From: Patescibacteria group bacterium | GTDB taxonomy: Bacteria > Patescibacteriota > Patescibacteriia > UBA11705 > DATKZF01 | Direction of reading: 5' to 3' | Assembly (NCBI GenBank): GCA_049319825.1 | Contig: JBMORT010000006.1 | Span: 166,340-230,339, forward strand | Length of the DNA: 64,000 nucleotides | Shown here: positions 1 to 64,000 of the stretch, piece by piece | How positions within the stretch are numbered: the first letter of the stretch is position 1 | How the letters are laid out: each line of letters begins with the position of its first letter | Translations under genes and position numbers: made by a program | The notes under the pieces: model-generated | The model's input: only the letters and a program-made list of their open reading frames with translations | Databases searched by the model: none | Told to the model about the DNA's origin: nothing

Positions 1-2
1 CT

Positions 3-164
3 CCGGACAAGCATTTGGTGGAAATAATCGAAGTGCCTGATCATCCGTTTTTCGTGGGCACGCAGTTTCACCCGGAATTCAAATCGAGGCCGTTTAACGG
101 TCATCCGCTGTTCAATGCTTTTGTGAAAGCGAGCATAGAGAATGCGGAGAAGGGGATGCTGTGA
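3..164 (+). CDS. pyrG: CTP synthase, C-terminal fragment (glutamine amidotransferase domain); 5' end lies outside the window
   Basis: Frame-3 translation ...[53 protein letters not shown] ending at TGA 162-164. The FHPEFKSRP motif is characteristic of the PyrG C-terminus. Confidence 0.8.
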
Positions 165-333
165 ATCTAAATTCCAAAAAACAAATTTCAAATAACAAAT
201 AATTTTCAAATTCAAATGATCAAATGACCCTTTGACCCGGCTGAGGGCGGGCTAAAATGGGTTTTGAAAATTGGAATTTCGATCATTGACGCTTATTTGT
301 CATTTGGGGCTTGTAATTTGTTATTTCACTTAA

Positions 334-357
334 GGGGTCGCTTGCCCCGTTTTTTAT
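334..357 (+). terminator. rho-independent terminator (GGGGTCGCTTGCCCC hairpin plus T-run) after pyrG
   Basis: GC hairpin followed by GTTTTTTAT. It sits immediately 5' of repeat copy 1. Confidence 0.5.
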
Positions 358-550
358 TTGGCCGCCAGTTTCAATCAGATCTCTCGACTCCGCTACGCGT
401 AGCCTGCCCCGAGCCTTGGCCTGAGCGTAGTCGAGGGGCTCGAGATGACAGTTTAGGGCGGCCAAAGAATCTAGCAGATTTCTCCATTGCGCTCGTCGCC
501 CTCGGCCTTGCTCGGGCTCCTCGCTGCAGTCGAAATGACAAAAAGGGGGA
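352..550. repeat. copy 1 of a ~190-bp palindromic intergenic element (GGCCGCC...GGCGGCC core)
   Basis: About 117 nt (352 to ~468) are identical to 1795 to ~1911. The tail diverges and the shared 3' end is GTCGAAATGACAAAARGKGGGA. The element starts in the T-run of the preceding terminator. Confidence 0.85.
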
Positions 551-639
551 TGGCCGCTTGACGGCATTTATCGCTTATGTTAATCTTTACTGAAGTTCTT
601 TGACATACCCCAAATCGGCAAAGCCGAAAGGAGGCGCGA

Positions 640-1425
640 ATGAGCCGAACACTCAAAGTATTTTTGAGTTGTCTAATCGGTTCCGGGATCGGAACATTCA
701 TCGCACTGTCAGTGAATTCATGGTTCTGGTGGACCGGCGCCCTGGTCGGCGGCCTGATCGGATACTTGTCCTATGAATTCAAGAAAGTGGTGGCCGCGAT
801 TCCAAAGGCTTGGAGAGCGGCGAGTAATTGGACGCCGAATCGATTGTTCTGGAAAACATATCTTGCAGTCGGCGGATACATCTTTCATCTTGCTTTTGCT
901 TCTTTGATGGTTTGTCTTATCATGACGACACCGGGTAGCAATTTACATGTATGGATTACATTATCGGCAGTTGCGGCAATTTTCTTTGGTGTGACATTAG
1001 GTGCCGGCGTAGTCGGAGAATGTTCTGATGAGCAGCTTCAGGCAATTCTTAAGCTTAGTAAAAAATTGTATCTCAATTACAATGTGGTTTCCGTGACAGT
1101 ACTGCTGGCATATCATCTAATCATTTCAATCAGATACGTGCCGAGAGCGGTTTGGGTGGCCATGCGAAGCGTGGGCCGAGCCGGAATGGTTTTGGGACGA
1201 TTTTTCAAACATCTTTTCCTTTTCATCCATTCGGAAATCCGGCTGCTGTGCGCCATTGACTCGCTGTGCGGCGTGATCAGCGGCTATCTCATTAGCCGCG
1301 CATACTCGCTCAGCCTTTTGGCAGGCGTGCTGGTCGGCATGGCAGCGGGCGCATTGCTCGGACTGGTCAATTACCAGCTTGTAAGCGTTCGAGTGCTGAA
1401 AGTCGCACCGAAAAGGAACAATTAG
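640..1425 (+). CDS. hypothetical polytopic membrane protein
   Basis: 261-aa ORF with multiple hydrophobic helices and an AAGGAGG-like RBS (GAAAGGAGGCGCGA ATG). GC is higher than in flanking DNA. It lies between the two repeat copies. Confidence 0.6.
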   Translation: MSRTLKVFLSCLIGSGIGTFIALSVNSWFWWTGALVGGLIGYLSYEFKKVVAAIPKAWRAASNWTPNRLFWKTYLAVGGYIFHLAFASLMVCLIMTTPGSNLHVWITLSAVAAIFFGVTLGAGVVGECSDEQLQAILKLSKKLYLNYNVVSVTVLLAYHLIISIRYVPRAVWVAMRSVGRAGMVLGRFFKHLFLFIHSEIRLLCAIDSLCGVISGYLISRAYSLSLLAGVLVGMAAGALLGLVNYQLVSVRVLKVAPKRNN

Positions 1426-1447
1426 GTTTTGAGAATGAGAGGCTGAT

Positions 1448-1762
1448 ATGAAGCAGACGAAAACCACCGTTGTCTCCAGGAAGTATATGATTCAATGCGC
1501 GCTTGAGTGGTTTGGATTCATTTTGCATGTTTTGTTTATTTCAGCATTATGGATTGGAATAATTGGCGGTGAAGTTTTACTCATGTATTATTTGATAAGT
1601 GATTGGTCGAAAATAACCGCTGAGATGATTTTAAGTGGTTGCTGTTTCATGCTGATAGGGCTAAGCGGTGTTGTGATGTTGCTGACATTCTTAAACGATG
1701 ATGTTTTGCAACATTATGCTGAGTTTAAAATGTGGCTACACTCATTAAAGCCTGAGAAATAA
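1448..1762 (+). CDS. hypothetical small membrane protein
   Basis: 104-aa ORF with 3 predicted TM helices. It starts 23 nt after the upstream gene and is followed by terminator 1774-1800. Confidence 0.5.
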   Translation: MKQTKTTVVSRKYMIQCALEWFGFILHVLFISALWIGIIGGEVLLMYYLISDWSKITAEMILSGCCFMLIGLSGVVMLLTFLNDDVLQHYAEFKMWLHSLKPEK

Positions 1763-1773
1763 GTAAAATAAAT

Positions 1774-1800
1774 CCGCAAAGCAAGTTTGCGGTTTTTTAT
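1774..1800 (+). terminator. rho-independent terminator (CCGCAAAGCAAGTTTGCGG plus T-run)
   Basis: Perfect hairpin plus TTTTTTAT. It directly precedes repeat copy 2. Confidence 0.6.
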
Positions 1801-1980
1801 TTGGCCGCCAGTTTCAATCAGATCTCTCGACTCCGCTACGCGTAGCCTGCCCCGAGCCTTGGCCTGAGCGTAGTCGAGGGGCTCGAGATGACAGTTTAGG
1901 GCGGCCAAAGATTCTGGCGGATTTTTCCATTCCGCCCCTCGATGAACTCGGGGATCCAGTCGAAATGACAAAAGGTGGGA
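1795..1980. repeat. copy 2 of the ~190-bp palindromic intergenic element
   Basis: See copy 1. The two copies bracket the two-gene membrane cassette. Confidence 0.85.
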
Positions 1981-1996
1981 TTAGTTTTTTGTGTGA

Positions 1997-2914
1997 TTAT
2001 TCAAACGCCAATTCAATTAATTTGTCCAAAAATTTCGGATAAGAATAGCCGGCAGCGGCTGCTGCTTTGGGAACCAGCGAGGCATCGGTCATGCCCGGAA
2101 TAGTATTTATTTCCAAAAAATAAATTTGATTGTCTGCGGTGACGATAAAATCAGATCTGGACAGGCCGCGGCAGCCTAAAGTCTGATGGGCGAGCAGAGC
2201 TTGGCGCTGGAGCTCTTTGGCCAGCGCTTCATCGATCGGCGCCGGGCAGATTTCTTCGCAGAATTTGGAATCGTATTTAGCTATATAATCGAAGAATTCG
2301 GTTTTCGGCCTGATCTCGATCACGGGCAAGGCTTGCGGATCATTATTGCCCAATATGGCTACTGTTTCTTCCACTCCTTTAATAAATTCCTCGACCAGCA
2401 CAGCTTGTTTGTATTGCTTTATATTCTTGATGGCGCTTTCAAGCTCATCGTCGGTTTTAACAATGTAAGTCCCTAAGCTTGACCCGCCGGCAACCGGCTT
2501 TAGCACCATCGGAGTGTTAAAGCTTTTTTTAATTTGCGCAATGTCGAGTGTTAAATAATCAAAAATTTTTCCTTGAGGCATTTTAATATCTGTTAATTTT
2601 TCCAATAAAGACTTGGCCAGTTGCTTGTTAAGCGCAATTGACATCGCTTCAACATCTGAAAAAGTAAACTTTAACCCGAGAGTTTTTAAAAAACCTTGGA
2701 CAGTCCCGTCTTCTCCGAAAGTGCCGTGAAAAACCGGCATTACTACATCGAATTTTTTATAATCAGACAGAAATTTATCCAGGTCTACAGGAAAATCAAA
2801 ATATTCCTTGTGATACTTTGACTCATCAAGGTTTTCGAATACTTTTTTTGATGAAATGAGGCTGACTTCACGCTCTGATGAATCTCCTCCTCCGAGAACG
2901 GCGATATTTAGCAT
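1997..2914 (-). CDS. ddl: D-alanine--D-alanine ligase (ATP-grasp)
   Basis: N-terminus LGGGDSSEREVSLISSKKV, an ATP-grasp core and a C-terminal PGMT...SL.P motif. Length is 305 aa. Confidence 0.9.
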   Translation of the reverse strand: MLNIAVLGGGDSSEREVSLISSKKVFENLDESKYHKEYFDFPVDLDKFLSDYKKFDVVMPVFHGTFGEDGTVQGFLKTLGLKFTFSDVEAMSIALNKQLAKSLLEKLTDIKMPQGKIFDYLTLDIAQIKKSFNTPMVLKPVAGGSSLGTYIVKTDDELESAIKNIKQYKQAVLVEEFIKGVEETVAILGNNDPQALPVIEIRPKTEFFDYIAKYDSKFCEEICPAPIDEALAKELQRQALLAHQTLGCRGLSRSDFIVTADNQIYFLEINTIPGMTDASLVPKAAAAAGYSYPKFLDKLIELAFE

Positions 2915-3042
2915 ATATTTGGAAATTAGTTGTTTAGAAATTGGAAAATAGTGTTAGAAAATAGAAGTTTGAAAATGGTAATTAAACTAATTTCAATTTT
3001 CCAATTTCCATTACTAATTTCTGTTTTCCAAACAACGATTTT

Positions 3043-4200
3043 CTATTGAAATAATTTAACTTCCGCTTTCCCGATTGCGTCCATAACCAGTGTATCAATT
3101 TCCATATTTTTTTCAAATTTTTCCACATTCTCAAGCTTACCGCGAGTTTGGGGATGCTTGGCCACCAAGTATGAGCAGCAGTCAGCGTAGGGGAGAATGG
3201 AAATTTCATAAGTGCCGATTTTTTCGGCCAGATCAACGGTTTCCTGCTTGTTCATGCCGATTATTGGACGCAAAATAAGAGAATCCGACGCTTGGCTGAT
3301 TAAAATCATGTTTTCCAAAGTCTGCGACGCCACCTGACCTAAGTTATCGCCGGTAACCAAAGCCTTGGCTTTTTCCTTCTTTCTGATTTCTTCTGCCAAT
3401 CGGTGCATGAATCTTCTGTAGACTATCATTCGATAAGAGCTTTCCGTATTGGCGATTATTTGTTTTTGGATGTCGGCAAAGGGGACGGTATAGAGCTTGA
3501 TCGGCCTTTGATATTCTGAAAGCTTGGCGGCCAGCTTTTCAATTTTATCTTGGGCTTGTTTGGAGACAATGGTTTTATTTTGCGCGTGAAACAATAGCAC
3601 CTGAGCGCCGCGCTTCATCATCATATAGGCGGCGACCGGGCTGTCGATGCCGCCGGACATCATGCAGATTACTTTGCCCGAGCTGCCGGTCGGCAGGCCG
3701 CCGGGGCTTTGAATCTTATGTCCAAAAACATAAGCCGTGTCTTTGGATATTTCAATGCCGATCAGCAGTTCCGGTTTGGTGGCGTTTACGCCCATTTTCG
3801 TCTCGTCTTTGATAAATCCACCGACCCGGCGGTTGATCTCCGTTGAATTGAGCTTAAATGATTTATCCGAGCGGCTGGTTTGTATTTTGAAGGTGGATAC
3901 CTTATTTGTTCGGCAAATTTGCAGCGCGCAATTTTTGAGTTCAGTCAATTCGCGCTGGCATTGAAAACCAAGCGCCGCGTTGGCAATGCCGGGAATCTTT
4001 GACATACGCTCAGTCAATTCCATGGCCTGAGTCTGATTTTTAAAATAAACAACAACCTTGCCTTCTTTGGCCAGAATTGCTATATATTCGGAGCGATTTA
4101 ATTGATTTTTAATGTTTTCGATTAAGATTTTTATGAAAAATTTCTTATTTTTTCCTTTTAAAATCAATTCTCCGTAATGAAGGATAATCAGCGGTTTCAT
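3043..4200 (-). CDS. thiI: tRNA 4-thiouridine(8) synthase / tRNA sulfurtransferase ThiI
   Basis: PP-loop SGGIDSPVAAYMMMKRG, an N-terminal THUMP-like region, 385 aa. Confidence 0.9.
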   Translation of the reverse strand: MKPLIILHYGELILKGKNKKFFIKILIENIKNQLNRSEYIAILAKEGKVVVYFKNQTQAMELTERMSKIPGIANAALGFQCQRELTELKNCALQICRTNKVSTFKIQTSRSDKSFKLNSTEINRRVGGFIKDETKMGVNATKPELLIGIEISKDTAYVFGHKIQSPGGLPTGSSGKVICMMSGGIDSPVAAYMMMKRGAQVLLFHAQNKTIVSKQAQDKIEKLAAKLSEYQRPIKLYTVPFADIQKQIIANTESSYRMIVYRRFMHRLAEEIRKKEKAKALVTGDNLGQVASQTLENMILISQASDSLILRPIIGMNKQETVDLAEKIGTYEISILPYADCCSYLVAKHPQTRGKLENVEKFEKNMEIDTLVMDAIGKAEVKLFQ

Positions 4201-4892
4201 ATTGGATATTTGGTGAATCTAATTTTTATCAATTCCCCGAAAGTTTTAAAGAAGTCAAGCGGCTTGACCTTGGATTCCGGAGAATTGATCCAGGTAACCG
4301 GAATTTCCTTGGCTGAGTATAGCTTTTTTTTAGCCAAATATAAAATTTCCATGTCAAAAGCCCAGCGGTTGATTTTTTGCAAGCCAAACAGATCTTTGGC
4401 TACTTCGCCTCGGAAAATTTTAAATCCGCATTGAGTATCTTTTAATTTCAATCCCAAAATTATTCTGATCATTTTATTGCCAATATAAGTGATAATATTT
4501 CTGTGCCATGGCTGTTTCACTTGAATTTCACTGCCGATAGAGTGTCGCGAGCCGATCAGGATGTCATATTGTTCTTTTTTATGCCAAAATTTATCCAGCT
4601 CCTCGATCGGCGTGGAATTGTCAGCATCAGTGAATAAAATATATTTGCCTTGCGCGGCCTCGACGCCGGTCCTAACGGCCGCGCCTTTGCCTTGGTTTTC
4701 AGCATGCCGCAGCAGATTGCATTTTTTTATATTTTCAACGATCGGGATTGTTTGATCGGTTGATCCGTCATCGACCACGATTACTTCATAATCAATTTGC
4801 CGTTTATTAAGATAATGAAAAATTTTCGGCAGAGTAGAGCCGATTCTTTTTTCTTCATTATAAACGGGAATGATCACTGAGAGTTCGGGCAT
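4197..4892 (-). CDS. family-2 glycosyltransferase (dolichyl-phosphate sugar synthase-like)
   Basis: SVIIPVYNEE...VVDDGSTD...DADNS motifs. It overlaps thiI by 4 nt. Confidence 0.8.
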   Translation of the reverse strand: MPELSVIIPVYNEEKRIGSTLPKIFHYLNKRQIDYEVIVVDDGSTDQTIPIVENIKKCNLLRHAENQGKGAAVRTGVEAAQGKYILFTDADNSTPIEELDKFWHKKEQYDILIGSRHSIGSEIQVKQPWHRNIITYIGNKMIRIILGLKLKDTQCGFKIFRGEVAKDLFGLQKINRWAFDMEILYLAKKKLYSAKEIPVTWINSPESKVKPLDFFKTFGELIKIRFTKYPI

Positions 4893-4896
4893 AAAT

Positions 4897-6144
4897 TTAT
4901 TGTTTAAAACGCAGCGCTTCTATCGGATCGAGGTCAGCGGCCTTTTTCGCCGGATATAAGCCGAAAATGAGGCCGACGATAAAGGAAAACCCGACTGCCA
5001 AAATGATCGATACCACTGACAAGCTGAATGCCCAGCTATAGCCGGCTGATTGCGCTACGACGCTCACCAGATATGACAGGCCGGCGCCGAGGGCAAAGCC
5101 GATCGTCCCGCCCAGCAAGGTTATTATCATGGCTTCAAACAGAAATTGCGATAGAATGTCTGATTTTTTCGCGCCGATAGCTTTGCGCAGCCCGATTTCA
5201 AAAGTTCTTTCCACCACAGCAACGTACATTACATTCATAATGCCCACCCCGCCGACCAAAAGCGATATGCCGGCGATGGCGATCAACAGCAATGTGACGG
5301 CGCTGACGATGGTATTTATTAAATCTTGGGCCTCTTTCATGGTGGTGACCTGAAAATCTTCTTTTTCCGGCGTCGCCGCGTCATGGCGGTCGCGCATTAT
5401 ATATTTAATTTCCTCGGCGGTTTCATCGATGTTCGCGGGATCACTGACTTCGGTGATTATCGCCGAGACATAATTTATTCCGAGCATTTTTTTCTGCATC
5501 GTATTGATCGGAATGTATAAAAGATTATCGAAGTCGAAAAACATCACGCCGCCGCGCGGCGCCATTACTCCGATCACCCGATAATTGTCTTTGCCGATTT
5601 TTAAATTTTTTCCGATCACTTCATCGTCGCCAAAAAAACGATCTTTAACTTTCGCGCCGATAACCGCCACCTTGCCCGCGCCGCTGTTCGCTTCTTCGTC
5701 GAAAAAGCTGCCTTCGGCAATATTACTTTTATCGATCTCGATGTAGCTGGGGGATACGCCGTAAATCAGCAGCTGGGCTCGTTCATTGTCTCGCTTGATC
5801 ACTTGTTGTCCGATATTGGCGGCGTAAGCGTTTTTGATGTTGGGAATTTTTTGTATTTCTTTCATGTCATCAATCGTCAGTGTGGTGATCGCCACGCCGG
5901 TGGCCAGGGCGGTGGCTTGTTCAGTTTGCGATTTGCTGGAAGTGGGTACTTTGACTTCAATATTGATCCAGTTATCTCCAAAGGCGGCGAGTTCTCCCAT
6001 GATCAGGCCTTTCATGCCTTGGCCGGCGGAAATTACGGTAATGACCGCCGCTATGCCGATGACAATGCCTAAAATGGTCAGCAATGTTCTGGATTTGTTG
6101 ACCTTAAGGTTGGTGAGGGCAATTTTTAAATTTGAAACAATCAT
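4897..6144 (-). CDS. ABC transporter permease, MacB/FtsX family (YknZ-like), paralog 1
   Basis: N-terminal TM helix, a periplasmic MacB_PCD-like domain and a C-terminal FtsX 4-TM bundle. 415 aa. Confidence 0.85.
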   Translation of the reverse strand: MIVSNLKIALTNLKVNKSRTLLTILGIVIGIAAVITVISAGQGMKGLIMGELAAFGDNWINIEVKVPTSSKSQTEQATALATGVAITTLTIDDMKEIQKIPNIKNAYAANIGQQVIKRDNERAQLLIYGVSPSYIEIDKSNIAEGSFFDEEANSGAGKVAVIGAKVKDRFFGDDEVIGKNLKIGKDNYRVIGVMAPRGGVMFFDFDNLLYIPINTMQKKMLGINYVSAIITEVSDPANIDETAEEIKYIMRDRHDAATPEKEDFQVTTMKEAQDLINTIVSAVTLLLIAIAGISLLVGGVGIMNVMYVAVVERTFEIGLRKAIGAKKSDILSQFLFEAMIITLLGGTIGFALGAGLSYLVSVVAQSAGYSWAFSLSVVSIILAVGFSFIVGLIFGLYPAKKAADLDPIEALRFKQ

Positions 6145-6310
6145 GAAATTGAGTTTACGAGATTACCACGAAGTGGTCACTTGGTGACAAGATCCGACTT
6201 ACAAGATTATACAGATTACAAGATACGCAAGAGTATGCTAATCGAGGTCTTGATATCTTGTATAGCTGTACAGCGATCTGGTCCCGAAGGGATCCCTCGT
6301 AGATTCAAAA
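6145..6310. repeat. TACAAGAT / ATCTTGTA word-repeat array inside the efflux operon (between the two permease paralogs)
   Basis: GACAAGAT, TACAAGATTA and TTACAAGATA occur as direct copies and ATCTTGTATA inverted. A GGGATCCC palindrome is also present. Confidence 0.7.
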
Positions 6311-7552
6311 TTATTCATACCGTAGCGCCTCAATCGGATCGATTTTTGAAGTTTTGAGCGCCGGATAGAGTCCGAATACCAGTCCGATCAGTGATGACAC
6401 GCCCAATCCCAGCGCTATCGATTGCAGCGATACCACGAAATCCCAGTCGTAATTAAGATAGTTGGCGACCGCGGCCACCGCGCCGGAAAAAGCGGTTCCG
6501 ATAATAATGCCGATAGCGCCGGCGACTAAAGTTATTACCACGGTCTCCACCAAAAATTGGGTGATCAGGTGAATGTTTCTGGCGCCGACGGCTTTTCTCA
6601 GACCAATTTCCCTGATTCTTTCATTGACGGCGATCAACATGATATTCATGATGCCGATGCCACCGACGACCAAGGCTAAGCCGCCGACCGCAGCAAGAAA
6701 AAATTTGAGCGCGTCCGTTATGGTAGTGACAATGTCCAGGGCTTGAGCAGAAGATCGGACTGAAAAATCATCGTCGGTCGGGTCATCGATGTTGTGCTGT
6801 TCGCGCAATGTTTGTTTAATTTCTTCAATGCTTTGATCGACATACGCGGTATCGTCAATCTTTACTCTGATTAATGTGACATGGTTCACGCCGAGCAACA
6901 GTTTTTGCGCCGTTGCCAGCGGAATAAAAATTTTATTGTCCTGATTTTCCAGACCGACCACGCCGCGTTCCTTCATTACTCCGATTACCTTGAAAGCCGA
7001 CTTTTCGATTTTGATGGTTTCACCGATCGGATCTTGATCGCCGAATAAATCTTCGGCCATTGTCGGCCCCAAAACGACCATTCGGGAAATGCTTCTTTCC
7101 TCGGATTCGTCGAAGAATCGGCCTCGGGCGACTTCGGCTTCCTCGACGGTGGTGTAGTTGGCCGTGGTGCCGGTATAAGTTGATTGAGCGCTGACGTCTC
7201 GCCAGCTGATGGTGCCTTGGCCGGTAATGTAGGCCGCCGCGGCCAGCGCGTGCTCGACATTTTGTCTTTTTTCCAAGGCGAGCGCGTCTTCGTACTTAAG
7301 CGTGGTAATGATAATCCCGAATACCGACGCCGGCGGGCCGGACTCGTCGCTTGATCCCGGCAGGACGCCGATCAGATCAGTGCCGAAATTTTTAATTTGG
7401 TTGATAATCAGGCTCTGCGCGCCGGCGCCGACAGACATGATGATAATAATCGCCGTGATGCCGATAACCAGTCCGAGCATTGTTAAAAAAGAACGAACCT
7501 TATTCGCTCTTAAATTGTTGAGTGATATTTTTATGGCATCGCGAAATTCCAT
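6311..7552 (-). CDS. ABC transporter permease, MacB/FtsX family, paralog 2
   Basis: Same architecture as 4897..6144, 413 aa, with a C-terminal motif similar to the paralog. Confidence 0.85.
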   Translation of the reverse strand: MEFRDAIKISLNNLRANKVRSFLTMLGLVIGITAIIIIMSVGAGAQSLIINQIKNFGTDLIGVLPGSSDESGPPASVFGIIITTLKYEDALALEKRQNVEHALAAAAYITGQGTISWRDVSAQSTYTGTTANYTTVEEAEVARGRFFDESEERSISRMVVLGPTMAEDLFGDQDPIGETIKIEKSAFKVIGVMKERGVVGLENQDNKIFIPLATAQKLLLGVNHVTLIRVKIDDTAYVDQSIEEIKQTLREQHNIDDPTDDDFSVRSSAQALDIVTTITDALKFFLAAVGGLALVVGGIGIMNIMLIAVNERIREIGLRKAVGARNIHLITQFLVETVVITLVAGAIGIIIGTAFSGAVAAVANYLNYDWDFVVSLQSIALGLGVSSLIGLVFGLYPALKTSKIDPIEALRYE

Positions 7553-7773
7553 AAATTGATATTACAAGATGACGAGATTTACTGTACAAGATGGTACGAG
7601 ATGACTTTTATATCAGGGCGAAATTTATAATCCGAATACCCCGAAATGCGGCTAATGCAGAATTTAAAATTCGAGCTTCGATACCGATAACCATCATTGT
7701 TATGTGCTCCATCACGCGTTCGCGAAAGACGTGATCCATGCTCCATGATACGGGATCCAGGATATCATCGCTT

Positions 7774-8502
7774 TTACTTCACAAACTGTCCGTTTTTGGC
7801 GCTGCGGCGTGCGTGATCATGGTTGTCTTGCATGGCGATGCCATCGCGAACCATGATGATTCTTTCCGCGTATTCGGCCGTGTACTTTTCGTGAGTCACC
7901 AAAATTATGGTGTGCCCCTCGTCGTATAAATCTTCGATTAATTCCATGATTTTGCCGCCGGTTTTACTGTCCAGATTGCCCGTGGGCTCGTCGGCCAGAA
8001 TCAATGAAGGCTCATTGACCAGCGCTCGGGCGATGGCCACTCTTTGCTTTTCGCCGCCGGACAATTGGTTTGACAGGTAATTCATACGATGTTCCAAACC
8101 GACGGCAACGGCCGCTTTTTTGGCCATTGCCAGTTTGTTGCCCTTCTTCTTGCTATATATAAGAGGCAGTTTGATATTATCAATGACTGTGGTGCGGGGA
8201 AGCAGGTTAAAGCTTTGAAAAACAAAACCGATTTCATTGTTTCTCATGTCCGCTAGATCGTCGTCGGATAATTGGCTGACATCTTTGCCTTTGAATTTAT
8301 ATTTTCCAGCAGTTGGCCGATCCAGAAATCCGATGATGTTCATCAGCGTCGATTTTCCCGATCCGGACGGCCCCATAATGGCCACGAATTCGCCTTGGTT
8401 GATGGTGATATTGATGCCATGCAAAACTTTAGTAACAATATCTTCATTATGATATTCCTTTGTAATATCAATCATTTCGATGAGTGGTTTTGATTTAGCC
8501 AT
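7774..8502 (-). CDS. ABC transporter ATP-binding protein (MacB/LolD/YknY-like)
   Basis: Walker [10 protein letters not shown], signature [15 protein letters not shown] and Walker [12 protein letters not shown]. Confidence 0.9.
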
Positions 8503-8769
8503 AGATTTTTAGAAGGCTTGAGGGGGCTTAAGAGGGCTTGAGAAGGCTGAGAGGGAAAGAGGGCAAAACCGTATTGTCGATATTCGGAAATCGTAATCGA
8601 AGTTGGAAAATCGAAATTCGTTTCAAGCGAGTTTCGAATATCGAATTTCCAAACCAATTTCGAGTTTCGACATAACGAATTTCGTCTATCGTATTTCGTG
8701 TCTCGTATTTCGTCTTTCGTGTTTCGTGTTTCGTGTATCACATCTCGCATTTCTTATTCCAACAATCCG
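8503..8769. repeat. low-complexity spacer: GGCTTGAGRGGGC units, then CGAAWTTCG units, then a TTTCGTSTT x8 tandem run
   Basis: Visible directly. It lies between the HlyD-like gene and the ABC ATPase gene, inside the operon on the minus strand. Confidence 0.7.
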
Positions 8770-10587
8770 TTATTCATTTTTTATAAAGGTAATCACCTCA
8801 TCGCCTTCACTCAAACCGGAGACTATTTCGGTATTTGAATCGCCTTTTAGCCCGGTTTCGACCTCGACTTCTTCAATGTTGCCGTTCTTTAAGACGCGAA
8901 CGATTTTTTTACCGTTTTGGGAAATGATGGCGCGGTGCGGCACGGCCAGCACATTTTCTTTTTTATCAGTGGTAATGACAACATTGGCCGTCATGCCCGG
9001 CTTGATATCTTTTTCTGATTTTTCGGTGAAGATCAGTTTGATTTTATAATAAATCACCCCGGCGATTTCCGTTTCCGCCGGCTCAATGAATATTACCTTG
9101 GCCTGAAAAATCAAGTCGTCTCCATAAGCGTCGAGAGTAACCTCGGCGAGGTCGTCCAGTTCGACTTTGGCGATATCAGTTTCAGATATATCCAAATCGA
9201 TTTGGGGACTGTCCGTGATGATAGCGGTCATCGGCGCGCCAGCGGCAACATTTTCGCCGATTTGATGCTCCATTTTGGAAACGACGCCATCGACCGGAGC
9301 GATTATTTGAGTTTTTCTATAAGATGAACTGGCTGAATTTAAATTCGCCCGCGCGCGGTTGATTTCCGCTCTTAGCCCGGCCAAATCAACTTCTCTTGGG
9401 TCGGAGGTCAGCCGGTTGAGATCTGCCTCGGCGGCCAAAAGAGAGCTTTCTTTGGCTTTAACACCCAGCTTGGCCGATGCGATCGCATTTTCAGATTCTA
9501 CGGTAACGGTTTGCAGGTTTTGCGATGCCGCTTGATAGTCCTGATCGGCGAGATTATAGGAATTTATGGCCGAATTCAGGGCTTGTTTATAGGATTCCAA
9601 AGTACTGATACCGCTGCGGACGCTGGTTTTAGCGGTATCAACGTTAGCGACAAGCGCATCCAGCTCTGATTGCTTAAAATCAAAAGCTGTCCCGGCGCTT
9701 TCCAGCACCAGCCGCGTGCTGTATAAACATTTATCTATTTGCAAAAAAGCGGAGTCGACCAGATCGATCGCTTGATCGATATCGTTTTGCGGCGAGGTGA
9801 TTGTCAGTCGCTGATAATAATCATCGGCGTCATCGTAGAGTCGCATTGATTCCGGGCAATCGCGAAACGCATTGTTCCAGACCTGCCGGTCAATCGTTAA
9901 ATATTTTTCAAAATCATCATTAATACCGGGTTCGTCGAAGCCAATGACCGAGTCGGCGGTCTGTAGGCCATTAAAAATCGTCAGCAAACTGTTGCCGAGC
10001 TGGATGAAAATATTATTGTAAGCATCTTTGACTTTTTGGCTCAGCTCAGCCGAGTCGTCAATCAGTTCGAGATTAAGCTTGGCTTTTTCCAAAGATACCT
10101 CGGCGTTTTTAATATTTTGTTCCGCTGATTTGGTAACGGACAGCAAGTCATTTTGGGCGGTTTCCAGCGCCACCGATGCGATCGCCACATTTGCTTTGGC
10201 GATATCGATATCCTGGTTGGTGGCGCCGGCCAATTTTAAATTAAGCGCCGCTTGGGCAGCGTCCAGGGCGGCCTGAGCCGCGCTGACTGATGCCGCTTGA
10301 TCTTGCGACTCCAATTCAGCGATAATCGCTTGGGAGCTGACTTTTTGTCCTATCGAATAATTGATTCGGCCGACAATGCCGCTGGTCTGAAATCCCAGCT
10401 CAATATCCGGGTCGCTGACCACTTTACCGGTCTCGGAAACGGTCTGAAGCAGGGTTTGGCGTTCGGCCTTGACCGTATTGTATTCTTCTTGTTTCGGCGC
10501 CCTGGATTTAGCAATGATAGAAATCACGACGATAATTACGATGATTGCTAAAACAATCCAAAAGCTTTTTCTTTTGAATATTGACAT
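8770..10587 (-). CDS. periplasmic adaptor / membrane-fusion protein, HlyD/MacA/YknX family
   Basis: N-terminal TM helix, a very long coiled-coil hairpin region and a C-terminal beta-barrel/MPD region. It sits upstream of the ATPase and the two permeases. Confidence 0.8.
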   Translation of the reverse strand: MSIFKRKSFWIVLAIIVIIVVISIIAKSRAPKQEEYNTVKAERQTLLQTVSETGKVVSDPDIELGFQTSGIVGRINYSIGQKVSSQAIIAELESQDQAASVSAAQAALDAAQAALNLKLAGATNQDIDIAKANVAIASVALETAQNDLLSVTKSAEQNIKNAEVSLEKAKLNLELIDDSAELSQKVKDAYNNIFIQLGNSLLTIFNGLQTADSVIGFDEPGINDDFEKYLTIDRQVWNNAFRDCPESMRLYDDADDYYQRLTITSPQNDIDQAIDLVDSAFLQIDKCLYSTRLVLESAGTAFDFKQSELDALVANVDTAKTSVRSGISTLESYKQALNSAINSYNLADQDYQAASQNLQTVTVESENAIASAKLGVKAKESSLLAAEADLNRLTSDPREVDLAGLRAEINRARANLNSASSSYRKTQIIAPVDGVVSKMEHQIGENVAAGAPMTAIITDSPQIDLDISETDIAKVELDDLAEVTLDAYGDDLIFQAKVIFIEPAETEIAGVIYYKIKLIFTEKSEKDIKPGMTANVVITTDKKENVLAVPHRAIISQNGKKIVRVLKNGNIEEVEVETGLKGDSNTEIVSGLSEGDEVITFIKNE

Positions 10588-10663
10588 AAAGTAAAATTCT
10601 ATTATATTCTATCAGTTATTTTGATTTTTGTAAAATAAAATGGGTGTATGAAAACAGCTGGAG

Positions 10664-10691
10664 TTGACAATTTTTGTGCTTATTATATAAT
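10664..10691 (+). promoter_or_regulatory. near-consensus sigma70-type promoter (TTGACA-16-TATAAT)
   Basis: TTGACA at 10664-10669 and TATAAT at 10686-10691. It lies ~118 nt upstream of the ATG at 10810. The leader contains the hairpin CATCTTCCCAGGAAGATG. Confidence 0.45.
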
Positions 10692-10809
10692 TCTTATCCC
10701 TGATCGGTGATGTTCATCTTCCCAGGAAGATGAAATAACCGCCGGTCAAAGGAAGCGTCTCCCAGGAGGCGCGGCTTCAGAGAGCTTCTCAAACCAAAAG
10801 GAGGCCGAC

Positions 10810-11874
10810 ATGGCAGAGAAGCAAGTGCCTGAAGAACAGCAGTTTGAGTTCCTTAGACAAAAACTCCTCGGCAACGAGGCGTTCGGCCGAGTCCGCGGAA
10901 CGCTCGGGCTAATCCCGGATGACGAGCTCGGAATTTTGGGAACCGCTCTGGCAGCGTCAGAATCACCGACGAATTTTTGCCAGCGCTGGGACCAGGTCAG
11001 TTCTGATCTGCGCGTTTTCGGCAATATGTTGGCATGTTTCAATCGCGACGGCTGGGAAGCTGCTTCGCGTGAATTGACCAGAACTCTTCTGGACAAGACG
11101 TATCGACTTCCGGGCGAAACCGTACCGCTGCATGAAACAGAGCCGGTGACAGTGGTGGTGTTCGATTTTTCCAGAACGCTCACCATGATTCGCTGGATTC
11201 GTTGCGCGCATTGGGGCGACTTGAATGATTATATTAGAGAGATTAATGATGACAGGGAAAGTGTGGCGGTCAAGGGCGATTGGTTTGAAAGAAATATTCC
11301 GCGACAGCTAACCATTCAGCTATATGAAAGTTTTCCGGATTTGTTTAGGTATATCCGCGAGGGATCCGGGGAGTATGACTACTTGGATTTGGTACAATCA
11401 TACCGTAATCATGCGCTCGGTGATATTGACACGTCACAGTTATCGAAAATCGGATATTTTCTCAGGCTGGCCTGGCAGACATATAATGTGCGTTTTGCGA
11501 TAGCTGGACTTTGTCTCGGTTACTTTTGCCGCACTGATCAAGCTGAAGTTCTGTCTCGCTTTTCACGGCAGCAGCAAAATAGGATCGCCACCTGGACAGT
11601 GCGGCTGCCTAGGGTATTATTAGAGGAGCAGAAAATTTCTTCGTTATGGATCGGATTTCATCCGGAGCAGGTACATGAAGATTGGAAAAATGTCTCTAAT
11701 GTATATGCCAGCCTCGGCTGTTCAAATGGTTATGGAGTTGTCGTAATGAATGGTAAATATTATGATCCCTTACGGGATCACACGAGCCGCTACCATAAGA
11801 AATTCAGCTCCCAAAATGTAACTTTAGACGATATTAATGAGCAGCTGGCGTTCGAGCTGGAGATCGTCAGATAA
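10810..11874 (+). CDS. hypothetical protein (no recognised domain)
   Basis: 354-aa ORF with a strong RBS (AAAAGGAGG-6-ATG) and GC noticeably above its neighbours. Confidence 0.6.
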   Translation: MAEKQVPEEQQFEFLRQKLLGNEAFGRVRGTLGLIPDDELGILGTALAASESPTNFCQRWDQVSSDLRVFGNMLACFNRDGWEAASRELTRTLLDKTYRLPGETVPLHETEPVTVVVFDFSRTLTMIRWIRCAHWGDLNDYIREINDDRESVAVKGDWFERNIPRQLTIQLYESFPDLFRYIREGSGEYDYLDLVQSYRNHALGDIDTSQLSKIGYFLRLAWQTYNVRFAIAGLCLGYFCRTDQAEVLSRFSRQQQNRIATWTVRLPRVLLEEQKISSLWIGFHPEQVHEDWKNVSNVYASLGCSNGYGVVVMNGKYYDPLRDHTSRYHKKFSSQNVTLDDINEQLAFELEIVR

Positions 11875-11982
11875 TATTTTTTAGGAAATGAAAATTCATT
11901 TCCTTTTTTAATTGAAATAATTCTGACTGCCGCTGATAAAAAAACCGCCTCTTTTGCAAAGAGGCGGTTAGGCGATAATGCG

Positions 11983-12999
11983 CTATTTTTTCCAGAAATA
12001 TTTGATGAATTTCCAGCTGTATTTGACAATGACCAGCAATATCAGCAGATACAGAGCGATCTGCACGACGCGAAGGAGCACCGTGACCAGCGTGACCGTG
12101 ACGCCCTGAGCGACGTCGTTTATATCATTGACGAATTTTTTAATGGCCGCCTTCCAGGCGTCTTTTAGATTTTCACCGTCAATGAATTTATCTTCGATTA
12201 TGTTGACGTGAAAGTAAGTGTATTCCAGCCGGTCGAGCTGAACGGCCTTTGATCGCGAGATCATGTCGAGCTGGGAATTGACATTGATGCGCTCCTGTGT
12301 CAGCCTCTCGATAATGGCGATTTTGCTGTCGATAATTTTGGCCAGCGTCTCGACATCCTGGACGCGCGTGGCCAAGGCGGTGATATTGTCATAAGCGGCC
12401 ATGGCTTTGTTCAAAGTTTCATCAATCGACTCCAATTTCTTCTCGAGAATATCAATCTCGCTGGTATAGTCTTCGATTATGTTTTTAATGGTGTAGGTGC
12501 TCTCGGTAAGCTCTTTGGGATCGGTTGAATTGATGATGTCCAGAATCTGGCTGACGCTGTCTTTTTTTACTTTAAAGATGTAATTGCAGCCTTGATCATA
12601 CTCATTGGCGCTCTCGAAGATGACGTCCTCTCGGGCTTTGAGATCGGTGATGAGCGCGCAAGTTTTATCCAGCTCGCGGGTTTCGATCATCGCGTAATAT
12701 TCCGTCACTTCATATTCTTCCGCGTCGCTGCCGGTTGTGGTGCTCGGGACAGGAGCGATATTTCTTTCCGATAATCCGATAGGCTCCATGGCGGGATAGC
12801 CGATTCCACTTTTATAATCGTATCCGGTGGAGCTTTGAGGGTAAACATCATAGCCGTAATCTCTGTTTTTCAAGACAGTATTAATTGATGTGCCAATCAG
12901 GCGGAAAGCGACCACCAGCAAGAAAATGGCGACAATGGCGACGCCGGCGATTTTGAAAATATTCGCGGCGGTCAGATTGTGTTTTTTGAAGAAGTCCAT
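11983..12999 (-). CDS. DUF4349-like membrane protein (TM - coiled-coil - TM)
   Basis: N-terminal TM helix, a central coiled-coil and a C-terminal hydrophobic helix plus basic tail. This architecture is typical of DUF4349. Confidence 0.5.
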   Translation of the reverse strand: MDFFKKHNLTAANIFKIAGVAIVAIFLLVVAFRLIGTSINTVLKNRDYGYDVYPQSSTGYDYKSGIGYPAMEPIGLSERNIAPVPSTTTGSDAEEYEVTEYYAMIETRELDKTCALITDLKAREDVIFESANEYDQGCNYIFKVKKDSVSQILDIINSTDPKELTESTYTIKNIIEDYTSEIDILEKKLESIDETLNKAMAAYDNITALATRVQDVETLAKIIDSKIAIIERLTQERINVNSQLDMISRSKAVQLDRLEYTYFHVNIIEDKFIDGENLKDAWKAAIKKFVNDINDVAQGVTVTLVTVLLRVVQIALYLLILLVIVKYSWKFIKYFWKK

Positions 13000-13223
13000 A
13001 AATTTTGTATATATTAAATTTTAGCTGCTGTATACATTATATCAATTGGCAGGGAGGGAGACAATATCGTTTAAAATAAAAAAAGCCCAGAAGGCTTATT
13101 GGCTTGCCAGCCGTAGCTTCAGCGAAGGCTGGCTCGGGGGCAGGGATTTCCGCCTACGCCCTCGCTAGCTCGGGCTTCGGCGGACAGGCGAACCGGTTTA
13201 TCGTCGGGGTTCTCATCCCTGTA

Positions 13224-13250
13224 AATAAAAAAAGACCCGCAAGGTCGTCT
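13224..13250 (-). terminator. rho-independent terminator downstream of tRNA-Gln (minus strand)
   Basis: Minus-strand hairpin AGACC-TTGCG-GGTCT followed by TTTTTTTATTT. Confidence 0.5.
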
Positions 13251-13277
13251 GGCTCGCCACGTCGTTCGCGAACGACG

Positions 13278-13351
13278 TGGCTCGGGGACAGGGATTCGAA
13301 CCCCGATAGCCAGGACCAAAACCTGGAGTCCTACCATTAGACGATCCCCGA
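13278..13351 (-). tRNA. tRNA-Gln (anticodon TTG), CCA encoded
   Basis: Hand-folded. Acceptor stem TCGGGGA/TCCCCGA, D-stem GTCT/GGAC, anticodon stem CCAGG/CCTGG, loop TTTTGGT, T-arm CGGGG-TTCGAAT-CCCTG, discriminator G and a 3' CCA. Length 74 nt. Confidence 0.85.
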
Positions 13352-13634
13352 ATGTAAGAAATTGGAAATTGGAAACTAGAAATTATAATTTTAAAAATTT
13401 CAAAAACTACAAATATTATACTGGATAAAGAAAGTTTTGTCAAACAATTTTAGCTTTACTTTTCCCTTCGTTTATAGTAAAATTAGACTTGATTATATTG
13501 TGATTTGGATTAAATTATTTAAATTTTCAATTGCGTGATGAGAAAAATTAATAAATAAAAATCTCATTGAAACGCTAACAAGAATAGCTAATGTTCTAAA
13601 TGTTGGCACTGATGATTTAATAAAATAAAAAAAC

Positions 13635-14387
13635 ATGGCAGAACTAACCACAATTGAAAAACAGATTCTTGAAAAGCTCTTTCAAATGGGCGGTGGTTAC
13701 GTTTTAAATTTTTCTGACAGAACAATGGGTGAATTTTTCAGAGACGATGTTGGACTAGATATTTACACTCAGAAATACAATTACGCAAGCGGCTCAAAAG
13801 CCAATCGTATGCGTGGTCTATGGTTAAAAGCAGACAATAAAACGGTAGGAAACTCTATATTAAAACTTATTGAATACATTGAAAGTCAAATTTTGATTGA
13901 TGAACTTTCCCGTGATGATTTTCCCGAAGATAGAATAAAGGCCGCCAAAGAGATAGTTGACAAATTGTTAGGGAAAAAGAGTAAGCCAAAAGATAGTAAA
14001 TCGAAAGCTACTTTTAAAAATGGCAATATTAACATTACTTTACAAAAAGATATTTTTGATCATGTCCAAAAATTATTGAATAGCGGGCATTATTTCAATG
14101 CAGTCGAAGAAGCATACAAAATTGTTAGAAAAAAACTAAAAGATATTACTGGAAAAGAAAAAGCGACGGACGCTTTTAACAGTTCAAATTATGAAAAAAT
14201 TTTTGGCCATCAGCCTGTAGAGCAAGCTGAGAAAGATTTTTTTGAGGGCGTAAAATTTTTACATATGTCTATTCAATTTTTACGAAATGAGAAAGCGCAT
14301 ACGCCAGCGCGTGATTTGGACAAAAATTTAGCAATTCATTATATATCGCTCGCCAGTTTAGCGTATGATTTAATCACTAGAAAGTGA
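13635..14387 (+). CDS. HEPN-domain protein, TIGR02391/Abi-like (putative abortive-infection RNase)
   Basis: The C-terminal domain carries the Rx4H HEPN motif (FLRNEKAHT) in a TIGR02391-like context (GHYFNAVEEAYKIVRKKL). It is the first gene of the AT-rich island. Confidence 0.6.
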   Translation: MAELTTIEKQILEKLFQMGGGYVLNFSDRTMGEFFRDDVGLDIYTQKYNYASGSKANRMRGLWLKADNKTVGNSILKLIEYIESQILIDELSRDDFPEDRIKAAKEIVDKLLGKKSKPKDSKSKATFKNGNINITLQKDIFDHVQKLLNSGHYFNAVEEAYKIVRKKLKDITGKEKATDAFNSSNYEKIFGHQPVEQAEKDFFEGVKFLHMSIQFLRNEKAHTPARDLDKNLAIHYISLASLAYDLITRK

Positions 14388-14393
14388 ATTATT

Positions 14394-15422
14394 ATGGCAC
14401 ATAAACACTTACACAAGGCAGGCCGTGCGAAGAATGATGAGTTTTATACCCAGCTCGTTGACATTGAAAAAGAGCTTAAATACTACAAAGAACAATTCCG
14501 TGGCAAGGTTGTGTACTGTAATTGCGATGATCCTTTTGAAAGTAATTTTTTCAAGTATTTCGCTGCCAATTTTAATGCATTAGGACTCAAGAAACTCATC
14601 ACAACGAGTTACAATAAATCACCGATTGCAGGTAGACAGTTGCCCTTGTTTGAAATGGAGGGGTTGAAATCTATAAAGCCTATAGACGCAGAGCCCTACA
14701 AAATTGAAATAAATGAAGTATCCGATATTAACAACGATGGCGCGATAAATCTCGAAGACGTTGAACAATTAATAAAGCATGAGAAAAACATCGCAACCCC
14801 CTTGCGTGGTAACGGTGATTTCCGCAGTGACGAGTGTATTGAGCTACTCAAGCAAGCCGATATAGTCGTGACTAACCCTCCATTTTCACTATTCCGTGAG
14901 TATGTCGCCCAGCTTGTGAAATATAAAAAAAAGTTTTTGATTATAGGTAATACAAATGCCCTAACTTATAAAGAGATTTTTAAATTAATTAAAGAGAATA
15001 AATTCCGCACTGGCTATACCAATTTTAATGTAGGTATGTTTTTTGTTGTACCAGACGATTGGGAACATTTTCACCATGTCGATAAAGATGGCAAAAAAAT
15101 TGCGCGAGTCTCAACATCATGCTGGTTTACAAATCTTGAAGTTGAAAAACACAAGGAAGATATCATTCTTTACAAAAAATATACACCCGAAGAGTATCCA
15201 AAATATGACAACTATAATGCAATCAATGTAAATAAATACACAGATATTCCCTATGATTACACTGGGTATATTGGCGTACCAATCACTTTTATCGATAAAT
15301 ATAATCCTGAACAGTTTGAAATAGTGAGATTTCGAAAAGGTAATGATGATAAAGACTTATCAATAAATGGAAAATATACCTATTTTAGAATTATTATAAA
15401 AAATAAGAAAGTTAAAAAATAA
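14394..15422 (+). CDS. DNA N6-adenine methyltransferase, EcoRI-methylase-like family
   Basis: N-terminal KNDEFYTQ...VVYCNCDDPFESNFFKYF and catalytic motif IV TNPPFS. The resemblance to M.EcoRI is recalled from memory, not searched. Confidence 0.7.
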   Translation: MAHKHLHKAGRAKNDEFYTQLVDIEKELKYYKEQFRGKVVYCNCDDPFESNFFKYFAANFNALGLKKLITTSYNKSPIAGRQLPLFEMEGLKSIKPIDAEPYKIEINEVSDINNDGAINLEDVEQLIKHEKNIATPLRGNGDFRSDECIELLKQADIVVTNPPFSLFREYVAQLVKYKKKFLIIGNTNALTYKEIFKLIKENKFRTGYTNFNVGMFFVVPDDWEHFHHVDKDGKKIARVSTSCWFTNLEVEKHKEDIILYKKYTPEEYPKYDNYNAINVNKYTDIPYDYTGYIGVPITFIDKYNPEQFEIVRFRKGNDDKDLSINGKYTYFRIIIKNKKVKK

Positions 15423-15423
15423 T

Positions 15424-16533
15424 ATGAAAATAGAGCTTCATCAAATTCCAATTGGCAAAGTCATCGCCGGTTACAAGGATAGCGCCGAAGAAGGTGTCGT
15501 GGCTTATGACGGTAAGCTTGATATTCGCCCAAAGTATCAGAGAGAATTTGTGTACAATGAAAAACAGCGCAATGCCGTGATTGAAACCGTTAAGCAAAAC
15601 TTCCCGCTCAACGTAATGTACTGGATGGTTCGCGAAGACGGTGGCTATGAAATGCTGGACGGTCAGCAACGTACCATCAGTATTGGGCAGTATGTGAATG
15701 GTGACTTCTCGCTCGAAAATCGTTTTTTCCATAATTTAACACCTGAAGAACAAGATCAGATTTTGGATTATGAATTAATGATTTACTTTTGTGAAGGTAC
15801 GGATAAGGAAAGATTAGATTGGTTTAAAACAATCAATATAGCCGGTGAAAAATTAACCGACCAAGAAATTCGTAATGCGGTTTACACAGGGCCGTGGCTT
15901 TCTGACGCTAAATTGAAGTTTAGCAAAACACAGTGTGCGGCATATCGTTTAGCGACCGACGGCGGAAAGTTAGTCAGCGGTTCTCCAATCCGTCAAGAAT
16001 ATTTAGAAGCCGCGCTTTCATGGATAAACAACGGCGAAGTTGCGGATTACATGGCGAAGCATCAGCACAACAAAAATGCTAATCAGTTGTGGGAATATTT
16101 CCAAGATGTCATTGCGTGGGTGCGTAAAACTTTTCCAAATTACCGAAAAGAAATGGCAAGCGTAAATTGGGGCGAATTATACAACAAATTCAAAAAAAAG
16201 AAGCTAAACGCCGAAAAACTAGAAGCCGAAATTGCCAAGTTAATGCAGGATGAGGATGTAACAAAAAAATCTGGCATATATCCTTATGTACTCACAGGAG
16301 AAGAAAAACACCTTTCTATTCGCGCGTTCACCGACAAAATGAAGCGGGAAGCATACGAGCGGCAAAAAGGTGTTTGCCCTTGGTGCAAAAAAGAGAAGAA
16401 AGAAAAACAAAAATGGGAAATTGAAGAAATGGAAGCCGACCATATTAAGCCTTGGCACGAGGGCGGAAAAACAACCGCAGAGAATTGCCAAATGTTATGC
16501 AAACAAGATAACCGAACTAAATCGGGGAAGTAA
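15424..16533 (+). CDS. DUF262 (ParB/GmrS-like, DGQQR motif) N-domain fused to a C-terminal HNH nuclease
   Basis: DGQQRT motif and a C-terminal CPWC...ADHIKPWHEGGKTTAENCQMLCKQDN HNH motif. The start is 2 nt after the methyltransferase stop. Confidence 0.8.
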   Translation: MKIELHQIPIGKVIAGYKDSAEEGVVAYDGKLDIRPKYQREFVYNEKQRNAVIETVKQNFPLNVMYWMVREDGGYEMLDGQQRTISIGQYVNGDFSLENRFFHNLTPEEQDQILDYELMIYFCEGTDKERLDWFKTINIAGEKLTDQEIRNAVYTGPWLSDAKLKFSKTQCAAYRLATDGGKLVSGSPIRQEYLEAALSWINNGEVADYMAKHQHNKNANQLWEYFQDVIAWVRKTFPNYRKEMASVNWGELYNKFKKKKLNAEKLEAEIAKLMQDEDVTKKSGIYPYVLTGEEKHLSIRAFTDKMKREAYERQKGVCPWCKKEKKEKQKWEIEEMEADHIKPWHEGGKTTAENCQMLCKQDNRTKSGK

Positions 16534-16640
16534 AAATTGGAATAGGGTGTGTATAATTTTCTTTACATGACTCTTGACAAAAAATTCTACATCGCTTACA
16601 ATGGAGGTGTAAGTATTATTAAATAATTTCCATTAACACT

Positions 16641-16853
16641 ATGGATAGAAAACGAAAAGCAGACCACGAAAAAATAAAGAAAATTTTAGAAAAACGTGGT
16701 TATAAAAACGGTGAACCACCACGTGGATATGAGGTGCACCACATCAAACCACTTGCAGAAGGCGGAAAGGATACACCTAAAAATATTCGGGTAATAAAAA
16801 TAATAAAACACAAACAAATACACGCTAATCGTAAAGAAAGAAGTAAAATTTAA
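16641..16853 (+). CDS. mini HNH endonuclease (70 aa)
   Basis: The motif EVHHIKPLAEGGKDTPKNIRV...H resembles the HNH core of the upstream gene (HIKP-EGGK-T--N). Confidence 0.6.
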   Translation: MDRKRKADHEKIKKILEKRGYKNGEPPRGYEVHHIKPLAEGGKDTPKNIRVIKIIKHKQIHANRKERSKI

Positions 16854-16855
16854 TT

Positions 16856-17623
16856 ATGTTTGGAAAATTTATCCAACATCAACGTACCAAGCGAAATATG
16901 ACACAGGAATATCTTGCGTCAGAGCTTGATATGTCTCGTCCCACTTATTTACAGATTGAACGCGGGGAGCGAGAGCTTACGATTTCCGAAGCAAAAAAGC
17001 TGGCGGCTCTTTTTGACATGCCGCTTGAAAATTTTCTTGCTGCCAGAGAACCAAAACGAAGTGTTGCCATTGAAAAAGAATCGGTAAAAAAAACTGAAGA
17101 CTTGCAGATTCGCGTTACAGAAAAAAACCTTGATAAATTCAAGCAGGTTTTGCTTTATGTTTTGAATAAGGTTGGTGGCAAGCCAAATGTTGGTGAAACA
17201 GTTTTGCATAAACTTCTTTATTTTATCGATTTTGACTACTACGAGAAGTTTGAAGAAAACTTAATGGGTGCAACTTATATCAAAAATCATCACGGTCCCA
17301 CTTCTATCGAGCTCGGCACAATTATAGAGGAAATGCAGACGCAGGGTGAGTTAGAAGCTGTAAAGAGTCAGTATTTTAAGTATTTACAAAAAAAGTATCT
17401 GCCGCGAAAACGTCCTAATCTCGATATTCTTTCCGCGCGAGAAATTGAGCACATTGATGATGTACTTGCTCGTCTTTCAGACAAAAATGCTGCGGAAATA
17501 GAAAATTATTCACACGAGGACATTCCTTGGAAATCTGCGCAGGACGGCAAGCCGCTTTCTTACGAGAGCGTTTTCTACCGCGACGAGCGATACTCCGTAA
17601 GAAACTATGACGATAAACTTTAA
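16856..17623 (+). CDS. HTH-XRE + Panacea/SocA (DUF4065) domain protein, PanA-type antitoxin candidate
   Basis: N-terminal XRE HTH (MTQEYLASELDMSRPTYLQIERGER). Panacea-like core VGGKPNVGETVLHKLLYFIDFDYYEKFEENLMGATYIKNHHGP. Starts 3 nt after the mini-HNH stop. Confidence 0.65.
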   Translation: MFGKFIQHQRTKRNMTQEYLASELDMSRPTYLQIERGERELTISEAKKLAALFDMPLENFLAAREPKRSVAIEKESVKKTEDLQIRVTEKNLDKFKQVLLYVLNKVGGKPNVGETVLHKLLYFIDFDYYEKFEENLMGATYIKNHHGPTSIELGTIIEEMQTQGELEAVKSQYFKYLQKKYLPRKRPNLDILSAREIEHIDDVLARLSDKNAAEIENYSHEDIPWKSAQDGKPLSYESVFYRDERYSVRNYDDKL

Positions 17624-17951
17624 TGAGCTTCCCGAATTTCAAAAAGAATTCAAGCGGCTTGGCAAAAAATATAAATCTCTCCCCGATGACTTGCAAGAAT
17701 TCTGCAATGTGGTTTCTGTTGTTCCGCTTGGCAATAGTAAACATTTTAACATCATTACCCAAACTAAACTTTTTTGCATTATAAAAGCTCGCTTGTTCTG
17801 TAGATATTTGAAAGGAACCTCGCTCCGCATTATTTATTCTTATTTTGAGCAGAAACAATGTATTGAATTTATTGAATTATATTTTAAAGGTGATAAAGAA
17901 ACCGAAGATCGTGATAGAATAAAAGAATATTTGAAAAATAATCAGAACTAA
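17607..17951 (+). CDS. RelE/ParE-superfamily toxin-like protein
   Basis: 114 aa with a ...KARLFCRYLKGTSLRIIYSYFEQKQCIEFIELYFKGDK pattern. It overlaps the Panacea gene by 17 nt. Confidence 0.45.
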   Translation: MTINFNELPEFQKEFKRLGKKYKSLPDDLQEFCNVVSVVPLGNSKHFNIITQTKLFCIIKARLFCRYLKGTSLRIIYSYFEQKQCIEFIELYFKGDKETEDRDRIKEYLKNNQN

Positions 17952-18113
17952 CCCCACCCACCACCCTATAATTTTGTAGCCCCGCAAAAAAATCAGATCG
18001 CTCCCCTGCAGTCTTTTTTCATTTGTAAAAGTAAATCAACAGAAACTTATCTCGGCTTGTCTCGCTTGTTCAGTATGCTATAATCAAATAGCCTAATCAT
18101 TAACAAAAAATTT

Positions 18114-18512
18114 ATGAAAGGATTCTTCGCAAACATTGAGCGGGACACGATGGAAAATGAAAATTTCCGCAAAGTATTATACACCTCAAAGCACAGCCAG
18201 CTGGTTTTGATGGCTTTGCAGCCAAATGAAGAAATCGGCATGGAAGTGCATCCGGACAATGACCAGTTTTTCCGGTTTGAAAAGGGAACTGGCAAAGTCA
18301 TTATTGACGGCAATGAATATGAAGTCACTGACGGCTCAGCCATCGTGGTGCCGTCCGGCGCTCAGCATAATGTCATAAACACATCAAATGCTGAGCCTCT
18401 TAAGCTGTACACCATATATTCACCGGCGCATCATAAGGACCAAATCGTGCGCGCGACCAAAGAAGAAGCCATGGCGCAGGAAGCGGAATTTGACGGGATG
18501 ACCACTGAATAA
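18114..18512 (+). CDS. cupin-domain protein
   Basis: Cupin motifs GMEVHPDNDQFFRFEKGTGKVIIDG and VVPSGAQHNVINT. The true start may be the internal Met at about 18150. A TGCTATAAT extended -10 lies upstream. Confidence 0.75.
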   Translation: MKGFFANIERDTMENENFRKVLYTSKHSQLVLMALQPNEEIGMEVHPDNDQFFRFEKGTGKVIIDGNEYEVTDGSAIVVPSGAQHNVINTSNAEPLKLYTIYSPAHHKDQIVRATKEEAMAQEAEFDGMTTE

Positions 18513-18549
18513 TATAAAATGAAAAAGCAGCCGAGTGTCGGTTGCTTTT

Positions 18550-19137
18550 TTAATACTTGGAGAAGTTTGTTCCTTTTGGCAGCGGCGACTGAACTTCGAT
18601 CGCCATGCCGGTTGGCCGTCCGGCTCGATCAGCTTTGAATTTAGCGCGGAAATATTGGCCGAAGAGGCGTGATTGGGCGGCCAGGCGACGGGAAATATGC
18701 CATTTGGCACCGCCGTAATCGGACGATATTGGCTTAAAGTAGAACAACCCATCGTGTTTGATCAATTCCCCGGCCACCCAGCAACAAGCAGGAGCATTGT
18801 CTTTTCCCATGGCGATCAAGTCGATCAGCCCAAATATCCGGCTTCTGATTTCCAGCTCATTATCATCGCACAAGTGAGCGGGTTTTCGGGAAAGCTCATA
18901 GCCGCGGGCAATGGCAGCTCGGGCATTATGGAAAGATTCTTCTTTTGTGTTGCCTCGGCCCCATGTCCGGTCGCGGATTTTACAGAGCACGATATTCTCC
19001 GTATCTTTTTCAAAATCGATTTTGGTCATTTTTGAAAAGTAATATCTCCGGCCGTTTACGCCAATCCGGATTCGGGATATAGATTTCATGAGTGCCTCCG
19101 CCTCCGATGTTATCTGAAGATTGTAGCTACTGAGCAA
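18550..19137 (-). CDS. hypothetical protein (weak HNH_2-like PAHLCDDNELEIRSRIFGLIDL segment)
   Basis: 195-aa ORF. The nuclease resemblance is weak and unverified. Confidence 0.45.
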   Translation of the reverse strand: MLSSYNLQITSEAEALMKSISRIRIGVNGRRYYFSKMTKIDFEKDTENIVLCKIRDRTWGRGNTKEESFHNARAAIARGYELSRKPAHLCDDNELEIRSRIFGLIDLIAMGKDNAPACCWVAGELIKHDGLFYFKPISSDYGGAKWHISRRLAAQSRLFGQYFRAKFKADRAGRPTGMAIEVQSPLPKGTNFSKY

Positions 19138-19328
19138 TGTTTTGTCAATCGGGAATGACTATTTGGAAAATAGTCTGAAGAGCTTAAACAATTTTTGAAA
19201 ATTTGTGCTATAATGTTGGAGTATGCTGAATTTCGAACCAGAAAGCCATCGTTATTCAGCAATTTACAATTAATGATTAGCCATCAATTTGTAATAATTT
19301 AAAAAATAACATTCGTAATATCGTAATT

Positions 19329-19679
19329 ATGCAGAACCTACAAGAAATTTTTGAAAGAATTCAAAAAGCCAAAGACAAGCAAAAAGAATTGAAAAAAATG
19401 TATAAAGAATCGTTGGAACAGACCCCGGGCTATAAAGACGCGGTCGAGGAAGCCAAATCGTCCCGCGATAAAAAAAAGCAGCTGGAAAATCAGGTGCGCC
19501 AGGATTTCGCCAAAGAGTTCGAAGAGCTTGAAGACCTGAAGGCGGATATTCAAACTGATATTGAATTGATGTCCGACTTGGCGCTGAACAAGCTAGTGAA
19601 AGGGGAGGCGGTCGAGATCACCGATAAAGACAACAATAATTACGAGCCGGTGTTTACGGTCAGATTCAAGAAAATTTAA
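19329..19679 (+). CDS. hypothetical coiled-coil protein
   Basis: 116-aa K/E-rich helical ORF with an extended -10 (TGTGCTATAAT) upstream and a bidirectional terminator downstream at 19687-19706. Confidence 0.5.
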   Translation: MQNLQEIFERIQKAKDKQKELKKMYKESLEQTPGYKDAVEEAKSSRDKKKQLENQVRQDFAKEFEELEDLKADIQTDIELMSDLALNKLVKGEAVEITDKDNNNYEPVFTVRFKKI

Positions 19680-19721
19680 TCAAAAAAACCGCGACTTAAG
19701 GCGGTTTTTATTTTTAAAAAA

Positions 19722-21662
19722 TTATTGGCTTTGGTATGTTTTGATGAATTCCAGAGTTTTCTTTTGAGTCTCCATTGCTTGTTGGGCAGACCGCTCATGT
19801 GGAGCAATCAGTTCCGACATCGACGATTTATCTGATAAAAAATTCATTTCGTCCAGCGCCCGTCGAGCCGCCGCGACATGAACTAAAATTTCATCGCAAG
19901 ACGAAATGATCGTCTGCGTCCAAAAAATTTCCTGCAGGGCGGGCAGCTGAGCTTTAATGTTTATCGACCTTTTTGGCACCTTTTCTCTCCATGCAGAGAG
20001 CAGAAAGGCGCCGGTCGCGCTGATGTGGCCTTTTTTCAAATCATCTTCCCAATCGTGCGCGTCGTCGTTCAACTGTTTGGCGATGATGTAGTGTTTAAAA
20101 AATTCCATCAAATTTCTTATTTCCGGGCTCTCTTTTTCAAATCCTTGCAGCAACAGGATGGCCACCGGCCCGAGCGCGTGGCCGAGCGATCGTTCGGCCA
20201 GTTTGGAATAATCTTGAAAATCGGGCAACTGGTCGGGAATATGCAGGGTGGCGTCCACCACCAGCGCGCGGCAGTTTTGGATTTCCCATGAATTGGCATT
20301 GTCCAGATTTTTCATAGTTTCATGAAAGATTTCGGCGATCTGCTTATTTTTCTCGGACAGCTTCAGGTAAATGCCGGTAAGCTCGCGCAGGCAGAGTGTG
20401 CCGGTGGGCAAGAGCCGCGGATCGCCTTCATCGTCCAAAAAATCATCAAATACGGTGTAAGCGGTCCAGCCGAGCAGATTAGCCACTCCCAGCTTGACGA
20501 TATCGCTGTCATCGATTTTATTTTTTTCGGATAAACATTGATAAAAATAATAAGGCAGCAGCACCACTTGTTTGTCTTGGTCGGCGCGGATCATCTTTTC
20601 CAAAACCGGCAGAGAAATTTTTTCCGTATCGGCGGGGAACATCTTTTTCGTGTCCGCGATGATTTTTTCGTAGATGCCAATTTGTTTTTCATCGACGTGT
20701 ATCGTTTTTGTTGAATTAGCGGCGGATATAAATTTAAATAGCGCTTCCAGGCAAAAGGCGCCGGTCAAAGCTCTCGCTCCGGAAAAATGGGTCTGGCCGT
20801 CTATGGCCGGATCAATGCAGAAAGCCTGTGCCGGCCAGGCTCCGTTTGCCTGAGCGGAAAGTATGAAATCAACGGAATTTCGGTGCGGCTTAAGCGCTTC
20901 TCCCAGATTGGCCAGGCTGGAAATCGCCAAGGCGGTGTCTAGGGAGTTCTCGTTCCATGAGCCATTTTCTTTTTTATTTTTTAAAATATAATCGATTAAA
21001 GCATTTTTTTTGCGGCCTCGATAAAACCTTGAGATAAAATAAATAATCGGCCAGGGAGTCGGGTAGTATGGGGATGTGAATTTTTTTTGATCAATGGAGT
21101 CTTCCGCCATGATCACGATATTGGGAAGTTCGACATCATTTAACGATAGAAAATACGCGACGTTGCTGTTCACTGCCAAATCAATGTCTTGCCAGACCCG
21201 ATCTTCGGTGGCCGGAACCAGCCAAGTGCGGTAAGGGCCGCCTTCTTTGGATTCGACGGCAGTCAACAGGGCGACGATCATCGCCAATGCTTGCCCGTCA
21301 ATTATTTCCGGATCATATTTTTGCAGCGCGGCCAAGGCGCAAAATGTGTCGTCCAGGTCATCCGGGTAGGGCAGTAAGCGGGCTTCTTTAGAATCGCGCG
21401 CCCAGTAATTAAAAGACCAGTGGTCGCTTTTATTTTTACATAAAAATTCAGCCAGTCCGGATTTTACCGCCTTGAGAGTTGAATTTTCGTCTAGCTCGTT
21501 TAAGGCGGATAGAATCAGCGCGCTGGTAAAAATCGGCTGATATGTTTTCGCCCGGGTAAAGTCGTCGGCATCGGCTGTAGAAAAACCAAAAAATGAGCCG
21601 TCAGAGTTTTGCTCATTTTTAAGATATTCGATTCCGTTTTTAATGGAGTTATGTATGTTCAT
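19722..21662 (-). CDS. two-domain isoprenoid protein: N-terminal prenyltransferase/squalene-hopene-cyclase-like alpha-toroid fused to a C-terminal DDxxD isoprenoid-synthase-like domain
   Basis: N-domain has QW-like repeats (EQNSDGSF, KENGSW) and a DLDDT motif (cf. the SHC DxDDTA motif). C-domain has VFDDFLDDEGD (DDxxD-like) and NDDAHDWEDD (NSE/DTE-like). The ATGA overlap with the histidine kinase stop indicates translational coupling. Confidence 0.55.
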   Translation of the reverse strand: MNIHNSIKNGIEYLKNEQNSDGSFFGFSTADADDFTRAKTYQPIFTSALILSALNELDENSTLKAVKSGLAEFLCKNKSDHWSFNYWARDSKEARLLPYPDDLDDTFCALAALQKYDPEIIDGQALAMIVALLTAVESKEGGPYRTWLVPATEDRVWQDIDLAVNSNVAYFLSLNDVELPNIVIMAEDSIDQKKFTSPYYPTPWPIIYFISRFYRGRKKNALIDYILKNKKENGSWNENSLDTALAISSLANLGEALKPHRNSVDFILSAQANGAWPAQAFCIDPAIDGQTHFSGARALTGAFCLEALFKFISAANSTKTIHVDEKQIGIYEKIIADTKKMFPADTEKISLPVLEKMIRADQDKQVVLLPYYFYQCLSEKNKIDDSDIVKLGVANLLGWTAYTVFDDFLDDEGDPRLLPTGTLCLRELTGIYLKLSEKNKQIAEIFHETMKNLDNANSWEIQNCRALVVDATLHIPDQLPDFQDYSKLAERSLGHALGPVAILLLQGFEKESPEIRNLMEFFKHYIIAKQLNDDAHDWEDDLKKGHISATGAFLLSAWREKVPKRSINIKAQLPALQEIFWTQTIISSCDEILVHVAAARRALDEMNFLSDKSSMSELIAPHERSAQQAMETQKKTLEFIKTYQSQ

Positions 21663-23128
21663 ATAGATTTTTCGATCGTTCCATGAATAGTGAATATCGA
21701 GCCGCGGCCTTTTTCGCTGTTAACCGAGATCGATCCGCTAAAATCGTTTTCGATTATTTTTTTCACGGTGGTCAGTCCGATGCCCGTGCCCTTGCCGATC
21801 GGTTTGGTAGTGTAAAGCGGCTCGAATATCTTTTCCAGATTCTCCGGCTCGATACCGCAGGCAAAGTCCTGAATGGATATGGCAAATCTGGCATCTTGTT
21901 TAGTCAGCGTGATAATTATTTTTTTGCCGGGCGTGTCGACTCCTTCATAGGCATCAATGGCGTTAGATATCAGGTTGGTGATGATTTGATTGAATTTGAG
22001 CGGATTGCCGAAAGTAAAAATTTCTTTTTCGGCATTGAATTCAATGCTGATTTTTTGTTTTCTGGCTTGATATTCCAGGACATCAATCGAATTTTCTATT
22101 TCTTCATTTAACGAGAATGTTTCTTTTTGTTCTTGCTGGCTGTATTGCTTTTTAATCGCTTGAATGAATTTTTCCAGTTTTCTGCTGGCGCTGAGCGCTC
22201 GTTGCAGGCACGATTTGGTTTCGCTGACATTTTCTTTTTGGTCATCGTTGACCTGGCTGAGATTAAGCGAGATGGCGGTCAGGGGACTGGCCAGATCGTG
22301 GAACAGCCCGGATGACAGGCGGCCGAATTCCGCGAAGCGGTCCATTTGGGTCATTTTTTCGATCTGTGCCTGCTTTAATTCTTTGGTGCGCTCGTCAACT
22401 CTGATTTCCAGCAGGTCGCGTTCTTTTTTTAATTCCGCTTCTGATTTTCGCGCGCGGCGCAAGGATTTTTCAATTTCTCGGTTAAAGAGCCAAGAGACGA
22501 TTGAGATGATTATTAATGTCACGACAATTATGATTATGTCTTCTGTTTTAGCAGTCGAGTCGTCAGCCCAATATAAGTCGGGATGAATAATATTTTTATC
22601 TTGTAAATAAGCAAGAAAAAATAGTATAGCTGATATTATCAATGTGATCACATAAGCGAATTTGGTATTGATTAATATTCCAGCCATAATTATGACTAGT
22701 GCGTATATTAACAGGCCTAATGGTAAATCCACTCCCCATATCACAAGGTTGTATGTTGCGGCTATTAAATATATAATTATTAAAATGTATGATGCCAATC
22801 GAGCGTATCCTTTTCTAGATAATAGATAGAGAGAAAAAAAACCAATAAAAATAAAAAATAGAAGGGCTGGAGGCGCGCCATAGTAGTTCGGTCTAAATAT
22901 TAGATATCCGCGAACCGTAATTAAAAACGCAAGAAAGGATAAAAAGGTTGAGCCGGAAACGATTATGTTTAAAATAAATTCCCGTCTGCTTAGATCTTCA
23001 TTTTTAGATTTGGGCTGTATTTCAGATAATAAAAAATGGACACACTTCTTTACTAGCAATGAAATGCGTTTTATCGTCTGACCTTTATTATCAGTGGATG
23101 TGTCCATTTTTTGTATTATTGGTACCAA
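21659..23128 (-). CDS. sensor histidine kinase (multi-TM sensor, HisKA H-box, HATPase_c)
   Basis: Six or more N-terminal TM helices, H-box FHDLASPLTAI and a G-box GTGIGLTTVKKII. The 5' end may be the TTG at 23128 or the ATG at 23107. Confidence 0.85.
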   Translation of the reverse strand: MVPIIQKMDTSTDNKGQTIKRISLLVKKCVHFLLSEIQPKSKNEDLSRREFILNIIVSGSTFLSFLAFLITVRGYLIFRPNYYGAPPALLFFIFIGFFSLYLLSRKGYARLASYILIIIYLIAATYNLVIWGVDLPLGLLIYALVIIMAGILINTKFAYVITLIISAILFFLAYLQDKNIIHPDLYWADDSTAKTEDIIIIVVTLIIISIVSWLFNREIEKSLRRARKSEAELKKERDLLEIRVDERTKELKQAQIEKMTQMDRFAEFGRLSSGLFHDLASPLTAISLNLSQVNDDQKENVSETKSCLQRALSASRKLEKFIQAIKKQYSQQEQKETFSLNEEIENSIDVLEYQARKQKISIEFNAEKEIFTFGNPLKFNQIITNLISNAIDAYEGVDTPGKKIIITLTKQDARFAISIQDFACGIEPENLEKIFEPLYTTKPIGKGTGIGLTTVKKIIENDFSGSISVNSEKGRGSIFTIHGTIEKSI

Positions 23129-23333
23129 GGTTTGGCGGATCCAGCCAAGCTCACGGCCAAAGCGCTTAATACACCCATGTTTCTGGCGCTTTTGCTGGTC
23201 AAGAGCTTTTTAATCAAATTTTTCATATTAATCTCCTGCTGCTTTGATGATCAAAGCATATTAGTTTGGCTGAGCCCACGACCTTTTTTGAATAAGCCCA
23301 GCAATTGTATCAGATGTTTTATAAAAAATAAAG

Positions 23334-24371
23334 TTATTTTTGCCGATTGACCACGAATTCGATCGCTTGCTCTATCAGCCGTTTAGCGGATTGATCCGGC
23401 AGATTTTTTGAGTATCCGCTGAATAAATCCGATGCCTGTTTGGCATATTGCCGCGCCAGATTTTTCGCGTAATCCATGCTTCCATATTTATGCATTAGCT
23501 CAAGCACTTTTTTGATTTCGTCTTCGGTTTTTGATTCTCGGTTTTTTACGAATATTTCAGTGATCGTTTGTTTCTCTTTGGCGTCGGCGCTTCGGAGCAG
23601 GTGGCCGAGTATCAGCGTGCGCTTGCCTTCCCAGATGTCGCCGGCGAATTCTTTGCCTTGGTTTTGCGATGTTTCGGTGACATTCATGACGTCATCGAAT
23701 ATTTGAAAGGCCAGTCCGAACGGCAATGTCCATTCTTCGATTTTGTTCATTGTTGAAATTGATCCGTAACCGGCGATGATGGCGGCCAGCTGCGTCGGCG
23801 CGGTGGTGGTGTAGGCCGCTGTTTTTTTCGATACCATGTTCAGGTATTCAACTTCGGAGACTTCAACGATTTTATTTTTTATCCAATTAAGCTCCATGAA
23901 CTGCCCTTCGGTGGTGGTCATCAGCGTTTCATTGAATTTGTCAAAAATTTCAAACCCGGTATCGCCGCGGTGATTTCTTGCAATATCGCCGATCATTTTC
24001 CACATTATCAAATGCAGCGCGTCACCGGCGTTAATGGCCGCTTCTTCGCCGTACATCAAATTCAGTGATAGCCGGTGCCGACGTTCCAGCGAGTGGTCTT
24101 CCACGTCGTCGTGAATCAGCAGCCAGTCTTCGGAAATCTGCAGCGCCGCCGCAATCGGCAGGGCGTCCTGCTCGCGGCCGCCGTGGAGTCTGGCCGAGAG
24201 CATCAGCAGCGCCGGTCGAAAATATTTGCCTTGCCGATGGGGATATTCATTGATCATCCGGTGATACGGATAGTTCGATTCCGCCGGCAAATATTTTTTT
24301 ACCTGATTCCACACCGCCTTTTTGTTTTCATCCAAAAAATTCAATAATTCATTTTCAGTTGTAGTTTCCAT
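23334..24371 (-). CDS. trans-polyprenyl diphosphate synthase (GGPP/FPP synthase family)
   Basis: FARM LLIHDDVEDHSLERR and SARM FQIFDDVMNV motifs. 345 aa. Confidence 0.9.
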   Translation of the reverse strand: METTTENELLNFLDENKKAVWNQVKKYLPAESNYPYHRMINEYPHRQGKYFRPALLMLSARLHGGREQDALPIAAALQISEDWLLIHDDVEDHSLERRHRLSLNLMYGEEAAINAGDALHLIMWKMIGDIARNHRGDTGFEIFDKFNETLMTTTEGQFMELNWIKNKIVEVSEVEYLNMVSKKTAAYTTTAPTQLAAIIAGYGSISTMNKIEEWTLPFGLAFQIFDDVMNVTETSQNQGKEFAGDIWEGKRTLILGHLLRSADAKEKQTITEIFVKNRESKTEDEIKKVLELMHKYGSMDYAKNLARQYAKQASDLFSGYSKNLPDQSAKRLIEQAIEFVVNRQK

Positions 24372-24460
24372 AATTACATTTTACGGAGTTCATTATAAAT
24401 TTTTAATAAATTTTTTTTAAAAATAAAAATGCCTTAAATAAGGCATTTTTAAATTATATT

Positions 24461-25135
24461 TTATCTTTTCACGTCCAGCTTGTAGCCTCTGCCCGGTATG
24501 GTGTGGATAAGTTTAGGTTTGCTTTTGACATCAATTTTTTTTCTCAGGCTTAAGATGTGAGATTCAATGGTGTTGGAAAACGGATCAGCGTCCACGTCCC
24601 AGACATGCTCCATGATCATGGCGCGCGACAGCACCTGCTGTTTATTCTTGAGCAAATATTCGAGAAGCATGAATTCTTTTCTTGTTAAATATATTTCTTT
24701 TTGTCCGCGCTTCACCAAATGCTTTTTAGGATCGACTGTCAGATCTTCAAATTCCAAAACTTCGTTTTCAATCACTCTCGGCCGCCGGAGCAGCGCTCTG
24801 ATTCTGGCCAGCAGCTCTTCTATTGAATACGGCTTGGTTAAGTAATCGTCGGCGCCCATATTGAAAAGCTCGACCTTGGTCGGTATCTCCGTTTGCACCG
24901 ACAAGACGAGTATCGGAAAATTTTTACCGGCTTCCCTGATATCTCGGCAGACCTCCTGGCCGGATTTATTGGGCATGATCAGATCCAAGATGACCAGATC
25001 ATAGTCATTGGTTCTGGCCAAAAAAGAGCCTTTTTCGCCATCTTCGGCCGTGTCCACGATAAAGCACTCGGATTCTAGCCCGGCTTTTAAAAATTCTCTG
25101 ATGTCTTTTTCATCTTCGACTACTAAAATTCTCAT
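24461..25135 (-). CDS. OmpR-family response regulator
   Basis: Receiver MRILVVEDE...DLVILDLIMP plus a winged-helix trans_reg_C domain. Confidence 0.9.
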   Translation of the reverse strand: MRILVVEDEKDIREFLKAGLESECFIVDTAEDGEKGSFLARTNDYDLVILDLIMPNKSGQEVCRDIREAGKNFPILVLSVQTEIPTKVELFNMGADDYLTKPYSIEELLARIRALLRRPRVIENEVLEFEDLTVDPKKHLVKRGQKEIYLTRKEFMLLEYLLKNKQQVLSRAMIMEHVWDVDADPFSNTIESHILSLRKKIDVKSKPKLIHTIPGRGYKLDVKR

Positions 25136-25278
25136 ATGATTGATGCGGAAAAAAGATTATTGATATTATAATGGAAATTTTTTTATAAAACAAATACAAA
25201 TGATTTAACATTTTTTTATTTTTTATTTAGGGTCGATTTGGTTTAATTTCTTTATTATTATTTAATTGAATCGATAAA

Positions 25279-25998
25279 ATGATTAGCAGAAAAAAATTAA
25301 AATTTTCCATGTCCATATTATGCGTTGTTGGATCGGCCGATATTTTTGAAAATAAGTTTGGCGTGTTTCAGCGAACCGGAAACAGCACGGATATGATAGT
25401 TTGCGGCCGCCGCGCCGCCAATCAACTCATTAGCGATATTAACGGCCGTCTGAAAAAGTGCTACAATATCATAATTTTTGATTGCCCGATTGATAATGAC
25501 ATTGCCAAACACGTGATTAAGCGGATCAGAAGCGTCACCGATACTCCGATATTATTCGCGTTGTCAGAAAAAGATCCGAAATTCGCTGCTGAAATCATCG
25601 ATTGCGGGGCGGACATGGTGATCGGCAAAAAATTCAGCTCTAGCGAATTGATCGCGCGAGTGAATTCATTGATGACGCGGTCAACGCGTTTGAATTTTAA
25701 ATTTTGCTGGGCGGAAATAGGACGATTGAGAATTGATTTGAGGAATCGAATCGTGGAGGTTGAGGGAAAGACCGTGCATCTGACAAAAGCGGAATATCGA
25801 TTATTGTCCCATCTGTTGATTAACTGCGGGCGTATCGTTAAGAAATCCGAGCTTATCAAATATCTTAATAAAAGCGATCTGGAGCGGGCTGATCATCTTT
25901 TAAACATGCATATATCTAATATTAGAAAAAAACTTGGCGGGATAGTGGAAATTTCATCGATTTCCAAGGAAGGTTTTTATATCAAGGAGACAAAATGA
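25279..25998 (+). CDS. OmpR-family winged-helix regulator with a degenerate (pseudo-)receiver domain
   Basis: The C-terminal trans_reg_C domain is clear (VHLTKAEYRLLSHLLINCGRIV). The N-domain is receiver-like but the acidic pocket and Asp spacing are non-canonical (IIIFDCPIDN). Confidence 0.6.
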   Translation: MISRKKLKFSMSILCVVGSADIFENKFGVFQRTGNSTDMIVCGRRAANQLISDINGRLKKCYNIIIFDCPIDNDIAKHVIKRIRSVTDTPILFALSEKDPKFAAEIIDCGADMVIGKKFSSSELIARVNSLMTRSTRLNFKFCWAEIGRLRIDLRNRIVEVEGKTVHLTKAEYRLLSHLLINCGRIVKKSELIKYLNKSDLERADHLLNMHISNIRKKLGGIVEISSISKEGFYIKETK

Positions 25999-26038
25999 AT
26001 TTGGGAGGCCCGCGATTCGTGAAATCGCAGGCCGCCGG

Positions 26039-26245
26039 TCAGCCCGTTCGTTTGAGCAGAATTCGATCGCTTTCATCCCAGCCAAGAACCAAATCCTCCG
26101 GATCCAGCCGGCCGATCATTCGGCGGCTGATATGTGGACAACTTTCTTCGGCGGTTTGGCAGAAAGTACAGCGTCCGATGAGAGCTTGTCTTGGACAGGG
26201 TGGATTGTTTTCCACCAAGAAACAAGCGTACATGGCCGTTTTCAT
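26039..26245 (-). CDS. small Cys-containing protein (68 aa), hypothetical
   Basis: Strong RBS (CAGGAGGTTCGC-ATG). Codon usage resembles neighbours, unlike the overlapping plus-strand ORF. Contains CPRQ...CTFCQ...CPH cysteines. Divergent from the HD-GYP gene. Confidence 0.45.
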   Translation of the reverse strand: MKTAMYACFLVENNPPCPRQALIGRCTFCQTAEESCPHISRRMIGRLDPEDLVLGWDESDRILLKRTG

Positions 26246-26437
26246 GCGAACCTCCTGCGTGAAATGGCGATTTACTTACAATATATATCTATTTTATAAA
26301 TTGAAATATAAGAAAAAAATAAAGTTTTTATCACGAAAAAATTGAATAATATTTCATATTTTTTTTATTTGGCTGATATTACTATTTGATTATAGTGAAA
26401 TCAGATCATTGACATGCAAAAAAGGAGGGGAGTGGAA

Positions 26438-27403
26438 ATGGCGGGACCAGGCAGAGTCAACGGCGATTTCAATGACATGTTCAAATTTTTGCCTGAAGCG
26501 ATATTGGTAATCGACCCGCAGGGAAATATTTTGGCCAGCACGTACAATCTCAATGGATTATTCGGCTACGCGTCAACAGCCAGTTTGAGCGGCATGAGCC
26601 TGTTTGATTTTGTGGCGCCGATTGAGCGGACGCAGGTGGAAATCGATTTGAATCAGGTGATTGGCGGCGAAGACGGCTGCGATCATTTGTATCTTCATGT
26701 CCGAAAAAATCAAACACTGTTTTCCGCGCGCTGGAAGGTGAGCGTCTGTCGGGACGAAACCGATGATCCGAAACTGCTGCTGATATCGATCAGAGAAAAA
26801 AGCGTTTATGCGAGTGTCGAGCAAAATAATTTGATTGAAAATGTCATTCGAGCGGTCGCGTATGTCATCGAGATGAGAGATAAATACACGGCCAGACATC
26901 AGCGACGAGTGGCGCAGCTGGCCCACCAAGTCGGCCGGATTATGGCTCTGCCGCGAAGCGAGATCGTTTTGATTCACATGGAATCGCTGATTCATGATAT
27001 CGGTAAAATTTGCGTGCCGGCGGAATATCTAAGCAAGCCGGATCGATTGACCGACGCGGAATTCGGAGTGATCAGAGCTCATCCGTCCGCGGGTCGCGAT
27101 ATTTTGGAAACCCTTGATTGCCCGGCGTCGATGATCGCGGCCGTGTTTGAGCACCATGAACGGCTCGACGGCAGCGGATACCCAAGAGGTATCGCCGGCG
27201 AACAAATTTGCGCATCGGCGAAAATATTGGCTGTCTGCGATGTGGTGGAGGCGATTTCGTCTCATCGGCCGTATCGGCCGGCGCTGGGGCTGGATCGAGC
27301 GCTCGAAGAAATCACCCAAGGTCGGGGCGTTCTGTACGAAAGCCAATTGGTCGACGCTTGCGTGGAGATATTCACCAAAAATAATTTTAAGTTTTGTCAG
27401 TAA
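26438..27403 (+). CDS. PAS-domain HD-GYP phosphodiesterase (c-di-GMP signalling)
   Basis: HD-GYP core HQRRVAQLAHQVG...HDIGK...HHERLDGSGYPRG with an N-terminal PAS-like region. I place the start at ATG 26438, preceded by AAGGAGGGGAGTGGAA. The ORF-track start at 26414 lies inside the RBS. Confidence 0.85.
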   Translation: MAGPGRVNGDFNDMFKFLPEAILVIDPQGNILASTYNLNGLFGYASTASLSGMSLFDFVAPIERTQVEIDLNQVIGGEDGCDHLYLHVRKNQTLFSARWKVSVCRDETDDPKLLLISIREKSVYASVEQNNLIENVIRAVAYVIEMRDKYTARHQRRVAQLAHQVGRIMALPRSEIVLIHMESLIHDIGKICVPAEYLSKPDRLTDAEFGVIRAHPSAGRDILETLDCPASMIAAVFEHHERLDGSGYPRGIAGEQICASAKILAVCDVVEAISSHRPYRPALGLDRALEEITQGRGVLYESQLVDACVEIFTKNNFKFCQ

Positions 27404-27410
27404 GGTTGTC

Positions 27411-27689
27411 GTGGTTGCCGAACCCGCTACGGTAGTCGATACGGATCTTTCTTTATGCGAGCAGTGCGACCGCGCATTGGTTTGCGCGGTGTGCGGTCGC
27501 CGGCTCTGCCACCCAATCGATGCGGTCAACTGTTTCGCCGCCGAACGTTACAGCAGCCTGTTCGAAAGCGAATGCGTCGATTGTTACGAATCGTATCAAG
27601 AGGCGCTTAGAAGCTGGACCTGCTTTAGCTTCGGCATTTCTCCTCGGCGGTCCGATCAAAATTTGAAACTTATAAAGCAAGATACATAA
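27411..27689 (+). CDS. possible small Cys-rich (zinc-ribbon-like) protein, GTG start
   Basis: CEQCDRALVCAVCGRRLCHPIDAVNCFAAERYSSLFESECVDCYESY has 9 Cys. TAAGG lies upstream of the GTG. It sits directly downstream of the HD-GYP gene. Uncertain. Confidence 0.3.
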   Translation: MVAEPATVVDTDLSLCEQCDRALVCAVCGRRLCHPIDAVNCFAAERYSSLFESECVDCYESYQEALRSWTCFSFGISPRRSDQNLKLIKQDT

Positions 27690-27743
27690 ATCTTGCTTTT
27701 TTAAAATTATTAATTTTTTTGATATACTGATTATAAGAATCTT

Positions 27744-28583
27744 ATGAAAAAAACAAAAATAAAAAAATGGAATTTCATTTACGTTTTGTTTCTTATCATT
27801 TTAACTTTGTTTTTGCCGTTATTGGTTTCGATTGATGTCAGCAGCATCTGGCTGATCGCGTTGGGCACTTTTTTGATGTTTATTTTCGTGCTCTGGCACG
27901 CATTGCTGAAATTCGGAGTGAAAAATTCCATGATATTTTTAGGGCTGAGCTTGATAATCAGCTTCTTGGCCGAATATTTCGGAGTCAACTGCGGGTATAT
28001 GTTCGGCGGCGGCTATCATTATGCCGATTATTTGATGCCCAAACTGCTTGGCGTGCCAGTGCTGGTGATCATCATGTGGCTGGCGATCATTTACATTTGC
28101 TACCAGCTGGCCGAGCATATTACTGATTTTAGTTTTAAAAAACAGACGCCGCTTGGCCGAAAATTTATTGTCAGCGCCGCGGCTTCTTTGCTGACCGCGC
28201 TGGCTGCGGTCGCCTGGGATCTGACCATGGATCCGCTGGCGGTTTCCGCCGGCTGGTGGACTTGGGCAGCGGATCATGCGGGATCGCGATTATTAGGAGT
28301 GCCGGTCGGCAATTTCATGGGCTGGGTGATCGTCTCTTTCGCCATCGTTTTAATTTACAAATTATTTATCGAAACAGAGACCAAGGAAAAGGAAAGCCGC
28401 TTCGAATTCGCGCCGGCGATCGCTTATGGACTTTTATGGCTGGATACCTTTGTCTGGGCGATTCAATATGATCGAAGCGATTTGGCGATTTTATCGGCCA
28501 TGGTCATGTGGCCGCTGTTACTGATCACGGTTATAAAATACTTGGTTAATAAATTCAATTTGCCGAAGCAATATAAGCGATGA
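27744..28583 (+). CDS. polytopic membrane protein, possibly DUF422 / carotenoid-biosynthesis-associated membrane protein family
   Basis: 6-7 TM helices with WDLTMDPLAVSAGWWTW and GVPVGNFMGWV motifs, which I recall as typical of PF04240-like proteins. The family assignment is tentative. Confidence 0.45.
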   Translation: MKKTKIKKWNFIYVLFLIILTLFLPLLVSIDVSSIWLIALGTFLMFIFVLWHALLKFGVKNSMIFLGLSLIISFLAEYFGVNCGYMFGGGYHYADYLMPKLLGVPVLVIIMWLAIIYICYQLAEHITDFSFKKQTPLGRKFIVSAAASLLTALAAVAWDLTMDPLAVSAGWWTWAADHAGSRLLGVPVGNFMGWVIVSFAIVLIYKLFIETETKEKESRFEFAPAIAYGLLWLDTFVWAIQYDRSDLAILSAMVMWPLLLITVIKYLVNKFNLPKQYKR

Positions 28584-28599
28584 AATTTTTTAATCCGAT

Positions 28600-29931
28600 A
28601 TGCCCAAAAAAAACAATCAAGCCTGGGTTGTCGCCGTCACTATGGGTTATGGCCATCAGCGCGCCGCCTACCCGTTGAAGGATATCGCCTGCGACCAAAT
28701 CATTACCGCCAATGATTATCCCGGTATTCCCAAAAAAGATGAAAAGGTCTGGCGCCGGAGTCGGTCTTTTTATGAATTTGTGTCGCGGCTCAAGCATATT
28801 CCCGCTTTGGGCACCAGTATTTTTAATTTTTACGATAAACATTTTCAATCAATCGATCCGTTTTATCCGCGCCGCGACTTATCCGCCGCCTCCTTTCAGC
28901 TCAAGCAGATTTATCGATTGATGGCCGGCGGCTGGGGCCGGCATCTTGTCGATTATTTGAATTGCGCCGATATTCCGATGATCACCACGTTTTTCGTGCC
29001 CGCTTTTTTTGCCGAGTTCCATCATTTTAGAAATGACATTTACGTGGTGGCCACCGATACCGATGTCTCCAGAACCTGGGCACCGCTCGAGCCGAAAAAA
29101 AGTCGGATAAAATATTTCGCGCCGACCAAAAGAGTGGTTGATCGGTTGGTAGAATACGGTATTAAAAAAGAAAATATATTTTTAACCGGTTTTCCGCTGC
29201 CCAAAGAAAATATCGATGGCCGGAACATGACCACCCTCAAGCGTTCGCTGGGTCGAAGGATCTGCAATCTTGATCCACAGAACATTTATCGTCATAAATA
29301 CTCAAATACCATCAATGACAATTTGCCGGCCGGCTGCGTGCCCAAAACCTCGAGCGCGCCCCTGACCATCACTTTCGCGGTCGGCGGCGCCGGCGCTCAG
29401 CGTGAAATCGGCGGAGCGATCGTTTGGGCACTGAAAAATAAGATAGCCAAGGGCCTGGTGAAAATAAATTTGGTGGCCGGAGTCAGAAATGAAATTTATA
29501 AATATTTTGAAGCGGTTTTAAAAAAACATCAATTGATGAGCGATAAAAGCAAGGCGAATATCATTTATTCGACAGATTTTCAGCAATACATCAAGGAATT
29601 CAATCAAGCATTGATCACCACCGATATTTTATGGACCAAGCCCAGTGAATTGTCTTTTTATTGCGGACTCGGCATTCCGATTATCATGGCTCCGCCGGTG
29701 GGCGCGCAAGAAACATTTAACCGCATGTGGCTGGCATCGATCGGCGCCGGTATGGATCAGCTCGATCCGCAGTATGCCAATCAATGGCTGTTCGACTGGC
29801 TGGATTCAGGCTGGCTGGCCGAAGCGGCCATGGAAGGTTATCTCGATGCCCATAAATTCGGTACTAAAACCATCGAGTCGATCATTTCCGGCAAGATCAA
29901 GAAGGCGGAGGAGTTGCCGCAGCTAATGTAG
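28600..29931 (+). CDS. GT-B fold glycosyltransferase (MurG / MGDG-synthase / UgtP-like, GT28-type)
   Basis: N-terminal TMGYGHQRAAYPL glycine-rich loop and a C-terminal MurG-like donor-binding region SELSFYCGLGIPIIMAPPVGAQETFN. Confidence 0.65.
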   Translation: MPKKNNQAWVVAVTMGYGHQRAAYPLKDIACDQIITANDYPGIPKKDEKVWRRSRSFYEFVSRLKHIPALGTSIFNFYDKHFQSIDPFYPRRDLSAASFQLKQIYRLMAGGWGRHLVDYLNCADIPMITTFFVPAFFAEFHHFRNDIYVVATDTDVSRTWAPLEPKKSRIKYFAPTKRVVDRLVEYGIKKENIFLTGFPLPKENIDGRNMTTLKRSLGRRICNLDPQNIYRHKYSNTINDNLPAGCVPKTSSAPLTITFAVGGAGAQREIGGAIVWALKNKIAKGLVKINLVAGVRNEIYKYFEAVLKKHQLMSDKSKANIIYSTDFQQYIKEFNQALITTDILWTKPSELSFYCGLGIPIIMAPPVGAQETFNRMWLASIGAGMDQLDPQYANQWLFDWLDSGWLAEAAMEGYLDAHKFGTKTIESIISGKIKKAEELPQLM

Positions 29932-30192
29932 GCAGTAGGCAATAGGCAGTAGGCGATAGAGTTTGTTGTATAAAAAATTTGACCATCAAATTTATGTTGG
30001 AAGCGTTTAAAAAAATGACGTTTTTAACTGTTTAAGCCGAGCGCGCGCTCGGTTTTTTTTTGAACTTGATAAAAGGCGCGGTTTTGTGTAAGATACCTTG
30101 ATTTGGCCAAGACTTCGATTTAATATGGTTAAATTCAGTGTTGGCCAAATCGGCTCGCACCTTGACAATCGATCATGGAGAGGAGTTAGGCC

Positions 30193-33100
30193 ATGAGAAG
30201 ATTGGTCGCCGGCACAGTGATCCTGCTTTTCATTATTTTGAAGAGTTCCCAGAGTTTGGCCGGTTATGATTTTATCGTTGTTGAACCAGCCGCAGCGGAA
30301 TATTCTCCCGGAGAAGAAATTACTTTCCATTTCGCATTTTACTTTATCCAAATGGGCATCACTTGCGCCACCATCAGCGGCAGTGTCTATAATGAAAGCG
30401 GCGGTCTGATCGACGCGGCCACGCAGGGGATCGCCAGCGATGGCTCGTATCATCTTTACGCGTACGCGAACGCTCCCAGTGGTTACGGAGTGCACATTTT
30501 TGAAATGATGTTTCATGTTCAGCTTTGTCCGGGATGGCAATTTTCAGACGGTAGCACCAGTATTTCTTACTCCGAGGACATTTTGATTGAGATCGCTGGT
30601 TCAGCAACCAATTCGGACGTCGAGAGCGATATTGATTTGTATGATGAAGATATTTGGGAAGAAATCGGTGACGGAGACGATGTCTTTGAGGTCGGAGAAA
30701 GAATTTGTTTTGAAATCGAGCTGGAAAACGACAGCAGTTCCGATTCGTATGACATCGATGCGGTTTACACCTACAGCAGCGGAGCTGACGTGGATTGGAA
30801 TGATGATGACTGCGGCGTTGATTTCACGTTATCGGAATTGGATGAAGATTGGGTCGATGATGATTTTTGTTTCACTGCCCGGGAGTTGGGCAGAGTCAAG
30901 GTGGAGATTTATGTGAAATTGGAAGGTGCCGCCACTTTGTATAACGTTGATTCTTTTCATATTGATATCGTCTGTCAGCCATCCTGGAGCTGCACGAACT
31001 GGTCAAGCTGCGCCAATTGCTTTCAGACGCGCGTTTGCACCGATTCGCATAATTGCGGCACGACCAGCGGTAAGCCGGCCGAATCCCAGTCTTGCGGTAT
31101 TTTTCCCAATCAGTGTGATCCGTTCGGCAGTCTCTGCGACGGCAACGTGGCCTACGACTGCTTGTACGACAGCTACAATTGCTACTATTACAAATCCAAT
31201 CAGCAGACCTGTCTTTACGGCTGCAGCTTCGGTGAATGCGCGTCCGCGACCGAATGCGCATACACAGATTGTTACTTGGATGATTTGTGGTGCCATAACA
31301 GCGCCGGCATTCGAACGTATATCGGGCAGGACTGCGGAGCACTGCAAGAAGTTGAATATGAATTCATCTGCGATGGAATCGAGCGTTGGGCAATCGCGCA
31401 TGAAACCAACAGAGGTTGTCAATCTGGTCAATGCTATGTCAGTTTGCATGACAGTTCGTATTACTTGGAAACATGTTCCCAGCAATGCGCGAATGGTCAA
31501 TGCGTAAATCCCGATTGTTTGTACACCGCTTGCCTGAATAATGATTTATGGTGCTACAATTCTGCCAATCAGCCGCAGTATCTGGCTGAAGATTGCGGCA
31601 ATGCCAGCGGCACGTCCACGATCAGCGCCGTGTACTGCTCGGAGACCGGAGATTTGGTGAAGCTGAAGAGTTACTCCACCCGCTGTTGCGCCAATGGCGC
31701 TTGCGGCTGGTGCTTTCAATATAATTACGAGCAGGTGCAGGTGGAATGCCCAGCCGGTTGCGATCCGGACACTGATCAATGTTTGGCCTGCGTGCCGGCA
31801 TTCGATTGCTATCAGGCGCAGGTTTGTTTGTCGGATGATACTCAGGAGTACCAGTGCGACGACTTGCTTTGCGGCCAGCCGTCTTACACGGAAATCAGGC
31901 CATGCCAGTATTGCGATGAAAAGTGCGCGCTGGGAGAAAGCTACTGCGCCGGAAATACGGCGTTCACTTGCGTGTCGGTCGGCGGCTGTGATACTGATTG
32001 GCAGTCCGCCTTCTGCGGTTACAGCGAAGAAATTGAGGGAGAGCCGTATTGCAGCGGAAACAATGTAATGAAAGACACTACTGCTACCGATCGCTGGTGC
32101 GCTGACGGAGCGTGCCAACAAGAAATTTCGATCAACGCTGAGGCAATCGCTGATTGCGGTGTTGATACCTCTTTTTCAACCATGCCGTATTGCTTGAACG
32201 ATGACGTTGTATTTGATGACGTCGAAATTTTCAGAGGTTGCTCGAGCGGATCATGCTATGAAGATGAAACCAGCGAATCGCAGATTTTAATGGCATGTGG
32301 CGAGGATACGACAATCAGCGGTGTTAAGTCATGCAACAGCGATGGGAACGCAACTTTTGGCGATATTCACATTGTCAGGGGTTGTGAAAACGCTCAATGC
32401 CACGAGTACCCGATTCAGGATTATTTTGCGGAATTTGTTTGCCCCTGTGGCTGTGATGACGGCGATTGTCTGCCGTGCGACGGCTGCGACTATTTAGACT
32501 GCGGAACCAGCGAGTTCCACTCAACTCTTCCTTACTGCCATCAAGGCAAGGTTGTGTTTGATAATATCAATATCGAGCGCGGCTGCGCTGATTCAGCATG
32601 TTTCGCTGTTGACAACAGCCAGTATTATCAATTGCTCGATGATTGCGGCACCGATGAAATCAATACCAATGTCGCTTTTTGCCGCGATGGTAATATCGCG
32701 GTGGGAAATTCCGGCTATATTCGAGGCTGCAGCGATGCCCAGTGCTATGAAGAATCGATTGACTATGTGGCTTTTATTATCTTGTGCGAATGCGGATGTT
32801 CCGAAGCAGCTTGCCTGCCGTGTTATGAAGCATGCGTCAGTTTGCGTTGCAATCCGGAAGACGGCAATGTCTGGTGCTATGACAGCTGGGGACAGGCGAC
32901 ATCTCTGGAAACAGATTGCGCTCAGAATGAGGTTTGCCTTGGCGGAATTGAATACGATGCCGAGTGCGTTGAACTAATTGCCCCGGTTTGTGATCAGTTT
33001 GGCGTTGGTATTGATCAAACAATCTATCGAGCAGCAGACCGTTTTCCTCTGACTCGAACATTAACCTTGGAGCTTAAGGGATTTTTTGTATATGATGTAG

Positions 33101-35655
33101 ATCATTTTGAATGGTTTATTGATGGAGGCTTAATTCCTGACATTACCTTTGTGCCAGATTACGAGTTTACTTTTAATGACTACGGACAATACGTGTATTT
33201 TGTGCGCATTGTCCATAAAGAAAATAGTTGCATAACCGAGGGCTTCATCAATATTAATGTTGTTAAGCCTTATGAGTTGTTTGACATTTTTGATCTGGAT
33301 GTTATTTTTGAAAATCAAGAGCAAGGCAAGCATATTATTTCACTTGAGCTTCCTTCCCATGATTTCGTGGTATTTAAGGTTAACGGCGGGGCAGGACCGT
33401 TTACTTTGAGCTGTTTTTACGACATGGGCAATCCTGACCCAATCGAAATTTATGCAGCGAAAGATCTAGGAAATGTCTATTATTTATTCAATCAGGGCAC
33501 GCACATCCCTTGTTATTCTGGAAACACATTGTATTTAGATGAGGGCATTTGGCATGTCCGGATTGAAACTGGGGAAGTGATAAATAATATCATCACTTTG
33601 GAATCAAGCTTTCATCTTGACCATGAGCGTTATGCAACACAAAAATACCGAAAAGGACGGTTTTATTGGGGAGCGCTTTCTGGTGTGTGTGAGAATGATT
33701 CCGATGTCTTTTGCACCACTGGAGATATTTTAAATTTGCCAGCGGGTTTTATTCCTGTAGTAGGCGATTCAATTGATGTTTTTCAGGCAATTATAAATAT
33801 GGGCATTTACGCCCAAAAGGAGCTGGATTTAAATATTATTCGGTTGAATTCTGATTCAGAAAAGCAAGAATTTTTGCAGGCCGGAGCGTTTGCCTCAATT
33901 GCCGCGCTGACTCCGTTTATCACTAACAAAATGGTCAGGTTTGTGGCTGATGGCAATTTGTTAAATCTGGTAAAAAATGAAAAAGGTACCAGAGGAGCAA
34001 TTGACTATATCAGCTATCAGCAAGTGGCTGCCAGAGGAAGCTTGAGAATTGACAATAATGAGTTTCATCAGGATATTTTATCAAGCGAATACAATTCGTT
34101 CTCCCTGAAATTAAAAACATTTTCTGACGGAGTTGATCCGCTGTTCAAATTTGATGAAAGCTTAAAAGAAATTATGGATGAAATTGATGAGGCTGTTATT
34201 GATGTAAAACAACAAATTAAAAACAGCAATGACTTGCCAAGGATCCAGGAACACATTTTGCAGGAGTTTGGTGAAGAAGTGGACATTGATCATGTTCCAG
34301 CCACTGATTTAATCAGATATTATGATACAGATCCTGAACTAACACTTTCAGGAACTTTAAGCGAAGATGTTGCATATATCAGAGAAGGCATTGCCTCGCT
34401 TTTTGCCAGGGCAACTGCTAATCAAGCTGACATGATATTAAAGCCAGCTGGAGCTTTTGAGCGGATTGACAATGTTTATGTGCTTTTTCCCTCTAAATCA
34501 AATCTTAATCAGGTATTTCCATTGCAGGTAGGCATTAAAACGCCTTATGACCCGGTAATCGTAAGAAAAGAACATGCCGGCAGATACATTGATCTTGAAA
34601 CAGGATTTGTATATGTGGAAGGCATTAATACCTTTATTACAAAAGAGATTGATTTTGTTGCAGAGATTGAAGGCACGAATGAAATAATTGCTTTTGAATT
34701 CAAATGGGGGCGTTCAGATGATAAACAGGCAGCAAGAACTTTTGCGACTTTAAAGAAGTTATTCCCTGATAAAAAGATAAATGTAATAAACAATGCTAAT
34801 TTAAGAGATCCCACATTAACTGGAAACAGATTATGGGCAGAATCAAATATTGATTCTGATTATGTGATATATACAAATGATCCGAGTTCAATCACTCCCA
34901 CCGCAGACTTTCAAATAAATACGCCCTTTGAAATTTTCTGCGAGAATGGGCAAAATCTTGTGCCGATTCGGATTACAGCCACCAAACTGATCGACAGCTT
35001 GTGGTGCGTTAATCAGGAGAGTCAACAGCGGTACGATCAGTTTTACGAAAAAGAAGGGGAATATGTGTTGGCGGTCGCGCCAGCCGATCCGTACGGGATG
35101 GTCGCGTACAGCTGCCAAGCCACCAGCGCCGACGGCGATCAAGCGTCGGACGTGGTCACATTAATCGGATCGAAAATTCATATTCCTGAAGATGAAGACG
35201 CCAATCACAGGTTTGTCATGGCGATCGCCCCGCGATTTCCGTTAGCCGGGGAAAAAATCGAGATTGAGATTTACTCGCTCGATAAAAGCTGTTTAACCGA
35301 TGTCGATTGTCAGATTAGCGGCGCCGCTATCAGCGATAAAAGAATGAAAGTCAGACTTAAAGTGGATGATATCGAATTTCAGCATGATGGCCAGGTCACT
35401 TATGACTTCTTGGATTGCCGCGAGTATGATTTCATGTTCAATATGATCAAATCCGGACCGAATATTGTTTCCTGCACCGGCCGGTTCCTGGACGGATATT
35501 CGTTGACGCTGGAAGAAGAGGTGAATGTTCCTGTCGATCAAATCCAGCGTGTTCATAAAAGTTCTTGCCAAGTCGGGCAAGGCGTTGGCCAGCCGCTCTG
35601 GCTGACCTTGCTGGCGCTGTGGCTTTTGCCCCGGCGCCGAAAGTCCAAAATCTAA
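30193..35655 (+). CDS. giant (1820 aa) secreted Cys-rich repeat protein with C-terminal sorting-signal-like tail
   Basis: Signal peptide MRRLVAGTVILLFIILKSSQSLAG. There is an acidic region, about 700 aa of tandem Cys-rich modules (recurring ...CG.D....C......RGC..AQC...), a Cys-poor aromatic-rich region and a C-terminal tail ...CQVGQGVGQPLWLTLLALWLLPRRRKSKI. A strong RBS GGAGAGGAG precedes it and terminator 35664-35691 follows it. Confidence 0.85.
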   Translation: MRRLVAGTVILLFIILKSSQSLAGYDFIVVEPAAAEYSPGEEITFHFAFYFIQMGITCATISGSVYNESGGLIDAATQGIASDGSYHLYAYANAPSGYGVHIFEMMFHVQLCPGWQFSDGSTSISYSEDILIEIAGSATNSDVESDIDLYDEDIWEEIGDGDDVFEVGERICFEIELENDSSSDSYDIDAVYTYSSGADVDWNDDDCGVDFTLSELDEDWVDDDFCFTARELGRVKVEIYVKLEGAATLYNVDSFHIDIVCQPSWSCTNWSSCANCFQTRVCTDSHNCGTTSGKPAESQSCGIFPNQCDPFGSLCDGNVAYDCLYDSYNCYYYKSNQQTCLYGCSFGECASATECAYTDCYLDDLWCHNSAGIRTYIGQDCGALQEVEYEFICDGIERWAIAHETNRGCQSGQCYVSLHDSSYYLETCSQQCANGQCVNPDCLYTACLNNDLWCYNSANQPQYLAEDCGNASGTSTISAVYCSETGDLVKLKSYSTRCCANGACGWCFQYNYEQVQVECPAGCDPDTDQCLACVPAFDCYQAQVCLSDDTQEYQCDDLLCGQPSYTEIRPCQYCDEKCALGESYCAGNTAFTCVSVGGCDTDWQSAFCGYSEEIEGEPYCSGNNVMKDTTATDRWCADGACQQEISINAEAIADCGVDTSFSTMPYCLNDDVVFDDVEIFRGCSSGSCYEDETSESQILMACGEDTTISGVKSCNSDGNATFGDIHIVRGCENAQCHEYPIQDYFAEFVCPCGCDDGDCLPCDGCDYLDCGTSEFHSTLPYCHQGKVVFDNINIERGCADSACFAVDNSQYYQLLDDCGTDEINTNVAFCRDGNIAVGNSGYIRGCSDAQCYEESIDYVAFIILCECGCSEAACLPCYEACVSLRCNPEDGNVWCYDSWGQATSLETDCAQNEVCLGGIEYDAECVELIAPVCDQFGVGIDQTIYRAADRFPLTRTLTLELKGFFVYDVDHFEWFIDGGLIPDITFVPDYEFTFNDYGQYVYFVRIVHKENSCITEGFININVVKPYELFDIFDLDVIFENQEQGKHIISLELPSHDFVVFKVNGGAGPFTLSCFYDMGNPDPIEIYAAKDLGNVYYLFNQGTHIPCYSGNTLYLDEGIWHVRIETGEVINNIITLESSFHLDHERYATQKYRKGRFYWGALSGVCENDSDVFCTTGDILNLPAGFIPVVGDSIDVFQAIINMGIYAQKELDLNIIRLNSDSEKQEFLQAGAFASIAALTPFITNKMVRFVADGNLLNLVKNEKGTRGAIDYISYQQVAARGSLRIDNNEFHQDILSSEYNSFSLKLKTFSDGVDPLFKFDESLKEIMDEIDEAVIDVKQQIKNSNDLPRIQEHILQEFGEEVDIDHVPATDLIRYYDTDPELTLSGTLSEDVAYIREGIASLFARATANQADMILKPAGAFERIDNVYVLFPSKSNLNQVFPLQVGIKTPYDPVIVRKEHAGRYIDLETGFVYVEGINTFITKEIDFVAEIEGTNEIIAFEFKWGRSDDKQAARTFATLKKLFPDKKINVINNANLRDPTLTGNRLWAESNIDSDYVIYTNDPSSITPTADFQINTPFEIFCENGQNLVPIRITATKLIDSLWCVNQESQQRYDQFYEKEGEYVLAVAPADPYGMVAYSCQATSADGDQASDVVTLIGSKIHIPEDEDANHRFVMAIAPRFPLAGEKIEIEIYSLDKSCLTDVDCQISGAAISDKRMKVRLKVDDIEFQHDGQVTYDFLDCREYDFMFNMIKSGPNIVSCTGRFLDGYSLTLEEEVNVPVDQIQRVHKSSCQVGQGVGQPLWLTLLALWLLPRRRKSKI

Positions 35656-35663
35656 AGTAACTT

Positions 35664-35691
35664 AACCAAGAATCATATTCTTGGTTTTTTA
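35664..35691 (+). terminator. rho-independent terminator after the giant Cys-rich gene
   Basis: Hairpin AACCAAGAAT-CAT-ATTCTTGGTT followed by TTTTTTATT. Confidence 0.6.
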
Positions 35692-35986
35692 TTAAAATTT
35701 TTCACCCCCAGTGTCAGGCGAGAGGAGCTAGCTTGTGCATTTTTCCAATTTCGCCTTGCGGCGATCCCGACAGGTCGGGACAAAAGTTTTTTGGGGGGGG
35801 GCTTCAAATGCGTGGCGACGATTGCGTTTATGCATCGCGCGTCGGGCAATGAAGCCCACCCAAACCCCCTTTGCTGCCCCCGAGCGTAGCATTCGTCAAT
35901 ATGCAATGTCTTGCAAGATAACAACCGCCGGCATTGCTGGTGGGTTTCATTGTTTTTTTTGTTCCTTTTCCTTATAATAATGGTAT

Positions 35987-37255
35987 ATGAAAAAAACACT
36001 GCATCAATTGCCTTCCGGCGCGAAATTGATTTTAGTCCCAAATAAAAGCACTCAGGCTGTTTCCGTGATGGTCATCTTCGGCGTCGGCTCTCGGCATGAA
36101 CACAAAAAAATCAACGGCATTTCCCACTTTATTGAACACTTAATGTTTAAGGGCACCACTAAGCGCCCGACCACGCTGGATATTTCAAAGGCGCTGGATC
36201 GAGTCGGCGCCGAATTCAATGCCGGCACGGCGAAAGATTGGACCGCCTATTACATCAAAGTCGATAATCAGCACGTTGAGCTGGCAATGGACGTAATTTC
36301 GGACATGATCATGAATTCTAAATTCGACCAAACCGAAATCGATCGGGAGCGGGGAGTGATCATCGAAGAGATCAACATGTACGAAGATAATCCGATGATG
36401 TATATCGAGGATTTGCTGGAGCAGGTTGTTTTTGACGGCAATACGCTCGGCTGGCAAATCAGCGGTCCGCGATCGGTAATCAGAAATGTCAGTCGCCAAG
36501 ATATTTTGGATTATAAGAATTTATTTTATCAGCCAAACAACGCCGTCATCTGCGTGGCCGGTAATTTCCCCGACGATATTTTGGCTAAGGTCCGGGAATA
36601 TTTCACTTTTCCCAAATCAACCGATAAAATTCCGGATTTTCAGCCGTTCGAGTTTAACCAAAGTGAGCCGCGGCTGAAAATTAAAAACCAAAAAACCGAA
36701 CAAGCTCAGTTGGCGTTTGGCTTTCCCGGATACGGCTATAAAGATAATCGAGTTCACGCCTTGTATTTATTGGCGGTCATTTTAGGCGGCAACATGAGTT
36801 CACGACTTTTCATTAATATCCGCGAGCGACAAGGCTTGTGCTATTTTATAAGAAGCTACATCAATATTTATCAAGATACCGGTTGTCTGGTAATTCAGTC
36901 CGGATTGGATACAAAGCGCATTGAACAGTCCATTGAGCTTATTTTGGAGGAACTTAAGAAAGTCAGCGAAGAAGGCGTCAGCCAAACAGAGCTTAGCGAA
37001 GCCAAAGATTTTATAAAAGGCAAGGTTATTTTGCATTTGGAAAATTCGTCCGACCTGGCGGAATGGTACGCCAAGCAGGAAATATTGACCGATGAATCGC
37101 TCTCACCGGAAGATAAGTTCAAGCTGTTTGACCAAGTGACGGTCGAAGACATCCAAAAGGCGGCCAAGGAAATTTTTCGCACCGAATGTATTAATCTGGC
37201 GCTGATCGGGCCGTTTGACGGCGGGGATCAGTTTAAAAAATTATTAGATTTGTAA
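35987..37255 (+). CDS. M16-family zinc peptidase (insulinase/pitrilysin-like)
   Basis: Inverted zinc motif HFIEHLMFKGT (HxxEH) and a two-domain M16 architecture. 422 aa. Confidence 0.85.
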   Translation: MKKTLHQLPSGAKLILVPNKSTQAVSVMVIFGVGSRHEHKKINGISHFIEHLMFKGTTKRPTTLDISKALDRVGAEFNAGTAKDWTAYYIKVDNQHVELAMDVISDMIMNSKFDQTEIDRERGVIIEEINMYEDNPMMYIEDLLEQVVFDGNTLGWQISGPRSVIRNVSRQDILDYKNLFYQPNNAVICVAGNFPDDILAKVREYFTFPKSTDKIPDFQPFEFNQSEPRLKIKNQKTEQAQLAFGFPGYGYKDNRVHALYLLAVILGGNMSSRLFINIRERQGLCYFIRSYINIYQDTGCLVIQSGLDTKRIEQSIELILEELKKVSEEGVSQTELSEAKDFIKGKVILHLENSSDLAEWYAKQEILTDESLSPEDKFKLFDQVTVEDIQKAAKEIFRTECINLALIGPFDGGDQFKKLLDL

Positions 37256-37354
37256 ATTGTCTCGATGCCAATGTACTAATGAATACTAATTATGCGAATT
37301 GGCAAAATTAGTATCATTAGCATAATTCGCATATTCTCATCGATACATTCATAT

Positions 37355-38074
37355 ATGAAAAAACTATTCATCGCCAACTGGAAAATGAATCTTGGTTTTC
37401 GACAAAGCGTGGCTTTGGCTCAAAAATATAAATTATTGGCCGATAAGAAATTTAAATTGGCGATCGCGCCCGGTTTTCCGATGCTCAAAGCCATCAAACA
37501 GCTTGGCTTTGATGTGGCCGCTCAAAATTGCTCGGCTTGGGCGTCGGGCGCTCACACCGGTGAAGTATCATGTGATTTGCTAAAGGAACTCGGCTGCCGC
37601 TATGTGATCATCGGCCATTCGGAGCGGCGGATTGAACTTGGGGAATCGAACGAATTGATAAATAAAAAAATGGCGCAAGCGGTTTTATCGAAATTAACTC
37701 CAGTACTCTGCTTTGGCGAGAAAAAAAATCAGCTGAAAAACAGGGAAAAAGTGATTGTCGAACAGATTAAAACCGCGCTCAATCTGGTCAAACCCACCAA
37801 ATTGATATTGGCCTATGAACCGGTTTGGGCCATCGGCAGCGGTTATAATTGTTCGGCCGACGAAGTGAATCGGGTATATCAGTTTGTTCGTGATCTGATC
37901 GTGAATTTATCCGGCCAAACATTTTTTGATAAAAATGTTGACTTTCTTTACGGCGGCAGCGTCGATTCGAAAAATATTAAGGCATATGCCAATCAAAAAT
38001 TTTTAGCTGGTTTATTGGTGGGCAAATCCAGTTTGAATATAAAAGAAACGGTGAAAATGGCCAATTGGCTTTGA
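37355..38074 (+). CDS. tpiA: triosephosphate isomerase
   Basis: FIANWKMN, IIGHSERR and AYEPVWAIGSG motifs. The start is placed at MKKLFIANWKMN. The ORF-track ORF begins earlier at 37292 in the same frame. Confidence 0.9.
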   Translation: MKKLFIANWKMNLGFRQSVALAQKYKLLADKKFKLAIAPGFPMLKAIKQLGFDVAAQNCSAWASGAHTGEVSCDLLKELGCRYVIIGHSERRIELGESNELINKKMAQAVLSKLTPVLCFGEKKNQLKNREKVIVEQIKTALNLVKPTKLILAYEPVWAIGSGYNCSADEVNRVYQFVRDLIVNLSGQTFFDKNVDFLYGGSVDSKNIKAYANQKFLAGLLVGKSSLNIKETVKMANWL

Positions 38075-38149
38075 CAAAATTTGGATAAATTGATAGCCTG
38101 AAAAGCAAAGGTTAATTAAGATAATATGGTTATCTTTTTTTTATAACAT

Positions 38150-39040
38150 ATGCTGCTGACATGGATTTTAATCGGAATCATCGCCGCTTGCCTGGGAGCA
38201 ATCGTTTTTTTGATCATTCGAAAAATTCCGCAAGTCAAGACGCTTGATATTTCTACCGTTCCCAAGGAAAAGGAGCAGCGGGTGAAAGAAAAAATATTGA
38301 TTGACCGTTTGAGAAGAAAAACTTCTAAAAGCAAGGAAGTGATGCTTAAAGGCCTGTTACCTTCATTCGCCAAATTTTCGGAAGGTTTGAAGAGCATTTA
38401 TCGCAAGGCTCAGGACCTGGAAAAAAAATATAAGCGCGAGGAAGTTAAATCCGAAGATGTAAATTCTCCGGAGTTCAAAAAGAAAATTGATAAATTGTTG
38501 TCCGATGCCGCCGATGACGCCAAAAGAGAAGAGTTTGAAGAAGCGGAAAAGAAGTTTATAGAAATAGTCAGTATCGCGCCACAAGAAAAGAGAGCCTATA
38601 AAGGACTGGGTGACTTGTATTTCAAGAAGAAAGAATATAAGCAGGCACTGGAAACTTATAAATTCGTTTTAAAATTGGATATCAAAGGCAGCGAGGAGGT
38701 GGTGCGCGAGGAAAACGGGCAAAAGGTTCAGGTGTTTTCCAACAGCATTGATTTAGCCGATGACCATGTGGATATCGGGGAGGTGTGCCTGGCGCTTGAA
38801 AAAATTGATCAGGCCGTTGATTCATTTAAAAAGGCGGTTTCACTCGAGCCGAATAATCCTCGCAATTTGGATTTGTTGATCGATGCCAGCATTAAATCGG
38901 GCAATAAAGTTTTGGCGGTGGAAGCGTTGAATGCTTTGAAGAGGATTAATCCTGAAAATCAAAAACTTCGCGAATACGATGATTTGATCGTCGAAATGAA
39001 GCTTTCGAAAAAAAACAAGGGCATGAATTATTTGTGGTGA
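38150..39040 (+). CDS. TPR-repeat membrane-anchored protein, hypothetical
   Basis: N-terminal TM helix, a K/E-rich coiled region and TPR-like units (YKGLGDLYFKKKEYKQALETYKFVLKLD). Confidence 0.55.
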   Translation: MLLTWILIGIIAACLGAIVFLIIRKIPQVKTLDISTVPKEKEQRVKEKILIDRLRRKTSKSKEVMLKGLLPSFAKFSEGLKSIYRKAQDLEKKYKREEVKSEDVNSPEFKKKIDKLLSDAADDAKREEFEEAEKKFIEIVSIAPQEKRAYKGLGDLYFKKKEYKQALETYKFVLKLDIKGSEEVVREENGQKVQVFSNSIDLADDHVDIGEVCLALEKIDQAVDSFKKAVSLEPNNPRNLDLLIDASIKSGNKVLAVEALNALKRINPENQKLREYDDLIVEMKLSKKNKGMNYLW

Positions 39041-39166
39041 TATTGTTTTTTTATAACGGATATTTTATAATTAATACTGCTGGTTTTTTGACGTTATCGC
39101 TCCCGCCGACGCTCTGCTAGCCTTGGCGGGCAGGCAATTGGCAGAGTTTCGAAATTTACAAAACAT

Positions 39167-39242
39167 GCCGTTGTAGCTCAGTTGGTAGAGCAACTCCATG
39201 GTAAGGAGTAGGTCACCGGTTCAAGTCCGGTCAACGGCTCCA
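39167..39242 (+). tRNA. tRNA-Thr (anticodon GGT), CCA encoded
   Basis: Hand-folded. Acceptor GCCGTTG/CAACGGC, D-arm GCTC-AGTTGGTA-GAGC, anticodon arm ACTCC-ATGGTAA-GGAGT, T-arm ACCGG-TTCAAGT-CCGGT, discriminator T plus CCA. Confidence 0.9.
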
Positions 39243-39249
39243 TTCAAAA

Positions 39250-39510
39250 ATTGCAAAACCCTAAATGAAAAATGCAAAGAAAGAGTATAAAACTTAAAGA
39301 TCCCGTGTCCCTGAGGGGACTTTTTAAAACAGCGACAGCTGGCCTTTCTGCGGCGGCATTCTCTATGGTAAGTAAGTACGTCATCGGTTCACCCCGAACC
39401 AGAGCCTCGCTATGCTTGGCACGGTTCAGGGGAGTAGTCCGATCGTTGGATTTTAATTAAGAATTACAAGTGAAATTGTTGATTCTCGTTGAAGCGAGAC
39501 GTTTTTTTTT
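39250..39510 (+). ncRNA. candidate structured non-coding transcript between tRNA-Thr and the giant gene, ending in a terminator
   Basis: The region lacks a convincing ORF and is moderately GC-rich. It has local hairpins (GTCCCTGAGGGGAC, GGTTCACCCCGAACC) and ends with a rho-independent terminator TCTCG-TTGAAG-CGAGA plus T9 at 39484-39510. No known RNA family was recognised. Confidence 0.3.
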
Positions 39511-39676
39511 AAAAAAAACAAATAAAAAAGGCCCAGGCGCAGGACTTTTTATGTATAAAATATTTATCAACAAAGACGCTGCCATAGCGACAGCAATAAA
39601 TTGAATTTTATGTTATAATAAATACAGTTACTAATGATGAATAATTATTTGAGTTTATCTTCTAAAAAAAGGGAAA

Positions 39677-42600
39677 ATGCTTTCTACAGTTTTTAAAATT
39701 AAAATTTTGAAAAAAAGTTTTTATCGATTTAAAAAGATAATATTTGTAATGTTGTCGTCTTTTATCGTTTTTTTTGCGTCTTTTTTGCAATTTGACATTA
39801 ATTCAGCCATGGCTGCCGATTCCGGATTTCAAAATCCCACGGCCAATGCGGCCGTGACCAGCGGCGCCGGAGACAATAACGGTTATCAGACAAGCCCCAC
39901 CAATGCTTACGCTGACGGAGGAGGAACGGCCATTGACTCAAACAGCGGCTCGAACACCAATGATACTTGCGCCAGCGCCGGAGCGGACAAGCACATTTGG
40001 AGCAATTTTAATTTCAATATACCGCTCGGTTCGAGCATTGACGGCATCGAGCTGCGTCAGGATTTATCGGTGGACAGTCTCAGCGATAGTCCTTTTACAT
40101 GCGTTGCTCTGTCGTGGGACGGCGGAACAACTTGGACTGCCTATAAAATCGCGTCTTTAAGCACCACCTCCGAAACGACATACACCTTTGGGAATGGAAC
40201 TGACAATTGGGGCAGATCGTGGAGTGGGGGAGAATTAAGTAACGCCAATTTTAGAGTGATGATCGCCAATGGAGATACCAATAACGCCAGATCCAGACGG
40301 GATTTTTCTCTTGATTGGATTGCTCCAAAAATTTATTATACTCCACCGACCCTGAATCAATCTGGCTATCGCCTATTTAATAATGCCGATTCCGCCAATG
40401 TGGGCAGTCCGTTGGCCGCGCTTAATTCGGCAGCTCAATTATCTTCGGGAAATGATAATTTCAGGTTGAGGCTGCTGTTGCATGACAGCGGGGTTAATTT
40501 GCCTCTGGCCGGTGATAATTTTAAACTGCAATATGTCGATAAAGGCGTGGGTACTTGCGCCGCTCCCAGTGGAGGCACTCCGGCCTCATACACTGATGTC
40601 ACCGCCGCGACAGCGATTGCTTACAGCAATAACCCGACACCGGCTGACGGCAGCGCTTTAATTGCCAATGCCAATGATCCCAGCCATGGTGCTGACGCGG
40701 TTATCAATCAGACATACGAAGAATTGAATAATTTTACAAATTCCCAAGCTCCGGTCGCGGTTGGTCAGGATGGCCTGTGGGATTTTTCTTTAAAGGATAA
40801 TACCGCGCCGGACGATAAAACATATTGTTTCCGAGTGGTGAAATCAGATGGATCTTTATTAAACGCATATTCGGTTTATCCTGAAATAATGACCGCTGAA
40901 GGCCCGCCCGTGTTAATGAGCGTCGTTGCCAGCGATCCGGACAATTGGGACAGCGTTCTCAGCAATTGGGATAGGCTGACTTTGCTTTTTAATAAAAGCA
41001 CCAATGCTCCGCAGGCCGGAACCAAGACCCAAATTGACGGCTTGATTAATTTTGCCAATCCGCTGGGTGCGAATTATTCAGGCATTTGGCAGACAACTAA
41101 TTTTATCGATGATACGTTGCGAATCACGGTTATCAGCGCCCTAGGCGGCAGTTTAAATATCGGCAATTTGATTTCAATAATCGCGGACGGCACTGAAGAT
41201 TTGAAAAATCAATCGGAGACATCTCCCGCTTCAACGACTTCCGGGAATGTCACCGGTAATTGGGGCTTCCAAAAGGCCTATTACGCCTGTGATGCGGTCG
41301 ATCAGGTATCATACATGGATGTCAATCTCGGAGCTTCTTCAAAGACCTTGTTGGGTAATCTTGGCGCGGCCAACGTTGAAGCCATTGTTTATGATTACAA
41401 TACGCAGACTTTATACGGCGCCAACGCCGGTCAATTGGGCACAATCAACCAAAGCACCGGTGCTTTTTCCGCCTTGCCGAATCCCATCGGCTCCGGCAAC
41501 GGCTCTCTCGGGGTTTTGGCTTTCAATGATGTTGACGGTCTGGCATTTGACCCTTGGACCAGCGTTTTATACGGCACGGTCAGGCGTGATCCGGGCAAGG
41601 ATTTATTGATAAAAATCAATCCGGCTACCGGCGCCAGAATCGCGAATGCATTCGGTACCGGAGTGGATTATGTGGTCATTGATGAAACGGGGGTGTTTGA
41701 CGATGTGGATGATATTAGCATCAACCCCCTCGACGATAAAATGTACACCATTGGCAATCAAGGTCATTTAACGGAAGACCAGCTTCTAATCATCAATAAA
41801 TTAACTGGTGCGATCAGTGTTCAGGCGAATTTCGGCATTATTCCCGGTTATGACATTGAAGGCATGGCCTTTTCCAGCGATGGTCGAATGTGGGGGACGC
41901 GCGGCGTGCCCAATGAATTAGTGCAGGTTATTTACAACACCAACCCTCCAACTATTACCGGCAATGTCAGTTTGGCTCCGGGTTGCGGCGATCCGGAAGG
42001 AATAGACTTCCAGATTACTTCTACCAACACGGTTACCGGAAGGGTCTGGGATGATTTGGACACGGACGGCGTTTTGGACGGCGGGGAACCGGGGTTGGCC
42101 AATGTTACCGTACGGTTATACAAAGATTTAAATAGCAATGGACTGGCGGACAGCCTCGATCTTTTAATTCAATCAAAAGTTACCGATGTTAGCGGAAATT
42201 ATACATTCAAATTTTTGGCTCTTGACGATTTTGTTTTGGAAATCGATGATTCTTCTTTGCCTTCCGGCTACGGGCTGACCACGGATAATTTGGAGGTAGC
42301 GGCTTTCACTTCGATGGGGGAGCTTGATGAAAATAATAATTTCGGCGCTGTTGCCGGTTCTGATTGCGACGGCGACGGCATTCCTGATTTTATTCAGGGG
42401 GTCGGAATAAACGATTTCGATGGAGACACGGTAATCGACAGCTGTGATTTGGACGTGGATAATGACGGCATATTGAATGCGATGGAAAGTTCCAATGATC
42501 GGGATGGTGATTCAATTCCAAATTTTAGAGATGTGGATTCGGATAACGACGGCATCCCTGATGCCAGGGAAGCCAATAGCGGCGTTGCGCCGACCGGTTA

Positions 42601-45600
42601 TAATATCAGTTTGGGATATATGACCGGCACGGATACGGACGGTGACGGTTTACTCGATCAGGTGGACAGCCTGCCGGCCGTTCAGTATGGCGCCAGCGCG
42701 TCTACTTTGCCGATACCCAATACCGATTCGGACGCAGTCCGCGATTTTCTTGACGGGGATTCTGATAATGACGGCATTTTAGACATCATCGAAGCCGGCG
42801 GCGCTGACAGCGATGGAGACGGCGAGATAGACAGTTTCACCGATGTCAACGGTGATGGGTATCATGACCCGCTGAATACATCACCGTTACCGTTACCCAA
42901 TACCGATATTTCAGGAAAGCCTAACTATCTTGATTTGGATTCAGACGGGGATGGTCTGCCTGATTTTAGAGAAGGTCAGTCAACGGCCAGTTACCATGTG
43001 CCGCTGATAATAAGTGATGCTGATGGCAACGGTATCATTGACGCTTATGACAAATCAGCGGGCGGGAATCCTATCGTGCCGGTGGATACAGACAGCGATG
43101 GCATTCCGGATTATCGCGATTTGGACACCGATAATGACAGTCTTACGGATATCAGTATCGGCGAGGGACACGCCAGCGCCACTTTGGTCGGAGCGGATAC
43201 CGATTCGGATGGTATTGATAACGGTTTTGATACCAATAATTCTCCCTCATATTATTTTTTAAATAATACCGCGGTGACCGATAATCCGCCGCCAAATACT
43301 TTCGGCACTTCAGAGTATAACTGGCGCGAGTTTGACGCCGTGCCCTCAGCTGATTTATCTTTGGATAAATTGGTAGACAATAGCGCGCCCAATGTCGGAG
43401 ACACCATTACCTATACCATCACCGTTTCCAATGCCGGGCCGAATAACGCCACCAATGTATCAGTCGTTGATTTATTGCCGGCCGGAGTGACATATTCGAG
43501 CGCGACGCCTTCTCAGGGCAGTTACAATAATATTTCCGGAGTATGGACTGTTGGAACGATTAATAACGGATCGACCGCCAGTTTGCAGATTTCAGCCACG
43601 GTGAATGTCGGAACCGGCAATTCAACAATATCAAATTCGGCTCAGGTTTCAGCGTCTGATCAGGCAGATCCCGATTCGACTCCGAATAACAATATGCCGC
43701 TCGAAGATGATCAAGACAGTGATGACATCGACGTTCAGGCGGCCGATTTATCTTTGGTTAAGATTGTCGATAATGTCACGCCAAATGTTGGGGATATTGT
43801 GAAATACACGATAACCGTTTCCAATGGCGGTCCGGATACGGCCACAAATGCGGTGGTCAAGGATATTTTGCCGGTTGGTGTTACTTATTCCAGTGATAAT
43901 CCGTCGCAAGGAAGTTATAATTCAGGTACGGGCCTATGGACGATTGGCACAATAAATAATGGTGCTAATGCTGTTTTGGAAATCAATGCGGATGTTGATA
44001 CCGGAACGGGCGGCACTACTATTGATAATACCGCTGAAGTATATTCCGTTGATCAAGAAGATCCTGATTCGACCCCAGATAATAATGTCCCTGCCGAAGA
44101 TGACCAGTCGAGCGTTTCAATTACGGTCGAGTCGGCCGATGTCGCCATTACCAAAACGGACGCGGCAGATCCGGTGACCTTGGGCAATAACATTCAATAC
44201 GATGTGACAGTCACCAATAACGGTCCGTCGGACGCGACCAATGTTGATGTGACCGACACATTGCCGGCGGGGGTGACGTATGTCAGCGCCACGCCAAGTC
44301 AGGGAAGTTGTTCGGAATTGGCCGGAACAGTGACGTGTAATTTGAATACCATCAATAATGGCAATAGCGCGACCATCACCATAATCGTCACGCCAACCTC
44401 CAGTGGAAGTTTTACCAATAATATTTCAGTGACGGCCACGGAAAGCGATCCGACGCCGGGCAATAATTCAGATAGCGAAGATACGACAGTCGGAGACGTT
44501 GCTGATTTGTCTTTGACCAAAACTGTCGATATTTCAAATCCAAACGTGGGGGACATGATTACCTATACTATTACCGTTTCCAATGCCGGCGCGGGAAATG
44601 CGACCGGAGTTTCCGTCAAAGATATTTTACCGGCTGGCGTTACGTATTCGAGCGACACTCCTTCTCAGGGTACTTATAATTCGGTTACCGGTGTTTGGAC
44701 ATTGGGCAGTATCGCTAACGGCGCCAGCGCTATCTTGCAGATCAGCGCCATTGTGGATGCAGGCTCTGCCGGAAGCAGCATTGCCAATATTGCTCAAGTA
44801 TCAGCGTCAGACCAGCCCGATCCTGATTCTACCCCAAATAACAATGCTCCGGCCGAAGATGATCAGGACAGCGCTTCCATTACCGTGCAATCAGCTGATT
44901 TGTCTTTAACAAAAACTGTTGATAATGCCGCGCCAAATGAGGGAGATACCATTCAATACACAATTATTCTAAATAATAGTGGACCGGACAATGCGGAAAA
45001 TGTTTCCGTGAAAGATTTGTTGCCGGTCGGAGTGACATATTCTTTTGATATTCCTTCTCAGGGAACATACGATTCAATCACCGGCATTTGGAACATCGGT
45101 AATGTTATTGGTTTAGCCAGCGCCACGCTTCAAATAAGCGCCACAGTCGATATCGGCTCAGCTGGAATTCCCATTGTTAATACAGCGGAAGTGATTGCCA
45201 GCGATCAGGAAGATCCTGATTCGACTCCGAATAATGATGTTCCGGCCGAAGACGATCAAGACAGCGTCATTATAAATTCCAGCGGCGCGGATTTGGAATT
45301 AACCAAGACAGACAGCATTGATCCGATCTACCTGGGGTCAAATATCCTTTATAATATTGCCGTTCTAAATAATGGACCGGCAGACGCCACCGGCGTGATC
45401 GCCACTGACAGCTTACCGGCCGGAGTGACATATGTCAGCGCCACTCCGAGTCAGGGAGCCTGCGCGGAAGCCGCGGGGATGATTACATGCAATTTGAATA
45501 ATATCAGCAATGGCAGCAGTGCGACGATTGCCATTACGGTTATACCGTTGTCTGACGGGATTTATGCGAATAGCGCTTCAGTGTCAGCTTCGGAATCAGA

Positions 45601-48109
45601 TCCGCTGCCCGCCAATAACAGCGATAATGAAAATACGACGGTCGATCCGGTCAGTGATTTATCATTGACAAAGATCATTGATAATAATAATCCAAGTATT
45701 GGAAATTCGATTAAGTATACTTTAACTCTATTAAATTCCGGTCCCAGTCAAGCGACTAATGTGTTTATTAAAGATTTATTGCCGGCGGGCCTGACTTACG
45801 TCGGTAATACACCGTCTCAGGGAACATATGATTCACTGACAGGCGAATGGACGGTCGGAGTCGTTAATAGCGGCGCCAGCGCCACTTTGGAAGTGAGCGC
45901 GACGGTTAACAGCGGCACGGCCGGGCAAGTGATTAATAATACCGGAGAAGTTATTGCCTGCGATCAACATGATTCTGACTCGACTCCCAATAATAATCTG
46001 CCGGCTGAAGATGACCAAGCGAGCGTTAGTTTAACCGTAAAATCCGGTGGCGGCGGCGGTGGCGGTGGCGGTGGCGGATCTGTTCCTCCGGCAGCCTGCG
46101 TGGCGATTTCCGGCGCGAATTCATCATTAAAAATCAATAATGGCGCTGAAAAAACGGATAGTTTAAGCGTACTGTTAAACTTGTCTTATTCCACCGCTAC
46201 TTCGGTGATGTTTAGCGAGAATTCCGATTTTACCGGCGCTTCTTCTCAGCCGGTATCGGGCAGTTTGCCTTTTTCACTCAGTTCGGGAGCGGGAGAAAAA
46301 AAGGTTTACGCCAAATTATCGAATCAGTGTTCGAGTGTTACTGTTGCTGATACCATTTTATATGAATTGCCCGAATCCGAGGAATGCATCGTTAATTGTG
46401 ACCAAATTACTTATAAACTTTATATTGTCAATCCAGACGGTACCGAGAGGCACGCGGGAACCAATTATGTTCAGCAGGAGCAAGTCGCGGACGGCATTGT
46501 ATTATATAAATTCGAAGACAAAGGCTTGGATTTTGATTATAACGACGTCTTTGTTCAGGTAGACGACCGCAATTGTTCCGGTGTAAAGTTTAGCGTCACC
46601 CGAGAGCTGGAAGCAAGCTGGCACCATCAGATAGGAGTCAATATTTTTTACCAAGGGAAGCTGTCAAAACATATTTTACTCTGGTCGGATTCTCACACTT
46701 CATTCGGAAATGAAAGGACGTATGATTTTTCAACCGACCAGAGTCTCTGCGAAGAGTCAATCGAGCCGATCGAAGAGCCGGAGATCGAGCCTGAACCGGA
46801 AGTGCCAGTCGAGTGCGTCGTTGACTGCGACAAAGTCAAGTTTGATCTATTCATTGTCAATCCCGACGGCACCGAGAGACATTCTGGTACCAGGTTTGTC
46901 GAGGAAGAAAAGGTTTCCGACGGTGTGATATTATATAAATTCGAAGATAAAGGCGAAGATTTTGATTACAATGATGTATTCGTGCAGGTGGACCGTCGCG
47001 ATTGCGCCAATGTGATTTTCAGCGTTACCAAAGAGCTCGAAGCCAGCTGGCATCATCAAATAAAAGTCAGATTATCCGGCAATGGAATAGTCGGCGGCGC
47101 CATCACTCTGTGGCCCGATTCCCACATGTCGTTTGGCAATGAGCGGTCGCTCGATGTTTCCGCCGATCAGAGTCTTTGCCAGCAGTGCGTAACTGATTGC
47201 CAAAGAGTGACTTACGATTTATACATTGTTAATCCTGACGGTACCGAGAGGCGCATGAACAGCCGTTATGCTCAGATTGAAGATCAGGGCAATGGCGTGA
47301 TTTTGGTGAAATTTGAAGACAAGGGAAATGACTTCGATTACAATGACGTTTTAATAAAAGTTGACAAGAGCACTTGTGAAATTATCAAAGTGACTTCGCT
47401 TCAGCTGGAAGCCGGTTGGCATCATCAGATAAAAATCAAGCTGCTGTATGACGGGATCGAGCGAAATGACGTTTTGCTTTGGGCTGATTCGCATCTGTCA
47501 GTGGATCAGTCGAAAGAGGTGAATTTGACCGATTACTCTCGGCTCTGTGAAGTTGATTTGCTGGATAAAGTGGAACAGGCCGCGGTTACAGTTTTTGAGC
47601 ATATTAATTTTTTGGGCAGGTCTCAGACTTTCGTCGCCGGTCAAAAAGTGCCTGAGCTGACTGTTTTTTCTTTCAATAATTTAATATCATCCGTGAAAAT
47701 CGTAGGCAATGCGGCGGTAGATTTTTTCACTGAGGCGTTGTACTCTGGCAGATCAGAGCGTTTTAGCCAAGACGACTTTGATTTAAGAAATAATTCTATC
47801 GGAAACGATACGGTGACGTCGCTTCAAGTGTCTTTACGCGCTCAAAATATTCCATCCGCATCGGCCGCAGCGCTCCGCTGCGGCGGAAATGTTGTCTTCA
47901 GCGAAATGACAGCCGGCGATCAGGGATCGAATGTTGTCTCGCTTCAGGAATTGTTGAAATGTTTGGGATTTTTTCCCCAAGGTCAGCCAGCTACCGGATA
48001 TTTCGGACCGGTTACGGAGAATGCGCTTAAAAATTTTCAGCTGTCAAATGGGATTGAGCCATCCGGGTATTTGGATCAGGCGACCCTGAGCGCGATCAAT
48101 GATTTATAA
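39677..48109 (+). CDS. giant (2810 aa) multi-domain surface protein / putative adhesin
   Basis: N-terminal signal/anchor helix. Aspartate-rich Ca-binding DxDxDG(I/L)xD repeats are TSP3-like (about aa 880-1200). About 8 tandem DUF11 repeats follow (LSLDKLVDN...VTYSS..PSQG...G.W..G). Then come a poly-Gly linker (GGGGGGGGGGGS), 3 tandem DUF4114-like repeats (VNPDGTER...FEDKG.DFDYNDV...WHHQI) and a beta/gamma-crystallin-like domain (VFEHINFLGRSQTF). The C-terminus is a PG_binding_1 domain (LQELLKCLGF...GYFGPVTENALKNFQ). Confidence 0.9.
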   Translation: MLSTVFKIKILKKSFYRFKKIIFVMLSSFIVFFASFLQFDINSAMAADSGFQNPTANAAVTSGAGDNNGYQTSPTNAYADGGGTAIDSNSGSNTNDTCASAGADKHIWSNFNFNIPLGSSIDGIELRQDLSVDSLSDSPFTCVALSWDGGTTWTAYKIASLSTTSETTYTFGNGTDNWGRSWSGGELSNANFRVMIANGDTNNARSRRDFSLDWIAPKIYYTPPTLNQSGYRLFNNADSANVGSPLAALNSAAQLSSGNDNFRLRLLLHDSGVNLPLAGDNFKLQYVDKGVGTCAAPSGGTPASYTDVTAATAIAYSNNPTPADGSALIANANDPSHGADAVINQTYEELNNFTNSQAPVAVGQDGLWDFSLKDNTAPDDKTYCFRVVKSDGSLLNAYSVYPEIMTAEGPPVLMSVVASDPDNWDSVLSNWDRLTLLFNKSTNAPQAGTKTQIDGLINFANPLGANYSGIWQTTNFIDDTLRITVISALGGSLNIGNLISIIADGTEDLKNQSETSPASTTSGNVTGNWGFQKAYYACDAVDQVSYMDVNLGASSKTLLGNLGAANVEAIVYDYNTQTLYGANAGQLGTINQSTGAFSALPNPIGSGNGSLGVLAFNDVDGLAFDPWTSVLYGTVRRDPGKDLLIKINPATGARIANAFGTGVDYVVIDETGVFDDVDDISINPLDDKMYTIGNQGHLTEDQLLIINKLTGAISVQANFGIIPGYDIEGMAFSSDGRMWGTRGVPNELVQVIYNTNPPTITGNVSLAPGCGDPEGIDFQITSTNTVTGRVWDDLDTDGVLDGGEPGLANVTVRLYKDLNSNGLADSLDLLIQSKVTDVSGNYTFKFLALDDFVLEIDDSSLPSGYGLTTDNLEVAAFTSMGELDENNNFGAVAGSDCDGDGIPDFIQGVGINDFDGDTVIDSCDLDVDNDGILNAMESSNDRDGDSIPNFRDVDSDNDGIPDAREANSGVAPTGYNISLGYMTGTDTDGDGLLDQVDSLPAVQYGASASTLPIPNTDSDAVRDFLDGDSDNDGILDIIEAGGADSDGDGEIDSFTDVNGDGYHDPLNTSPLPLPNTDISGKPNYLDLDSDGDGLPDFREGQSTASYHVPLIISDADGNGIIDAYDKSAGGNPIVPVDTDSDGIPDYRDLDTDNDSLTDISIGEGHASATLVGADTDSDGIDNGFDTNNSPSYYFLNNTAVTDNPPPNTFGTSEYNWREFDAVPSADLSLDKLVDNSAPNVGDTITYTITVSNAGPNNATNVSVVDLLPAGVTYSSATPSQGSYNNISGVWTVGTINNGSTASLQISATVNVGTGNSTISNSAQVSASDQADPDSTPNNNMPLEDDQDSDDIDVQAADLSLVKIVDNVTPNVGDIVKYTITVSNGGPDTATNAVVKDILPVGVTYSSDNPSQGSYNSGTGLWTIGTINNGANAVLEINADVDTGTGGTTIDNTAEVYSVDQEDPDSTPDNNVPAEDDQSSVSITVESADVAITKTDAADPVTLGNNIQYDVTVTNNGPSDATNVDVTDTLPAGVTYVSATPSQGSCSELAGTVTCNLNTINNGNSATITIIVTPTSSGSFTNNISVTATESDPTPGNNSDSEDTTVGDVADLSLTKTVDISNPNVGDMITYTITVSNAGAGNATGVSVKDILPAGVTYSSDTPSQGTYNSVTGVWTLGSIANGASAILQISAIVDAGSAGSSIANIAQVSASDQPDPDSTPNNNAPAEDDQDSASITVQSADLSLTKTVDNAAPNEGDTIQYTIILNNSGPDNAENVSVKDLLPVGVTYSFDIPSQGTYDSITGIWNIGNVIGLASATLQISATVDIGSAGIPIVNTAEVIASDQEDPDSTPNNDVPAEDDQDSVIINSSGADLELTKTDSIDPIYLGSNILYNIAVLNNGPADATGVIATDSLPAGVTYVSATPSQGACAEAAGMITCNLNNISNGSSATIAITVIPLSDGIYANSASVSASESDPLPANNSDNENTTVDPVSDLSLTKIIDNNNPSIGNSIKYTLTLLNSGPSQATNVFIKDLLPAGLTYVGNTPSQGTYDSLTGEWTVGVVNSGASATLEVSATVNSGTAGQVINNTGEVIACDQHDSDSTPNNNLPAEDDQASVSLTVKSGGGGGGGGGGGSVPPAACVAISGANSSLKINNGAEKTDSLSVLLNLSYSTATSVMFSENSDFTGASSQPVSGSLPFSLSSGAGEKKVYAKLSNQCSSVTVADTILYELPESEECIVNCDQITYKLYIVNPDGTERHAGTNYVQQEQVADGIVLYKFEDKGLDFDYNDVFVQVDDRNCSGVKFSVTRELEASWHHQIGVNIFYQGKLSKHILLWSDSHTSFGNERTYDFSTDQSLCEESIEPIEEPEIEPEPEVPVECVVDCDKVKFDLFIVNPDGTERHSGTRFVEEEKVSDGVILYKFEDKGEDFDYNDVFVQVDRRDCANVIFSVTKELEASWHHQIKVRLSGNGIVGGAITLWPDSHMSFGNERSLDVSADQSLCQQCVTDCQRVTYDLYIVNPDGTERRMNSRYAQIEDQGNGVILVKFEDKGNDFDYNDVLIKVDKSTCEIIKVTSLQLEAGWHHQIKIKLLYDGIERNDVLLWADSHLSVDQSKEVNLTDYSRLCEVDLLDKVEQAAVTVFEHINFLGRSQTFVAGQKVPELTVFSFNNLISSVKIVGNAAVDFFTEALYSGRSERFSQDDFDLRNNSIGNDTVTSLQVSLRAQNIPSASAAALRCGGNVVFSEMTAGDQGSNVVSLQELLKCLGFFPQGQPATGYFGPVTENALKNFQLSNGIEPSGYLDQATLSAINDL
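43330..46030 (+). repeat. DNA-level tandem array of about 8 DUF11-repeat coding units (~375-390 bp each) inside the giant gene
   Basis: Recurring nucleotide blocks such as GATTTATCTTTG..., CCGGATTCGACTCC/CCTGATTCGACTCC and GAAGATGATCAAG are visible by eye. Boundaries are approximate. Confidence 0.6.
46370..47560 (+). repeat. 3 tandem DUF4114-like coding repeats (~390-420 bp) inside the giant gene
   Basis: TGTGACCAAATTACTTATAAACTTTATATTGTCAATCCAGACGGTACCGAGAGGCAC recurs as ...GTCAATCCCGACGGCACCGAGAGACAT and ...GTTAATCCTGACGGTACCGAGAGGCGC. Confidence 0.65.
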
Positions 48110-48198
48110 GATTTTAACTGATAAAAAAGAAGTTTTTTTCGCTTCTTTTTATTTTTTTTTGACGCGTGATATAATTAATGATGAACCGGGCATAAAAT

Positions 48199-49503
48199 AT
48201 GATTTTATTTGACTATAAAAAAAATTGCGGATTAAATTCTAAACGAATTGAAAAGACCGCGGGCGAATTGTCAAGCTACAAAAATGAATTAAAAATGATT
48301 TCTAAAAAAAGAGATTATCTCTCGGCGGAATCGTCAATCCGGCTGCCGGCTGATTTATATATTGTAAAGCATGTCAAAGCTTTGGCGAAAAGGTTTGACG
48401 GCAGAAGCTTGAAATATATCATGCTGGTCGGCATTGGCGGATCAAATTTGGGCGCCAAGGCGGTTTATGAAGCTCTTTACAGCAAATTCGACTGGCTTGA
48501 TGAAAAGAGGATGCCTAAAATTATTTTCCTGGATACTGTGTCTTCGGAAAAAATGAAATTGGCATTTACTTTATCGAAATCAATCAAGCGGCCGGATGAA
48601 TTGCTGATCATTGCCACCAGCAAATCAGGAACGACCGTGGAGACGGTTGCCAATCTGGAGGTAATTGTCAATCATTTTCAAAGAAAATTTAAAAATATCC
48701 GTGAGCGAATCGTTTTTATCACTGACCAGGATTCTGCGCTTTGGGATATGGCAATAAAAAAAGACATTCACAAGCTGCCGATTCCCGCGGCAGCGGGCGG
48801 ACGCTATTCGGTTTTTTCCGCGGCCGGACTTTTCCCGCTTCATCTGGCGGGAATAAATATTGACGAGCTGCGCCAAGGAGCGCGGCAGGCGGTTAAAGAC
48901 TGCACCTCGGGTTTGTTCGCTAACCCGGCTTTAGTCAGCGCCGCGCTGACCTATTTGCAGTATAAAAGAGGCTGCGTCATTTTCAATAATTTCTTTTTTA
49001 ATCCCGAATACGAGTCGATCGGCAAATGGCAGCGTCAGCTGATGGCTGAAAGCCTGGGCAAAAAGAAAAATTTAAAAGGAAAAGTCGTCAGAGCCGGCAT
49101 CACGCCGATGGTTTCCGTCGGATCGACAGACCTTCATTCCATGGCCCAGCTTTATTTCGGCGGACCGAAAAATATTTTTACCAATTTTATTTACAGCAAA
49201 AGCCGGGGCGAAATTTATCTGCCCAAAAATTTAAAATTTGCCGGCTTGGCCGAGGGCATTAACGGTAAAAGCCTGGAGAGTTTAATGACCGCGATTTACA
49301 GCGGGGTAAAGACAGCTTATCAAAAAAATAAAATGCCTTTCGCGGCCGTTGAGCTCGCCGCGACTGAAAAAAACATCGGCTATTATCTGCAATTTAGAAT
49401 GATCGAAATGATGTATCTGGCAAAATTAATGGATGTAAACGCCTTTGACCAGCCCGGAGTGGAAGATTATAAAAGAGAAATAACGGAATTGTTGAACAAA
49501 TAG
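48199..49503 (+). CDS. pgi: glucose-6-phosphate isomerase (short form)
   Basis: PGI signatures AAGGRYSVFSAAG and VNAFDQPGVEDYK, plus an N-terminal IGIGGSNLGAKAV motif. 434 aa. Confidence 0.8.
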   Translation: MILFDYKKNCGLNSKRIEKTAGELSSYKNELKMISKKRDYLSAESSIRLPADLYIVKHVKALAKRFDGRSLKYIMLVGIGGSNLGAKAVYEALYSKFDWLDEKRMPKIIFLDTVSSEKMKLAFTLSKSIKRPDELLIIATSKSGTTVETVANLEVIVNHFQRKFKNIRERIVFITDQDSALWDMAIKKDIHKLPIPAAAGGRYSVFSAAGLFPLHLAGINIDELRQGARQAVKDCTSGLFANPALVSAALTYLQYKRGCVIFNNFFFNPEYESIGKWQRQLMAESLGKKKNLKGKVVRAGITPMVSVGSTDLHSMAQLYFGGPKNIFTNFIYSKSRGEIYLPKNLKFAGLAEGINGKSLESLMTAIYSGVKTAYQKNKMPFAAVELAATEKNIGYYLQFRMIEMMYLAKLMDVNAFDQPGVEDYKREITELLNK

Positions 49504-49557
49504 GCTTTGTTGTTGACATTTTATGCCAATTTGATATAATACTGTCTATTAAATTAT

Positions 49558-49643
49558 GGGTCGGTACCAAAGTGGTCAACTGGGGCAGACTGTAAATCTG
49601 CTGGCGCAAGCCTTCGGAGGTTCGAATCCTTCCCGGCCCACCA
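49558..49643 (+). tRNA. tRNA-Tyr (anticodon GTA), type-II long variable arm, CCA encoded
   Basis: Hand-folded. Acceptor GGGTCGG/CCGGCCC, anticodon arm GCAGA-CTGTAAA-TCTGC, long variable arm TGGCGCAAGCCTTCGG, T-arm GGAGG-TTCGAAT-CCTTC, discriminator A plus CCA. Terminator hairpin GCTGGCAGGCCAGC plus T-run at 49666-49689. Confidence 0.9.
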
Positions 49644-49883
49644 GCCTTCGCTCCTTCGGAGCTTCGGCTGGCAGGCCAGCTTGCTTTTTAGCTAAGTTGG
49701 TAAATTATAAATTCAGCCAAGAGGCTGTTTTTTTTAATAAAAACAAGGACTATTTGATAACGGCAATAAAAGATGAAAATGATTGCCAACAGGTAATTAT
49801 TATGTTATTATCATGAAGTCCTTTGACATTTAAATACGCTTAGCGGCTGTTGAGACCTTGAAATAAAGGTTTCAGCAAGCTGA

Positions 49884-50957
49884 GTGTCCGAACCCGAACG
49901 GAGCAGGAGCATGGAATGCACGGGTCGTAGTGTCTGCTGGACGCTGATAGTTGCGGTTATCACTTGCGGATGTTCGGTGTCGACCACGAGAGGCGATGCC
50001 CAATTGGAAAAAGACCTGTCATATATCGACGATGCTCAAAGCGATACCATTCCCGTTGACGATTTATTGTACAATTATAATGACACTGTCAATGACAGTG
50101 ATCATGAAATAGTCGAAGACTGTGCCGATCCGGGTGATCAAATTGAATTGAATGATTTTGCAACCATTGAAGCGGTGACAGAAATCGATGGGGTGGAAAT
50201 TTCACTGGAAACTGAAGTGGAACCGGATAGCTGCCACCCTGCGTGCCAAGGTCGCCAGTGCGGCCCGGACGGTTGTGGCAGTGAATGCGGTATTTGCTCA
50301 GATGATCAAATTTGCCTTGACGGCCAGTGCGCTTGCGAGAGTGTTGATTGCGACGACCAATGCTGCGATGCAAAGGAAGTATGCTTCCACGGCCAGTGTT
50401 GTCTTGCTGATTGCGCCTTTGCCGAATGCGGCTCGGACGGTTGTGGAGGAATGTGCGGTGATTGCATCGCCGATGAAATTTGTCACCCGACCGATCGCAT
50501 TTGCGTGGCGGTCACCACCAGCGTTCATATCTCGGGAAATCTCGACAAAAGAGATTTCTTTATGGTCGAAGAGTTCGATCCAGCAAATCCTTATGGCAGT
50601 TCGAATTATGCGATGTCATTCAATATTCGCGACGCCTCCAACAAACTTGTTGAGGCGATGATTTTTTTCGGGAAGTACGGAGACAATTTATGGGAATGGA
50701 ACATCGTGGTTGACGGCCAGACTCAATCATCCGGCATCGCCGGTGAAAACATCGTTTTGGGAAACGGTCAATTGTATTTTGATAATGATGGAGAATTGAT
50801 TCCGAACATGGAGCTGGATTTTATTACTGTTAACCCGGCCAATGCCTTGCCGACTACCATTTTCATTGATTTTGGCTATGATCAAGTCAGTTTTTTCAGT
50901 GTCACTCAGTACTCGAATTTATACACTCTGGATGTTGTAGTGTATCCTGATCTGTAA
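49884..50957 (+). CDS. secreted Cys-rich protein, hypothetical
   Basis: N-terminal hydrophobic signal (SVCWTLIVAVITCGCS) and a Cys-dense core (CQGRQCGPDGCGSECGICSDDQICLDGQCACESVDCDDQCCD...CGSDGCGGMCGDC). RBS GGAGCAGGAGC. Confidence 0.6.
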   Translation: MSEPERSRSMECTGRSVCWTLIVAVITCGCSVSTTRGDAQLEKDLSYIDDAQSDTIPVDDLLYNYNDTVNDSDHEIVEDCADPGDQIELNDFATIEAVTEIDGVEISLETEVEPDSCHPACQGRQCGPDGCGSECGICSDDQICLDGQCACESVDCDDQCCDAKEVCFHGQCCLADCAFAECGSDGCGGMCGDCIADEICHPTDRICVAVTTSVHISGNLDKRDFFMVEEFDPANPYGSSNYAMSFNIRDASNKLVEAMIFFGKYGDNLWEWNIVVDGQTQSSGIAGENIVLGNGQLYFDNDGELIPNMELDFITVNPANALPTTIFIDFGYDQVSFFSVTQYSNLYTLDVVVYPDL

Positions 50958-50963
50958 AGTGCC

Positions 50964-52784
50964 ATGTGCCGCGGGCGAAAGCAGGTCGCTTTCAAACCCG
51001 CAATCAACAGCGCCAGGAAAGGTGGAAACCCCATGAGAAAAACGCTGGTTGCGCTGATCGCATTTCTATTTTGTGCCAACGCTTATGCTTATGATGTTCA
51101 TCCGTATCAGCACATGGAAGATCCGATTTTCGTCAATGTCACGGATCCGGTAAACCTTCCCATTCTCGAAGATACCATCATCATGGCCGATGACAGCATC
51201 ATTATTGCCGTTGCCGAGAATCGATCCGGCACGGCAAATGACGGTATTTATATTTATCGTTCGATTGATGGCGGGCAGAGTTGGACATATCAATCAAAGG
51301 TTGGCGGCGGGCAGTTTCCGTAAAGAAAGCATGTCTCGTTCGCTCGCTATGGAAACACCTTGTATATGCTGCATACCAATGTGAATGATTTAACCAATTG
51401 TTCTGAAAATCATCATTATCCTTATTTTTCACGAAGCACCGATTTTGGAGCTACTTGGGTTCACAAAGGCGCAATCACCGCGCTAAGTACCACTGATTGC
51501 GATCACAATTTTAAGGGAAAATTACAATTGCTTGTCAGCCCGGTCAGCCATTATTTGGTGGCCGCATATTCTGGCACACAAACAAAGATCAATCAGGGCT
51601 CAGTCAAGCCCAGGTACATCATCACACGAACCAGTACCGATGGCGGGGATAATTGGTATCCGGAAAATCAATTTGTCTCTCAGTGGGATTCATCTGCCAT
51701 TGAGCTACTTGATTTGGAGTTTGCTGATAATGATTATTTGGTATTGGTTCATGGGGCGTTTGACGCAACCAGTGAAACCGCTCATGTTTACGCGGATGTT
51801 TCCGCCAACTATGGCGTGTATGATTATGATTATGATTCGGCGATTCTAACCAGCAATTATAGCTCCAACCACCATGCGACATCGGTTACCGGTGGGGACG
51901 CTCAATTCTATGTGGATCAATCCGGAAACAAATCCGTCAAAATCGTTTTTTCCACGGAGGACGACTATCGGTACTCGGAATTGAAATATACCACAATCCT
52001 CGGCTGGTATTTTGATGACGTGGATGGACATCCAGGTTATACTCCCAATTATGTTCTTGGTTATACGCCATTGGGAGGAGCGGCGTTATATAATTGTGTC
52101 AAAGATCCTCACTTGACGGTTGGAACGGAAAACGCTTTGGTTTTGAGTTACAGATATGATACTTATACCGATGATGTTGTCGGTTCGAATATCTATTTTA
52201 AGAGAATCGATTTGCCAAGGCTGCTAACCAATCGTCTCAACAATGAATTCGGTTCCCTTGCCTCGTACAATGACCGGCAATTCCGGGTGCTGAGATTCGT
52301 CGGAAACAGACTATACGGATTTTACACCGATTATGGATATCGGGACACAGCCAATGATGTCAAGGAATTGCGAATCGGGCTGACTGTCTCTGATCCGAAC
52401 AAAGAAGACGACATTCCCGGGTATCAGGATAATATCGTCGTTCGATTTTTGGATGATACTGTTTTTTCGGAAACATTGACCGGCGGTGCAGCGGTCGCTT
52501 GGCGATACGGCAATTTCTCCAATCCGTTCCCCGGCCGGCCAGTGAAAGTCGACATGTGGTTGGAGTACACCTCTCTCGAGCCGGGCGGCGGTTCGCAAAT
52601 TTTGGAAAACGTCGCCTGGAACGACGTTTTATTGGACATGTCCAGCCAAGGCAGTATCAGCGTGGAGAAGCTCTATTTCGGCGGTATCCAGGAAGGCACG
52701 ACCTTGTTGACCGTGCACATCGGCGATGTGGACACTCACACGTCGTGGAGCTCCGACTCCTTTGTGTTCACGCTGGCGTTTTAA
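50964..52784 (+). pseudogene. BNR/Asp-box repeat (sialidase-fold-like) secreted protein interrupted by a single in-frame TAA at 51321-51323
   Basis: ORFs 50964..51323 and 51360..52784 are in the same frame and separated only by the TAA. Asp-box motifs SIDGGQSW (before the stop) and STDFGATW, TSTDGGDNW (after) continue the same repeat series. There is an N-terminal signal peptide. Confidence 0.55.
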
Positions 52785-52800
52785 TTTGATTATTCATTAG

Positions 52801-52827
52801 GGACGAAACCATGTTTCGTCCTTTTTT
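52801..52827 (+). terminator. rho-independent terminator (GGACGAAACCATGTTTCGTCC plus T-run)
   Basis: Perfect 8-bp stem plus T6, immediately after the BNR gene. Confidence 0.65.
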
Positions 52828-52918
52828 AATGTTAAAATCGAGATAATCGGCGCGCTTAGATGCGCGAGCCGGTTTATGCTATAATGTAATCAATCAAACC
52901 CCTGATAATAAGAAGATT

Positions 52919-55900
52919 ATGCCAGACAAAAAATTCATTGACGAAAAAATAAAGGCGGGAGTGGAGGAATACGAGGAAGAGAAAAAGGCTAAACAAGAAG
53001 AATTGGCCAAAGAGGCGGATGAAGCCATCAGTGCCATGTTTTCGGCAGAGGCTGCGACAAATGATTCTGTTATCGAGCAATTGAAAAAGATCCCAAACAG
53101 CAAAAAGGATCAGTATTTTGCCGCTTTACTGAGAGTCCATGAACACGCGTTATTTTTTTTGCAGGCGTTCAGCGGCTTGAGCGCGCGTTCGCAAAAATAT
53201 TTGGCGGAATTCATTGAGAAACAGGGCTATATCGATACTTCTCAGATCAATAATATTTTCAATGCTTTTAATGAAATAACCGATCGTCAACTCCGAAGAT
53301 GGATTTTTGAATATGTGCCTCCGCGACAGATATTGAAGTATAAATCAAAACTGCCGGATTTATCTGAGCAGAAATTGCTGTCTTTGGTCGAGGTCCGAAA
53401 TTTTTCCAGAAAAGATTTGGATTGGCCGGTAATTCTCGAATATATAGAATATTTTCCCTCGATCGACAGAAAAACGGTGATTGATAAAATTATCTCCAGG
53501 TATTCGATTGATCAATACATACGCCTATTATTTATAAAAAAGGACGCGCTTGGCATCACTGTCGAGGAATTGCTCGAATTACTATTTTCCAATAAAAATT
53601 TTTATTCAATTTGCGACAGCTTAGATTTGATTGATCCCAAATACCATCAGCAAATAGCCGATACCCTGTGTGAAACTGATAGCGGAGCCGCAGTGGCATT
53701 GAGAAGCGCGGCACTATTTAAAAATGTTGACGGAGAGAAAATTTTAAGAAAAGTGATTAATGATTATAATGAGGATCAATGGGGGTTGGGCAGAATAATT
53801 GATTCTTTTCAATCAGTCGCCAAGGCATGGGGCCGGCAAATTCCGAAAGAGATCGTCGAACAGATATTCGATAAAGATTATCTTGCTTTAGCCGGGAACA
53901 TCGATGAATTGGGCGATAACGCTGACAAAGAGAAACTTGAAGAAAAATTATGGAATAATCGAGAATTTAAAATACTCATAACAACTTGTCGATCTTATGG
54001 AATTGTACCGGACGCAAAATTCGCTGAAAGATTAATTAGCAACGATGGCGCCGTAGAAGTTTTGGACAATATCAAGCATTTCGATTTATTGCCGAGAGCC
54101 GTTTATTTGGAATTGGAAGGGATCTCTCCCAAAAGAACATACGCCTCATTGCATCATTTCGAAGGTTTAAATAAGGACGACGTGTTTCGAGCCATGACAG
54201 GATCGGTTAATGAGGATATTGTGCACAAGATAATAAAAGATTTCCAAAATTTCGAAGGATTGAATCTCGATTACGAATTCGCCGAGCGTTTGATCGGAAC
54301 GGGATACATCGGCGTCTTATACAAATATTTGAACCAATTTCAAGAATTAACCCCTCATGTTATAACTGAATTGGCTCTTTCAGACGCGCAGTTGGTAAAA
54401 TCCGGTGATTCTGATCTGGAGTTTTTTCTCCGTGAACTAAATCAGTTTCAATCTTTAGATGAAAAAGATTATCAATCGATAGCCAATAAAATTTTGCGCA
54501 GCCGCCATCCGCGTTTATTGGCGACTTTCGCGAACCGATTCATCGGAAAAATTCCGGATAAAGATTTTCAGCTCATCGTGGAAAAGTTGATTGGGAAAGG
54601 AGAGGCGGCATCCGTGTGCTGGAATTGGAATAGCATCGCCCGCGCGAAACTTGATTATTCGAAAATCGCCGGATTATTGATAGATGCCGGAGCTTTCGCG
54701 CATGTCGCCGAGCATAGAGAGTTTTATCCAGCGATACAAAAAGACCGCGGGCTCGCGGAAAAAATTTGGGATGGATTTTTAAATTGTAACGAATGGGAGT
54801 TATACCAAGTGTCACAAATGGAAGAAATTGACAGCTTATTTAAAACTCCAATCGACAAAAATTTTAGGCGAGCATTTGAAATCGTCGGATACTCCCTGAC
54901 AAAAGAGATTTATGAAACGATAAAAAAAATAAAAGACGGATCGCTCGAAAAAGATGAAATGGATAATCTGGGCGTCACGGAAATCGGTGATAAAGGCCTG
55001 CGGCAGCTCAATGAACGCTTGAATGCTTTTAAAACGGAAATTTTGAAAGACGAATTCGACCCGTCGATTATGGAGAAATCAACGCTGTTGCGGCAATATT
55101 TCAAGCAATACGTCAATTTTAAAAATAGTCAGTTTGGCGAGCACGGTGACGAGGAATTCGGAGCAATATTGGATGTTTATGTTTATTCCAGAAGGAGAAG
55201 GGATTTCAGGCCGCTTCCTGAATATTTTACACCGAGCGGAAAGGTGATGGTTCTCCAAGCGAACCGGAAGAACCAGGATGCCTTTGAATATTCAAAGCCG
55301 TTCAAGGATCGTTATCAATCAATGAAAGCGTCGCTAGCTGAGGCGATTCGCATGCTTGATAATAAAAATTCCGAGATTGAACTGCTGGCAATGATCGAAC
55401 GCATAAGGATGGAAGTGATAAGTAATTTCCGAGAAAAGTTATCCAAAGCCGCGGATAATCCCCGGGCGATGGGAAATTTACAAAAAAACATCAGCGATTT
55501 AGAGACGCTGAATCTAAATGGCATAAGCGAATTCCAAGAAAATTTTGCAGTTTTGTCGCCATATAAAGAATTTCATAACGCGCTCAGACAAATGGCTTTT
55601 TATTTGGCGCTTCTTAAATTCGAGAATTTTAAAAATCGGGCCCGATCGATCGCCACTCAAGACGAGCCGGATTTTGATGATATCGGTTGGATGATAAATT
55701 TTATCGAAAACATTGTCAACGAAGAAACCTGGGGAGAAATTCTCAATAATAACAAGGCGATCAAGGCATTTCGATCATTGACGAATATTAAAGCATTGGA
55801 GGAAGAATTTTCCAGAGCGCAAAATCAGAAGTCCGATAAAAAGACAGCGCTGGAATTCGTGCCGACGCGAGGGATTCTAATGGAATTTTCCGGACATATA

Positions 55901-56344
55901 TCAGATGCTTGCTGGGCTTCAACGTACAGGAGCATTGCCAGCGCCTTTCCTAATTTTATTGCTGTCATAATCAGGCAAAACATGGGAACAAAATTCGAGA
56001 GGCTGGCCGGCGCCAGCATGTTGATAGAAACGGAAGCGTCCGACAGAACGCCGCTGCTGGTGATCAGAGGATTAAATCCGATAGAGAATTCAATCAATTC
56101 ATTGCAAGTTCAGGATTTTTTTAAAAAATTTGTCGAATATGCGAAAGAGTTGGCTAAAAAAGGCGGCCGAAGATTGGGCATCGTCATCGATGATCACTCT
56201 GGCGGCTCCGCCACCAATAGGCCAGTTTTATTTGAATATTTGGAGGGATTAGCATCGGAATTAACTCCGATCCGTTTACGCACGAAAAGCGATACGACTT
56301 TCAACGGCTACGATATTGTGGACAATACTTTCCTGTTGGACTAG
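52919..56344 (+). CDS. large (1141 aa) predominantly alpha-helical hypothetical protein
   Basis: Long ORF with no recognised catalytic motif. An extended -10 (TGCTATAATG) lies upstream and nagZ follows within 7 nt. Confidence 0.65.
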   Translation: MPDKKFIDEKIKAGVEEYEEEKKAKQEELAKEADEAISAMFSAEAATNDSVIEQLKKIPNSKKDQYFAALLRVHEHALFFLQAFSGLSARSQKYLAEFIEKQGYIDTSQINNIFNAFNEITDRQLRRWIFEYVPPRQILKYKSKLPDLSEQKLLSLVEVRNFSRKDLDWPVILEYIEYFPSIDRKTVIDKIISRYSIDQYIRLLFIKKDALGITVEELLELLFSNKNFYSICDSLDLIDPKYHQQIADTLCETDSGAAVALRSAALFKNVDGEKILRKVINDYNEDQWGLGRIIDSFQSVAKAWGRQIPKEIVEQIFDKDYLALAGNIDELGDNADKEKLEEKLWNNREFKILITTCRSYGIVPDAKFAERLISNDGAVEVLDNIKHFDLLPRAVYLELEGISPKRTYASLHHFEGLNKDDVFRAMTGSVNEDIVHKIIKDFQNFEGLNLDYEFAERLIGTGYIGVLYKYLNQFQELTPHVITELALSDAQLVKSGDSDLEFFLRELNQFQSLDEKDYQSIANKILRSRHPRLLATFANRFIGKIPDKDFQLIVEKLIGKGEAASVCWNWNSIARAKLDYSKIAGLLIDAGAFAHVAEHREFYPAIQKDRGLAEKIWDGFLNCNEWELYQVSQMEEIDSLFKTPIDKNFRRAFEIVGYSLTKEIYETIKKIKDGSLEKDEMDNLGVTEIGDKGLRQLNERLNAFKTEILKDEFDPSIMEKSTLLRQYFKQYVNFKNSQFGEHGDEEFGAILDVYVYSRRRRDFRPLPEYFTPSGKVMVLQANRKNQDAFEYSKPFKDRYQSMKASLAEAIRMLDNKNSEIELLAMIERIRMEVISNFREKLSKAADNPRAMGNLQKNISDLETLNLNGISEFQENFAVLSPYKEFHNALRQMAFYLALLKFENFKNRARSIATQDEPDFDDIGWMINFIENIVNEETWGEILNNNKAIKAFRSLTNIKALEEEFSRAQNQKSDKKTALEFVPTRGILMEFSGHISDACWASTYRSIASAFPNFIAVIIRQNMGTKFERLAGASMLIETEASDRTPLLVIRGLNPIENSINSLQVQDFFKKFVEYAKELAKKGGRRLGIVIDDHSGGSATNRPVLFEYLEGLASELTPIRLRTKSDTTFNGYDIVDNTFLLD

Positions 56345-56350
56345 CTTTTT

Positions 56351-57445
56351 ATGAAAAAGCGATTTATCTTTTTGTTTATCATTGCCGCCGCTGCCGCAGC
56401 GCTTGTTTATTTTTATCAAAATAAAGTAGTACAGCAAGAAGCGCGGCCGGATAAAATCCCTCAAATAATCGACAGCATGACGCTTGAAGAAAAAGTCGGA
56501 CAAATGCTGGTGGTCGGTTTTTGGGGAGAGGACGCTTCCTATGCCGCTGACATGATCCAGACGTATAATGTCAGCGGAGTGATTTTAATGAAATATAATA
56601 TGGGCGATCGCCAGCAATTGATCAAACTGATCAATGACATGCAGAGCATTTCGAAATACCCGTTGTTTATTTCCGCTGATCAGGAAGGAGGCCTCGTTAC
56701 CAAAGTTCAAGTTGAAGGAGTAAAAGAATTCACTGCCCAGTCAGGAATTAAAAGCGCGGAGCAGGCTTATCAGGTCGCGTTTGACCGGGGCAAAGAACTA
56801 AAAGAGCTCGGCTTTAATATAAATTTTTCGCCAATGCTCGATTACATTACCGATAAAAATTCATTTTTATACAGCCGGGCTTTTCGGGGATCGCTTGATG
56901 ATTTCGGCGAGTTTGGAAAACAAATGGTTTCAGGCTACCAAGACGCGGGTATCAGCGCGACAGTCAAGCATTTTCCCGGCCATGCCAATGATTCAATTGA
57001 CTCTCATGAAAATTTACCGGCAATTAATTGGACAAAGGTTGAATTCGATGAAAACATTCCTCAATTTAAAAAAGCTCTTGAAGCTGATCCGGATTTGGTC
57101 ATGGTCGGCCATATCAAGTATCCCAATATCGATCCTGACAATCCGGCCAGTTTGTCGCCGATTATTATTCAGGATATTTTGCGCGGGCAATTAAATTATC
57201 AAGGCATAATAATCACTGATGATATGGAGATGGGGGCGCTCATGGAGAATTATTCAGTCAAAGACGCGGCAATCAAAGCGGTTCAGGCCGGCTGCGACCT
57301 GCTTTTGTATGTCAGCACCAAGGAAAATCAAGTCAAAGCCTATAAGGTCATCTTGGAAGCGGTCCGGCGAGGTGAGATTGAAGAGTGGAGGATCGATGAG
57401 AGCGTGAGGAGAATATTTGAGAGGAAATTTCTGATTTCGAATTGA
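56351..57445 (+). CDS. nagZ: beta-N-acetylhexosaminidase, glycoside hydrolase family 3
   Basis: GH3 N-domain motifs LFISADQEGGLV and KHFPGHANDSIDSHENLP. N-terminal TM/signal. 364 aa. Confidence 0.85.
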   Translation: MKKRFIFLFIIAAAAAALVYFYQNKVVQQEARPDKIPQIIDSMTLEEKVGQMLVVGFWGEDASYAADMIQTYNVSGVILMKYNMGDRQQLIKLINDMQSISKYPLFISADQEGGLVTKVQVEGVKEFTAQSGIKSAEQAYQVAFDRGKELKELGFNINFSPMLDYITDKNSFLYSRAFRGSLDDFGEFGKQMVSGYQDAGISATVKHFPGHANDSIDSHENLPAINWTKVEFDENIPQFKKALEADPDLVMVGHIKYPNIDPDNPASLSPIIIQDILRGQLNYQGIIITDDMEMGALMENYSVKDAAIKAVQAGCDLLLYVSTKENQVKAYKVILEAVRRGEIEEWRIDESVRRIFERKFLISN

Positions 57446-57594
57446 CCTAATTTCTAAATAATGTCCAATTCCCAATTTCCAGTTTCAATTTTTATTCGTA
57501 ATTATTTGTAATAAAACGATCATGGTCGTTATTCGTAATTTCCCAATTTCCAATTTTTCGTTTCCAATTTCCAAAATAAAAACCGGCCACAAGT

Positions 57595-58233
57595 TTATGG
57601 TCGGTGTTTTTTTGCGAGTTCGATCAGCTCGACTCGAGTGATGTCGAACATATCTTCGAATTGTTTATTTGATAAGAACATGTTCTTTTTCTGAGGTGTG
57701 ACCCTCTTTGATCGAAGGAAAATCAATCTGCCGCGAAGAAGTTTGGGTGAAAACATTAAATAAGAAGGATTTTCTCTGATATAGAAATTCATTTCTTCAA
57801 ATAAGCAAAGCAGGGCGATTGTGCGCTCAGCCGTGTAGCCGAGGATTGACGGCAGTTTGACAACCATTTTGATAACATCATCTTTGGCAAAGCCAAATTC
57901 AATCAAATTCTGAAGTAAAGAATTGCTGCGCTCAGCCGTGCAGCTGAGGATTGCCGGCATTTTAATAACCATTTTGATAACATCATCTTTGTCAAAGCCA
58001 AAGTCAATTAAATTCTGAAGCAAGCCATTGGTGCGCTCAGCCGTGAAGCCGAGGATTGCCGGCAGTTTGATAACCATTTTAATCAAGTCGTCTTTATCAA
58101 AGCCAAAGTCTTCCAGGGCTTTCAGATGTTTTACTATGGTTTCGGCCGGAATGATGTATTGTTTATCAATGTCAGCGATATCAATGCCGTATTCAGCTGA
58201 AATTGCAGCCTGTTCCGGGTAATCGGTTGCCAT
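57595..58233 (-). CDS. mTERF-like helical-repeat protein (bacterial)
   Basis: Three or more tandem ~32-aa repeats LQNLIDFGFDKDDVIKMVIKMPAILSCTAERSN / LQNLIEFGFAKDDVIKMVVKLPSILGYTAERT match the mTERF pattern (L..LGF....I.K.V...P.IL..S.E). The repeats are also near-identical at DNA level (~96-bp units at about 57840-58130). Confidence 0.5.
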   Translation of the reverse strand: MATDYPEQAAISAEYGIDIADIDKQYIIPAETIVKHLKALEDFGFDKDDLIKMVIKLPAILGFTAERTNGLLQNLIDFGFDKDDVIKMVIKMPAILSCTAERSNSLLQNLIEFGFAKDDVIKMVVKLPSILGYTAERTIALLCLFEEMNFYIRENPSYLMFSPKLLRGRLIFLRSKRVTPQKKNMFLSNKQFEDMFDITRVELIELAKKHRP

Positions 58234-58554
58234 CGGTTTTTCTCCGGTTTGTTTGTCAATGAACCTGAAAGATTAACATACGAAGCGGCGGCTGTCAAGG
58301 TTGGGAATCTGTTATGTGTTTCATGATCCATGTTCCATGATACGCGCTCCATGATTTTGACTAATTTTTAAGAATATGATATATTTTTGATACATGATTT
58401 CATGGCCTATTGATCCCTGCTCCATGATCCATGATTCATGACTAATTCATTAAATCACACATACTTTCCTTGGCTAATTTATGCCAAAAATTAACATTCC
58501 TCCCACCATGCGGGCAGTTGATTTGGGAAAGTAGCGGTTAAAAGGAACAAATTT

Positions 58555-59286
58555 ATGGAAATCCCAAGTCTTTTGGACATGCTGAAAGCCGGTGTTCATT
58601 TTGGACATCAGTCAGGCAAATGGCACCCGAAAATGAAGCCTTATATTTACGGCCAAAGAAACGGCGTGCACATCATTAATCTGGAAACAACTCAAACCAA
58701 GCTTGAAGAAGCTTTTAATTTCGTTAAGGAAACTGTGGCCAATGGTGGCACGGTTCTTTTTTTGGGCACAAAAACCCAGGCCAAGGAAATCGTGCGCGAG
58801 GCTGCACGATCTTGCGGCATGCCGTTTATCGTCGAACGCTGGCTGGGCGGCACATTCACCAATTCCGCGACAATTTTGAGGTTAATCAAGAAGTACCAGC
58901 GGATGAAAAATGAATTTGAAAGCGGTGATTGGCAAAAATACACGAAAAAAGAAAGATTGGTCAAAGAACGTGAATTAAAGAAGCTCGATGTTTTGATCGG
59001 CGGTTTAGCCGGCATGGATAAACTGCCTGACGCCATTTACATAGTGGACATCAGAGAAGAAAAAACCGCGGTACTCGAATCGAGAAAAGTCAAAATTCCA
59101 ATTGTGGCCATTTGCGATACCAATGTCAATCCCGAATTGACCGCTTATCCGATCCCGGCCAATGACGACGCGGTTAAATCAATAGAGCTGATCACCAATT
59201 TGATAGCGCAGGCGGTGAATGAGGGTAAGAAAGAAGTGAAGCCGGCGGAGAAGCCCAAAGCTAAACCTGAAATGGTTAAACAATAA
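58555..59286 (+). CDS. rpsB: 30S ribosomal protein S2
   Basis: GVHFGHQSGKWHPKMKPYIYGQRNGVHIINL plus conserved central and C-terminal S2 blocks. Confidence 0.95.
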   Translation: MEIPSLLDMLKAGVHFGHQSGKWHPKMKPYIYGQRNGVHIINLETTQTKLEEAFNFVKETVANGGTVLFLGTKTQAKEIVREAARSCGMPFIVERWLGGTFTNSATILRLIKKYQRMKNEFESGDWQKYTKKERLVKERELKKLDVLIGGLAGMDKLPDAIYIVDIREEKTAVLESRKVKIPIVAICDTNVNPELTAYPIPANDDAVKSIELITNLIAQAVNEGKKEVKPAEKPKAKPEMVKQ

Positions 59287-59412
59287 AAAAATAATTTGTG
59301 GTTACGACGTTATGACGTTAAAAACGTTACGACGTTAAAACGTTACGATGTTATAATTGAAAACGTGACGATGATGATTTCATAACCTCATAACCTGGTA
59401 ACTTATATTCAT

Positions 59413-60000
59413 ATGGTCGACTTACAACAAGTGGCGAAATTGCGGCAGCAAACCGGCTGCGGCATCAATGATTGCCGAAACGCGCTGGAAGAAGCCGGTG
59501 GCGATTCAGAAAAAGCCCAGGAAATTTTAAGAAAAAAAGGCGAGCTGAAAGCGGCGAAAAAATCGGCAGAAAGAGAAACCAAAGAAGGCATTGTCTACGC
59601 TTATATTCATCCCAATCAAAAAATCGGCGCGATGATCGAGCTGGACTGTGAAACCGATTTCGTGGCCAGAAACGAAGAATTTCGGGAATTGGCCAAAGAT
59701 TTGGCCATGCAGATCGCGGCCACCAATCCTTTATATCTGAAACCGGAAGACGTGCCGGAAGAAATGGTAAACAAAGAAAAAGAAATTTATCGCGAACAGC
59801 TTTTGGCCGAATCGAAGCCGGACAATATAATCGATAAGATAATGTCAGGCAAACTGGAGAAATGGTACGAAGAGATTTGTCTGATGAAACAGCCGTTCAT
59901 CAAGGACGAGGATATAACGATTGATAAGCTGATTCAATCGAAAATTGCCAAGATCGGCGAAAAGATCGAGATTGATCATTTTGTTAGGTTTGAAGTTTAA
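59413..60000 (+). CDS. tsf: elongation factor Ts (short form)
   Basis: UBA-like N-terminus AKLRQQTGCGINDCRNALEEAGGDSEKA and an EF-Ts core. 195 aa. Confidence 0.95.
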   Translation: MVDLQQVAKLRQQTGCGINDCRNALEEAGGDSEKAQEILRKKGELKAAKKSAERETKEGIVYAYIHPNQKIGAMIELDCETDFVARNEEFRELAKDLAMQIAATNPLYLKPEDVPEEMVNKEKEIYREQLLAESKPDNIIDKIMSGKLEKWYEEICLMKQPFIKDEDITIDKLIQSKIAKIGEKIEIDHFVRFEV

Positions 60001-60127
60001 AATGACGAGTGATTATACAAGATTACAAGATATCGAGTACAAGATTATACTGATTACAAGATGTACAAGATAATTTATGGTATCTTGTATATCTCGTACC
60101 GTGATCTTGTAATCTTGTAGATTCAAT
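60001..60127. repeat. TACAAGAT x5 direct followed by ATCTTGTA x3 inverted (tsf-PSP1 spacer)
   Basis: TATACAAGATTACAAGATATCGAGTACAAGATTATACTGATTACAAGATGTACAAGATAA ... GGTATCTTGTATATCTCGTACCGTGATCTTGTAATCTTGTAG. Confidence 0.75.
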
Positions 60128-60985
60128 ATGAAGAAAGTTGTCGGTATAAAATTCAACAGCTGGGACAAAACATATTATTTCGATCCGGGAGATCTTGAAC
60201 TGGCCAAGAACGATTACGTCGTGGTGGAGACGCAATTCGGTTTGGATTTGGGTAAATTAGTGGAATTCAAAAACATTGAAGACACCGAGCTTAAGGAATC
60301 GGCCGAGATCAAGCCTGTGTTGCGTAAGGCCAACAAGCAAGATTTGGATAAATTGATTGAAATCAAGCAAAAAACGGAGGAAGCGGAAGCATTATGCAAG
60401 AAATTGATAAAAAAGCATGATTTGCCCATTAAATTGGTTGATGTTCATGTTCATCTGGATTTCGGCCGCATGACCTTTGCCTTTATCGCCGACGGCCGGG
60501 TGGATTTTCGCGAATTACTCAAAGATTTGAATAAAAATTATAAAACCAATATCAGGCTCCAGCAGCTGGGAATTCGAGATGAGTCGAAAATGCTGGCGGA
60601 TATCGGCTGTTGCGGCCAGAAAGTCTGCTGTCGGACATTTTTAAAGGAATTGGGCAATGTCACTTCCGAATACGCTGAAATGCAGCAGGTTTCGCATCGT
60701 GGTTCAGAGCGGCTTTCCGGGCTTTGCGGCCGGCTGAAGTGTTGCCTGGCTTATGAGAAAGATCTGTATGAATCGCTGATGAAAAAATTTCCGGCCATCG
60801 GATCCAAAGTAAAAACGAAAATGGGCAAAGGCGAAGTGGTGGGGCAGCATATTCTGAAAGAGACAGTCGATGTCGTTTTAGCTGACTCGGAAAATCACTC
60901 TTCTGTGGAAATCAAACTCGAAGACATCGAACCGGCGCCCATGGAGCGCGCCAAGCATTTTATCGGCAAAGGAAATCGCCATTAA
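60128..60985 (+). CDS. PSP1 C-terminal domain protein (RicT/YaaT-like)
   Basis: PSP1 domain with the cysteine signature GCCGQKVCCRTFL...RLKCCLAYE. Confidence 0.8.
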   Translation: MKKVVGIKFNSWDKTYYFDPGDLELAKNDYVVVETQFGLDLGKLVEFKNIEDTELKESAEIKPVLRKANKQDLDKLIEIKQKTEEAEALCKKLIKKHDLPIKLVDVHVHLDFGRMTFAFIADGRVDFRELLKDLNKNYKTNIRLQQLGIRDESKMLADIGCCGQKVCCRTFLKELGNVTSEYAEMQQVSHRGSERLSGLCGRLKCCLAYEKDLYESLMKKFPAIGSKVKTKMGKGEVVGQHILKETVDVVLADSENHSSVEIKLEDIEPAPMERAKHFIGKGNRH

Positions 60986-61012
60986 AATAAAAAAAATTAT
61001 TTCGTTTGTTTT

Positions 61013-62044
61013 ATGAAAGAAAAATTAAAAAAATTAAAACAACAAATTAAGTCGGAAATCGACAAAGTGGTCGATTTGGATGAGCTTATTAAAATCGAAA
61101 AAAAATATCTTGGCCGAAAAGAAGGCGAGCTGAGCACCGTGCTCAAGCAATTAAAGGATTTTACCAACGAAGAAAGAAAGGATATCGGCCGTTTGGCCAA
61201 TCAGATAAAGGAAGATCTGTTGGTATTGGTGTCGTCCAGAAAAAAGAAGTTAACTGAAAAATCGGTCGCAAAAAGTCTGGAAAAAGAGTGGATCGACATT
61301 TCTTTGCCGACCGAAAAAAAAGAAATCGGCCATATTCATCCGATTTTTTTAGTGGCTTATGAATTGGAGGATTTATTTAAAAGTATGAATTTTATGGTGC
61401 TGGATGGCCCGGAACTCGAATCCGATTATTTTAATTTTCAGGCGGTGAACATTCCGGCGGAACACCCCGCTCGGGAAATGCAGGATACTTTTTATATAAA
61501 AAACGACAAATCAAAGCTGGTGCTGCGCACCCATACTTCGTCGGTGCAGGTGCGGGCAATGCTGAAATACGGCGCGCCGCTGCGGGCGATTATTCCCGGC
61601 AGAGTATTTCGCTACGAAGCGCTGGACGCCTCGCATGAAAACACTTTCGATCAGCTCGAGGGCATGGTGATCGATGAAAATATTTCCATCGCCAATCTGA
61701 TCGCCACCATGAAAAATTTACTCAAGGGAATTTTTAAAAAAGAAATCACCGTTCGTTTGCGTCCGGGATTTTTTCCGTTTGTCGAACCGGGATTCGAACT
61801 GGACATGAAATGCTCCATTTGCGATGGCGCCGGCTGCAGCGTGTGCAAGCATTCGGGCTGGGTGGAGGTTTTACCCTGCGGGCTGATTCATCCGAACGTT
61901 CTTAAAGCCGGCGGCTTGGACCCGGAAAAATGGTCCGGTTTCGCGTTCGGCTTGGGTCTGACCAGATTGGTGATGATGCGCTATGGCATCGAGGACATCA
62001 GACATTTTAACAGCGGCGATCTAAGATTTTTGAAACAATTTTAA
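61013..62044 (+). CDS. pheS: phenylalanine--tRNA ligase alpha subunit
   Basis: Class II aaRS motifs: FRYEALDASHENTFDQLEGMVID, GWVEVLPCGLIHPNVL, GFAFGLGLTRL. Confidence 0.95.
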   Translation: MKEKLKKLKQQIKSEIDKVVDLDELIKIEKKYLGRKEGELSTVLKQLKDFTNEERKDIGRLANQIKEDLLVLVSSRKKKLTEKSVAKSLEKEWIDISLPTEKKEIGHIHPIFLVAYELEDLFKSMNFMVLDGPELESDYFNFQAVNIPAEHPAREMQDTFYIKNDKSKLVLRTHTSSVQVRAMLKYGAPLRAIIPGRVFRYEALDASHENTFDQLEGMVIDENISIANLIATMKNLLKGIFKKEITVRLRPGFFPFVEPGFELDMKCSICDGAGCSVCKHSGWVEVLPCGLIHPNVLKAGGLDPEKWSGFAFGLGLTRLVMMRYGIEDIRHFNSGDLRFLKQF

Positions 62045-62049
62045 TTGAT

Positions 62050-62892
62050 ATGAATGAGGCCAGATTTGCTGCGCTTGGACCGAAGCCGTCGGCGTCGAGC
62101 TTGGCCAAAGCGCGGGAATTTTACCATTTTAAAGAGCGTGTTGAAAACAAAACTTGGGAGCAAATAATCGATGAAGTTTCCTCGTCCGCCGATGCGATTA
62201 TCAGTAAAAGAAAAAAAGAATTGCTCCAAAGCATGAATCCAACCGATTTTTTGGCGTCAATGCCCAAAAGCGGTTTTGGTCAATTGCGCGATTATTCGAC
62301 ATTTCGAGGCTGTATATTCGAATCACTTGTCAATCAGGAAATGAATGATGAGGAAGAAAATGGCCTGCTGGGAAATTTTATTTTACATTGTTTGAAAAAT
62401 CCAAGACTTCTAGGCATAGACGAAAAAATGCTTCAAAATCCCGATCATCTGGGGGTGGTGGTGGATGCCGAGAGAAATATCGCCTATATCAAAGGTATGT
62501 ATGAGGTGAAGATCGCCACCTTCGGCCCCAGGAGCCGCCGGCAGCTGAGCAGTTTTTATAAAAATTTGGCGGTCATCGCCGAAAAGATAAATGCGGAATT
62601 GCGGCGGCTGAAAGAGGAATTTAATTTTGATTTTATTCCCGATGGCGGTGTCGTGTTAAAATCCTTTGAGGAAATCGATAAGTTCGTGGTGGTTCCGTTG
62701 GCTGTTTTGGAAAAGAAAAAACACGCGTTGGAGAAAAAAAGGTTTTCGCTCAAAGAACAAGGCTGGGGGCTGCGCCAATCTGTCTTTACCAATAGAAATA
62801 TCGGTGAATTAACAGCTTTTTTAATGAATTATTACGAGCAGCACAAGGAAGAAATAGATAAAAAAAGAAAATCAAATAAATTAAGTACGTAA
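62050..62892 (+). CDS. hypothetical protein inserted between pheS and pheT
   Basis: 280-aa ORF tightly packed 6 nt after pheS and 2 nt before pheT. No recognised motif. Confidence 0.55.
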   Translation: MNEARFAALGPKPSASSLAKAREFYHFKERVENKTWEQIIDEVSSSADAIISKRKKELLQSMNPTDFLASMPKSGFGQLRDYSTFRGCIFESLVNQEMNDEEENGLLGNFILHCLKNPRLLGIDEKMLQNPDHLGVVVDAERNIAYIKGMYEVKIATFGPRSRRQLSSFYKNLAVIAEKINAELRRLKEEFNFDFIPDGGVVLKSFEEIDKFVVVPLAVLEKKKHALEKKRFSLKEQGWGLRQSVFTNRNIGELTAFLMNYYEQHKEEIDKKRKSNKLST

Positions 62893-62893
62893 T

Positions 62894-64000
62894 ATGAATA
62901 TCTCAATCAATTGGCTGAAAAAATACGTTAATCTCGACGACCTCAGCCCCAAAGAGATCGCCAATAAATTGACGATGTCGACGGTGGAAGTGGAAAGCGT
63001 CGAGCCGGTGGCCAAGATGCTCGAAAACGTTTTCGTCGGCAGAATCGAACAAGTGATGGCTCATCCGAATGCCAACAAACTCCGTCTGGCCGATGTCAAT
63101 TTGGGAAATGAAACGGTCAGAGTCGTTTGTGGCGGCACGAATTTGGAATCGGGCATGCTGGTCGCGTTGGCCAAGCCGGGAGCCAAAATACTGTGGCACG
63201 GCGAAGGCGAACCGGTCAGGCTTGAACCGACGGATATCAGAGGAGAAAAGAGTTTCGGCATGATTTGCGCTGCCGACGAGATCGGGTTGGCCGGAATTTA
63301 CAGCCATCCGTTTGGCCAGATTTTGGATTTGAGCGAAGAAAAATTGACGGTCGGCGATCCGCTGGCCAAAGCTTTGGAATTGGACGATTACGTGGTTGAA
63401 ATAGACAATAAATCGTTGACCAATCGTCCGGATTTATGGAGCCATTTCGGCATCGCCCGCGAATTGGCCGCAATTTTCGGCCGTCAGCTCAAAGAAATTT
63501 CATTTCAAAAAATTAAAGACGGCAAAGGCGTTGATTTGAAAATAAGGGTTGAAAATCCTGAATTATGCCCGGCTTACCACGCCGTGGCGATTGCCAATAT
63601 CAAAGTCGGCCCTTCTCCCAAATGGTTAAAGCAAGCATTGCAGTCGATCGGTCAGAAATCGATCAATAATATAGTCGACGTCACCAATTACGTCATGTTT
63701 GAAATCGGCCAGCCGATTCACGCCTTTGACGCGGCGAAATTGAAAACCCCCGAAGTGATAATCAGACTGGCTCAGAATGGCGAAAAGATAACGACGATCG
63801 ACGAGCAGACCAGGAAACTGTCTGAGCAAATGCTGGTCATTGCCGACCAGGAAAGCCCCATCGCTTTGGCCGGCATTATGGGTGGACGCGATTCGGAAAT
63901 TTCCGACGCCACTTCGACGATTATCATTGAGTCCGCCACGTTCGAGCCGACGACCATCAGAAAGACATCGCTGCGCCAAGGCCTCCGAACCGAGGCATCG
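62894..64000 (+). CDS. pheT: phenylalanine--tRNA ligase beta subunit, N-terminal part (3' end outside the window)
   Basis: ATG at 62894. Translation MNISINWLKKYVNLDDLSPKEIANKLTMSTVEVESVE... gives an N-terminal tRNA-binding (EMAP-like) domain followed by the B3/B4 region. No stop occurs before the window end, so the ORF is absent from the ORF track. Confidence 0.9.
   Translation, partial: MNISINWLKKYVNLDDLSPKEIANKLTMSTVEVESVEPVAKMLENVFVGRIEQVMAHPNANKLRLADVNLGNETVRVVCGGTNLESGMLVALAKPGAKILWHGEGEPVRLEPTDIRGEKSFGMICAADEIGLAGIYSHPFGQILDLSEEKLTVGDPLAKALELDDYVVEIDNKSLTNRPDLWSHFGIARELAAIFGRQLKEISFQKIKDGKGVDLKIRVENPELCPAYHAVAIANIKVGPSPKWLKQALQSIGQKSINNIVDVTNYVMFEIGQPIHAFDAAKLKTPEVIIRLAQNGEKITTIDEQTRKLSEQMLVIADQESPIALAGIMGGRDSEISDATSTIIIESATFEPTTIRKTSLRQGLRTEAS

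Follow-up and report, generated by a model that had tools for sequence, protein, structure and literature searches.

Gene content and composition of the locus

Six co-directional genes (g1 to g6) lie between a tRNA-Gln gene and a cupin gene in the window, i.e. the whole 64,000-nt stretch of DNA that was analysed, and all the open reading frames on which the earlier, sequence-only reading had based its description were recovered on the plus strand. A seventh, decayed gene and two promoter-like sites complete the locus:

13278-13351, minus strand: tRNA-Gln (anticodon TTG), the left landmark, with its 5' end toward the island (ARAGORN; Rfam tRNA, 57.9 bits)
13415-13443, minus strand: predicted sigma-70-like promoter (TTGACA-17-TATAAT, 12/12 in a consensus scan), aimed at tRNA-Gln
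13531-13628, plus strand: decayed XRE-family HTH gene (the seventh gene) upstream of g1, frameshifted and with helices 2-3 deleted
13635-14387, plus strand: g1, Ymh/TIGR02391 HEPN protein
14394-15422, plus strand: g2, EcoRI-family N6-adenine methyltransferase
15424-16533, plus strand: g3, DUF262-HNH protein
16574-16602, plus strand: predicted sigma-70-like promoter in the g3-g4 spacer (TTGACA-17-TACAAT, 11/12 in a consensus scan)
16641-16853, plus strand: g4, mini-HNH protein of 70 aa
16856-17623, plus strand: g5, HTH(XRE)-Panacea protein
17607-17951, plus strand: g6, putative RelE/ParE-fold toxin of 114 aa
17952-17993, plus strand: C-rich sequence at the 3' end of the PanAT cassette, conserved in part, where the foreign block ends on the right
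18114-18512: cupin gene, the right landmark beyond the island

The genes are separated by 6 nt (g1-g2), 1 nt (g2-g3), 107 nt (g3-g4) and 2 nt (g4-g5), and g5 and g6 overlap by 17 nt. The AT-richness of the block, initially judged by eye, is real and exceeds chance: its GC content is 36.0%, against 44.8% for the rest of the window, and it has both the lowest GC content and the greatest tetranucleotide deviation of all the 4.5-kb windows of the stretch, the GC content of which averages 44.0% (sd 2.5%). The remaining low-GC patches fall within large native genes. The suggested comparison of codon usage agrees, with a GC3 of 0.28-0.43 in the four island ORFs that reach 200 aa and a mean of 0.515 (sd 0.049, minimum 0.431) in 33 native ORFs. 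The relatives of each cassette number in the hundreds to thousands and come from unrelated phyla, with amino-acid identities of 73-92%, and the GC content of the restriction-modification (R-M) cassette stays at about 38% in hosts of 28-58% GC. The outlying GC and GC3 values, together with the close relatives of every cassette in unrelated phyla, identify the block as horizontally acquired, foreign DNA of about 4.5 kb, beside the tRNA-Gln gene in the chromosome of a tiny-genome bacterium of the Patescibacteria (CPR).

Borders and relation to the tRNA gene

The foreign block extends from about 13444 to about 17993. On the left, the promoter-like site of tRNA-Gln (13415-13443) indicates the native DNA next to the junction, and the segment 13352-13550 has no DNA homology to any of the cassette loci compared. 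On the right, the DNA-level homology shared with some 18-85 other loci stops at the C-rich tail and is zero past 18000, column identity dropping from 0.4-0.56 to 0.05-0.2 after 17992. A search for an empty site in a close relative, which would prove the insertion borders, found none.

The gene calls include no integrase or transposase within the island, in agreement with the sequence-only reading, and none in the 10-kb flanks. The locus lacks the marks of a classical tRNA-targeting island, which would carry an integrase, enter at the 3' end of the tRNA and lie between direct repeats of the tRNA's 3' segment. It adjoins the 5' side of the tRNA gene, beyond the tRNA promoter, and the sole repeat of the tRNA 3' end (13130-13148) is on the opposite side of the tRNA, leaving the island unbracketed.

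The missing integrase, transposase, flanking repeats and empty site are also what might be expected if the block were native or housekeeping DNA, its AT-richness being incidental, but the chance of this is negligible: GC3 lies under that of every native gene, all the families are of defence or toxin-antitoxin (TA) types, and near-identical cassettes occur in unrelated phyla, plasmids and phages. Composition and phylogenetic distribution thus refute a native origin.

The restriction-modification pair

Profile searches, proposed as a check on the first assignments, placed the products of g1 to g5 in defence or TA families; all six family calls are upheld. The product of g2, taken for an EcoRI-methylase-like enzyme, matches PF13651 (E = 3.1e-136, positions 2-335 of 345) and, over its full length, the PADLOC model MTase_II PDLC03297 (E = 4.5e-123), and it carries the catalytic NPPF motif (TNPPF in the translation). 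The product of g3, read as a DUF262(DGQQR)-HNH nuclease, has an N-terminal, ParB/Srx-like DUF262/GmrSD_N domain (PF03235, E = 8.9e-16; MLDGQQRT in the translation) and a C-terminal HNH nuclease domain (PF01844, E = 4.2e-11), with no match to DUF1524. It matches the PADLOC model REase_II PDLC03418 over its full length (E = 2.4e-131, positions 1-369 of 372), with further, weak PADLOC matches to mREase_IV, NsnA and PD-T4-2_A.

More than 539 relatives of g3 were found in reference genomes, the best 80 at 77-88% identity and from many phyla, with others on plasmids and IMG/VR contigs. A homologue of g2 adjoins the g3 homologue at 76 of 80 related loci, directly upstream and with a spacing of 1-4 nt; plasmids and 24 of 25 viral loci show the same adjacency. 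The restriction enzyme (R) is more conserved than the methylase (M) across the family and evolves more slowly. Family membership and this conserved, tight pairing lead g2 (M) and g3 (R) to be read as one standard Type II-style R-M pair. Palindrome-avoidance tests gave no R-M-specific signal from which the recognition site could be inferred.

The DUF262 nucleases found to be characterised in the literature are all modification-dependent, and g3 shares with characterised Type IV enzymes (GmrSD, BrxU, SspE) the DUF262 DGQQR motif and a His-Me nuclease; the weak PADLOC matches point the same way. It is nevertheless very unlikely that g3 is such a modification-dependent nuclease with g2 as something other than its protective partner. 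The PADLOC match to a Type II restriction enzyme is full-length, the methylase gene lies directly upstream at 76/80 loci and in plasmids and phages, the C-terminal domain is PF01844 HNH rather than DUF1524, and a nuclease dependent on m6A would be self-destructive if it shared an operon with an m6A methylase. That g3 cleavage would instead be blocked by methylation is based on the gene pairing and on the label of the PADLOC model. Searches of the literature found no characterised member of an R-M family combining an EcoRI-family methylase with a DUF262-HNH enzyme.

The HEPN protein and its decayed neighbour

The assignment of g1 to the HEPN proteins is secure (TIGR02391, 97.9 bits against a cut-off of 39.45; PF09509, 57 bits against 25). 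The protein has two domains. Residues 1-112 form a helical N-terminal domain, and the C-terminal domain is of the Ymh/TIGR02391 HEPN type, with the helical HEPN fold and an invariant Rx4H motif (R217...H222), within the Rx4-6H pattern. No Pfam model matches the N-terminal domain, which cannot therefore be equated with AbiJ-NTD1, AbiTii or paraMORC. The invariant motif and the family (PMC3710099) suggest that g1 encodes a predicted RNase, an accessory associated with R-M. HEPN-Ymh genes beside R-M systems are a published theme ("Ymh: in operon with R-M") (PMC3710099), and g1 homologues in independent contexts always adjoin an R-M system, the types and gene orders of which differ: XRE-g1-Type I-like R-M in L174-L176, Fic-M-R-g1 in L177 and XRE-g1-M-R, with an intact XRE orthologue, in L041. 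A small XRE gene usually precedes g1 in relatives. Its decayed counterpart in the window ends in 20 aa, IETLTRIANVLNVGTDDLIK*, matching at 50% identity, and with the same end point, a 65-aa HTH_3 protein (Pfam HTH_3, E = 6.8e-16) encoded upstream of the g1 homologue in L174; its N-terminal piece, QLRDEKN, is in a different frame.

The mini-HNH gene and the PanAT pair

The match of g4 to PF01844 is marginal (E = 6.1e-5, 23.5 bits against a cut-off of 21.4) and partial (model positions 15-35 of 47), and the H-N-H residues are present in the translation (YEVHHIKP...GG...N...H), consistent with its description as a mini-HNH protein. Its homologues form 166 clusters of 68-70 aa at 70-86% identity. 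The gene lies directly upstream of g5 at 10 of 70 PanAT loci, and likewise in L088 and L203-L212. In L088, L093 and L098, the DNA preceding the g4-g5-g6 trio shows homology to 16542-16608, suggesting that the promoter-like site in the g3-g4 spacer was inherited with this cassette.

The HTH-XRE and Panacea domains assigned to g5 are both supported (PF01381, E = 3.9e-13; PF13274, E = 1.8e-16, 61.5 bits against a cut-off of 25.7, positions 1-113 of 113). At least 450 relatives were found in metagenomes, the best 80 at 73-95% identity, and the protein is probably, by analogy, a PanA/SocA-like antitoxin and autorepressor. A g6 gene lies directly downstream at all 72 loci with room for it, typically with an overlap of 11-17 nt, and is the obligate partner of g5. 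The RelE/ParE likeness proposed for g6 holds at the level of fold, in which a helical hairpin at the N-terminus lies against an antiparallel sheet, the Foldseek match being weak (E ~0.2). Searches of Pfam, NCBIfam, PADLOC and PHROGs gave no hit for g6, to RelE, ParE or HigB or otherwise, and comparison of the g6 family profile with PDB sequences yielded nothing relevant. The family is large (more than 1,200 clusters) and unnamed, with no model in Pfam, NCBIfam, PADLOC or PHROG. The published account of PanAT systems (PMC8832971) includes HTH-PanA proteins, diverse toxins, some ParE/MqsR-like and others without a domain, and optional third genes of an accessory kind, nucleases among them.

Modularity of the island

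Two censuses were made, one of 80 related g3 loci and the other of up to 80 g5 loci (g6 scored in 72, g4 in 70). The partners found at g3 loci were g2 (76/80), g1 (2/80), g4 (0/80) and a g5-g6-like pair (1/80); those at g5 loci were g6 (72/72), g4 (10/70) and a g2/g3-like R-M pair (2/80). None of the other loci examined, about 200 in all, has the full six-gene set. The depth of DNA homology changes in steps at 14398, 16535/16542, 16841 and 17993, which are the module borders. The co-occurrence counts and this homology map define g1, g2-g3, promoter plus g4, and g5-g6 as separately inherited cassettes. The genes around PanAT vary widely: 150 neighbouring ORFs contain 163 Pfam families, and no family occurs in more than three of them. 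The pair inserts into many unrelated settings, in many genomes amid housekeeping genes.

The sequence-only reading had proposed a composite, possibly cooperative, phage-defence locus. Its foreign origin, its defence/TA character and the lack of an integrase stand; the unusual single unit finds no support in the counts or the homology map, and the counts largely refute it. The genes are co-directional and tightly packed, the arrangement M-R-(100 aa)-HNH-PanA-toxin is found again on L093, a metagenome contig, with a very divergent R (36% identity), and in L115 and L068 a PanAT pair follows the same R-M family at a distance of 0.4-1.6 kb. It is highly improbable, even so, that the parts are interdependent components of one system, given the absence of the set elsewhere, the rarity of g1 and lack of g4 beside g3, the R-M pair accompanying g5 in only two cases, the separate homology borders of each cassette with an internal promoter-like site, and the PanAT pairs amid housekeeping genes. 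PanAT cassettes recur at the 3' end of an R-M operon or of an HsdS fragment (the latter in L004 and L204), and this, with the gene order of L093, makes some functional or insertional coupling with R-M possible.

Comparative support extends to two links only, of g1 with R-M in general and of g4 with this PanAT subfamily. These links would be taken further if the island held two true multi-gene systems, an appreciable though lesser possibility, in which g1 would be a functional R-M component, an anticodon-nuclease-like HEPN backup switched on by a block to restriction in the manner of PrrC/RloC, and g4-g5-g6 a tripartite TA system, with the mini-HNH protein as a second effector or regulator under PanA control. 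The constant association of g1 with some R-M system, in agreement with the literature (PMC3710099), the g4-g5 spacing of 2-3 nt kept in at least three lineages (window, L088, L093-L098, L203-L212) and the accessory third genes described for PanAT (PMC8832971) are consistent with this. Set against it, g1 is missing at 78/80 loci of the R-M family and may lie upstream or downstream of R-M, g4 is missing at 60/70 PanAT loci and occurs alone in L091/L092, and several loci have a g4 match of only 48 aa, possibly a truncated copy. The patchy distribution of g1 and g4 indicates that both are dispensable accessories, and g4 is an optional third gene of the PanAT subfamily seen here.

Proposed organization and function

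The preferred reading, with a probability of about 0.8, is that of a horizontally acquired defence/addiction island of about 4.5 kb, in which separately mobile cassettes lie side by side in two operons; two operons are proposed because the 107-nt g3-g4 gap holds a promoter-like site inherited with the trio. Operon 1 would comprise the decayed XRE gene, g1, g2 and g3. The g2 m6A methylase would mark the host's own DNA, and g3, with its NTPase-like DUF262 domain and HNH nuclease, would cut incoming DNA devoid of the mark; g1 may ride with the R-M pair as a second-line effector of the abortive-infection type, by analogy with published HEPN/R-M associations. Operon 2 would consist of its own promoter, g4, g5 and g6, and form a type II TA module of the PanAT kind. 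The g6 protein would most likely be an endonuclease that acts on mRNA as RelE/HigB toxins do. Judging from the PanAT literature, the Panacea domain of g5 would neutralize it by direct binding, the N-terminal HTH of g5 repressing the operon; g4 would be an optional accessory. The modules are not a single obligate six-gene machine; they share a location, and probably give layered protection and stabilize the island.

Significance

The island is pieced together from ordinary modules, each mobile in its own right and of an already known kind, and is not a new type of system. It provides a worked example of how defence islands in the ultra-small genomes of CPR bacteria are built by the shuffling of highly conserved cassettes that pass between phyla, without a resident integrase, from a small kit including Ymh-HEPN with or without XRE, EcoRI-like M/DUF262-HNH R, Type I-like R-M, mini-HNH and PanAT. 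It also draws attention to three abundant, unstudied families: the putative PanT toxin g6, the 70-aa HNH protein and the DUF262-HNH restriction enzyme, the logic of which appears to be opposite to that of its characterized Type IV relatives. It is conceivable, if unlikely, that the very widespread EcoRI-like M/DUF262-HNH pair is a biochemically undescribed kind of R-M and that the HNH/PanA/RelE-fold trio is a true tripartite TA system docking preferentially at R-M 3' ends. The first would imply a GmrSD-like, possibly NTP-dependent nuclease blocked by methylation, the reverse of every characterized DUF262 nuclease, and the second would make the trio an addiction or abortive layer for R-M operons (window, L088, L093; HsdS fragments in L004 and L204).

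Comparison with known systems

EcoRI itself is a PD-(D/E)XK enzyme. The g2-g3 pair resembles Type II R-M systems with an EcoRI-family (PF13651) methylase in the full-length match of g2, its NPPF motif, the tight M-R operon and the Type II PADLOC models matched by both proteins, but differs from EcoRI in its nuclease, a DUF262-HNH protein. With GmrSD, BrxU and SspE, g3 shares an N-terminal DUF262/ParB-Srx-like domain with DGQQR and a C-terminal beta-beta-alpha-metal nuclease, the C-terminus being a classical HNH domain (PF01844) in g3, unlike those enzymes. Type IV systems of the GmrSD type are solitary genes with DUF1524; g3 is neither, and its obligate pairing with a methylase implies that modification blocks rather than triggers cleavage. 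The Rx4H motif, extra N-terminal domain and R-M neighbourhood of g1 are those of Ymh proteins (PF09509/TIGR02391) in R-M operons (Anantharaman et al. 2013, PMC3710099), of which PrrC/RloC are functional analogues; g1 has no ATPase partner, and the small XRE gene that usually precedes it in relatives is decayed in the window. The HTH+Panacea (DUF4065) antitoxin g5 with its overlapping small toxin gene, the strict g5-g6 pairing and the third accessory gene in some genomes are as in PanAT (Kurata et al. 2022, PMC8832971), the antitoxin and overlapping toxin gene recalling SocAB as well; the differences are that the g6 family has no sequence model and that the accessory gene encodes a 70-aa HNH protein. 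Compared with RelE, HigB and ParE toxins, g6 shows no detectable sequence similarity, and its antitoxin is PanA rather than RelB, HigA or ParD.

Gene layout, composition and identities

The six island genes between tRNA-Gln and a cupin gene are all co-directional, and their coordinates match exactly those of the sequence-only reading. They are arranged, with the adjoining features, as follows.

Features of the block and its immediate surroundings (window coordinates)
13278-13351, minus strand: tRNA-Gln(ttg)
13531-13628, plus strand: decayed XRE-HTH gene, directly 5' of g1, frameshifted and with helices 2-3 deleted
13635-14387, plus strand: g1, Ymh/TIGR02391 HEPN protein, 250 aa
14394-15422, plus strand: g2, EcoRI-family methylase (M), 342 aa
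15424-16533, plus strand: g3, DUF262-HNH nuclease (R), 369 aa
16641-16853, plus strand: g4, mini-HNH, 70 aa
16856-17623, plus strand: g5, HTH-Panacea antitoxin (PanA), 255 aa
17607-17951, plus strand: g6, predicted RelE/ParE-fold toxin, 114 aa
18114-18512: Cupin_2 gene

The gap between g3 and g4, the sole sizeable gap of the block, contains a promoter-like site (16574-16602, 11/12 consensus match), and the block appears to be made up of two transcription units. DNA homology shows this site to be co-inherited with the g4-g5-g6 trio in three other loci (L088, L093 and L098). Rfam matches in the junction region amounted to sub-threshold snoRNA noise.

The block has a GC content of 36.0%, versus 44.8% in the remaining window. 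Among all 4.5-kb windows (GC mean 44.0%, sd 2.5%), it ranks lowest in GC and first in tetranucleotide deviation. The GC3 values of its four long ORFs (0.279, 0.341, 0.427 and 0.375) are each below the minimum of 0.431 for the 33 native ORFs with a length of 200 aa or more (0.515 ± 0.049). The AT-richness seen by eye is thus confirmed, and is no chance fluctuation. Other low-GC patches of 1-2 kb were considered as further islands and rejected, as they fall within large native genes, such as a 1820-aa ORF at 30193-35655. This plus-strand ORF includes a stretch at 33-35 kb that, with 37-39% GC, ranks second-lowest for GC in the window.

All six family calls proved correct, with support for g6 at fold level only. 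The g2 protein, which has a TNPPF motif, matches PF13651 EcoRI_methylase (E = 3.1e-136) and the PADLOC MTase_II model (E = 4.5e-123), and g3 matches GmrSD_N/DUF262 (E = 8.9e-16, DGQQR present) and HNH (E = 4.2e-11), as well as the PADLOC Type II REase model PDLC03418 over its whole length (1-369 of 372, E = 2.4e-131). No PDB sequence was matched by g2 or g3 in phmmer searches. The 70-aa g4 scores 23.5 bits against the HNH model (cut-off 21.4 bits), and g5 matches HTH_3 (E = 3.9e-13) and SocA_Panacea (E = 1.8e-16, full model). The g6 family comprises more than 1,200 clusters without any family model; its conserved residues (K45/H46, K60, R62, R74, Y92, R104 and Y108) would fit an RNase active site, without proving one.

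A mosaic rather than a conserved unit

The best 80 of more than 539 reference-genome relatives of g3 (77-88% identical) span many CPR lineages, Omnitrophota, Gammaproteobacteria, Bdellovibrionales, Bacteroidota, Anaerolineae, Atribacterota and one archaeal MAG. A g2 homologue adjoins g3 in 76 of these 80 loci; g1 is found in two (L041 and L062, with the same gene order), g4 in none, and a g5-g6-like pair in one (L068, about 56% identity). A second census, based on g5, retained 80 metagenome loci (73-95% identical to g5, the best 80 of at least 450). The g6 gene lies directly 3' of g5 in all 72 loci with room for it, g4 lies directly 5' of g5 in 10/70, and an R-M pair resembling g2-g3 is found nearby in only two of the 80 (L093 and L115). 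DNA homology between the window and the fetched loci shifts in sharp steps.

Steps in DNA homology between the window and the fetched loci
13610-14390: g1; common to 2 loci
14398-16535: g2-g3; common to about 50-81 loci
16542-16853: promoter segment and g4; common to about 10-21 loci
16841-17993: g5-g6 and a 40-nt tail; common to about 85 loci
beyond 18000: native DNA; common to 0 loci

The neighbours of the g5-g6 pair (PanAT) are heterogeneous: the 150 flanking ORFs from 48 non-redundant loci match 163 Pfam families, each in three ORFs at most, with R-M and defence genes a minority and housekeeping genes numerous. On the basis of the co-occurrence counts, the homology steps and these neighbours, the six-gene block is a mosaic rather than a conserved unit. 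The original interpretation is thus partly supported: the gene identities and the foreign, defence-type nature of the island stand, whereas the suggestion of an unusual cooperative combination finds no support.

The R-M pair and its HEPN neighbour

The R-M cassette holds a GC content of about 38% across hosts of 28-58% GC. It is found on plasmids of cultured bacteria (52-60% identity), annotated as 'DUF262 domain-containing protein' and 'adenine-specific methyltransferase EcoRI family protein', and also on 25 IMG/VR contigs and a few phages, all of which are plausible vehicles for the pair. In all sets (among them L008-L087 and L177-L202), including loci not chosen on R, conservation is higher for the nuclease than for the methylase, the opposite of the usual Type II trend; R/M identities are 81%/56% in L177, 83%/60% in L115 and 80%/52% in L068, with 50-76% for R and 41-64% for M in the viral set. 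The DNA homology map marks the final ~30 codons of M (window 15322-15390) as a hotspot for recombination or divergence. TGCA is the most depleted palindrome of the window (z = -3.3). Palindrome avoidance was rejected as a guide to the R-M target: the general depletion of 4-mer palindromes was the same in 736 kb around the pair (80 genomes) and in 411 kb from control loci, with TGCA ratios of 0.87 and 0.90, respectively, and hence no R-M-specific signal.

The independent g1 contexts all adjoin some R-M system, with variable R-M type and gene order. The order is XRE, g1, M, R in L041; XRE, g1, a Type I-like R (HSDR_N_2/ResIII), a 276-aa protein and N6_Mtase/Methylase_S in L174-L176; and Fic, EcoRI-like M, DUF262-HNH R, g1 in L177 (1740-5753), where the HEPN gene lies 3' of the R-M pair. 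L177 thus shows a different permutation of the gene kit of the window. The decayed XRE gene 5' of g1 retains a legible C-terminal 20 aa (IETLTRIANVLNVGTDDLIK, then the stop), terminating just 5' of the g1 start, and an N-terminal QLRDEKN piece in a different frame. Relatives (L174 and L041) keep an intact 65-70-aa XRE gene at the matching position, its stop lying 2-7 nt before g1 in relatives, so the ancestral form of operon 1 was XRE-g1-M-R. The XRE protein may have served as an R-M controller (C protein) or as a HEPN antitoxin. ORFs for small GIY-YIG proteins of 86-122 aa are found some hundreds of bases 5' of such XRE-g1-R-M operons (L174 3225-3593, L175 3333-3593 and L176 4490-4759) and, together with the 70-aa HNH, suggest that miniature nucleases are common in these CPR defence islands.

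The PanAT pair and the mini-HNH

The 2-3 nt spacing of g4 and g5 is kept in the trio of Moranbacteria (L088), several metagenome loci and ten Sungbacteria-type contexts (L203-L212). The g4 gene is missing from 60 of the 70 PanAT loci and stands alone amid housekeeping genes in L091/L092. Comparison of these loci supports a link between g4 and this g5-g6 subfamily. In the window, L093, L088, L004 and L204, the PanAT cassette is situated at the 3' end of an R-M operon or HsdS fragment, a recurrence that may stem from clustering in defence islands or from preferred insertion there. A search for terminal repeats or attC-like structures at the cassette ends turned up nothing beyond a C-rich tail of 40 nt that is partly conserved. 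Phage carriage of PanAT was considered and rejected, PanA having no relatives in IMG/VR.

Several further arrangements were observed. HsdS C-terminal fragments (Type I, 100-123 aa, Methylase_S) lie just 5' of PanAT in the Sungbacteria-type loci (L203-L212) and in Jacksonbacteria (L004 6422-6769), and a divergent IS200-like Y1 transposase adjoins the HsdS fragments/trio in five of the ten Sungbacteria-type loci. A 100-aa ORF separates the cassette promoter from the mini-HNH in L088 (5675-5977) and L093 (2961-3263). The two copies are 83% identical, with no family match and a sub-threshold GIY-YIG hint. The window lacks precisely this ORF, having 30 nt (16608-16638) in place of about 324 nt. In L205, a single 3.7-kb contig, two mini-HNH/PanA/toxin trios are arranged head to head (188-3553), either as a real inverted duplication or as an assembly artefact.

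Mobility and flanks

As first noted, the block has no integrase or transposase, and none lies within 10 kb of it. The island adjoins the 5' side of tRNA-Gln, past a perfect promoter-like site (13443-13415) aimed at the tRNA. The 3' end of this tRNA is directly repeated 148 nt further 3' (13130-13148 vs 13278-13296, 18/19 match), each copy being followed by a terminator-like hairpin; the repeat resembles an att-type scar, left by an element once located at the tRNA 3' end. It was rejected as the att site of the island, because it lies on the 3' side of the tRNA, opposite the island, and does not bracket it. No empty site or strain variant emerged from exact searches with g3, g6 and the cupin gene, which gave the source contig only. 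The exact g1, g4 and g6 proteins, recorded as coming from a Patescibacteria group MAG, are carried by one public contig alone (Logan SRR32167788_19300). To the right of the island (19722-24371) are a 646-aa protein without a family match, a histidine kinase and a polyprenyl synthetase (23334-24371), with a Caroten_synth (PF04240) gene further right (about 27744 onward). These flanking genes may constitute an isoprenoid/carotenoid cluster, unexpected in a reduced CPR genome.

Proposed workings and comparison with known systems

In operon 1, g2 would methylate a target site and g3 would cleave unmethylated DNA, with g1, a predicted RNase, as a possible back-up or abortive effector. Operon 2 would be a type II TA module, in which the Panacea domain of g5 would keep g6, probably a RelE/HigB-type mRNA endonuclease, inactive, and the HTH of g5 would repress its own operon.

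The characterised DUF262 nucleases found in the literature are all modification-dependent, and no named, characterised member of the M-paired DUF262-HNH/EcoRI-like family was found there. The Ymh family has been described as Rx4-6H, with extra N-terminal domains and 'in operon with R-M' (PMC3710099). The g1 contexts match this description, supporting the link between g1 and R-M systems in general. HTH-bearing PanA antitoxins have already been described by Kurata et al., with ParE, MqsR-like and many domain-less families as partner toxins, and with accessory third genes, including nucleases, in a subset of PanAT genomes (PMC8832971). Every part of the block is of an already known kind.

What the first reader, a model, noticed from the sequence alone, without database searches (positions are those of the whole stretch)
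14394..16533. EcoRI-family adenine methyltransferase translationally coupled to a DUF262(ParB/GmrS-like)-HNH nuclease
The methyltransferase stop (15420-15422) and the nuclease ATG (15424) are 1 nt apart, implying a single functional unit.

DUF262-containing nucleases are best known from modification-DEPENDENT type IV systems (GmrSD-like). Those are normally not paired with a methyltransferase. Here the nuclease instead carries a classical McrA-type HNH and sits directly behind an N6A methyltransferase with the NPPF motif.

This could be an undescribed type II-like R-M architecture in which the DUF262 NTPase-like domain regulates an HNH cleavage module. Alternatively, the methyltransferase may protect self-DNA from a differently targeted nuclease.
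Basis: partly seen in the sequence, partly recalled or inferred. Interest (0 to 1): 0.7.

Follow-up and report, generated by a model that had tools for sequence, protein, structure and literature searches.

The report
EcoRI-type methylase with ParB-HNH nuclease
This is an intact two-gene restriction-modification cassette, a close relative of the EcoRI methylase followed by a nuclease built from a ParB-like nucleotide-binding domain and an HNH cutter; it is common and already catalogued as a type II system, but I found no published biochemistry for it.

Summary
ORF 14394-15422 is an EcoRI-family N6-adenine methyltransferase, 51% identical to M.EcoRI itself. ORF 15424-16533 is a DUF262 (ParB-like) plus classical HNH nuclease that starts 1 nt after the methylase stop codon.

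The pairing is not chance:
- 76 of 77 evaluable genome loci from many phyla carry the methylase directly upstream. So do plasmids and a cultured phage, down to 36% nuclease identity.
- 44 of 76 loci have the same 1-nt junction.
- The DGQQR and HNH catalytic residues are conserved, and both genes are under strong purifying selection.
- No third gene is conserved.

The most likely function is a methylation-blocked (type II-like) restriction system, probably nucleotide-regulated, with a GAATTC-like target. The target could not be established.

"Undescribed" overstates the case. A REBASE-derived PADLOC "type II REase" profile matches the nuclease end to end. However, I found no paper that characterises this architecture, and a 2025 survey still lists ParB-HNH fusions as novel. 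Its closest solved relatives (BrxU, SspE, DndI) all sense DNA modification rather than being blocked by it.

Verdict: a real, ordinary member of a catalogued family whose mechanism is unstudied. Interest is moderate.

The parts
13545..13628 (+). Truncated C-terminal remnant of a small XRE-type HTH (…NLIETLTRIANVLNVGTDDLIK*), homologous to the controller-like HTH found intact upstream of the methylase in six other loci
   Evidence: The translation is preceded by stop codons. Intact 68-95 aa homologs lie 15-23 nt upstream of the methylase in L010, L025, L036, L044, L045 and L083. They match PADLOC Control_protein models at E 1e-15 to 1e-8.
13635..14387 (+). Hypoth_Ymh / TIGR02391-family gene (250 aa), 6 nt upstream of the methylase and probably co-transcribed; an accessory gene, not a core part
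   Evidence: Pfam PF09509 E 2e-15. TIGR02391 E 4e-28. The same gene at 80-81% identity lies upstream of the methylase only in L042 and L063. No terminator-like site lies between it and the methylase on the + strand.
14394..15422 (+). EcoRI-family gamma-type N6-adenine DNA methyltransferase (342 aa). NPPF at 14874-14885. Residues ~81-140 are an insertion absent from M.EcoRI.
   Evidence: Pfam PF13651 E 3e-136. PADLOC MTase_II E 4.5e-123. 51% identity to M.EcoRI from E. coli plasmid NZ_OW967970, where it sits beside the annotated R.EcoRI gene. Block conservation.
15420..15426 (+). Translational-coupling junction: TAA, T, ATG
   Evidence: Sequence. The identical 1-nt spacing occurs in 44 of 76 related loci, 13 more overlap by 1-11 nt, and 7 have 2-9 nt.
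15424..16533 (+). DUF262(ParB-like)-helical-HNH nuclease (369 aa), the predicted restriction subunit
15508..15903 (+). ParB/Srx-fold DUF262 domain (residues ~29-160). Invariant Q39-R40, D79-G80-Q-Q-R83 (DGQQR at 15658-15672), N138, Q147-E148, N151. Predicted NTP-binding pocket.
   Evidence: Invariant columns in alignment A1. Foldseek top hits are the CTP/CDP-bound ParB and Noc N-domains.
15904..16350 (+). All-helical middle region (residues ~161-309). Candidate DNA-recognition or dimerisation element. No specific fold match.
   Evidence: Secondary structure of the model. Conserved R190, Q191, W200, W232, F237, W249. 73-85% per-block conservation among close homologs.
16375..16524 (+). Classical ββα-Me HNH nuclease domain (residues 318-367). 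C318-x2-C321, D339-H340 (16438-16443), N354, C359, N365.
   Evidence: PF01844 E 4e-11. C318 and N354 invariant; D339, H340 and C359 conserved in at least 90%. Structural matches to Gme-HNH, McrA and Cas9-HNH.
13352..18050 (.). Low-GC islet (GC 0.32-0.41 against 0.45-0.51 in the flanks) next to tRNA-Gln. It holds the R-M cassette plus a separate mini-HNH / Panacea toxin-antitoxin operon.
   Evidence: Composition profile. tRNA-Gln at 13278-13351 on the minus strand. Neighbour domains. Promoter-like site TTGACA-17-TACAAT at 16574-16602, which separates the two operons.

Best explanation
This is a two-gene, methylation-blocked (type II-like) restriction-modification cassette.

The methylase is translated first. 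It is an EcoRI-family N6-adenine enzyme and most likely marks GAATTC or a closely related AATT-core site. The nuclease is translationally coupled to it, so it is only made together with its antidote. It cuts DNA that lacks the mark, using its C-terminal zinc-stabilised HNH active site.

The N-terminal ParB-like DUF262 domain, with an intact DGQQR pocket, most likely binds a nucleotide triphosphate and gates dimerisation or activation of the nuclease, as in its nearest solved relatives BrxU, GmrSD and SspE. The helical middle region probably provides DNA contacts.

Shown here: the domain identities, intact catalytic motifs, near-universal synteny and coupling, purifying selection, mobility as a two-gene unit, and defence-island and plasmid contexts.

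Inferred: that methylation protects against the nuclease, the target sequence, and the nucleotide dependence.
For: 1. PADLOC REase_II and MTase_II profiles match both proteins end to end.
2. The methylase lies directly upstream of the nuclease in 76 of 77 evaluable genome loci across Patescibacteria, Omnitrophota, Gammaproteobacteria, Bdellovibrionales, Bacteroidota, Chloroflexi, Atribacterota and an archaeon. The same is seen on about 20 plasmids from Firmicutes, Actinobacteria and Proteobacteria, and in Flavobacterium phage laban6-1 at 36% nuclease identity.
3. The reciprocal test holds: 4 of 5 close methylase homologs on long contigs have the nuclease downstream.
4. The gene order is methylase first, with a 1-nt or overlapping junction in 57 of 76 loci.
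5. Catalytic and nucleotide-pocket residues are conserved across representatives at 35-57% identity.
6. Four-fold degenerate sites are nearly saturated (0.39 identity against 0.25 random) while the protein stays 82% identical. GC3 tracks host GC (r 0.53). This indicates long-term purifying selection, not decay.
7. No third gene is conserved. A controller-like HTH lies directly upstream in six loci. Serine recombinases, AbiE, SIR2-HerA and toxin-antitoxin neighbours are typical of mobile defence cassettes.
8. The methylase is 51% identical to M.EcoRI, and 65-75% identical over its last ~80 residues. In an NJ tree M.EcoRI branches among methylases partnered with DUF262-HNH nucleases.
Against: - No biochemical or genetic data for any family member were found.
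- The closest solved structures (BrxU, SspE, DndI) are modification-dependent or modification-sensing, the opposite polarity.
- One locus (L075) has an intact nuclease with no methylase in 3.3 kb upstream.
- One close methylase homolog is followed by a reverse transcriptase instead of the nuclease.
- Nuclease and methylase divergences are only weakly correlated (r 0.17), and the nuclease is the more conserved partner, which is atypical for R-M pairs.
- No specific site avoidance was seen. GAATTC is at 0.77 of expectation in 788 kb of host flanks, but unrelated palindromes are at 0.63-0.69. In the window itself GAATTC is 40 observed against 35 expected.
- If the enzyme needs NTP, it would not fit the strict type II definition.
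Confidence: 0.7

Rival explanations
1. The nuclease is a type IV-like, modification-dependent enzyme, like GmrSD, BrxU or SspE, that attacks modified phage DNA. The adjacent methylase has a separate role, such as an independent epigenetic mark or protection against some other nuclease.
Against: A modification-dependent nuclease has no need for an obligately coupled methylase. Yet the pair stays together, methylase first and usually translationally coupled, from 36% to 88% nuclease identity in chromosomes, plasmids and a phage. The C-terminal domain is a classical HNH (PF01844), not the DUF1524 domain of GmrSD-family enzymes. The protein is about 200 residues shorter than BrxU or SspE.
Confidence: 0.1
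2. The DUF262-HNH gene is a free-standing homing or selfish endonuclease that spreads by cutting nuclease-less alleles of the methylase locus. The methylase is a passenger or a target, not a protective partner.
For: HNH genes are common homing endonucleases near phage methylases. The junction sequence is strikingly uniform. The pair is highly mobile across phyla. One methylase homolog lacks the nuclease.
Against: Flanking genes differ in nearly every locus, and both genes always move together, so there is no conserved host gene that carries the nuclease variably. Methylases without the nuclease are the minority in the sample (1 of 5). The ParB-like NTP-binding domain and the PADLOC REase_II match are not features of known homing HNH enzymes.
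Confidence: 0.05
3. The nuclease is an inactive or decaying remnant, or the adjacency is coincidental.
For: Nothing beyond the absence of experimental data.
Against: The ORFs are full length (361-378 aa) in all 72 loci analysed. Catalytic residues are conserved. Synonymous sites are saturated while the protein stays 82% identical. The model is confident, pLDDT 92. 76 of 77 loci are syntenic.
Confidence: 0.01

Closest known systems
EcoRI restriction-modification system (M.EcoRI + R.EcoRI, GAATTC)
   Same: The methylase belongs to the same Pfam family and is 51% identical to M.EcoRI over its full length, with the same NPPF motif and a highly similar C-terminal ~80 residues. Both are two-gene mobile cassettes found on small plasmids.
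   Different: The nuclease is unrelated to R.EcoRI, which is a PD-(D/E)XK enzyme of 277 aa. Here it is a ParB-like plus HNH protein of 369 aa. The gene order is reversed: methylase then nuclease here, nuclease then methylase in EcoRI. The methylase carries a ~25-60-residue insertion. The target sequence is not established.
GmrSD-family type IV restriction enzymes (GmrSD, Eco94GmrSD, BrxU) and SspE/DndI
   Different: Those enzymes carry DUF1524 rather than PF01844 HNH, are 560-600 aa long, act alone, and cut or sense modified DNA (5hmC, glucosyl-hmC, 5mC, phosphorothioate). This protein is 369 aa, has a Zn-ribbon classical HNH, and is obligately paired with a methylase. That pairing implies the opposite polarity: blocked by modification.
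HNH-type type II restriction enzymes (e.g. KpnI, Hpy99I, PacI, MnlI), recalled from the type II literature
   Same: A ββα-Me HNH catalytic module paired with a cognate methylase. PADLOC files this family under REase_II.
   Different: The fold survey of type II enzymes that I searched contains no mention of a ParB or sulfiredoxin fold. A nucleotide requirement would be unusual for type II.
ParB-CTPase fold proteins (ParB, Noc, KorB)
   Same: Foldseek's top hits for the N-terminal half are CTP/CDP-bound ParB and Noc N-domains (probability 0.97). The arginine-containing P-motif equivalent (DGQQR) is invariant.
   Different: There is no ParB HTH or C-terminal dimerisation domain, and no ParA or parS context. 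The 2025 survey lists ParB-HNH fusions as novel and did not characterise them.

Membership tests
Type II restriction-modification system | Separate, adjacent methyltransferase and endonuclease genes that are inherited together | tested here: met
   76 of 77 evaluable genome loci, about 20 plasmids and one phage. Reciprocal test 4 of 5. No conserved third gene.
Type II restriction-modification system | Match to curated or REBASE-derived type II REase and MTase profiles | tested here: met
   PADLOC PDLC03418 REase_II, residues 1-369 against profile 1-372 of 372, E 2.4e-131. PDLC03297 MTase_II, E 4.5e-123. I could not establish whether that profile rests on an experimentally characterised enzyme.
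Type II restriction-modification system | Endonuclease with an intact catalytic site | tested here: met
   C318 and N354 invariant; D339-H340 and C359 conserved in at least 90% of 42 representatives.
Type II restriction-modification system | Cleavage at or near a defined short sequence, blocked by the cognate methylation, needing Mg2+ only (no NTP) | not testable with these tools
   Needs biochemistry. The conserved ParB-like NTP pocket suggests the 'no NTP' clause may fail.
Type II restriction-modification system | Controller (C) protein upstream; optional, present in a subset of type II systems | tested here: not met
   The window holds only a truncated remnant at 13545-13628. Intact controller-like HTHs occur in six other loci.
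EcoRI-family N6-adenine methyltransferases (Pfam PF13651) | Full-length match above the gathering threshold, with the NPPF catalytic motif | tested here: met
   454.7 bits against a 26.4-bit cut-off, profile 2-335 of 345. NPPF at residues 161-164. 51% identity to M.EcoRI.
EcoRI-family N6-adenine methyltransferases (Pfam PF13651) | GAATTC specificity | tested here: inconclusive
   51% identity is below thresholds used for motif transfer (80%). Site-avoidance analysis was non-specific. The NJ placement of M.EcoRI among partner methylases is suggestive only.
GmrSD family (type IV) | N-terminal DUF262 domain with the DGQQR motif | tested here: met
GmrSD family (type IV) | C-terminal DUF1524 (PF07510) nuclease domain | tested here: not met
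   No PF07510 hit. The C-terminus is PF01844 HNH with a CxxC zinc ribbon.
GmrSD family (type IV) | Stand-alone, modification-dependent enzyme without a cognate methylase | tested here: not met
   It is obligately paired with a methylase. Modification dependence itself cannot be tested here.
McrA-type HNH nucleases (Pfam PF01844) | HNH ββα-Me motif above the gathering threshold | tested here: met

The most novel reading that the evidence does not exclude
The nuclease is the first modification-blocked member of the DUF262 sensor-nuclease superfamily. It would be a nucleotide-gated, ParB-like switch that reads the absence of N6-methyladenine at GAATTC-like sites and then licenses a non-specific or distal HNH cut. 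That would make it a mechanistically new subtype between type II and the NTP-dependent types, rather than a plain sequence-specific type IIP enzyme. It would also make the DUF262-HNH protein, not R.EcoRI, the predominant natural partner of the EcoRI methylase family.
Probability: 0.2. Interest if true: 0.7.

Novelty: new member of a known kind. Interest (0 to 1): 0.4.

Why it matters
DUF262 nucleases are currently understood only as modification-dependent or modification-sensing defence enzymes. A very large, strongly conserved branch that is wired to a protective methylase would show that the same ParB-like sensor can work with the opposite polarity.

It may also give a nucleotide-regulated restriction enzyme, possibly an EcoRI iso- or neoschizomer with a different fold.

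The family is abundant in candidate-phyla bacteria and is present on plasmids of clinical and food bacteria, including next to optrA. It is therefore probably a widespread barrier to gene transfer. For genome annotation, "DUF262 domain-containing protein" directly after an EcoRI-family methylase can be read as a restriction subunit.

Tried and rejected
1. **Target-site inference from palindrome avoidance.** In the window, only mild and common TGCA/GGCC depletion; GAATTC 40 observed against 35 expected. In 788 kb of pooled host flanks, GAATTC is at 0.77, but many unrelated palindromes are at 0.63-0.69 and AATT is at 1.00. Uninformative, except that a bare AATT target looks unlikely.

2. **Literature searches** for a characterised DUF262-HNH type II enzyme or for the Pfam family name found nothing. 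The Paracoccus 'HNH R-M' paper concerns a 16-kDa enzyme paired with a GANTC methylase and is unrelated. The H. pylori and Halobacteria papers were irrelevant.

3. **Provenance of the PADLOC model.** The PADLOC papers cite REBASE but do not say whether the REase_II model rests on a characterised enzyme.

4. **Source names** of divergent cluster members: only 'HNH endonuclease'.

5. **PDB sequence search.** No solved homolog of either protein beyond weak HNH hits.

6. **Tool limits.** I controlled for this with the reciprocal methylase search. The AFDB50 fold library was unavailable.

7. **"Nuclease more conserved than methylase" as a sign of mismatched partners.** Largely explained by two hypervariable methylase segments, residues 81-140 and 201-260. 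The remaining methylase blocks are 0.76-0.93 conserved.

8. **tRNA-bounded integrative island.** The only tRNA-end repeat lies on the far side of the tRNA.
Full report
**Observation**

ORF 14394-15422 (+, 342 aa) ends in TAA at 15420-15422. One base later, ORF 15424-16533 (+, 369 aa) begins with ATG.

The first ORF is a full-length EcoRI_methylase (PF13651, E 3e-136), with NPPF at residues 161-164. The second carries GmrSD_N/DUF262 at residues 34-154 and a classical HNH (PF01844) at residues 318-367. NCBIfam has no specific model for either protein. The exact proteins are already deposited from a 365-kb Patescibacteria metagenome-assembled contig. They are named only "adenine-specific methyltransferase EcoRI family protein" and "HNH endonuclease family protein".

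**Context in the window**

The pair sits in a low-GC islet, about 13.35-18.05 kb, with GC 0.32-0.41 against 0.45-0.51 in the flanks. The islet is beside tRNA-Gln at 13278-13351 on the minus strand.

Six bases upstream of the methylase is a Hypoth_Ymh/TIGR02391 gene (13635-14387). Upstream of that is a truncated remnant of a small XRE-type HTH (13545-13628).

Downstream, a strong promoter-like site (TTGACA-17-TACAAT, 16574-16602) heads a separate operon. It holds a 70-aa mini-HNH, an HTH-Panacea antitoxin and an overlapping 114-aa ORF.

**Is the pairing real?**

I fetched 80 genome loci encoding nucleases 77-88% identical to this one. They come from many classes of Patescibacteria and from Saccharibacteria, Omnitrophota, Gammaproteobacteria, Bdellovibrionales, Bacteroidota, Anaerolineae, Atribacterota, Endomicrobiales and an archaeon.

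- An EcoRI-family methylase lies upstream on the same strand in 76 of them. Three of the four exceptions have less than 1 kb of upstream sequence.
- The junction is exactly 1 nt (TAAnATG) in 44 of 76 loci, overlaps by 1-11 nt in 13, and is 2-9 nt in 7.
- The same arrangement is annotated on about 20 plasmids of Firmicutes, Actinobacteria, Proteobacteria and Bacteroidota at 37-60% nuclease identity.
- It is also present in cultured Flavobacterium phage vB_FspS_laban6-1 at 36% identity, with a 4-nt overlap.
- In the reverse direction, I started from five close methylase homologs on long contigs. Four have the nuclease downstream. The fifth is followed by a reverse transcriptase.
- One locus, L075, has an intact nuclease directly after host serS and a NYN fragment, with no methylase.

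No third gene is conserved. The commonest neighbours each occur in at most 7 of 81 loci. They are a small XRE HTH 15-23 nt upstream of the methylase, serine recombinases, T5orf172 and Ymh. The HTH matches R-M controller-protein profiles at E 1e-15 to 1e-8. So the unit is the two-gene pair, it is mobile, and it lands in defence-island-like neighbourhoods with AbiEii, SIR2-HerA, Fic and Panacea toxin-antitoxin genes.

**Is the nuclease alive?**

In 42 representatives at 35-57% identity, these residues are invariant: Q39, R40, D79, G80, R83 (the DGQQR motif), N138, Q147, E148, N151, C318, G348 and N354. D339, H340 and C359 are conserved in at least 90%.

All 72 close homologs analysed are full length at 361-378 aa. 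Four-fold degenerate sites are almost saturated, at 0.39 identity against 0.25 expected at random. Yet the proteins remain 82% identical, and GC3 tracks the GC of the host flanks (r 0.53 for the nuclease, 0.59 for the methylase). This means long residence and strong purifying selection, not a recent sweep or decay.

**Structure**

An AlphaFold2 model built on the alignment is confident, with mean pLDDT 92.

- Foldseek aligns the N-terminal half with the CTP/CDP-bound ParB and Noc N-domains, and the C-terminus with Gme-HNH and McrA.
- No solved protein shares the whole architecture.
- Residues 161-309 form a helical region without a specific match.

**The methylase**

It is 51% identical to M.EcoRI itself, taken from a small E. 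coli plasmid where it sits next to the annotated R.EcoRI gene. It differs mainly in two places. One is an insertion at residues ~81-140, absent from M.EcoRI, that contains a D-x-N-x-D-G-x-I loop. The other is a variable block at 201-260. The last ~80 residues are 65-75% identical to M.EcoRI.

In a simple NJ tree, M.EcoRI branches among methylases whose partners are DUF262-HNH nucleases. The Flavobacterium-phage, Ligilactobacillus and Aeromonas methylases are more distant from the window's methylase than M.EcoRI is. The rooting is uncertain. Even so, the picture is of one methylase family whose predominant partner in nature is the DUF262-HNH protein, with R.EcoRI as the partner in one enterobacterial plasmid lineage.

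This makes GAATTC or a close relative the best guess for the target, but it is only a guess. The site-avoidance analyses were not discriminating.

**Unequal conservation of the two genes**

The nuclease is more conserved than the methylase. Pairwise means are 82% against 64%, and the nuclease is the more conserved partner in 99% of pairs. The divergences correlate weakly (r 0.17).

Because the loci were chosen by nuclease similarity, I ran the reciprocal search. The 120 best methylase hits fall to about 70% identity, where the 120 best nuclease hits stay at or above 82%. Most of the difference comes from the two hypervariable methylase segments. The nuclease is uniformly conserved except for a loop inside the HNH zinc ribbon. 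That argues for a single specificity across this clade.

**Cargo between the two genes**

The position between methylase and nuclease is a recurrent insertion point. Twelve of 76 loci carry 0.4-1.9 kb of unrelated cargo there, including T5orf172, RhuM-like, DUF2130-like, ATPase and membrane proteins. L001 and L095 also carry inserts. An Enterococcus plasmid has optrA between the methylase and a nuclease fragment at the locus end.

**Interpretation**

The best-supported reading is a methylation-blocked restriction-modification cassette (confidence about 0.7). The methylase comes first, and translational coupling ensures that no nuclease is made without it. The ParB-like domain with its intact pocket probably makes the enzyme nucleotide-regulated, by analogy with BrxU, GmrSD and SspE. 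This is inference only.

The main rival is a type IV-like, modification-dependent nuclease with a functionally independent methylase. It is favoured only by structural kinship and a few exceptions (L075, L092). It does not explain the near-obligate coupling. A homing-endonuclease reading and a remnant reading are poorly supported or refuted.

**Known or new?**

PADLOC's REBASE-derived "REase_II" profile PDLC03418 matches the nuclease end to end (E 2e-131), and "MTase_II" matches the methylase.

On the other hand:
- I found no paper that characterises a DUF262-HNH restriction enzyme or links it to EcoRI-family methylases.
- Reviews treat DUF262 only under type IV and phosphorothioate-sensing systems.
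- A December 2025 survey of the ParB-CTPase fold lists ParB-HNH fusions as novel and uncharacterised.
- I could not determine whether the PADLOC profile rests on an experimentally characterised enzyme.

It is not a GmrSD-family member. It lacks DUF1524 and is not stand-alone.

**Verdict**

This is an ordinary, intact member of a very large, catalogued R-M family whose mechanism is unstudied. I rate it a new member of a known kind, with interest about 0.4.

The most novel reading not excluded has probability about 0.2. In it, the enzyme is a nucleotide-gated, methylation-blocked ParB-like switch rather than a plain type IIP enzyme, which would merit about 0.7.

Noticed in passing
window 16641-17951 (promoter-like site at 16574-16602): A separate three-ORF operon directly after the nuclease. 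It holds a 70-aa mini-HNH without zinc cysteines (16641-16853), an HTH-Panacea (PanA-type) antitoxin (16856-17623), and an overlapping 114-aa ORF with no family match (17607-17951) that is probably the toxin. The PanA plus 114-aa pair recurs downstream of the nuclease in L069 at 55-57% identity. L075 has a distantly related (24% identity) HTH-Panacea gene followed by an unannotated 132-aa ORF.
   Followed up: partly
window 13635-14387; L042 3130-3876; L063 523-1269: A Hypoth_Ymh/TIGR02391 gene lies 6 nt upstream of the methylase. The same gene at 80-81% identity is upstream of the methylase in only two other loci. It is an occasional accessory of the cassette, with unknown role.
   Followed up: partly
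window 13545-13628: A truncated C-terminal remnant of an XRE-type HTH, homologous to intact controller-like HTHs found 15-23 nt upstream of the methylase in six other loci. This suggests the cassette was once C-protein regulated, before truncation or the Ymh insertion.
   Followed up: yes
window ~14634-14813 (methylase residues ~81-140): A variable insertion absent from M.EcoRI. It contains DINNDGAINLED, an EF-hand/dockerin-like calcium-loop motif, with weak PDB hits to dockerin modules. It is one of two hypervariable methylase segments; the other is residues 201-260.
   Followed up: partly
L015, L024, L026, L030, L035, L038, L048, L051, L058, L072, L081, L086, L001, L095, L008 (between methylase and nuclease): The methylase-nuclease intergenic position is a recurrent insertion hot spot. 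It carries 0.4-2.6 kb of unrelated cargo: T5orf172/MUG113, RhuM-like, DUF2130-like, an ATPase, membrane proteins, an Rv1289-family gene and, on an Enterococcus hirae plasmid, the optrA resistance gene.
   Followed up: partly
L092 3501-6095 and L093 1583-4177: A methylase 77% identical to the window's is followed, 12 nt downstream, by a 516-aa reverse transcriptase (RVT_1) instead of the nuclease, and is flanked by Fic genes. This is either replacement of the restriction gene or a different methylase-linked system.
   Followed up: no
window 13130-13148 against 13278-13296: A 19-nt copy (95% identical) of the T-arm/acceptor 3' end of tRNA-Gln lies about 130 nt beyond the tRNA's 3' end. It looks like an old att scar from an integrative element, on the opposite side of the tRNA from the R-M islet.
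   Followed up: partly
L001 7110-9965; L002 1244-3787: A large ORF (951 and 848 aa) with no Pfam match starts 2 nt after the nuclease stop in two loci. It may be an additional lineage-specific component.
   Followed up: no
L075 3305-4396: An intact 363-aa nuclease sits directly after host serS and a truncated NYN gene, with no methylase in 3.3 kb upstream. It is the only solitary nuclease among 77 evaluable loci. The methylase may lie elsewhere in that genome.
   Followed up: partly

What the first reader, a model, noticed from the sequence alone, without database searches (positions are those of the whole stretch)
19722..25135. Isoprenoid operon embedded in a two-component system, ending in a fused SHC-like / DDxxD-synthase-like protein
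On the minus strand the order is response regulator, polyprenyl diphosphate synthase, a possible 36-aa peptide, histidine kinase, and a 646-aa protein whose ATG overlaps the kinase stop (ATGA).

The 646-aa protein combines two parts. Its N-terminal region is a prenyltransferase/squalene-hopene-cyclase-type alpha-toroid (QW-like repeats, DLDDT). Its C-terminal region carries DDxxD-like (FDDFLDDE) and NSE/DTE-like (NDDAHDWEDD) signatures of class I terpene synthases or head-to-head prenyl synthases.

A bacterial class II-like plus class I-like fusion, translationally coupled to a sensor kinase, is not a standard arrangement. It may make a cyclised or condensed terpenoid such as a membrane lipid or signal. 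A DUF422-like membrane protein gene at 27744 is nearby.
Basis: partly seen in the sequence, partly recalled or inferred. Interest (0 to 1): 0.65.

Follow-up and report, generated by a model that had tools for sequence, protein, structure and literature searches.

The report
Peptide prenylation-cyclisation signalling cassette in Patescibacteria
The fused "cyclase plus synthase" protein is real, but it most likely attaches and then cyclises a terpene chain on the single tryptophan of the 36-residue peptide encoded beside it. Together with the kinase and regulator it forms a four-gene, pheromone-like cassette conserved across the tiny, mostly uncultured Patescibacteria (CPR).

Summary

The 646-aa protein gives a confident model (pLDDT 92.9) with two domains:

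The decisive point is the "possible 36-aa peptide". It is present in 73 of 73 testable loci across Patescibacteria, always just upstream of the kinase. It has a conserved N-terminal part, a hypervariable middle and an invariant Trp near the C-terminus.

Regulator, peptide, multi-pass kinase and fusion enzyme form a conserved module. A short-chain prenyl synthase joins it in 14 of 82 loci.

The arrangement matches two known things: fused prenyltransferase-cyclase peptide maturases (ChrPC/NctPC, Hubrich 2024) and the logic of Bacillus ComQXPA and Paenibacillus PalPXQ. I read it as a new, CPR-wide, kinase-coupled variant of that kind. The chemistry and the signalling role are inferred, not shown.

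The parts
24461..25135 (-). OmpR-family response regulator, the first gene of the module
   Evidence: Pfam Response_reg 4e-28 and Trans_reg_C 1.9e-25. An orthologue sits next to the module in 67 of 82 loci.
24424..24451 (-). Terminator-like hairpin after the regulator gene, followed by a promoter-like site at 24392-24421
   Evidence: Consensus scan only. Not tested further.
23334..24371 (-). Canonical short-chain trans-prenyl diphosphate synthase, the likely supplier of farnesyl diphosphate (FPP) or geranylgeranyl diphosphate (GGPP)
   Evidence: PF00348 1.8e-54. The best NCBIfam hits are IdsA and GGPP synthase, both below cutoff. It has GKxxR, FARM (first aspartate-rich motif) followed by RR, and SARM (second aspartate-rich motif) followed by GK, with Trp at position -5 before FARM. 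An IPPS is adjacent to the module in 14 of 82 loci, in two different positions.
23279..23289 (-). AAAAAAGGTCG motif in the peptide gene's 5' region
   Evidence: (A)AAGGTCGA recurs 26-59 nt upstream of the peptide ATG in 27-29 of 73 loci, against a background of 0.65 GGTCG per kb. No consensus RNA structure was found. Its role is unknown.
23116..23226 (-). 36-aa precursor-like peptide MKNLIKKLLTSKSARNMGVLSALAVSLAGSAKPWYQ. The Trp34 codon is at 23125-23127.
   Evidence: An AGGAG Shine-Dalgarno sequence lies upstream. A profile HMM finds exactly one copy, always just upstream of the kinase, in 73 of 73 loci that have upstream DNA. M1, L9, R15 and W34 are invariant. 71 of 73 peptides have a single Trp, and Pro precedes it in 55 of 73. 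Mean identity is 45% for residues 1-16 and 17% for residues 17-31. There is no Pfam or NCBIfam family.
21659..23107 (-). Sensor histidine kinase with 5-6 transmembrane helices and no large external domain
   Evidence: HATPase_c 4.3e-22 and a weak HisKA hit. Hydropathy and a 76-sequence alignment place the start at the ATG at 23107. A full-length orthologue lies directly upstream of the fusion gene in 78 of 81 loci.
20709..21662 (-). N-terminal domain of the 646-aa protein (residues 1-318): a single-domain class II terpene cyclase. PDDLDDT is at 21345-21365.
19725..20696 (-). C-terminal domain (residues 323-646): trans-IPPS-fold prenyltransferase-like domain. DDFLD is at 20433-20447 and QLNDDAHD at 20052-20075.
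19684..19709 (.). Bidirectional terminator-like hairpin closing the operon
   Evidence: Consensus scan only.

Best explanation
The region is a four-gene cassette, plus a prenyl-donor gene in this genome.

Proposed mechanism, step by step:
1. The 36-aa ORF encodes a precursor peptide. It has a conserved N-terminal recognition part, a hypervariable middle and one invariant Trp near the C-terminus.
2. The 646-aa protein is a bifunctional peptide maturase.
3. Its C-terminal domain has the trans-IPPS fold. It keeps the Mg2+/diphosphate-binding DDxxD and the Gln-preceded second Asp-rich motif, but has lost the isopentenyl diphosphate (IPP) site. It transfers a farnesyl or geranylgeranyl group, made by the neighbouring synthase, onto that Trp. 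ComQ, PalQ and the P domain of ChrPC do the same.
4. Its N-terminal class II cyclase domain then protonates the distal double bond of the attached chain, using D104 of PDDLDDT positioned by Y200. This folds the chain into a polycyclic terpenoid, as the C domain of ChrPC/NctPC does.
5. The lipidated peptide is probably released. It would be sensed in or at the membrane by the polytopic kinase, which signals through the OmpR-type regulator. That makes it a ComQXPA/PalPXQ-like autoinducer circuit.

Shown here:
- the genes and the two folds;
- motif conservation;
- the universal four-gene linkage.

Inferred, not shown:
- that the peptide is the substrate;
- the order of prenylation and cyclisation, and the chain length;
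- export of the product;
- that the product is the kinase's ligand.
For: - Confident two-domain model: pLDDT 92.9, pTM 0.82.
- N-terminal domain: homologous to the AsDMS class II domain (E 1.4e-12) and structurally closest to monodomain class II cyclases including MstE. The catalytic Asp and Tyr are conserved.
- C-terminal domain: trans-IPPS fold with an intact FARM (first aspartate-rich motif) and a Gln-preceded SARM (second aspartate-rich motif). It lacks the GKxxR and RRG motifs that all 14 neighbouring bona fide IPPS carry.
- Peptide: present in 73 of 73 testable loci, with an invariant single Trp 2-7 residues from the C-terminus. It shows a leader-like conservation pattern.
- Linkage: kinase directly upstream of the enzyme gene in 78 of 81 loci, regulator next to the module in 67 of 82 loci, IPPS recruited in two different positions.
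- Precedents: ChrPC and NctPC are fused prenyltransferase-cyclase maturases that act on Trp, with MstE-like cyclase domains (PMC13290415, citing Hubrich 2024). PalP-PalX-PalQ is a kinase, a precursor and an isoprenoid-synthase-fold Trp prenyltransferase (PMC10853753). ComQXPA and StheQ/StheX are further examples (PMC4008528; bioRxiv 10.64898/2026.08.29.745113).
Against: - No experiment or complex model links the peptide to the enzyme.
- The C-terminal domain shows no detectable sequence similarity to any PDB chain or to neighbouring IPPS. I could not compare it with ComQ, PalQ or ChrPC sequences.
- It keeps a full DDxxD SARM. The ComQ family instead has a pseudo-SARM, NDxxx.
- The near-constant spacing between the peptide's N-terminal motif and its Trp is unlike ComX. 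It could equally fit a small structural partner of the kinase.
- The kinase is HisKA type and the regulator OmpR type. ComP is HisKA_3 and ComA is LuxR type, so any likeness to ComQXPA is convergent.
- No conserved exporter or leader protease lies in the neighbourhood.
Confidence: 0.6

Rival explanations
1. The 646-aa protein is a free-terpenoid synthase. The class II domain cyclises FPP or GGPP. The alpha-fold domain then ionises or removes the diphosphate, giving a small lipid or volatile. The two-component system only regulates it, and the small peptide is an MgrB-like modulator of the kinase.
For: - Both catalytic motif sets are intact.
- A short-chain IPPS is adjacent in 14 of 82 loci.
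- Class II plus class I-type fusions exist in plants and fungi (my own knowledge).
- The peptide's fixed length would suit a structural partner of the kinase.
Against: - The C-terminal domain is closest to prenyltransferases, not class I cyclases.
- The AsDMS diphosphate-binding arginines are replaced in the cyclase domain: W157, D159, P198 and A286 in the alignment, compared with PMC12365925.
- It does not explain an invariant Trp at a fixed position in a peptide that is otherwise hypervariable in its middle part.
- All characterised trans-IDS-like non-elongating prenyltransferases of this kind target Trp (PMC13290415).
Confidence: 0.2
2. The C-terminal domain is a genuine chain-elongating prenyl diphosphate synthase. 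It feeds its product to the fused class II cyclase, like fungal PvCPS (a GGPP synthase fused to a class II cyclase).
For: - Both DDxxD motifs are intact.
Against: - There is no conserved basic residue where GKxxR lies, and xEG stands in place of RRG after FARM. All neighbouring true IPPS have both motifs.
- Profile comparison with those IPPS is not significant.
- A separate canonical IPPS is recruited next to the module in 14 loci, which would then be redundant.
Confidence: 0.07
3. The protein is a non-catalytic ligand-binding accessory of the kinase. It might, for example, sense a host-derived isoprenoid or polyprenyl phosphate.
For: - Tight translational coupling to the kinase across the whole radiation.
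- Accessory proteins are common in two-component operons (my own knowledge).
Against: - Catalytic Asp motifs in both domains are invariant or nearly so across more than 1400 clusters at 50% identity. Pseudoenzymes usually lose them.
- The protein has no membrane segment.
Confidence: 0.05

Closest known systems
ChrPC / NctPC fused prenyltransferase-cyclase RiPP maturases (Hubrich et al., Chem 2024; known to me only through review PMC13290415)
   Same: - One polypeptide combines a prenyltransferase domain with an MstE-like monodomain class II cyclase. In ChrPC the prenyltransferase domain is trans-IDS-like.
- The substrate is a Trp in a ribosomal peptide.
- Donors are C10-C20, and the attached chain is then cyclised.
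   Different: - Here the cyclase domain is N-terminal. I could not check the order in ChrPC.
- The precursor is a new family of about 36 aa.
- The system is hard-wired to a kinase and regulator and conserved across Patescibacteria.
Bacillus ComQXPA quorum-sensing locus
   Same: - Four adjacent same-strand genes: an IPPS-fold Trp prenyltransferase, a small precursor with Trp near its C-terminus, a polytopic membrane histidine kinase and a response regulator.
- The peptide and the kinase sensor domain are variable.
   Different: - Gene order here is regulator-peptide-kinase-enzyme.
- The enzyme carries an extra class II cyclase domain and a full SARM instead of the pseudo-SARM NDxxx.
- The kinase is HisKA type with 5-6 TM helices, not HisKA_3 with 8-10. 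The regulator is OmpR type, not LuxR type.
- The peptide is 34-44 aa, not 52-73.
- The 2014 ComQXPA census found no locus outside Firmicutes (PMC4008528).
Paenibacillus PalP-PalX-PalQ cluster (PMC10853753)
   Same: A kinase, a Trp-containing precursor and an isoprenoid-synthase-fold Trp prenyltransferase sit in one cluster.
   Different: - PalX is an NHLP-type precursor with a strictly C-terminal Trp.
- PalQ has no cyclase domain.
AsDMS drimenol synthase (HAD-TCbeta; PDB 9mhs, 9m7d) and MstE (6sbb)
   Same: - Best sequence and structure match for the N-terminal domain, which is a single beta-type class II cyclase barrel.
- The catalytic DxD motif and the Tyr partner are conserved.
   Different: - The fusion partner is an IPPS-fold domain, not a HAD phosphatase.
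- The motif is DxDDT, not DxDTT.
- The AsDMS diphosphate-binding arginines are absent.
- A family-specific GGPYxTW insertion is present.
StheQ/StheX (Chloroflexi) and Ord1 indole prenyltransferase (bioRxiv 10.64898/2026.08.29.745113)
   Same: - All-alpha IPPS fold that uses FARM-Mg2+ to bind the donor.
- A Gln and Asp cluster at the SARM position lies near the indole.
- The adjacent small peptide has Trp near its C-terminus.
   Different: - Those enzymes are single-domain.

Membership tests
Monodomain class II terpene cyclase (TCbeta; AsDMS/MstE type) | alpha/alpha-barrel beta-domain fold | tested here: met
   [not shown]
Monodomain class II terpene cyclase (TCbeta; AsDMS/MstE type) | DxDD / DxDTT general-acid motif with its Tyr partner | tested here: met
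   PDDLDDT. D102 is 55/55, D104 is 54/55 and T106 is 55/55. D104 and Y200 align with AsDMS D333 and Y427.
Monodomain class II terpene cyclase (TCbeta; AsDMS/MstE type) | Protonation-initiated cyclisation activity | not testable with these tools
   Needs an enzyme assay.
trans-IDS-like Trp prenyltransferases (ComQ / PalQ / ChrPC P domain) | trans-IPPS all-alpha fold with a FARM DDxxD | tested here: met
   [not shown]
trans-IDS-like Trp prenyltransferases (ComQ / PalQ / ChrPC P domain) | Conserved Gln just upstream of the SARM or pseudo-SARM | tested here: met
   Q530 is invariant, three residues before D533. This feature is also present in canonical IPPS, so it does not discriminate.
trans-IDS-like Trp prenyltransferases (ComQ / PalQ / ChrPC P domain) | No IPP condensation (IPP-binding basic motifs lost) | tested here: inconclusive
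   There is no conserved Lys or Arg in residues 323-425, and xEG replaces RRG. The positional equivalence rests on motif spacing, not on a structural alignment.
trans-IDS-like Trp prenyltransferases (ComQ / PalQ / ChrPC P domain) | Adjacent gene for a small Trp-containing precursor | tested here: met
   73 of 73 testable loci, with Trp invariant.
trans-IDS-like Trp prenyltransferases (ComQ / PalQ / ChrPC P domain) | Sequence membership of the ComQ family (IPR033965; pseudo-SARM NDxxx) | tested here: not met
   The second motif is a full DDxxD (D533, D534, D537) preceded by N532. No Pfam or NCBIfam ComQ-type hit reaches threshold.
Fused prenyltransferase-cyclase RiPP maturase (ChrPC type) | Prenyltransferase and MstE-like cyclase domains in one polypeptide, next to a Trp precursor | tested here: met
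   The definition is taken from PMC13290415.
Fused prenyltransferase-cyclase RiPP maturase (ChrPC type) | Sequence homology to ChrPC | not tested
ComQXPA quorum-sensing system | ComP-type kinase (HisKA_3, PF07730, 8-10 TM) and ComA (LuxR/NarL-type regulator) | tested here: not met
   The kinase hits HisKA (PF00512, weak) plus HATPase_c and has 5-6 TM helices. The regulator is OmpR type, with Trans_reg_C.
ComQXPA quorum-sensing system | Modified peptide acts as an extracellular signal for the kinase | not testable with these tools
   Needs genetics or biochemistry.
   [not shown]

The most novel reading that the evidence does not exclude
Patescibacteria as a group would use a ribosomal peptide carrying a cyclised terpenoid on tryptophan as a self- or host-directed pheromone. 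A dedicated membrane kinase would read it. This would be the first cell-cell signalling system defined for the radiation, and the first prenyltransferase-cyclase RiPP pathway hard-wired to a two-component system.
Probability: 0.35. Interest if true: 0.85.

Novelty: new variant of a known kind. Interest (0 to 1): 0.72.

Why it matters
Patescibacteria are abundant, mostly uncultured, host-dependent bacteria with tiny genomes, and most of their conserved genes have no known function. This four-gene module is retained across Saccharibacteria, Microgenomates, Parcubacteria and CPR2. More than 1400 clusters at 50% identity carry the enzyme.

If the reading is right, it has four consequences:
- It gives these organisms a concrete, testable signalling system.
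- It extends Trp-prenyl pheromone logic far beyond Firmicutes.
- It adds a large natural reservoir of prenyltransferase-cyclase enzymes and precursor peptides for peptide lipidation chemistry.
- It shows that reduced genomes still invest in a terpenoid pathway.

Tried and rejected
- **Direct family searches.** Pfam and NCBIfam on the 646-aa protein gave only sub-threshold hits. Single-sequence phmmer against PDB found nothing.
- **C-domain against neighbouring IPPS.** Local and global hhalign were not significant. The link to IPPS is therefore structural only.
A class I cyclase or head-to-head synthase was rejected on the fold ranking.
- **Possible pathway genes in the window.** The PF04240 (CruF-like) gene, the DUF6938/MGDG-like gene, the PAS-HD-GYP gene, the MacB/HlyD exporter and the M16 peptidase were all considered. 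None is a conserved neighbour within 7 kb in the 81 related loci.
- **Palindrome at 23240-23258.** It is not recurrent in other loci.
- **GGTCGA motif.** It often sits in a hairpin loop in single-sequence folds, but RNAalifold found no consensus structure.
- **Library searches that failed.** The afdb50 fold library was unavailable. The peptide alone was too short for a homologue search. The profile search found only 20 unnamed proteins.
- **Literature.** Searches for this family in CPR returned nothing. The primary ChrPC paper and the Hoshino review could not be opened.
- **Enzyme-peptide complex model.** Not attempted.

Full report
**Observation.**
- an OmpR-type response regulator (24461-25135);
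- a polyprenyl synthase (23334-24371; PF00348, 1.8e-54);
- a 36-aa ORF (23116-23226) with an AGGAG ribosome-binding site;
- a histidine kinase, whose conserved start is the ATG at 23107, running to 21659;
- a 646-aa ORF (19722-21662), whose ATG overlaps the kinase TGA as ATGA.

The window comes from a Patescibacteria MAG. The 646-aa protein is identical to an NCBI "hypothetical protein" of a "Patescibacteria group bacterium".

**The 646-aa protein.**
Direct Pfam, NCBIfam and PDB sequence searches give only sub-threshold hits. The family itself is large. More than 998 full-length homologues turned up in one search. An exhaustive profile search found 2927 clusters at 50% identity, 1408 of them at E<=1e-30, and nearly all of those listed are about 650 aa long.

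A 55-sequence alignment gave an AlphaFold2 model with pLDDT 92.9 and pTM 0.82. It has two domains joined by a short low-confidence linker at residues 318-322.

**N-terminal domain.**
- The family profile hits the class II cyclase domain of drimenol synthase AsDMS at E 1.4e-12.
- PDDLDDT is essentially invariant.
- In the alignment, D104 and Y200 fall on the AsDMS general acid D333 and its partner Y427. Both were shown to be essential by mutagenesis (PMC12365925).
- The four AsDMS arginines that hold the substrate diphosphate align with W157, D159, P198 and A286. This suggests a different head group.

**C-terminal domain.**
- No class I cyclase or squalene/phytoene synthase appears in the top lists.
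- The two Asp-rich strings are invariant: D406, D410, and Q530-x-N-D533-D-x-x-D537. The second has the SARM (second aspartate-rich motif) pattern QxxDDxxD, not an NSE/DTE triad.
- The basic motifs that bind isopentenyl diphosphate (IPP) are absent. These are GKxxR about 40 residues before FARM (first aspartate-rich motif) and RRG just after it. All 14 canonical IPPS found next to the module carry them. In the C-terminal domain, no Lys or Arg is conserved between residues 323 and 425, and xEG replaces RRG.
- Profile-profile comparison with those IPPS is not significant. The relationship is one of fold.

My inference is that this domain binds a prenyl diphosphate but does not elongate it.

**Genomic context.**
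A scan of species-representative genomes found 195 genomes encoding a relative. I analysed 80 loci, plus one obtained by exact look-up. They span Saccharibacteria (including a complete genome), Levyi-, Davies-, Shapiro-, Doudna-, Colwell- and Moranibacteria, Microgenomates, CPR2 and Paceibacterota.
- The orthologous full-length kinase lies directly upstream on the same strand in 78 of 81 loci. The other three start at a contig end.
- The kinase stop and the enzyme start overlap or lie within 30 nt in 48 of 65 measured cases.
- De novo clustering of all neighbours within 7 kb finds only four conserved families: the enzyme (82/82), the kinase (78), the regulator (67) and an IPPS (14).
- The IPPS sits between regulator and peptide in three loci, as in this window. 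In eleven loci it lies directly downstream of the enzyme gene. This suggests independent recruitment of a prenyl-donor supply.

**The small ORF.**
Scanning the region upstream of each kinase showed a 34-44 aa ORF, usually with a strong Shine-Dalgarno sequence. A profile HMM finds exactly one copy per locus in 73 sources. The nine without a hit all lack upstream DNA.
- The peptides share invariant M1, L9, R15 and W34.
- 71 of 73 contain a single Trp. Pro precedes it in 55, and 1-6 residues follow it.
- Mean pairwise identity is 45% for residues 1-16 and 17% for residues 17-31. For comparison it is 47% for the regulator, 37% for the kinase and 39% for the enzyme.
- The peptide matches no Pfam or NCBIfam model. 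A database search found only 20 unnamed proteins.

**Interpretation.**
The combination here is a small precursor with Trp near its C-terminus, an IPPS-fold enzyme without an elongation site, a polytopic kinase and a regulator. That is the logic of Bacillus ComQXPA (PMC4008528, PMC5331326), Paenibacillus PalP-PalX-PalQ (PMC10853753) and StheQ/StheX (bioRxiv 10.64898/2026.08.29.745113).

The added cyclase domain also has a direct precedent. Review PMC13290415 describes NctPC and ChrPC, from Hubrich et al. 2024. These are fused prenyltransferase-cyclase maturases. The prenyltransferase domain (trans-IDS-like in ChrPC) puts a C10-C20 chain on a peptide Trp. An MstE-like cyclase domain then cyclises that chain.

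I therefore read the 646-aa protein as this kind of maturase, acting on the neighbouring peptide. The product would most plausibly serve as the ligand of the co-encoded membrane kinase. The missing diphosphate-binding arginines in the cyclase domain fit a peptide-attached substrate, but this point is an inference.

**Limits.**
- No experiment or complex model ties the peptide to the enzyme.
- The ComQ-family hallmark pseudo-SARM is not present.
- The kinase and regulator belong to different subfamilies from ComP and ComA. The resemblance to ComQXPA is therefore functional and convergent, not membership.
- I could not obtain the ChrPC sequence or the primary paper. Homology to ChrPC, and whether CPR sequences were already noted there, remain open.
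- The fixed spacing between the peptide's N-terminal motif and its Trp could also fit a small kinase-binding protein.

**Verdict.**
The best explanation, at confidence about 0.6, is a CPR-wide, kinase-coupled variant of the prenyltransferase-cyclase peptide-maturation systems.

Noticed in passing
window 23279-23289 (minus strand); for example L068 5541, L042 5299, L045 354: A conserved (A)AAGGTCGA motif lies 26-59 nt upstream of the peptide start in 27-29 of 73 loci. These are mainly loci without a strong Shine-Dalgarno sequence. It is often 12-20 nt after a TATAAT-like box and falls in the loop of a locally predicted hairpin. RNAalifold found no consensus structure.
   Followed up: partly
window 23240-23258: A perfect palindrome TGCTTTGAT-C-ATCAAAGCA ends 13 nt before the peptide ATG. 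No equivalent was found in other loci.
   Followed up: partly
window 25279-29931 (plus strand, divergent from the module): A run of signalling and lipid-type genes lies here: a regulator-like protein with a degenerate receiver domain, an unknown 116-aa ORF, a PAS plus HD-GYP (HD_5) protein, a PF04240 CruF/Caroten_synth membrane protein and a 443-aa DUF6938/MGDG-synthase-like protein. None is conserved next to the module elsewhere.
   Followed up: partly
window 13278-17951: A low-GC island (0.36-0.38) sits next to tRNA-Gln. It carries a Hypoth_Ymh protein, an EcoRI-type adenine methylase (E 3e-136), a GmrSD/HNH endonuclease and an HTH plus SocA/Panacea antitoxin. It is probably a mobile defence island.
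   Followed up: no
window 30193-35655 and 39677-48109: Two giant ORFs. One is 1820 aa with no Pfam hit. The other is 2810 aa with seven or more DUF11 repeats and a C-terminal peptidoglycan-binding domain. Both are likely surface proteins.
   Followed up: no
window 4897-10587 and 35987-37255: A MacB-type exporter (two FtsX permeases, an ABC ATPase and a HlyD-like adaptor) and an M16 peptidase. These are the kinds of proteins that could export or process a peptide, but they are not linked to the module in other genomes.
   Followed up: partly
loci L007, L011, L022, L026, L039, L050, L062, L077 and others: Several MAGs carrying the typical CPR module are labelled Gammaproteobacteria, Vitreimonas, Methylomirabilota, Sulfotelmatobacter, Bacillota or Dormiibacterota in their record titles. 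The labels look like mis-assignments rather than real occurrences outside Patescibacteria. This was not verified.
   Followed up: no
homologues P0023, P0039, P0053, P0115-P0120: Some family members carry a precomputed hit to PF28380. That Pfam family is not in the local library, so I could not identify it.
   Followed up: partly
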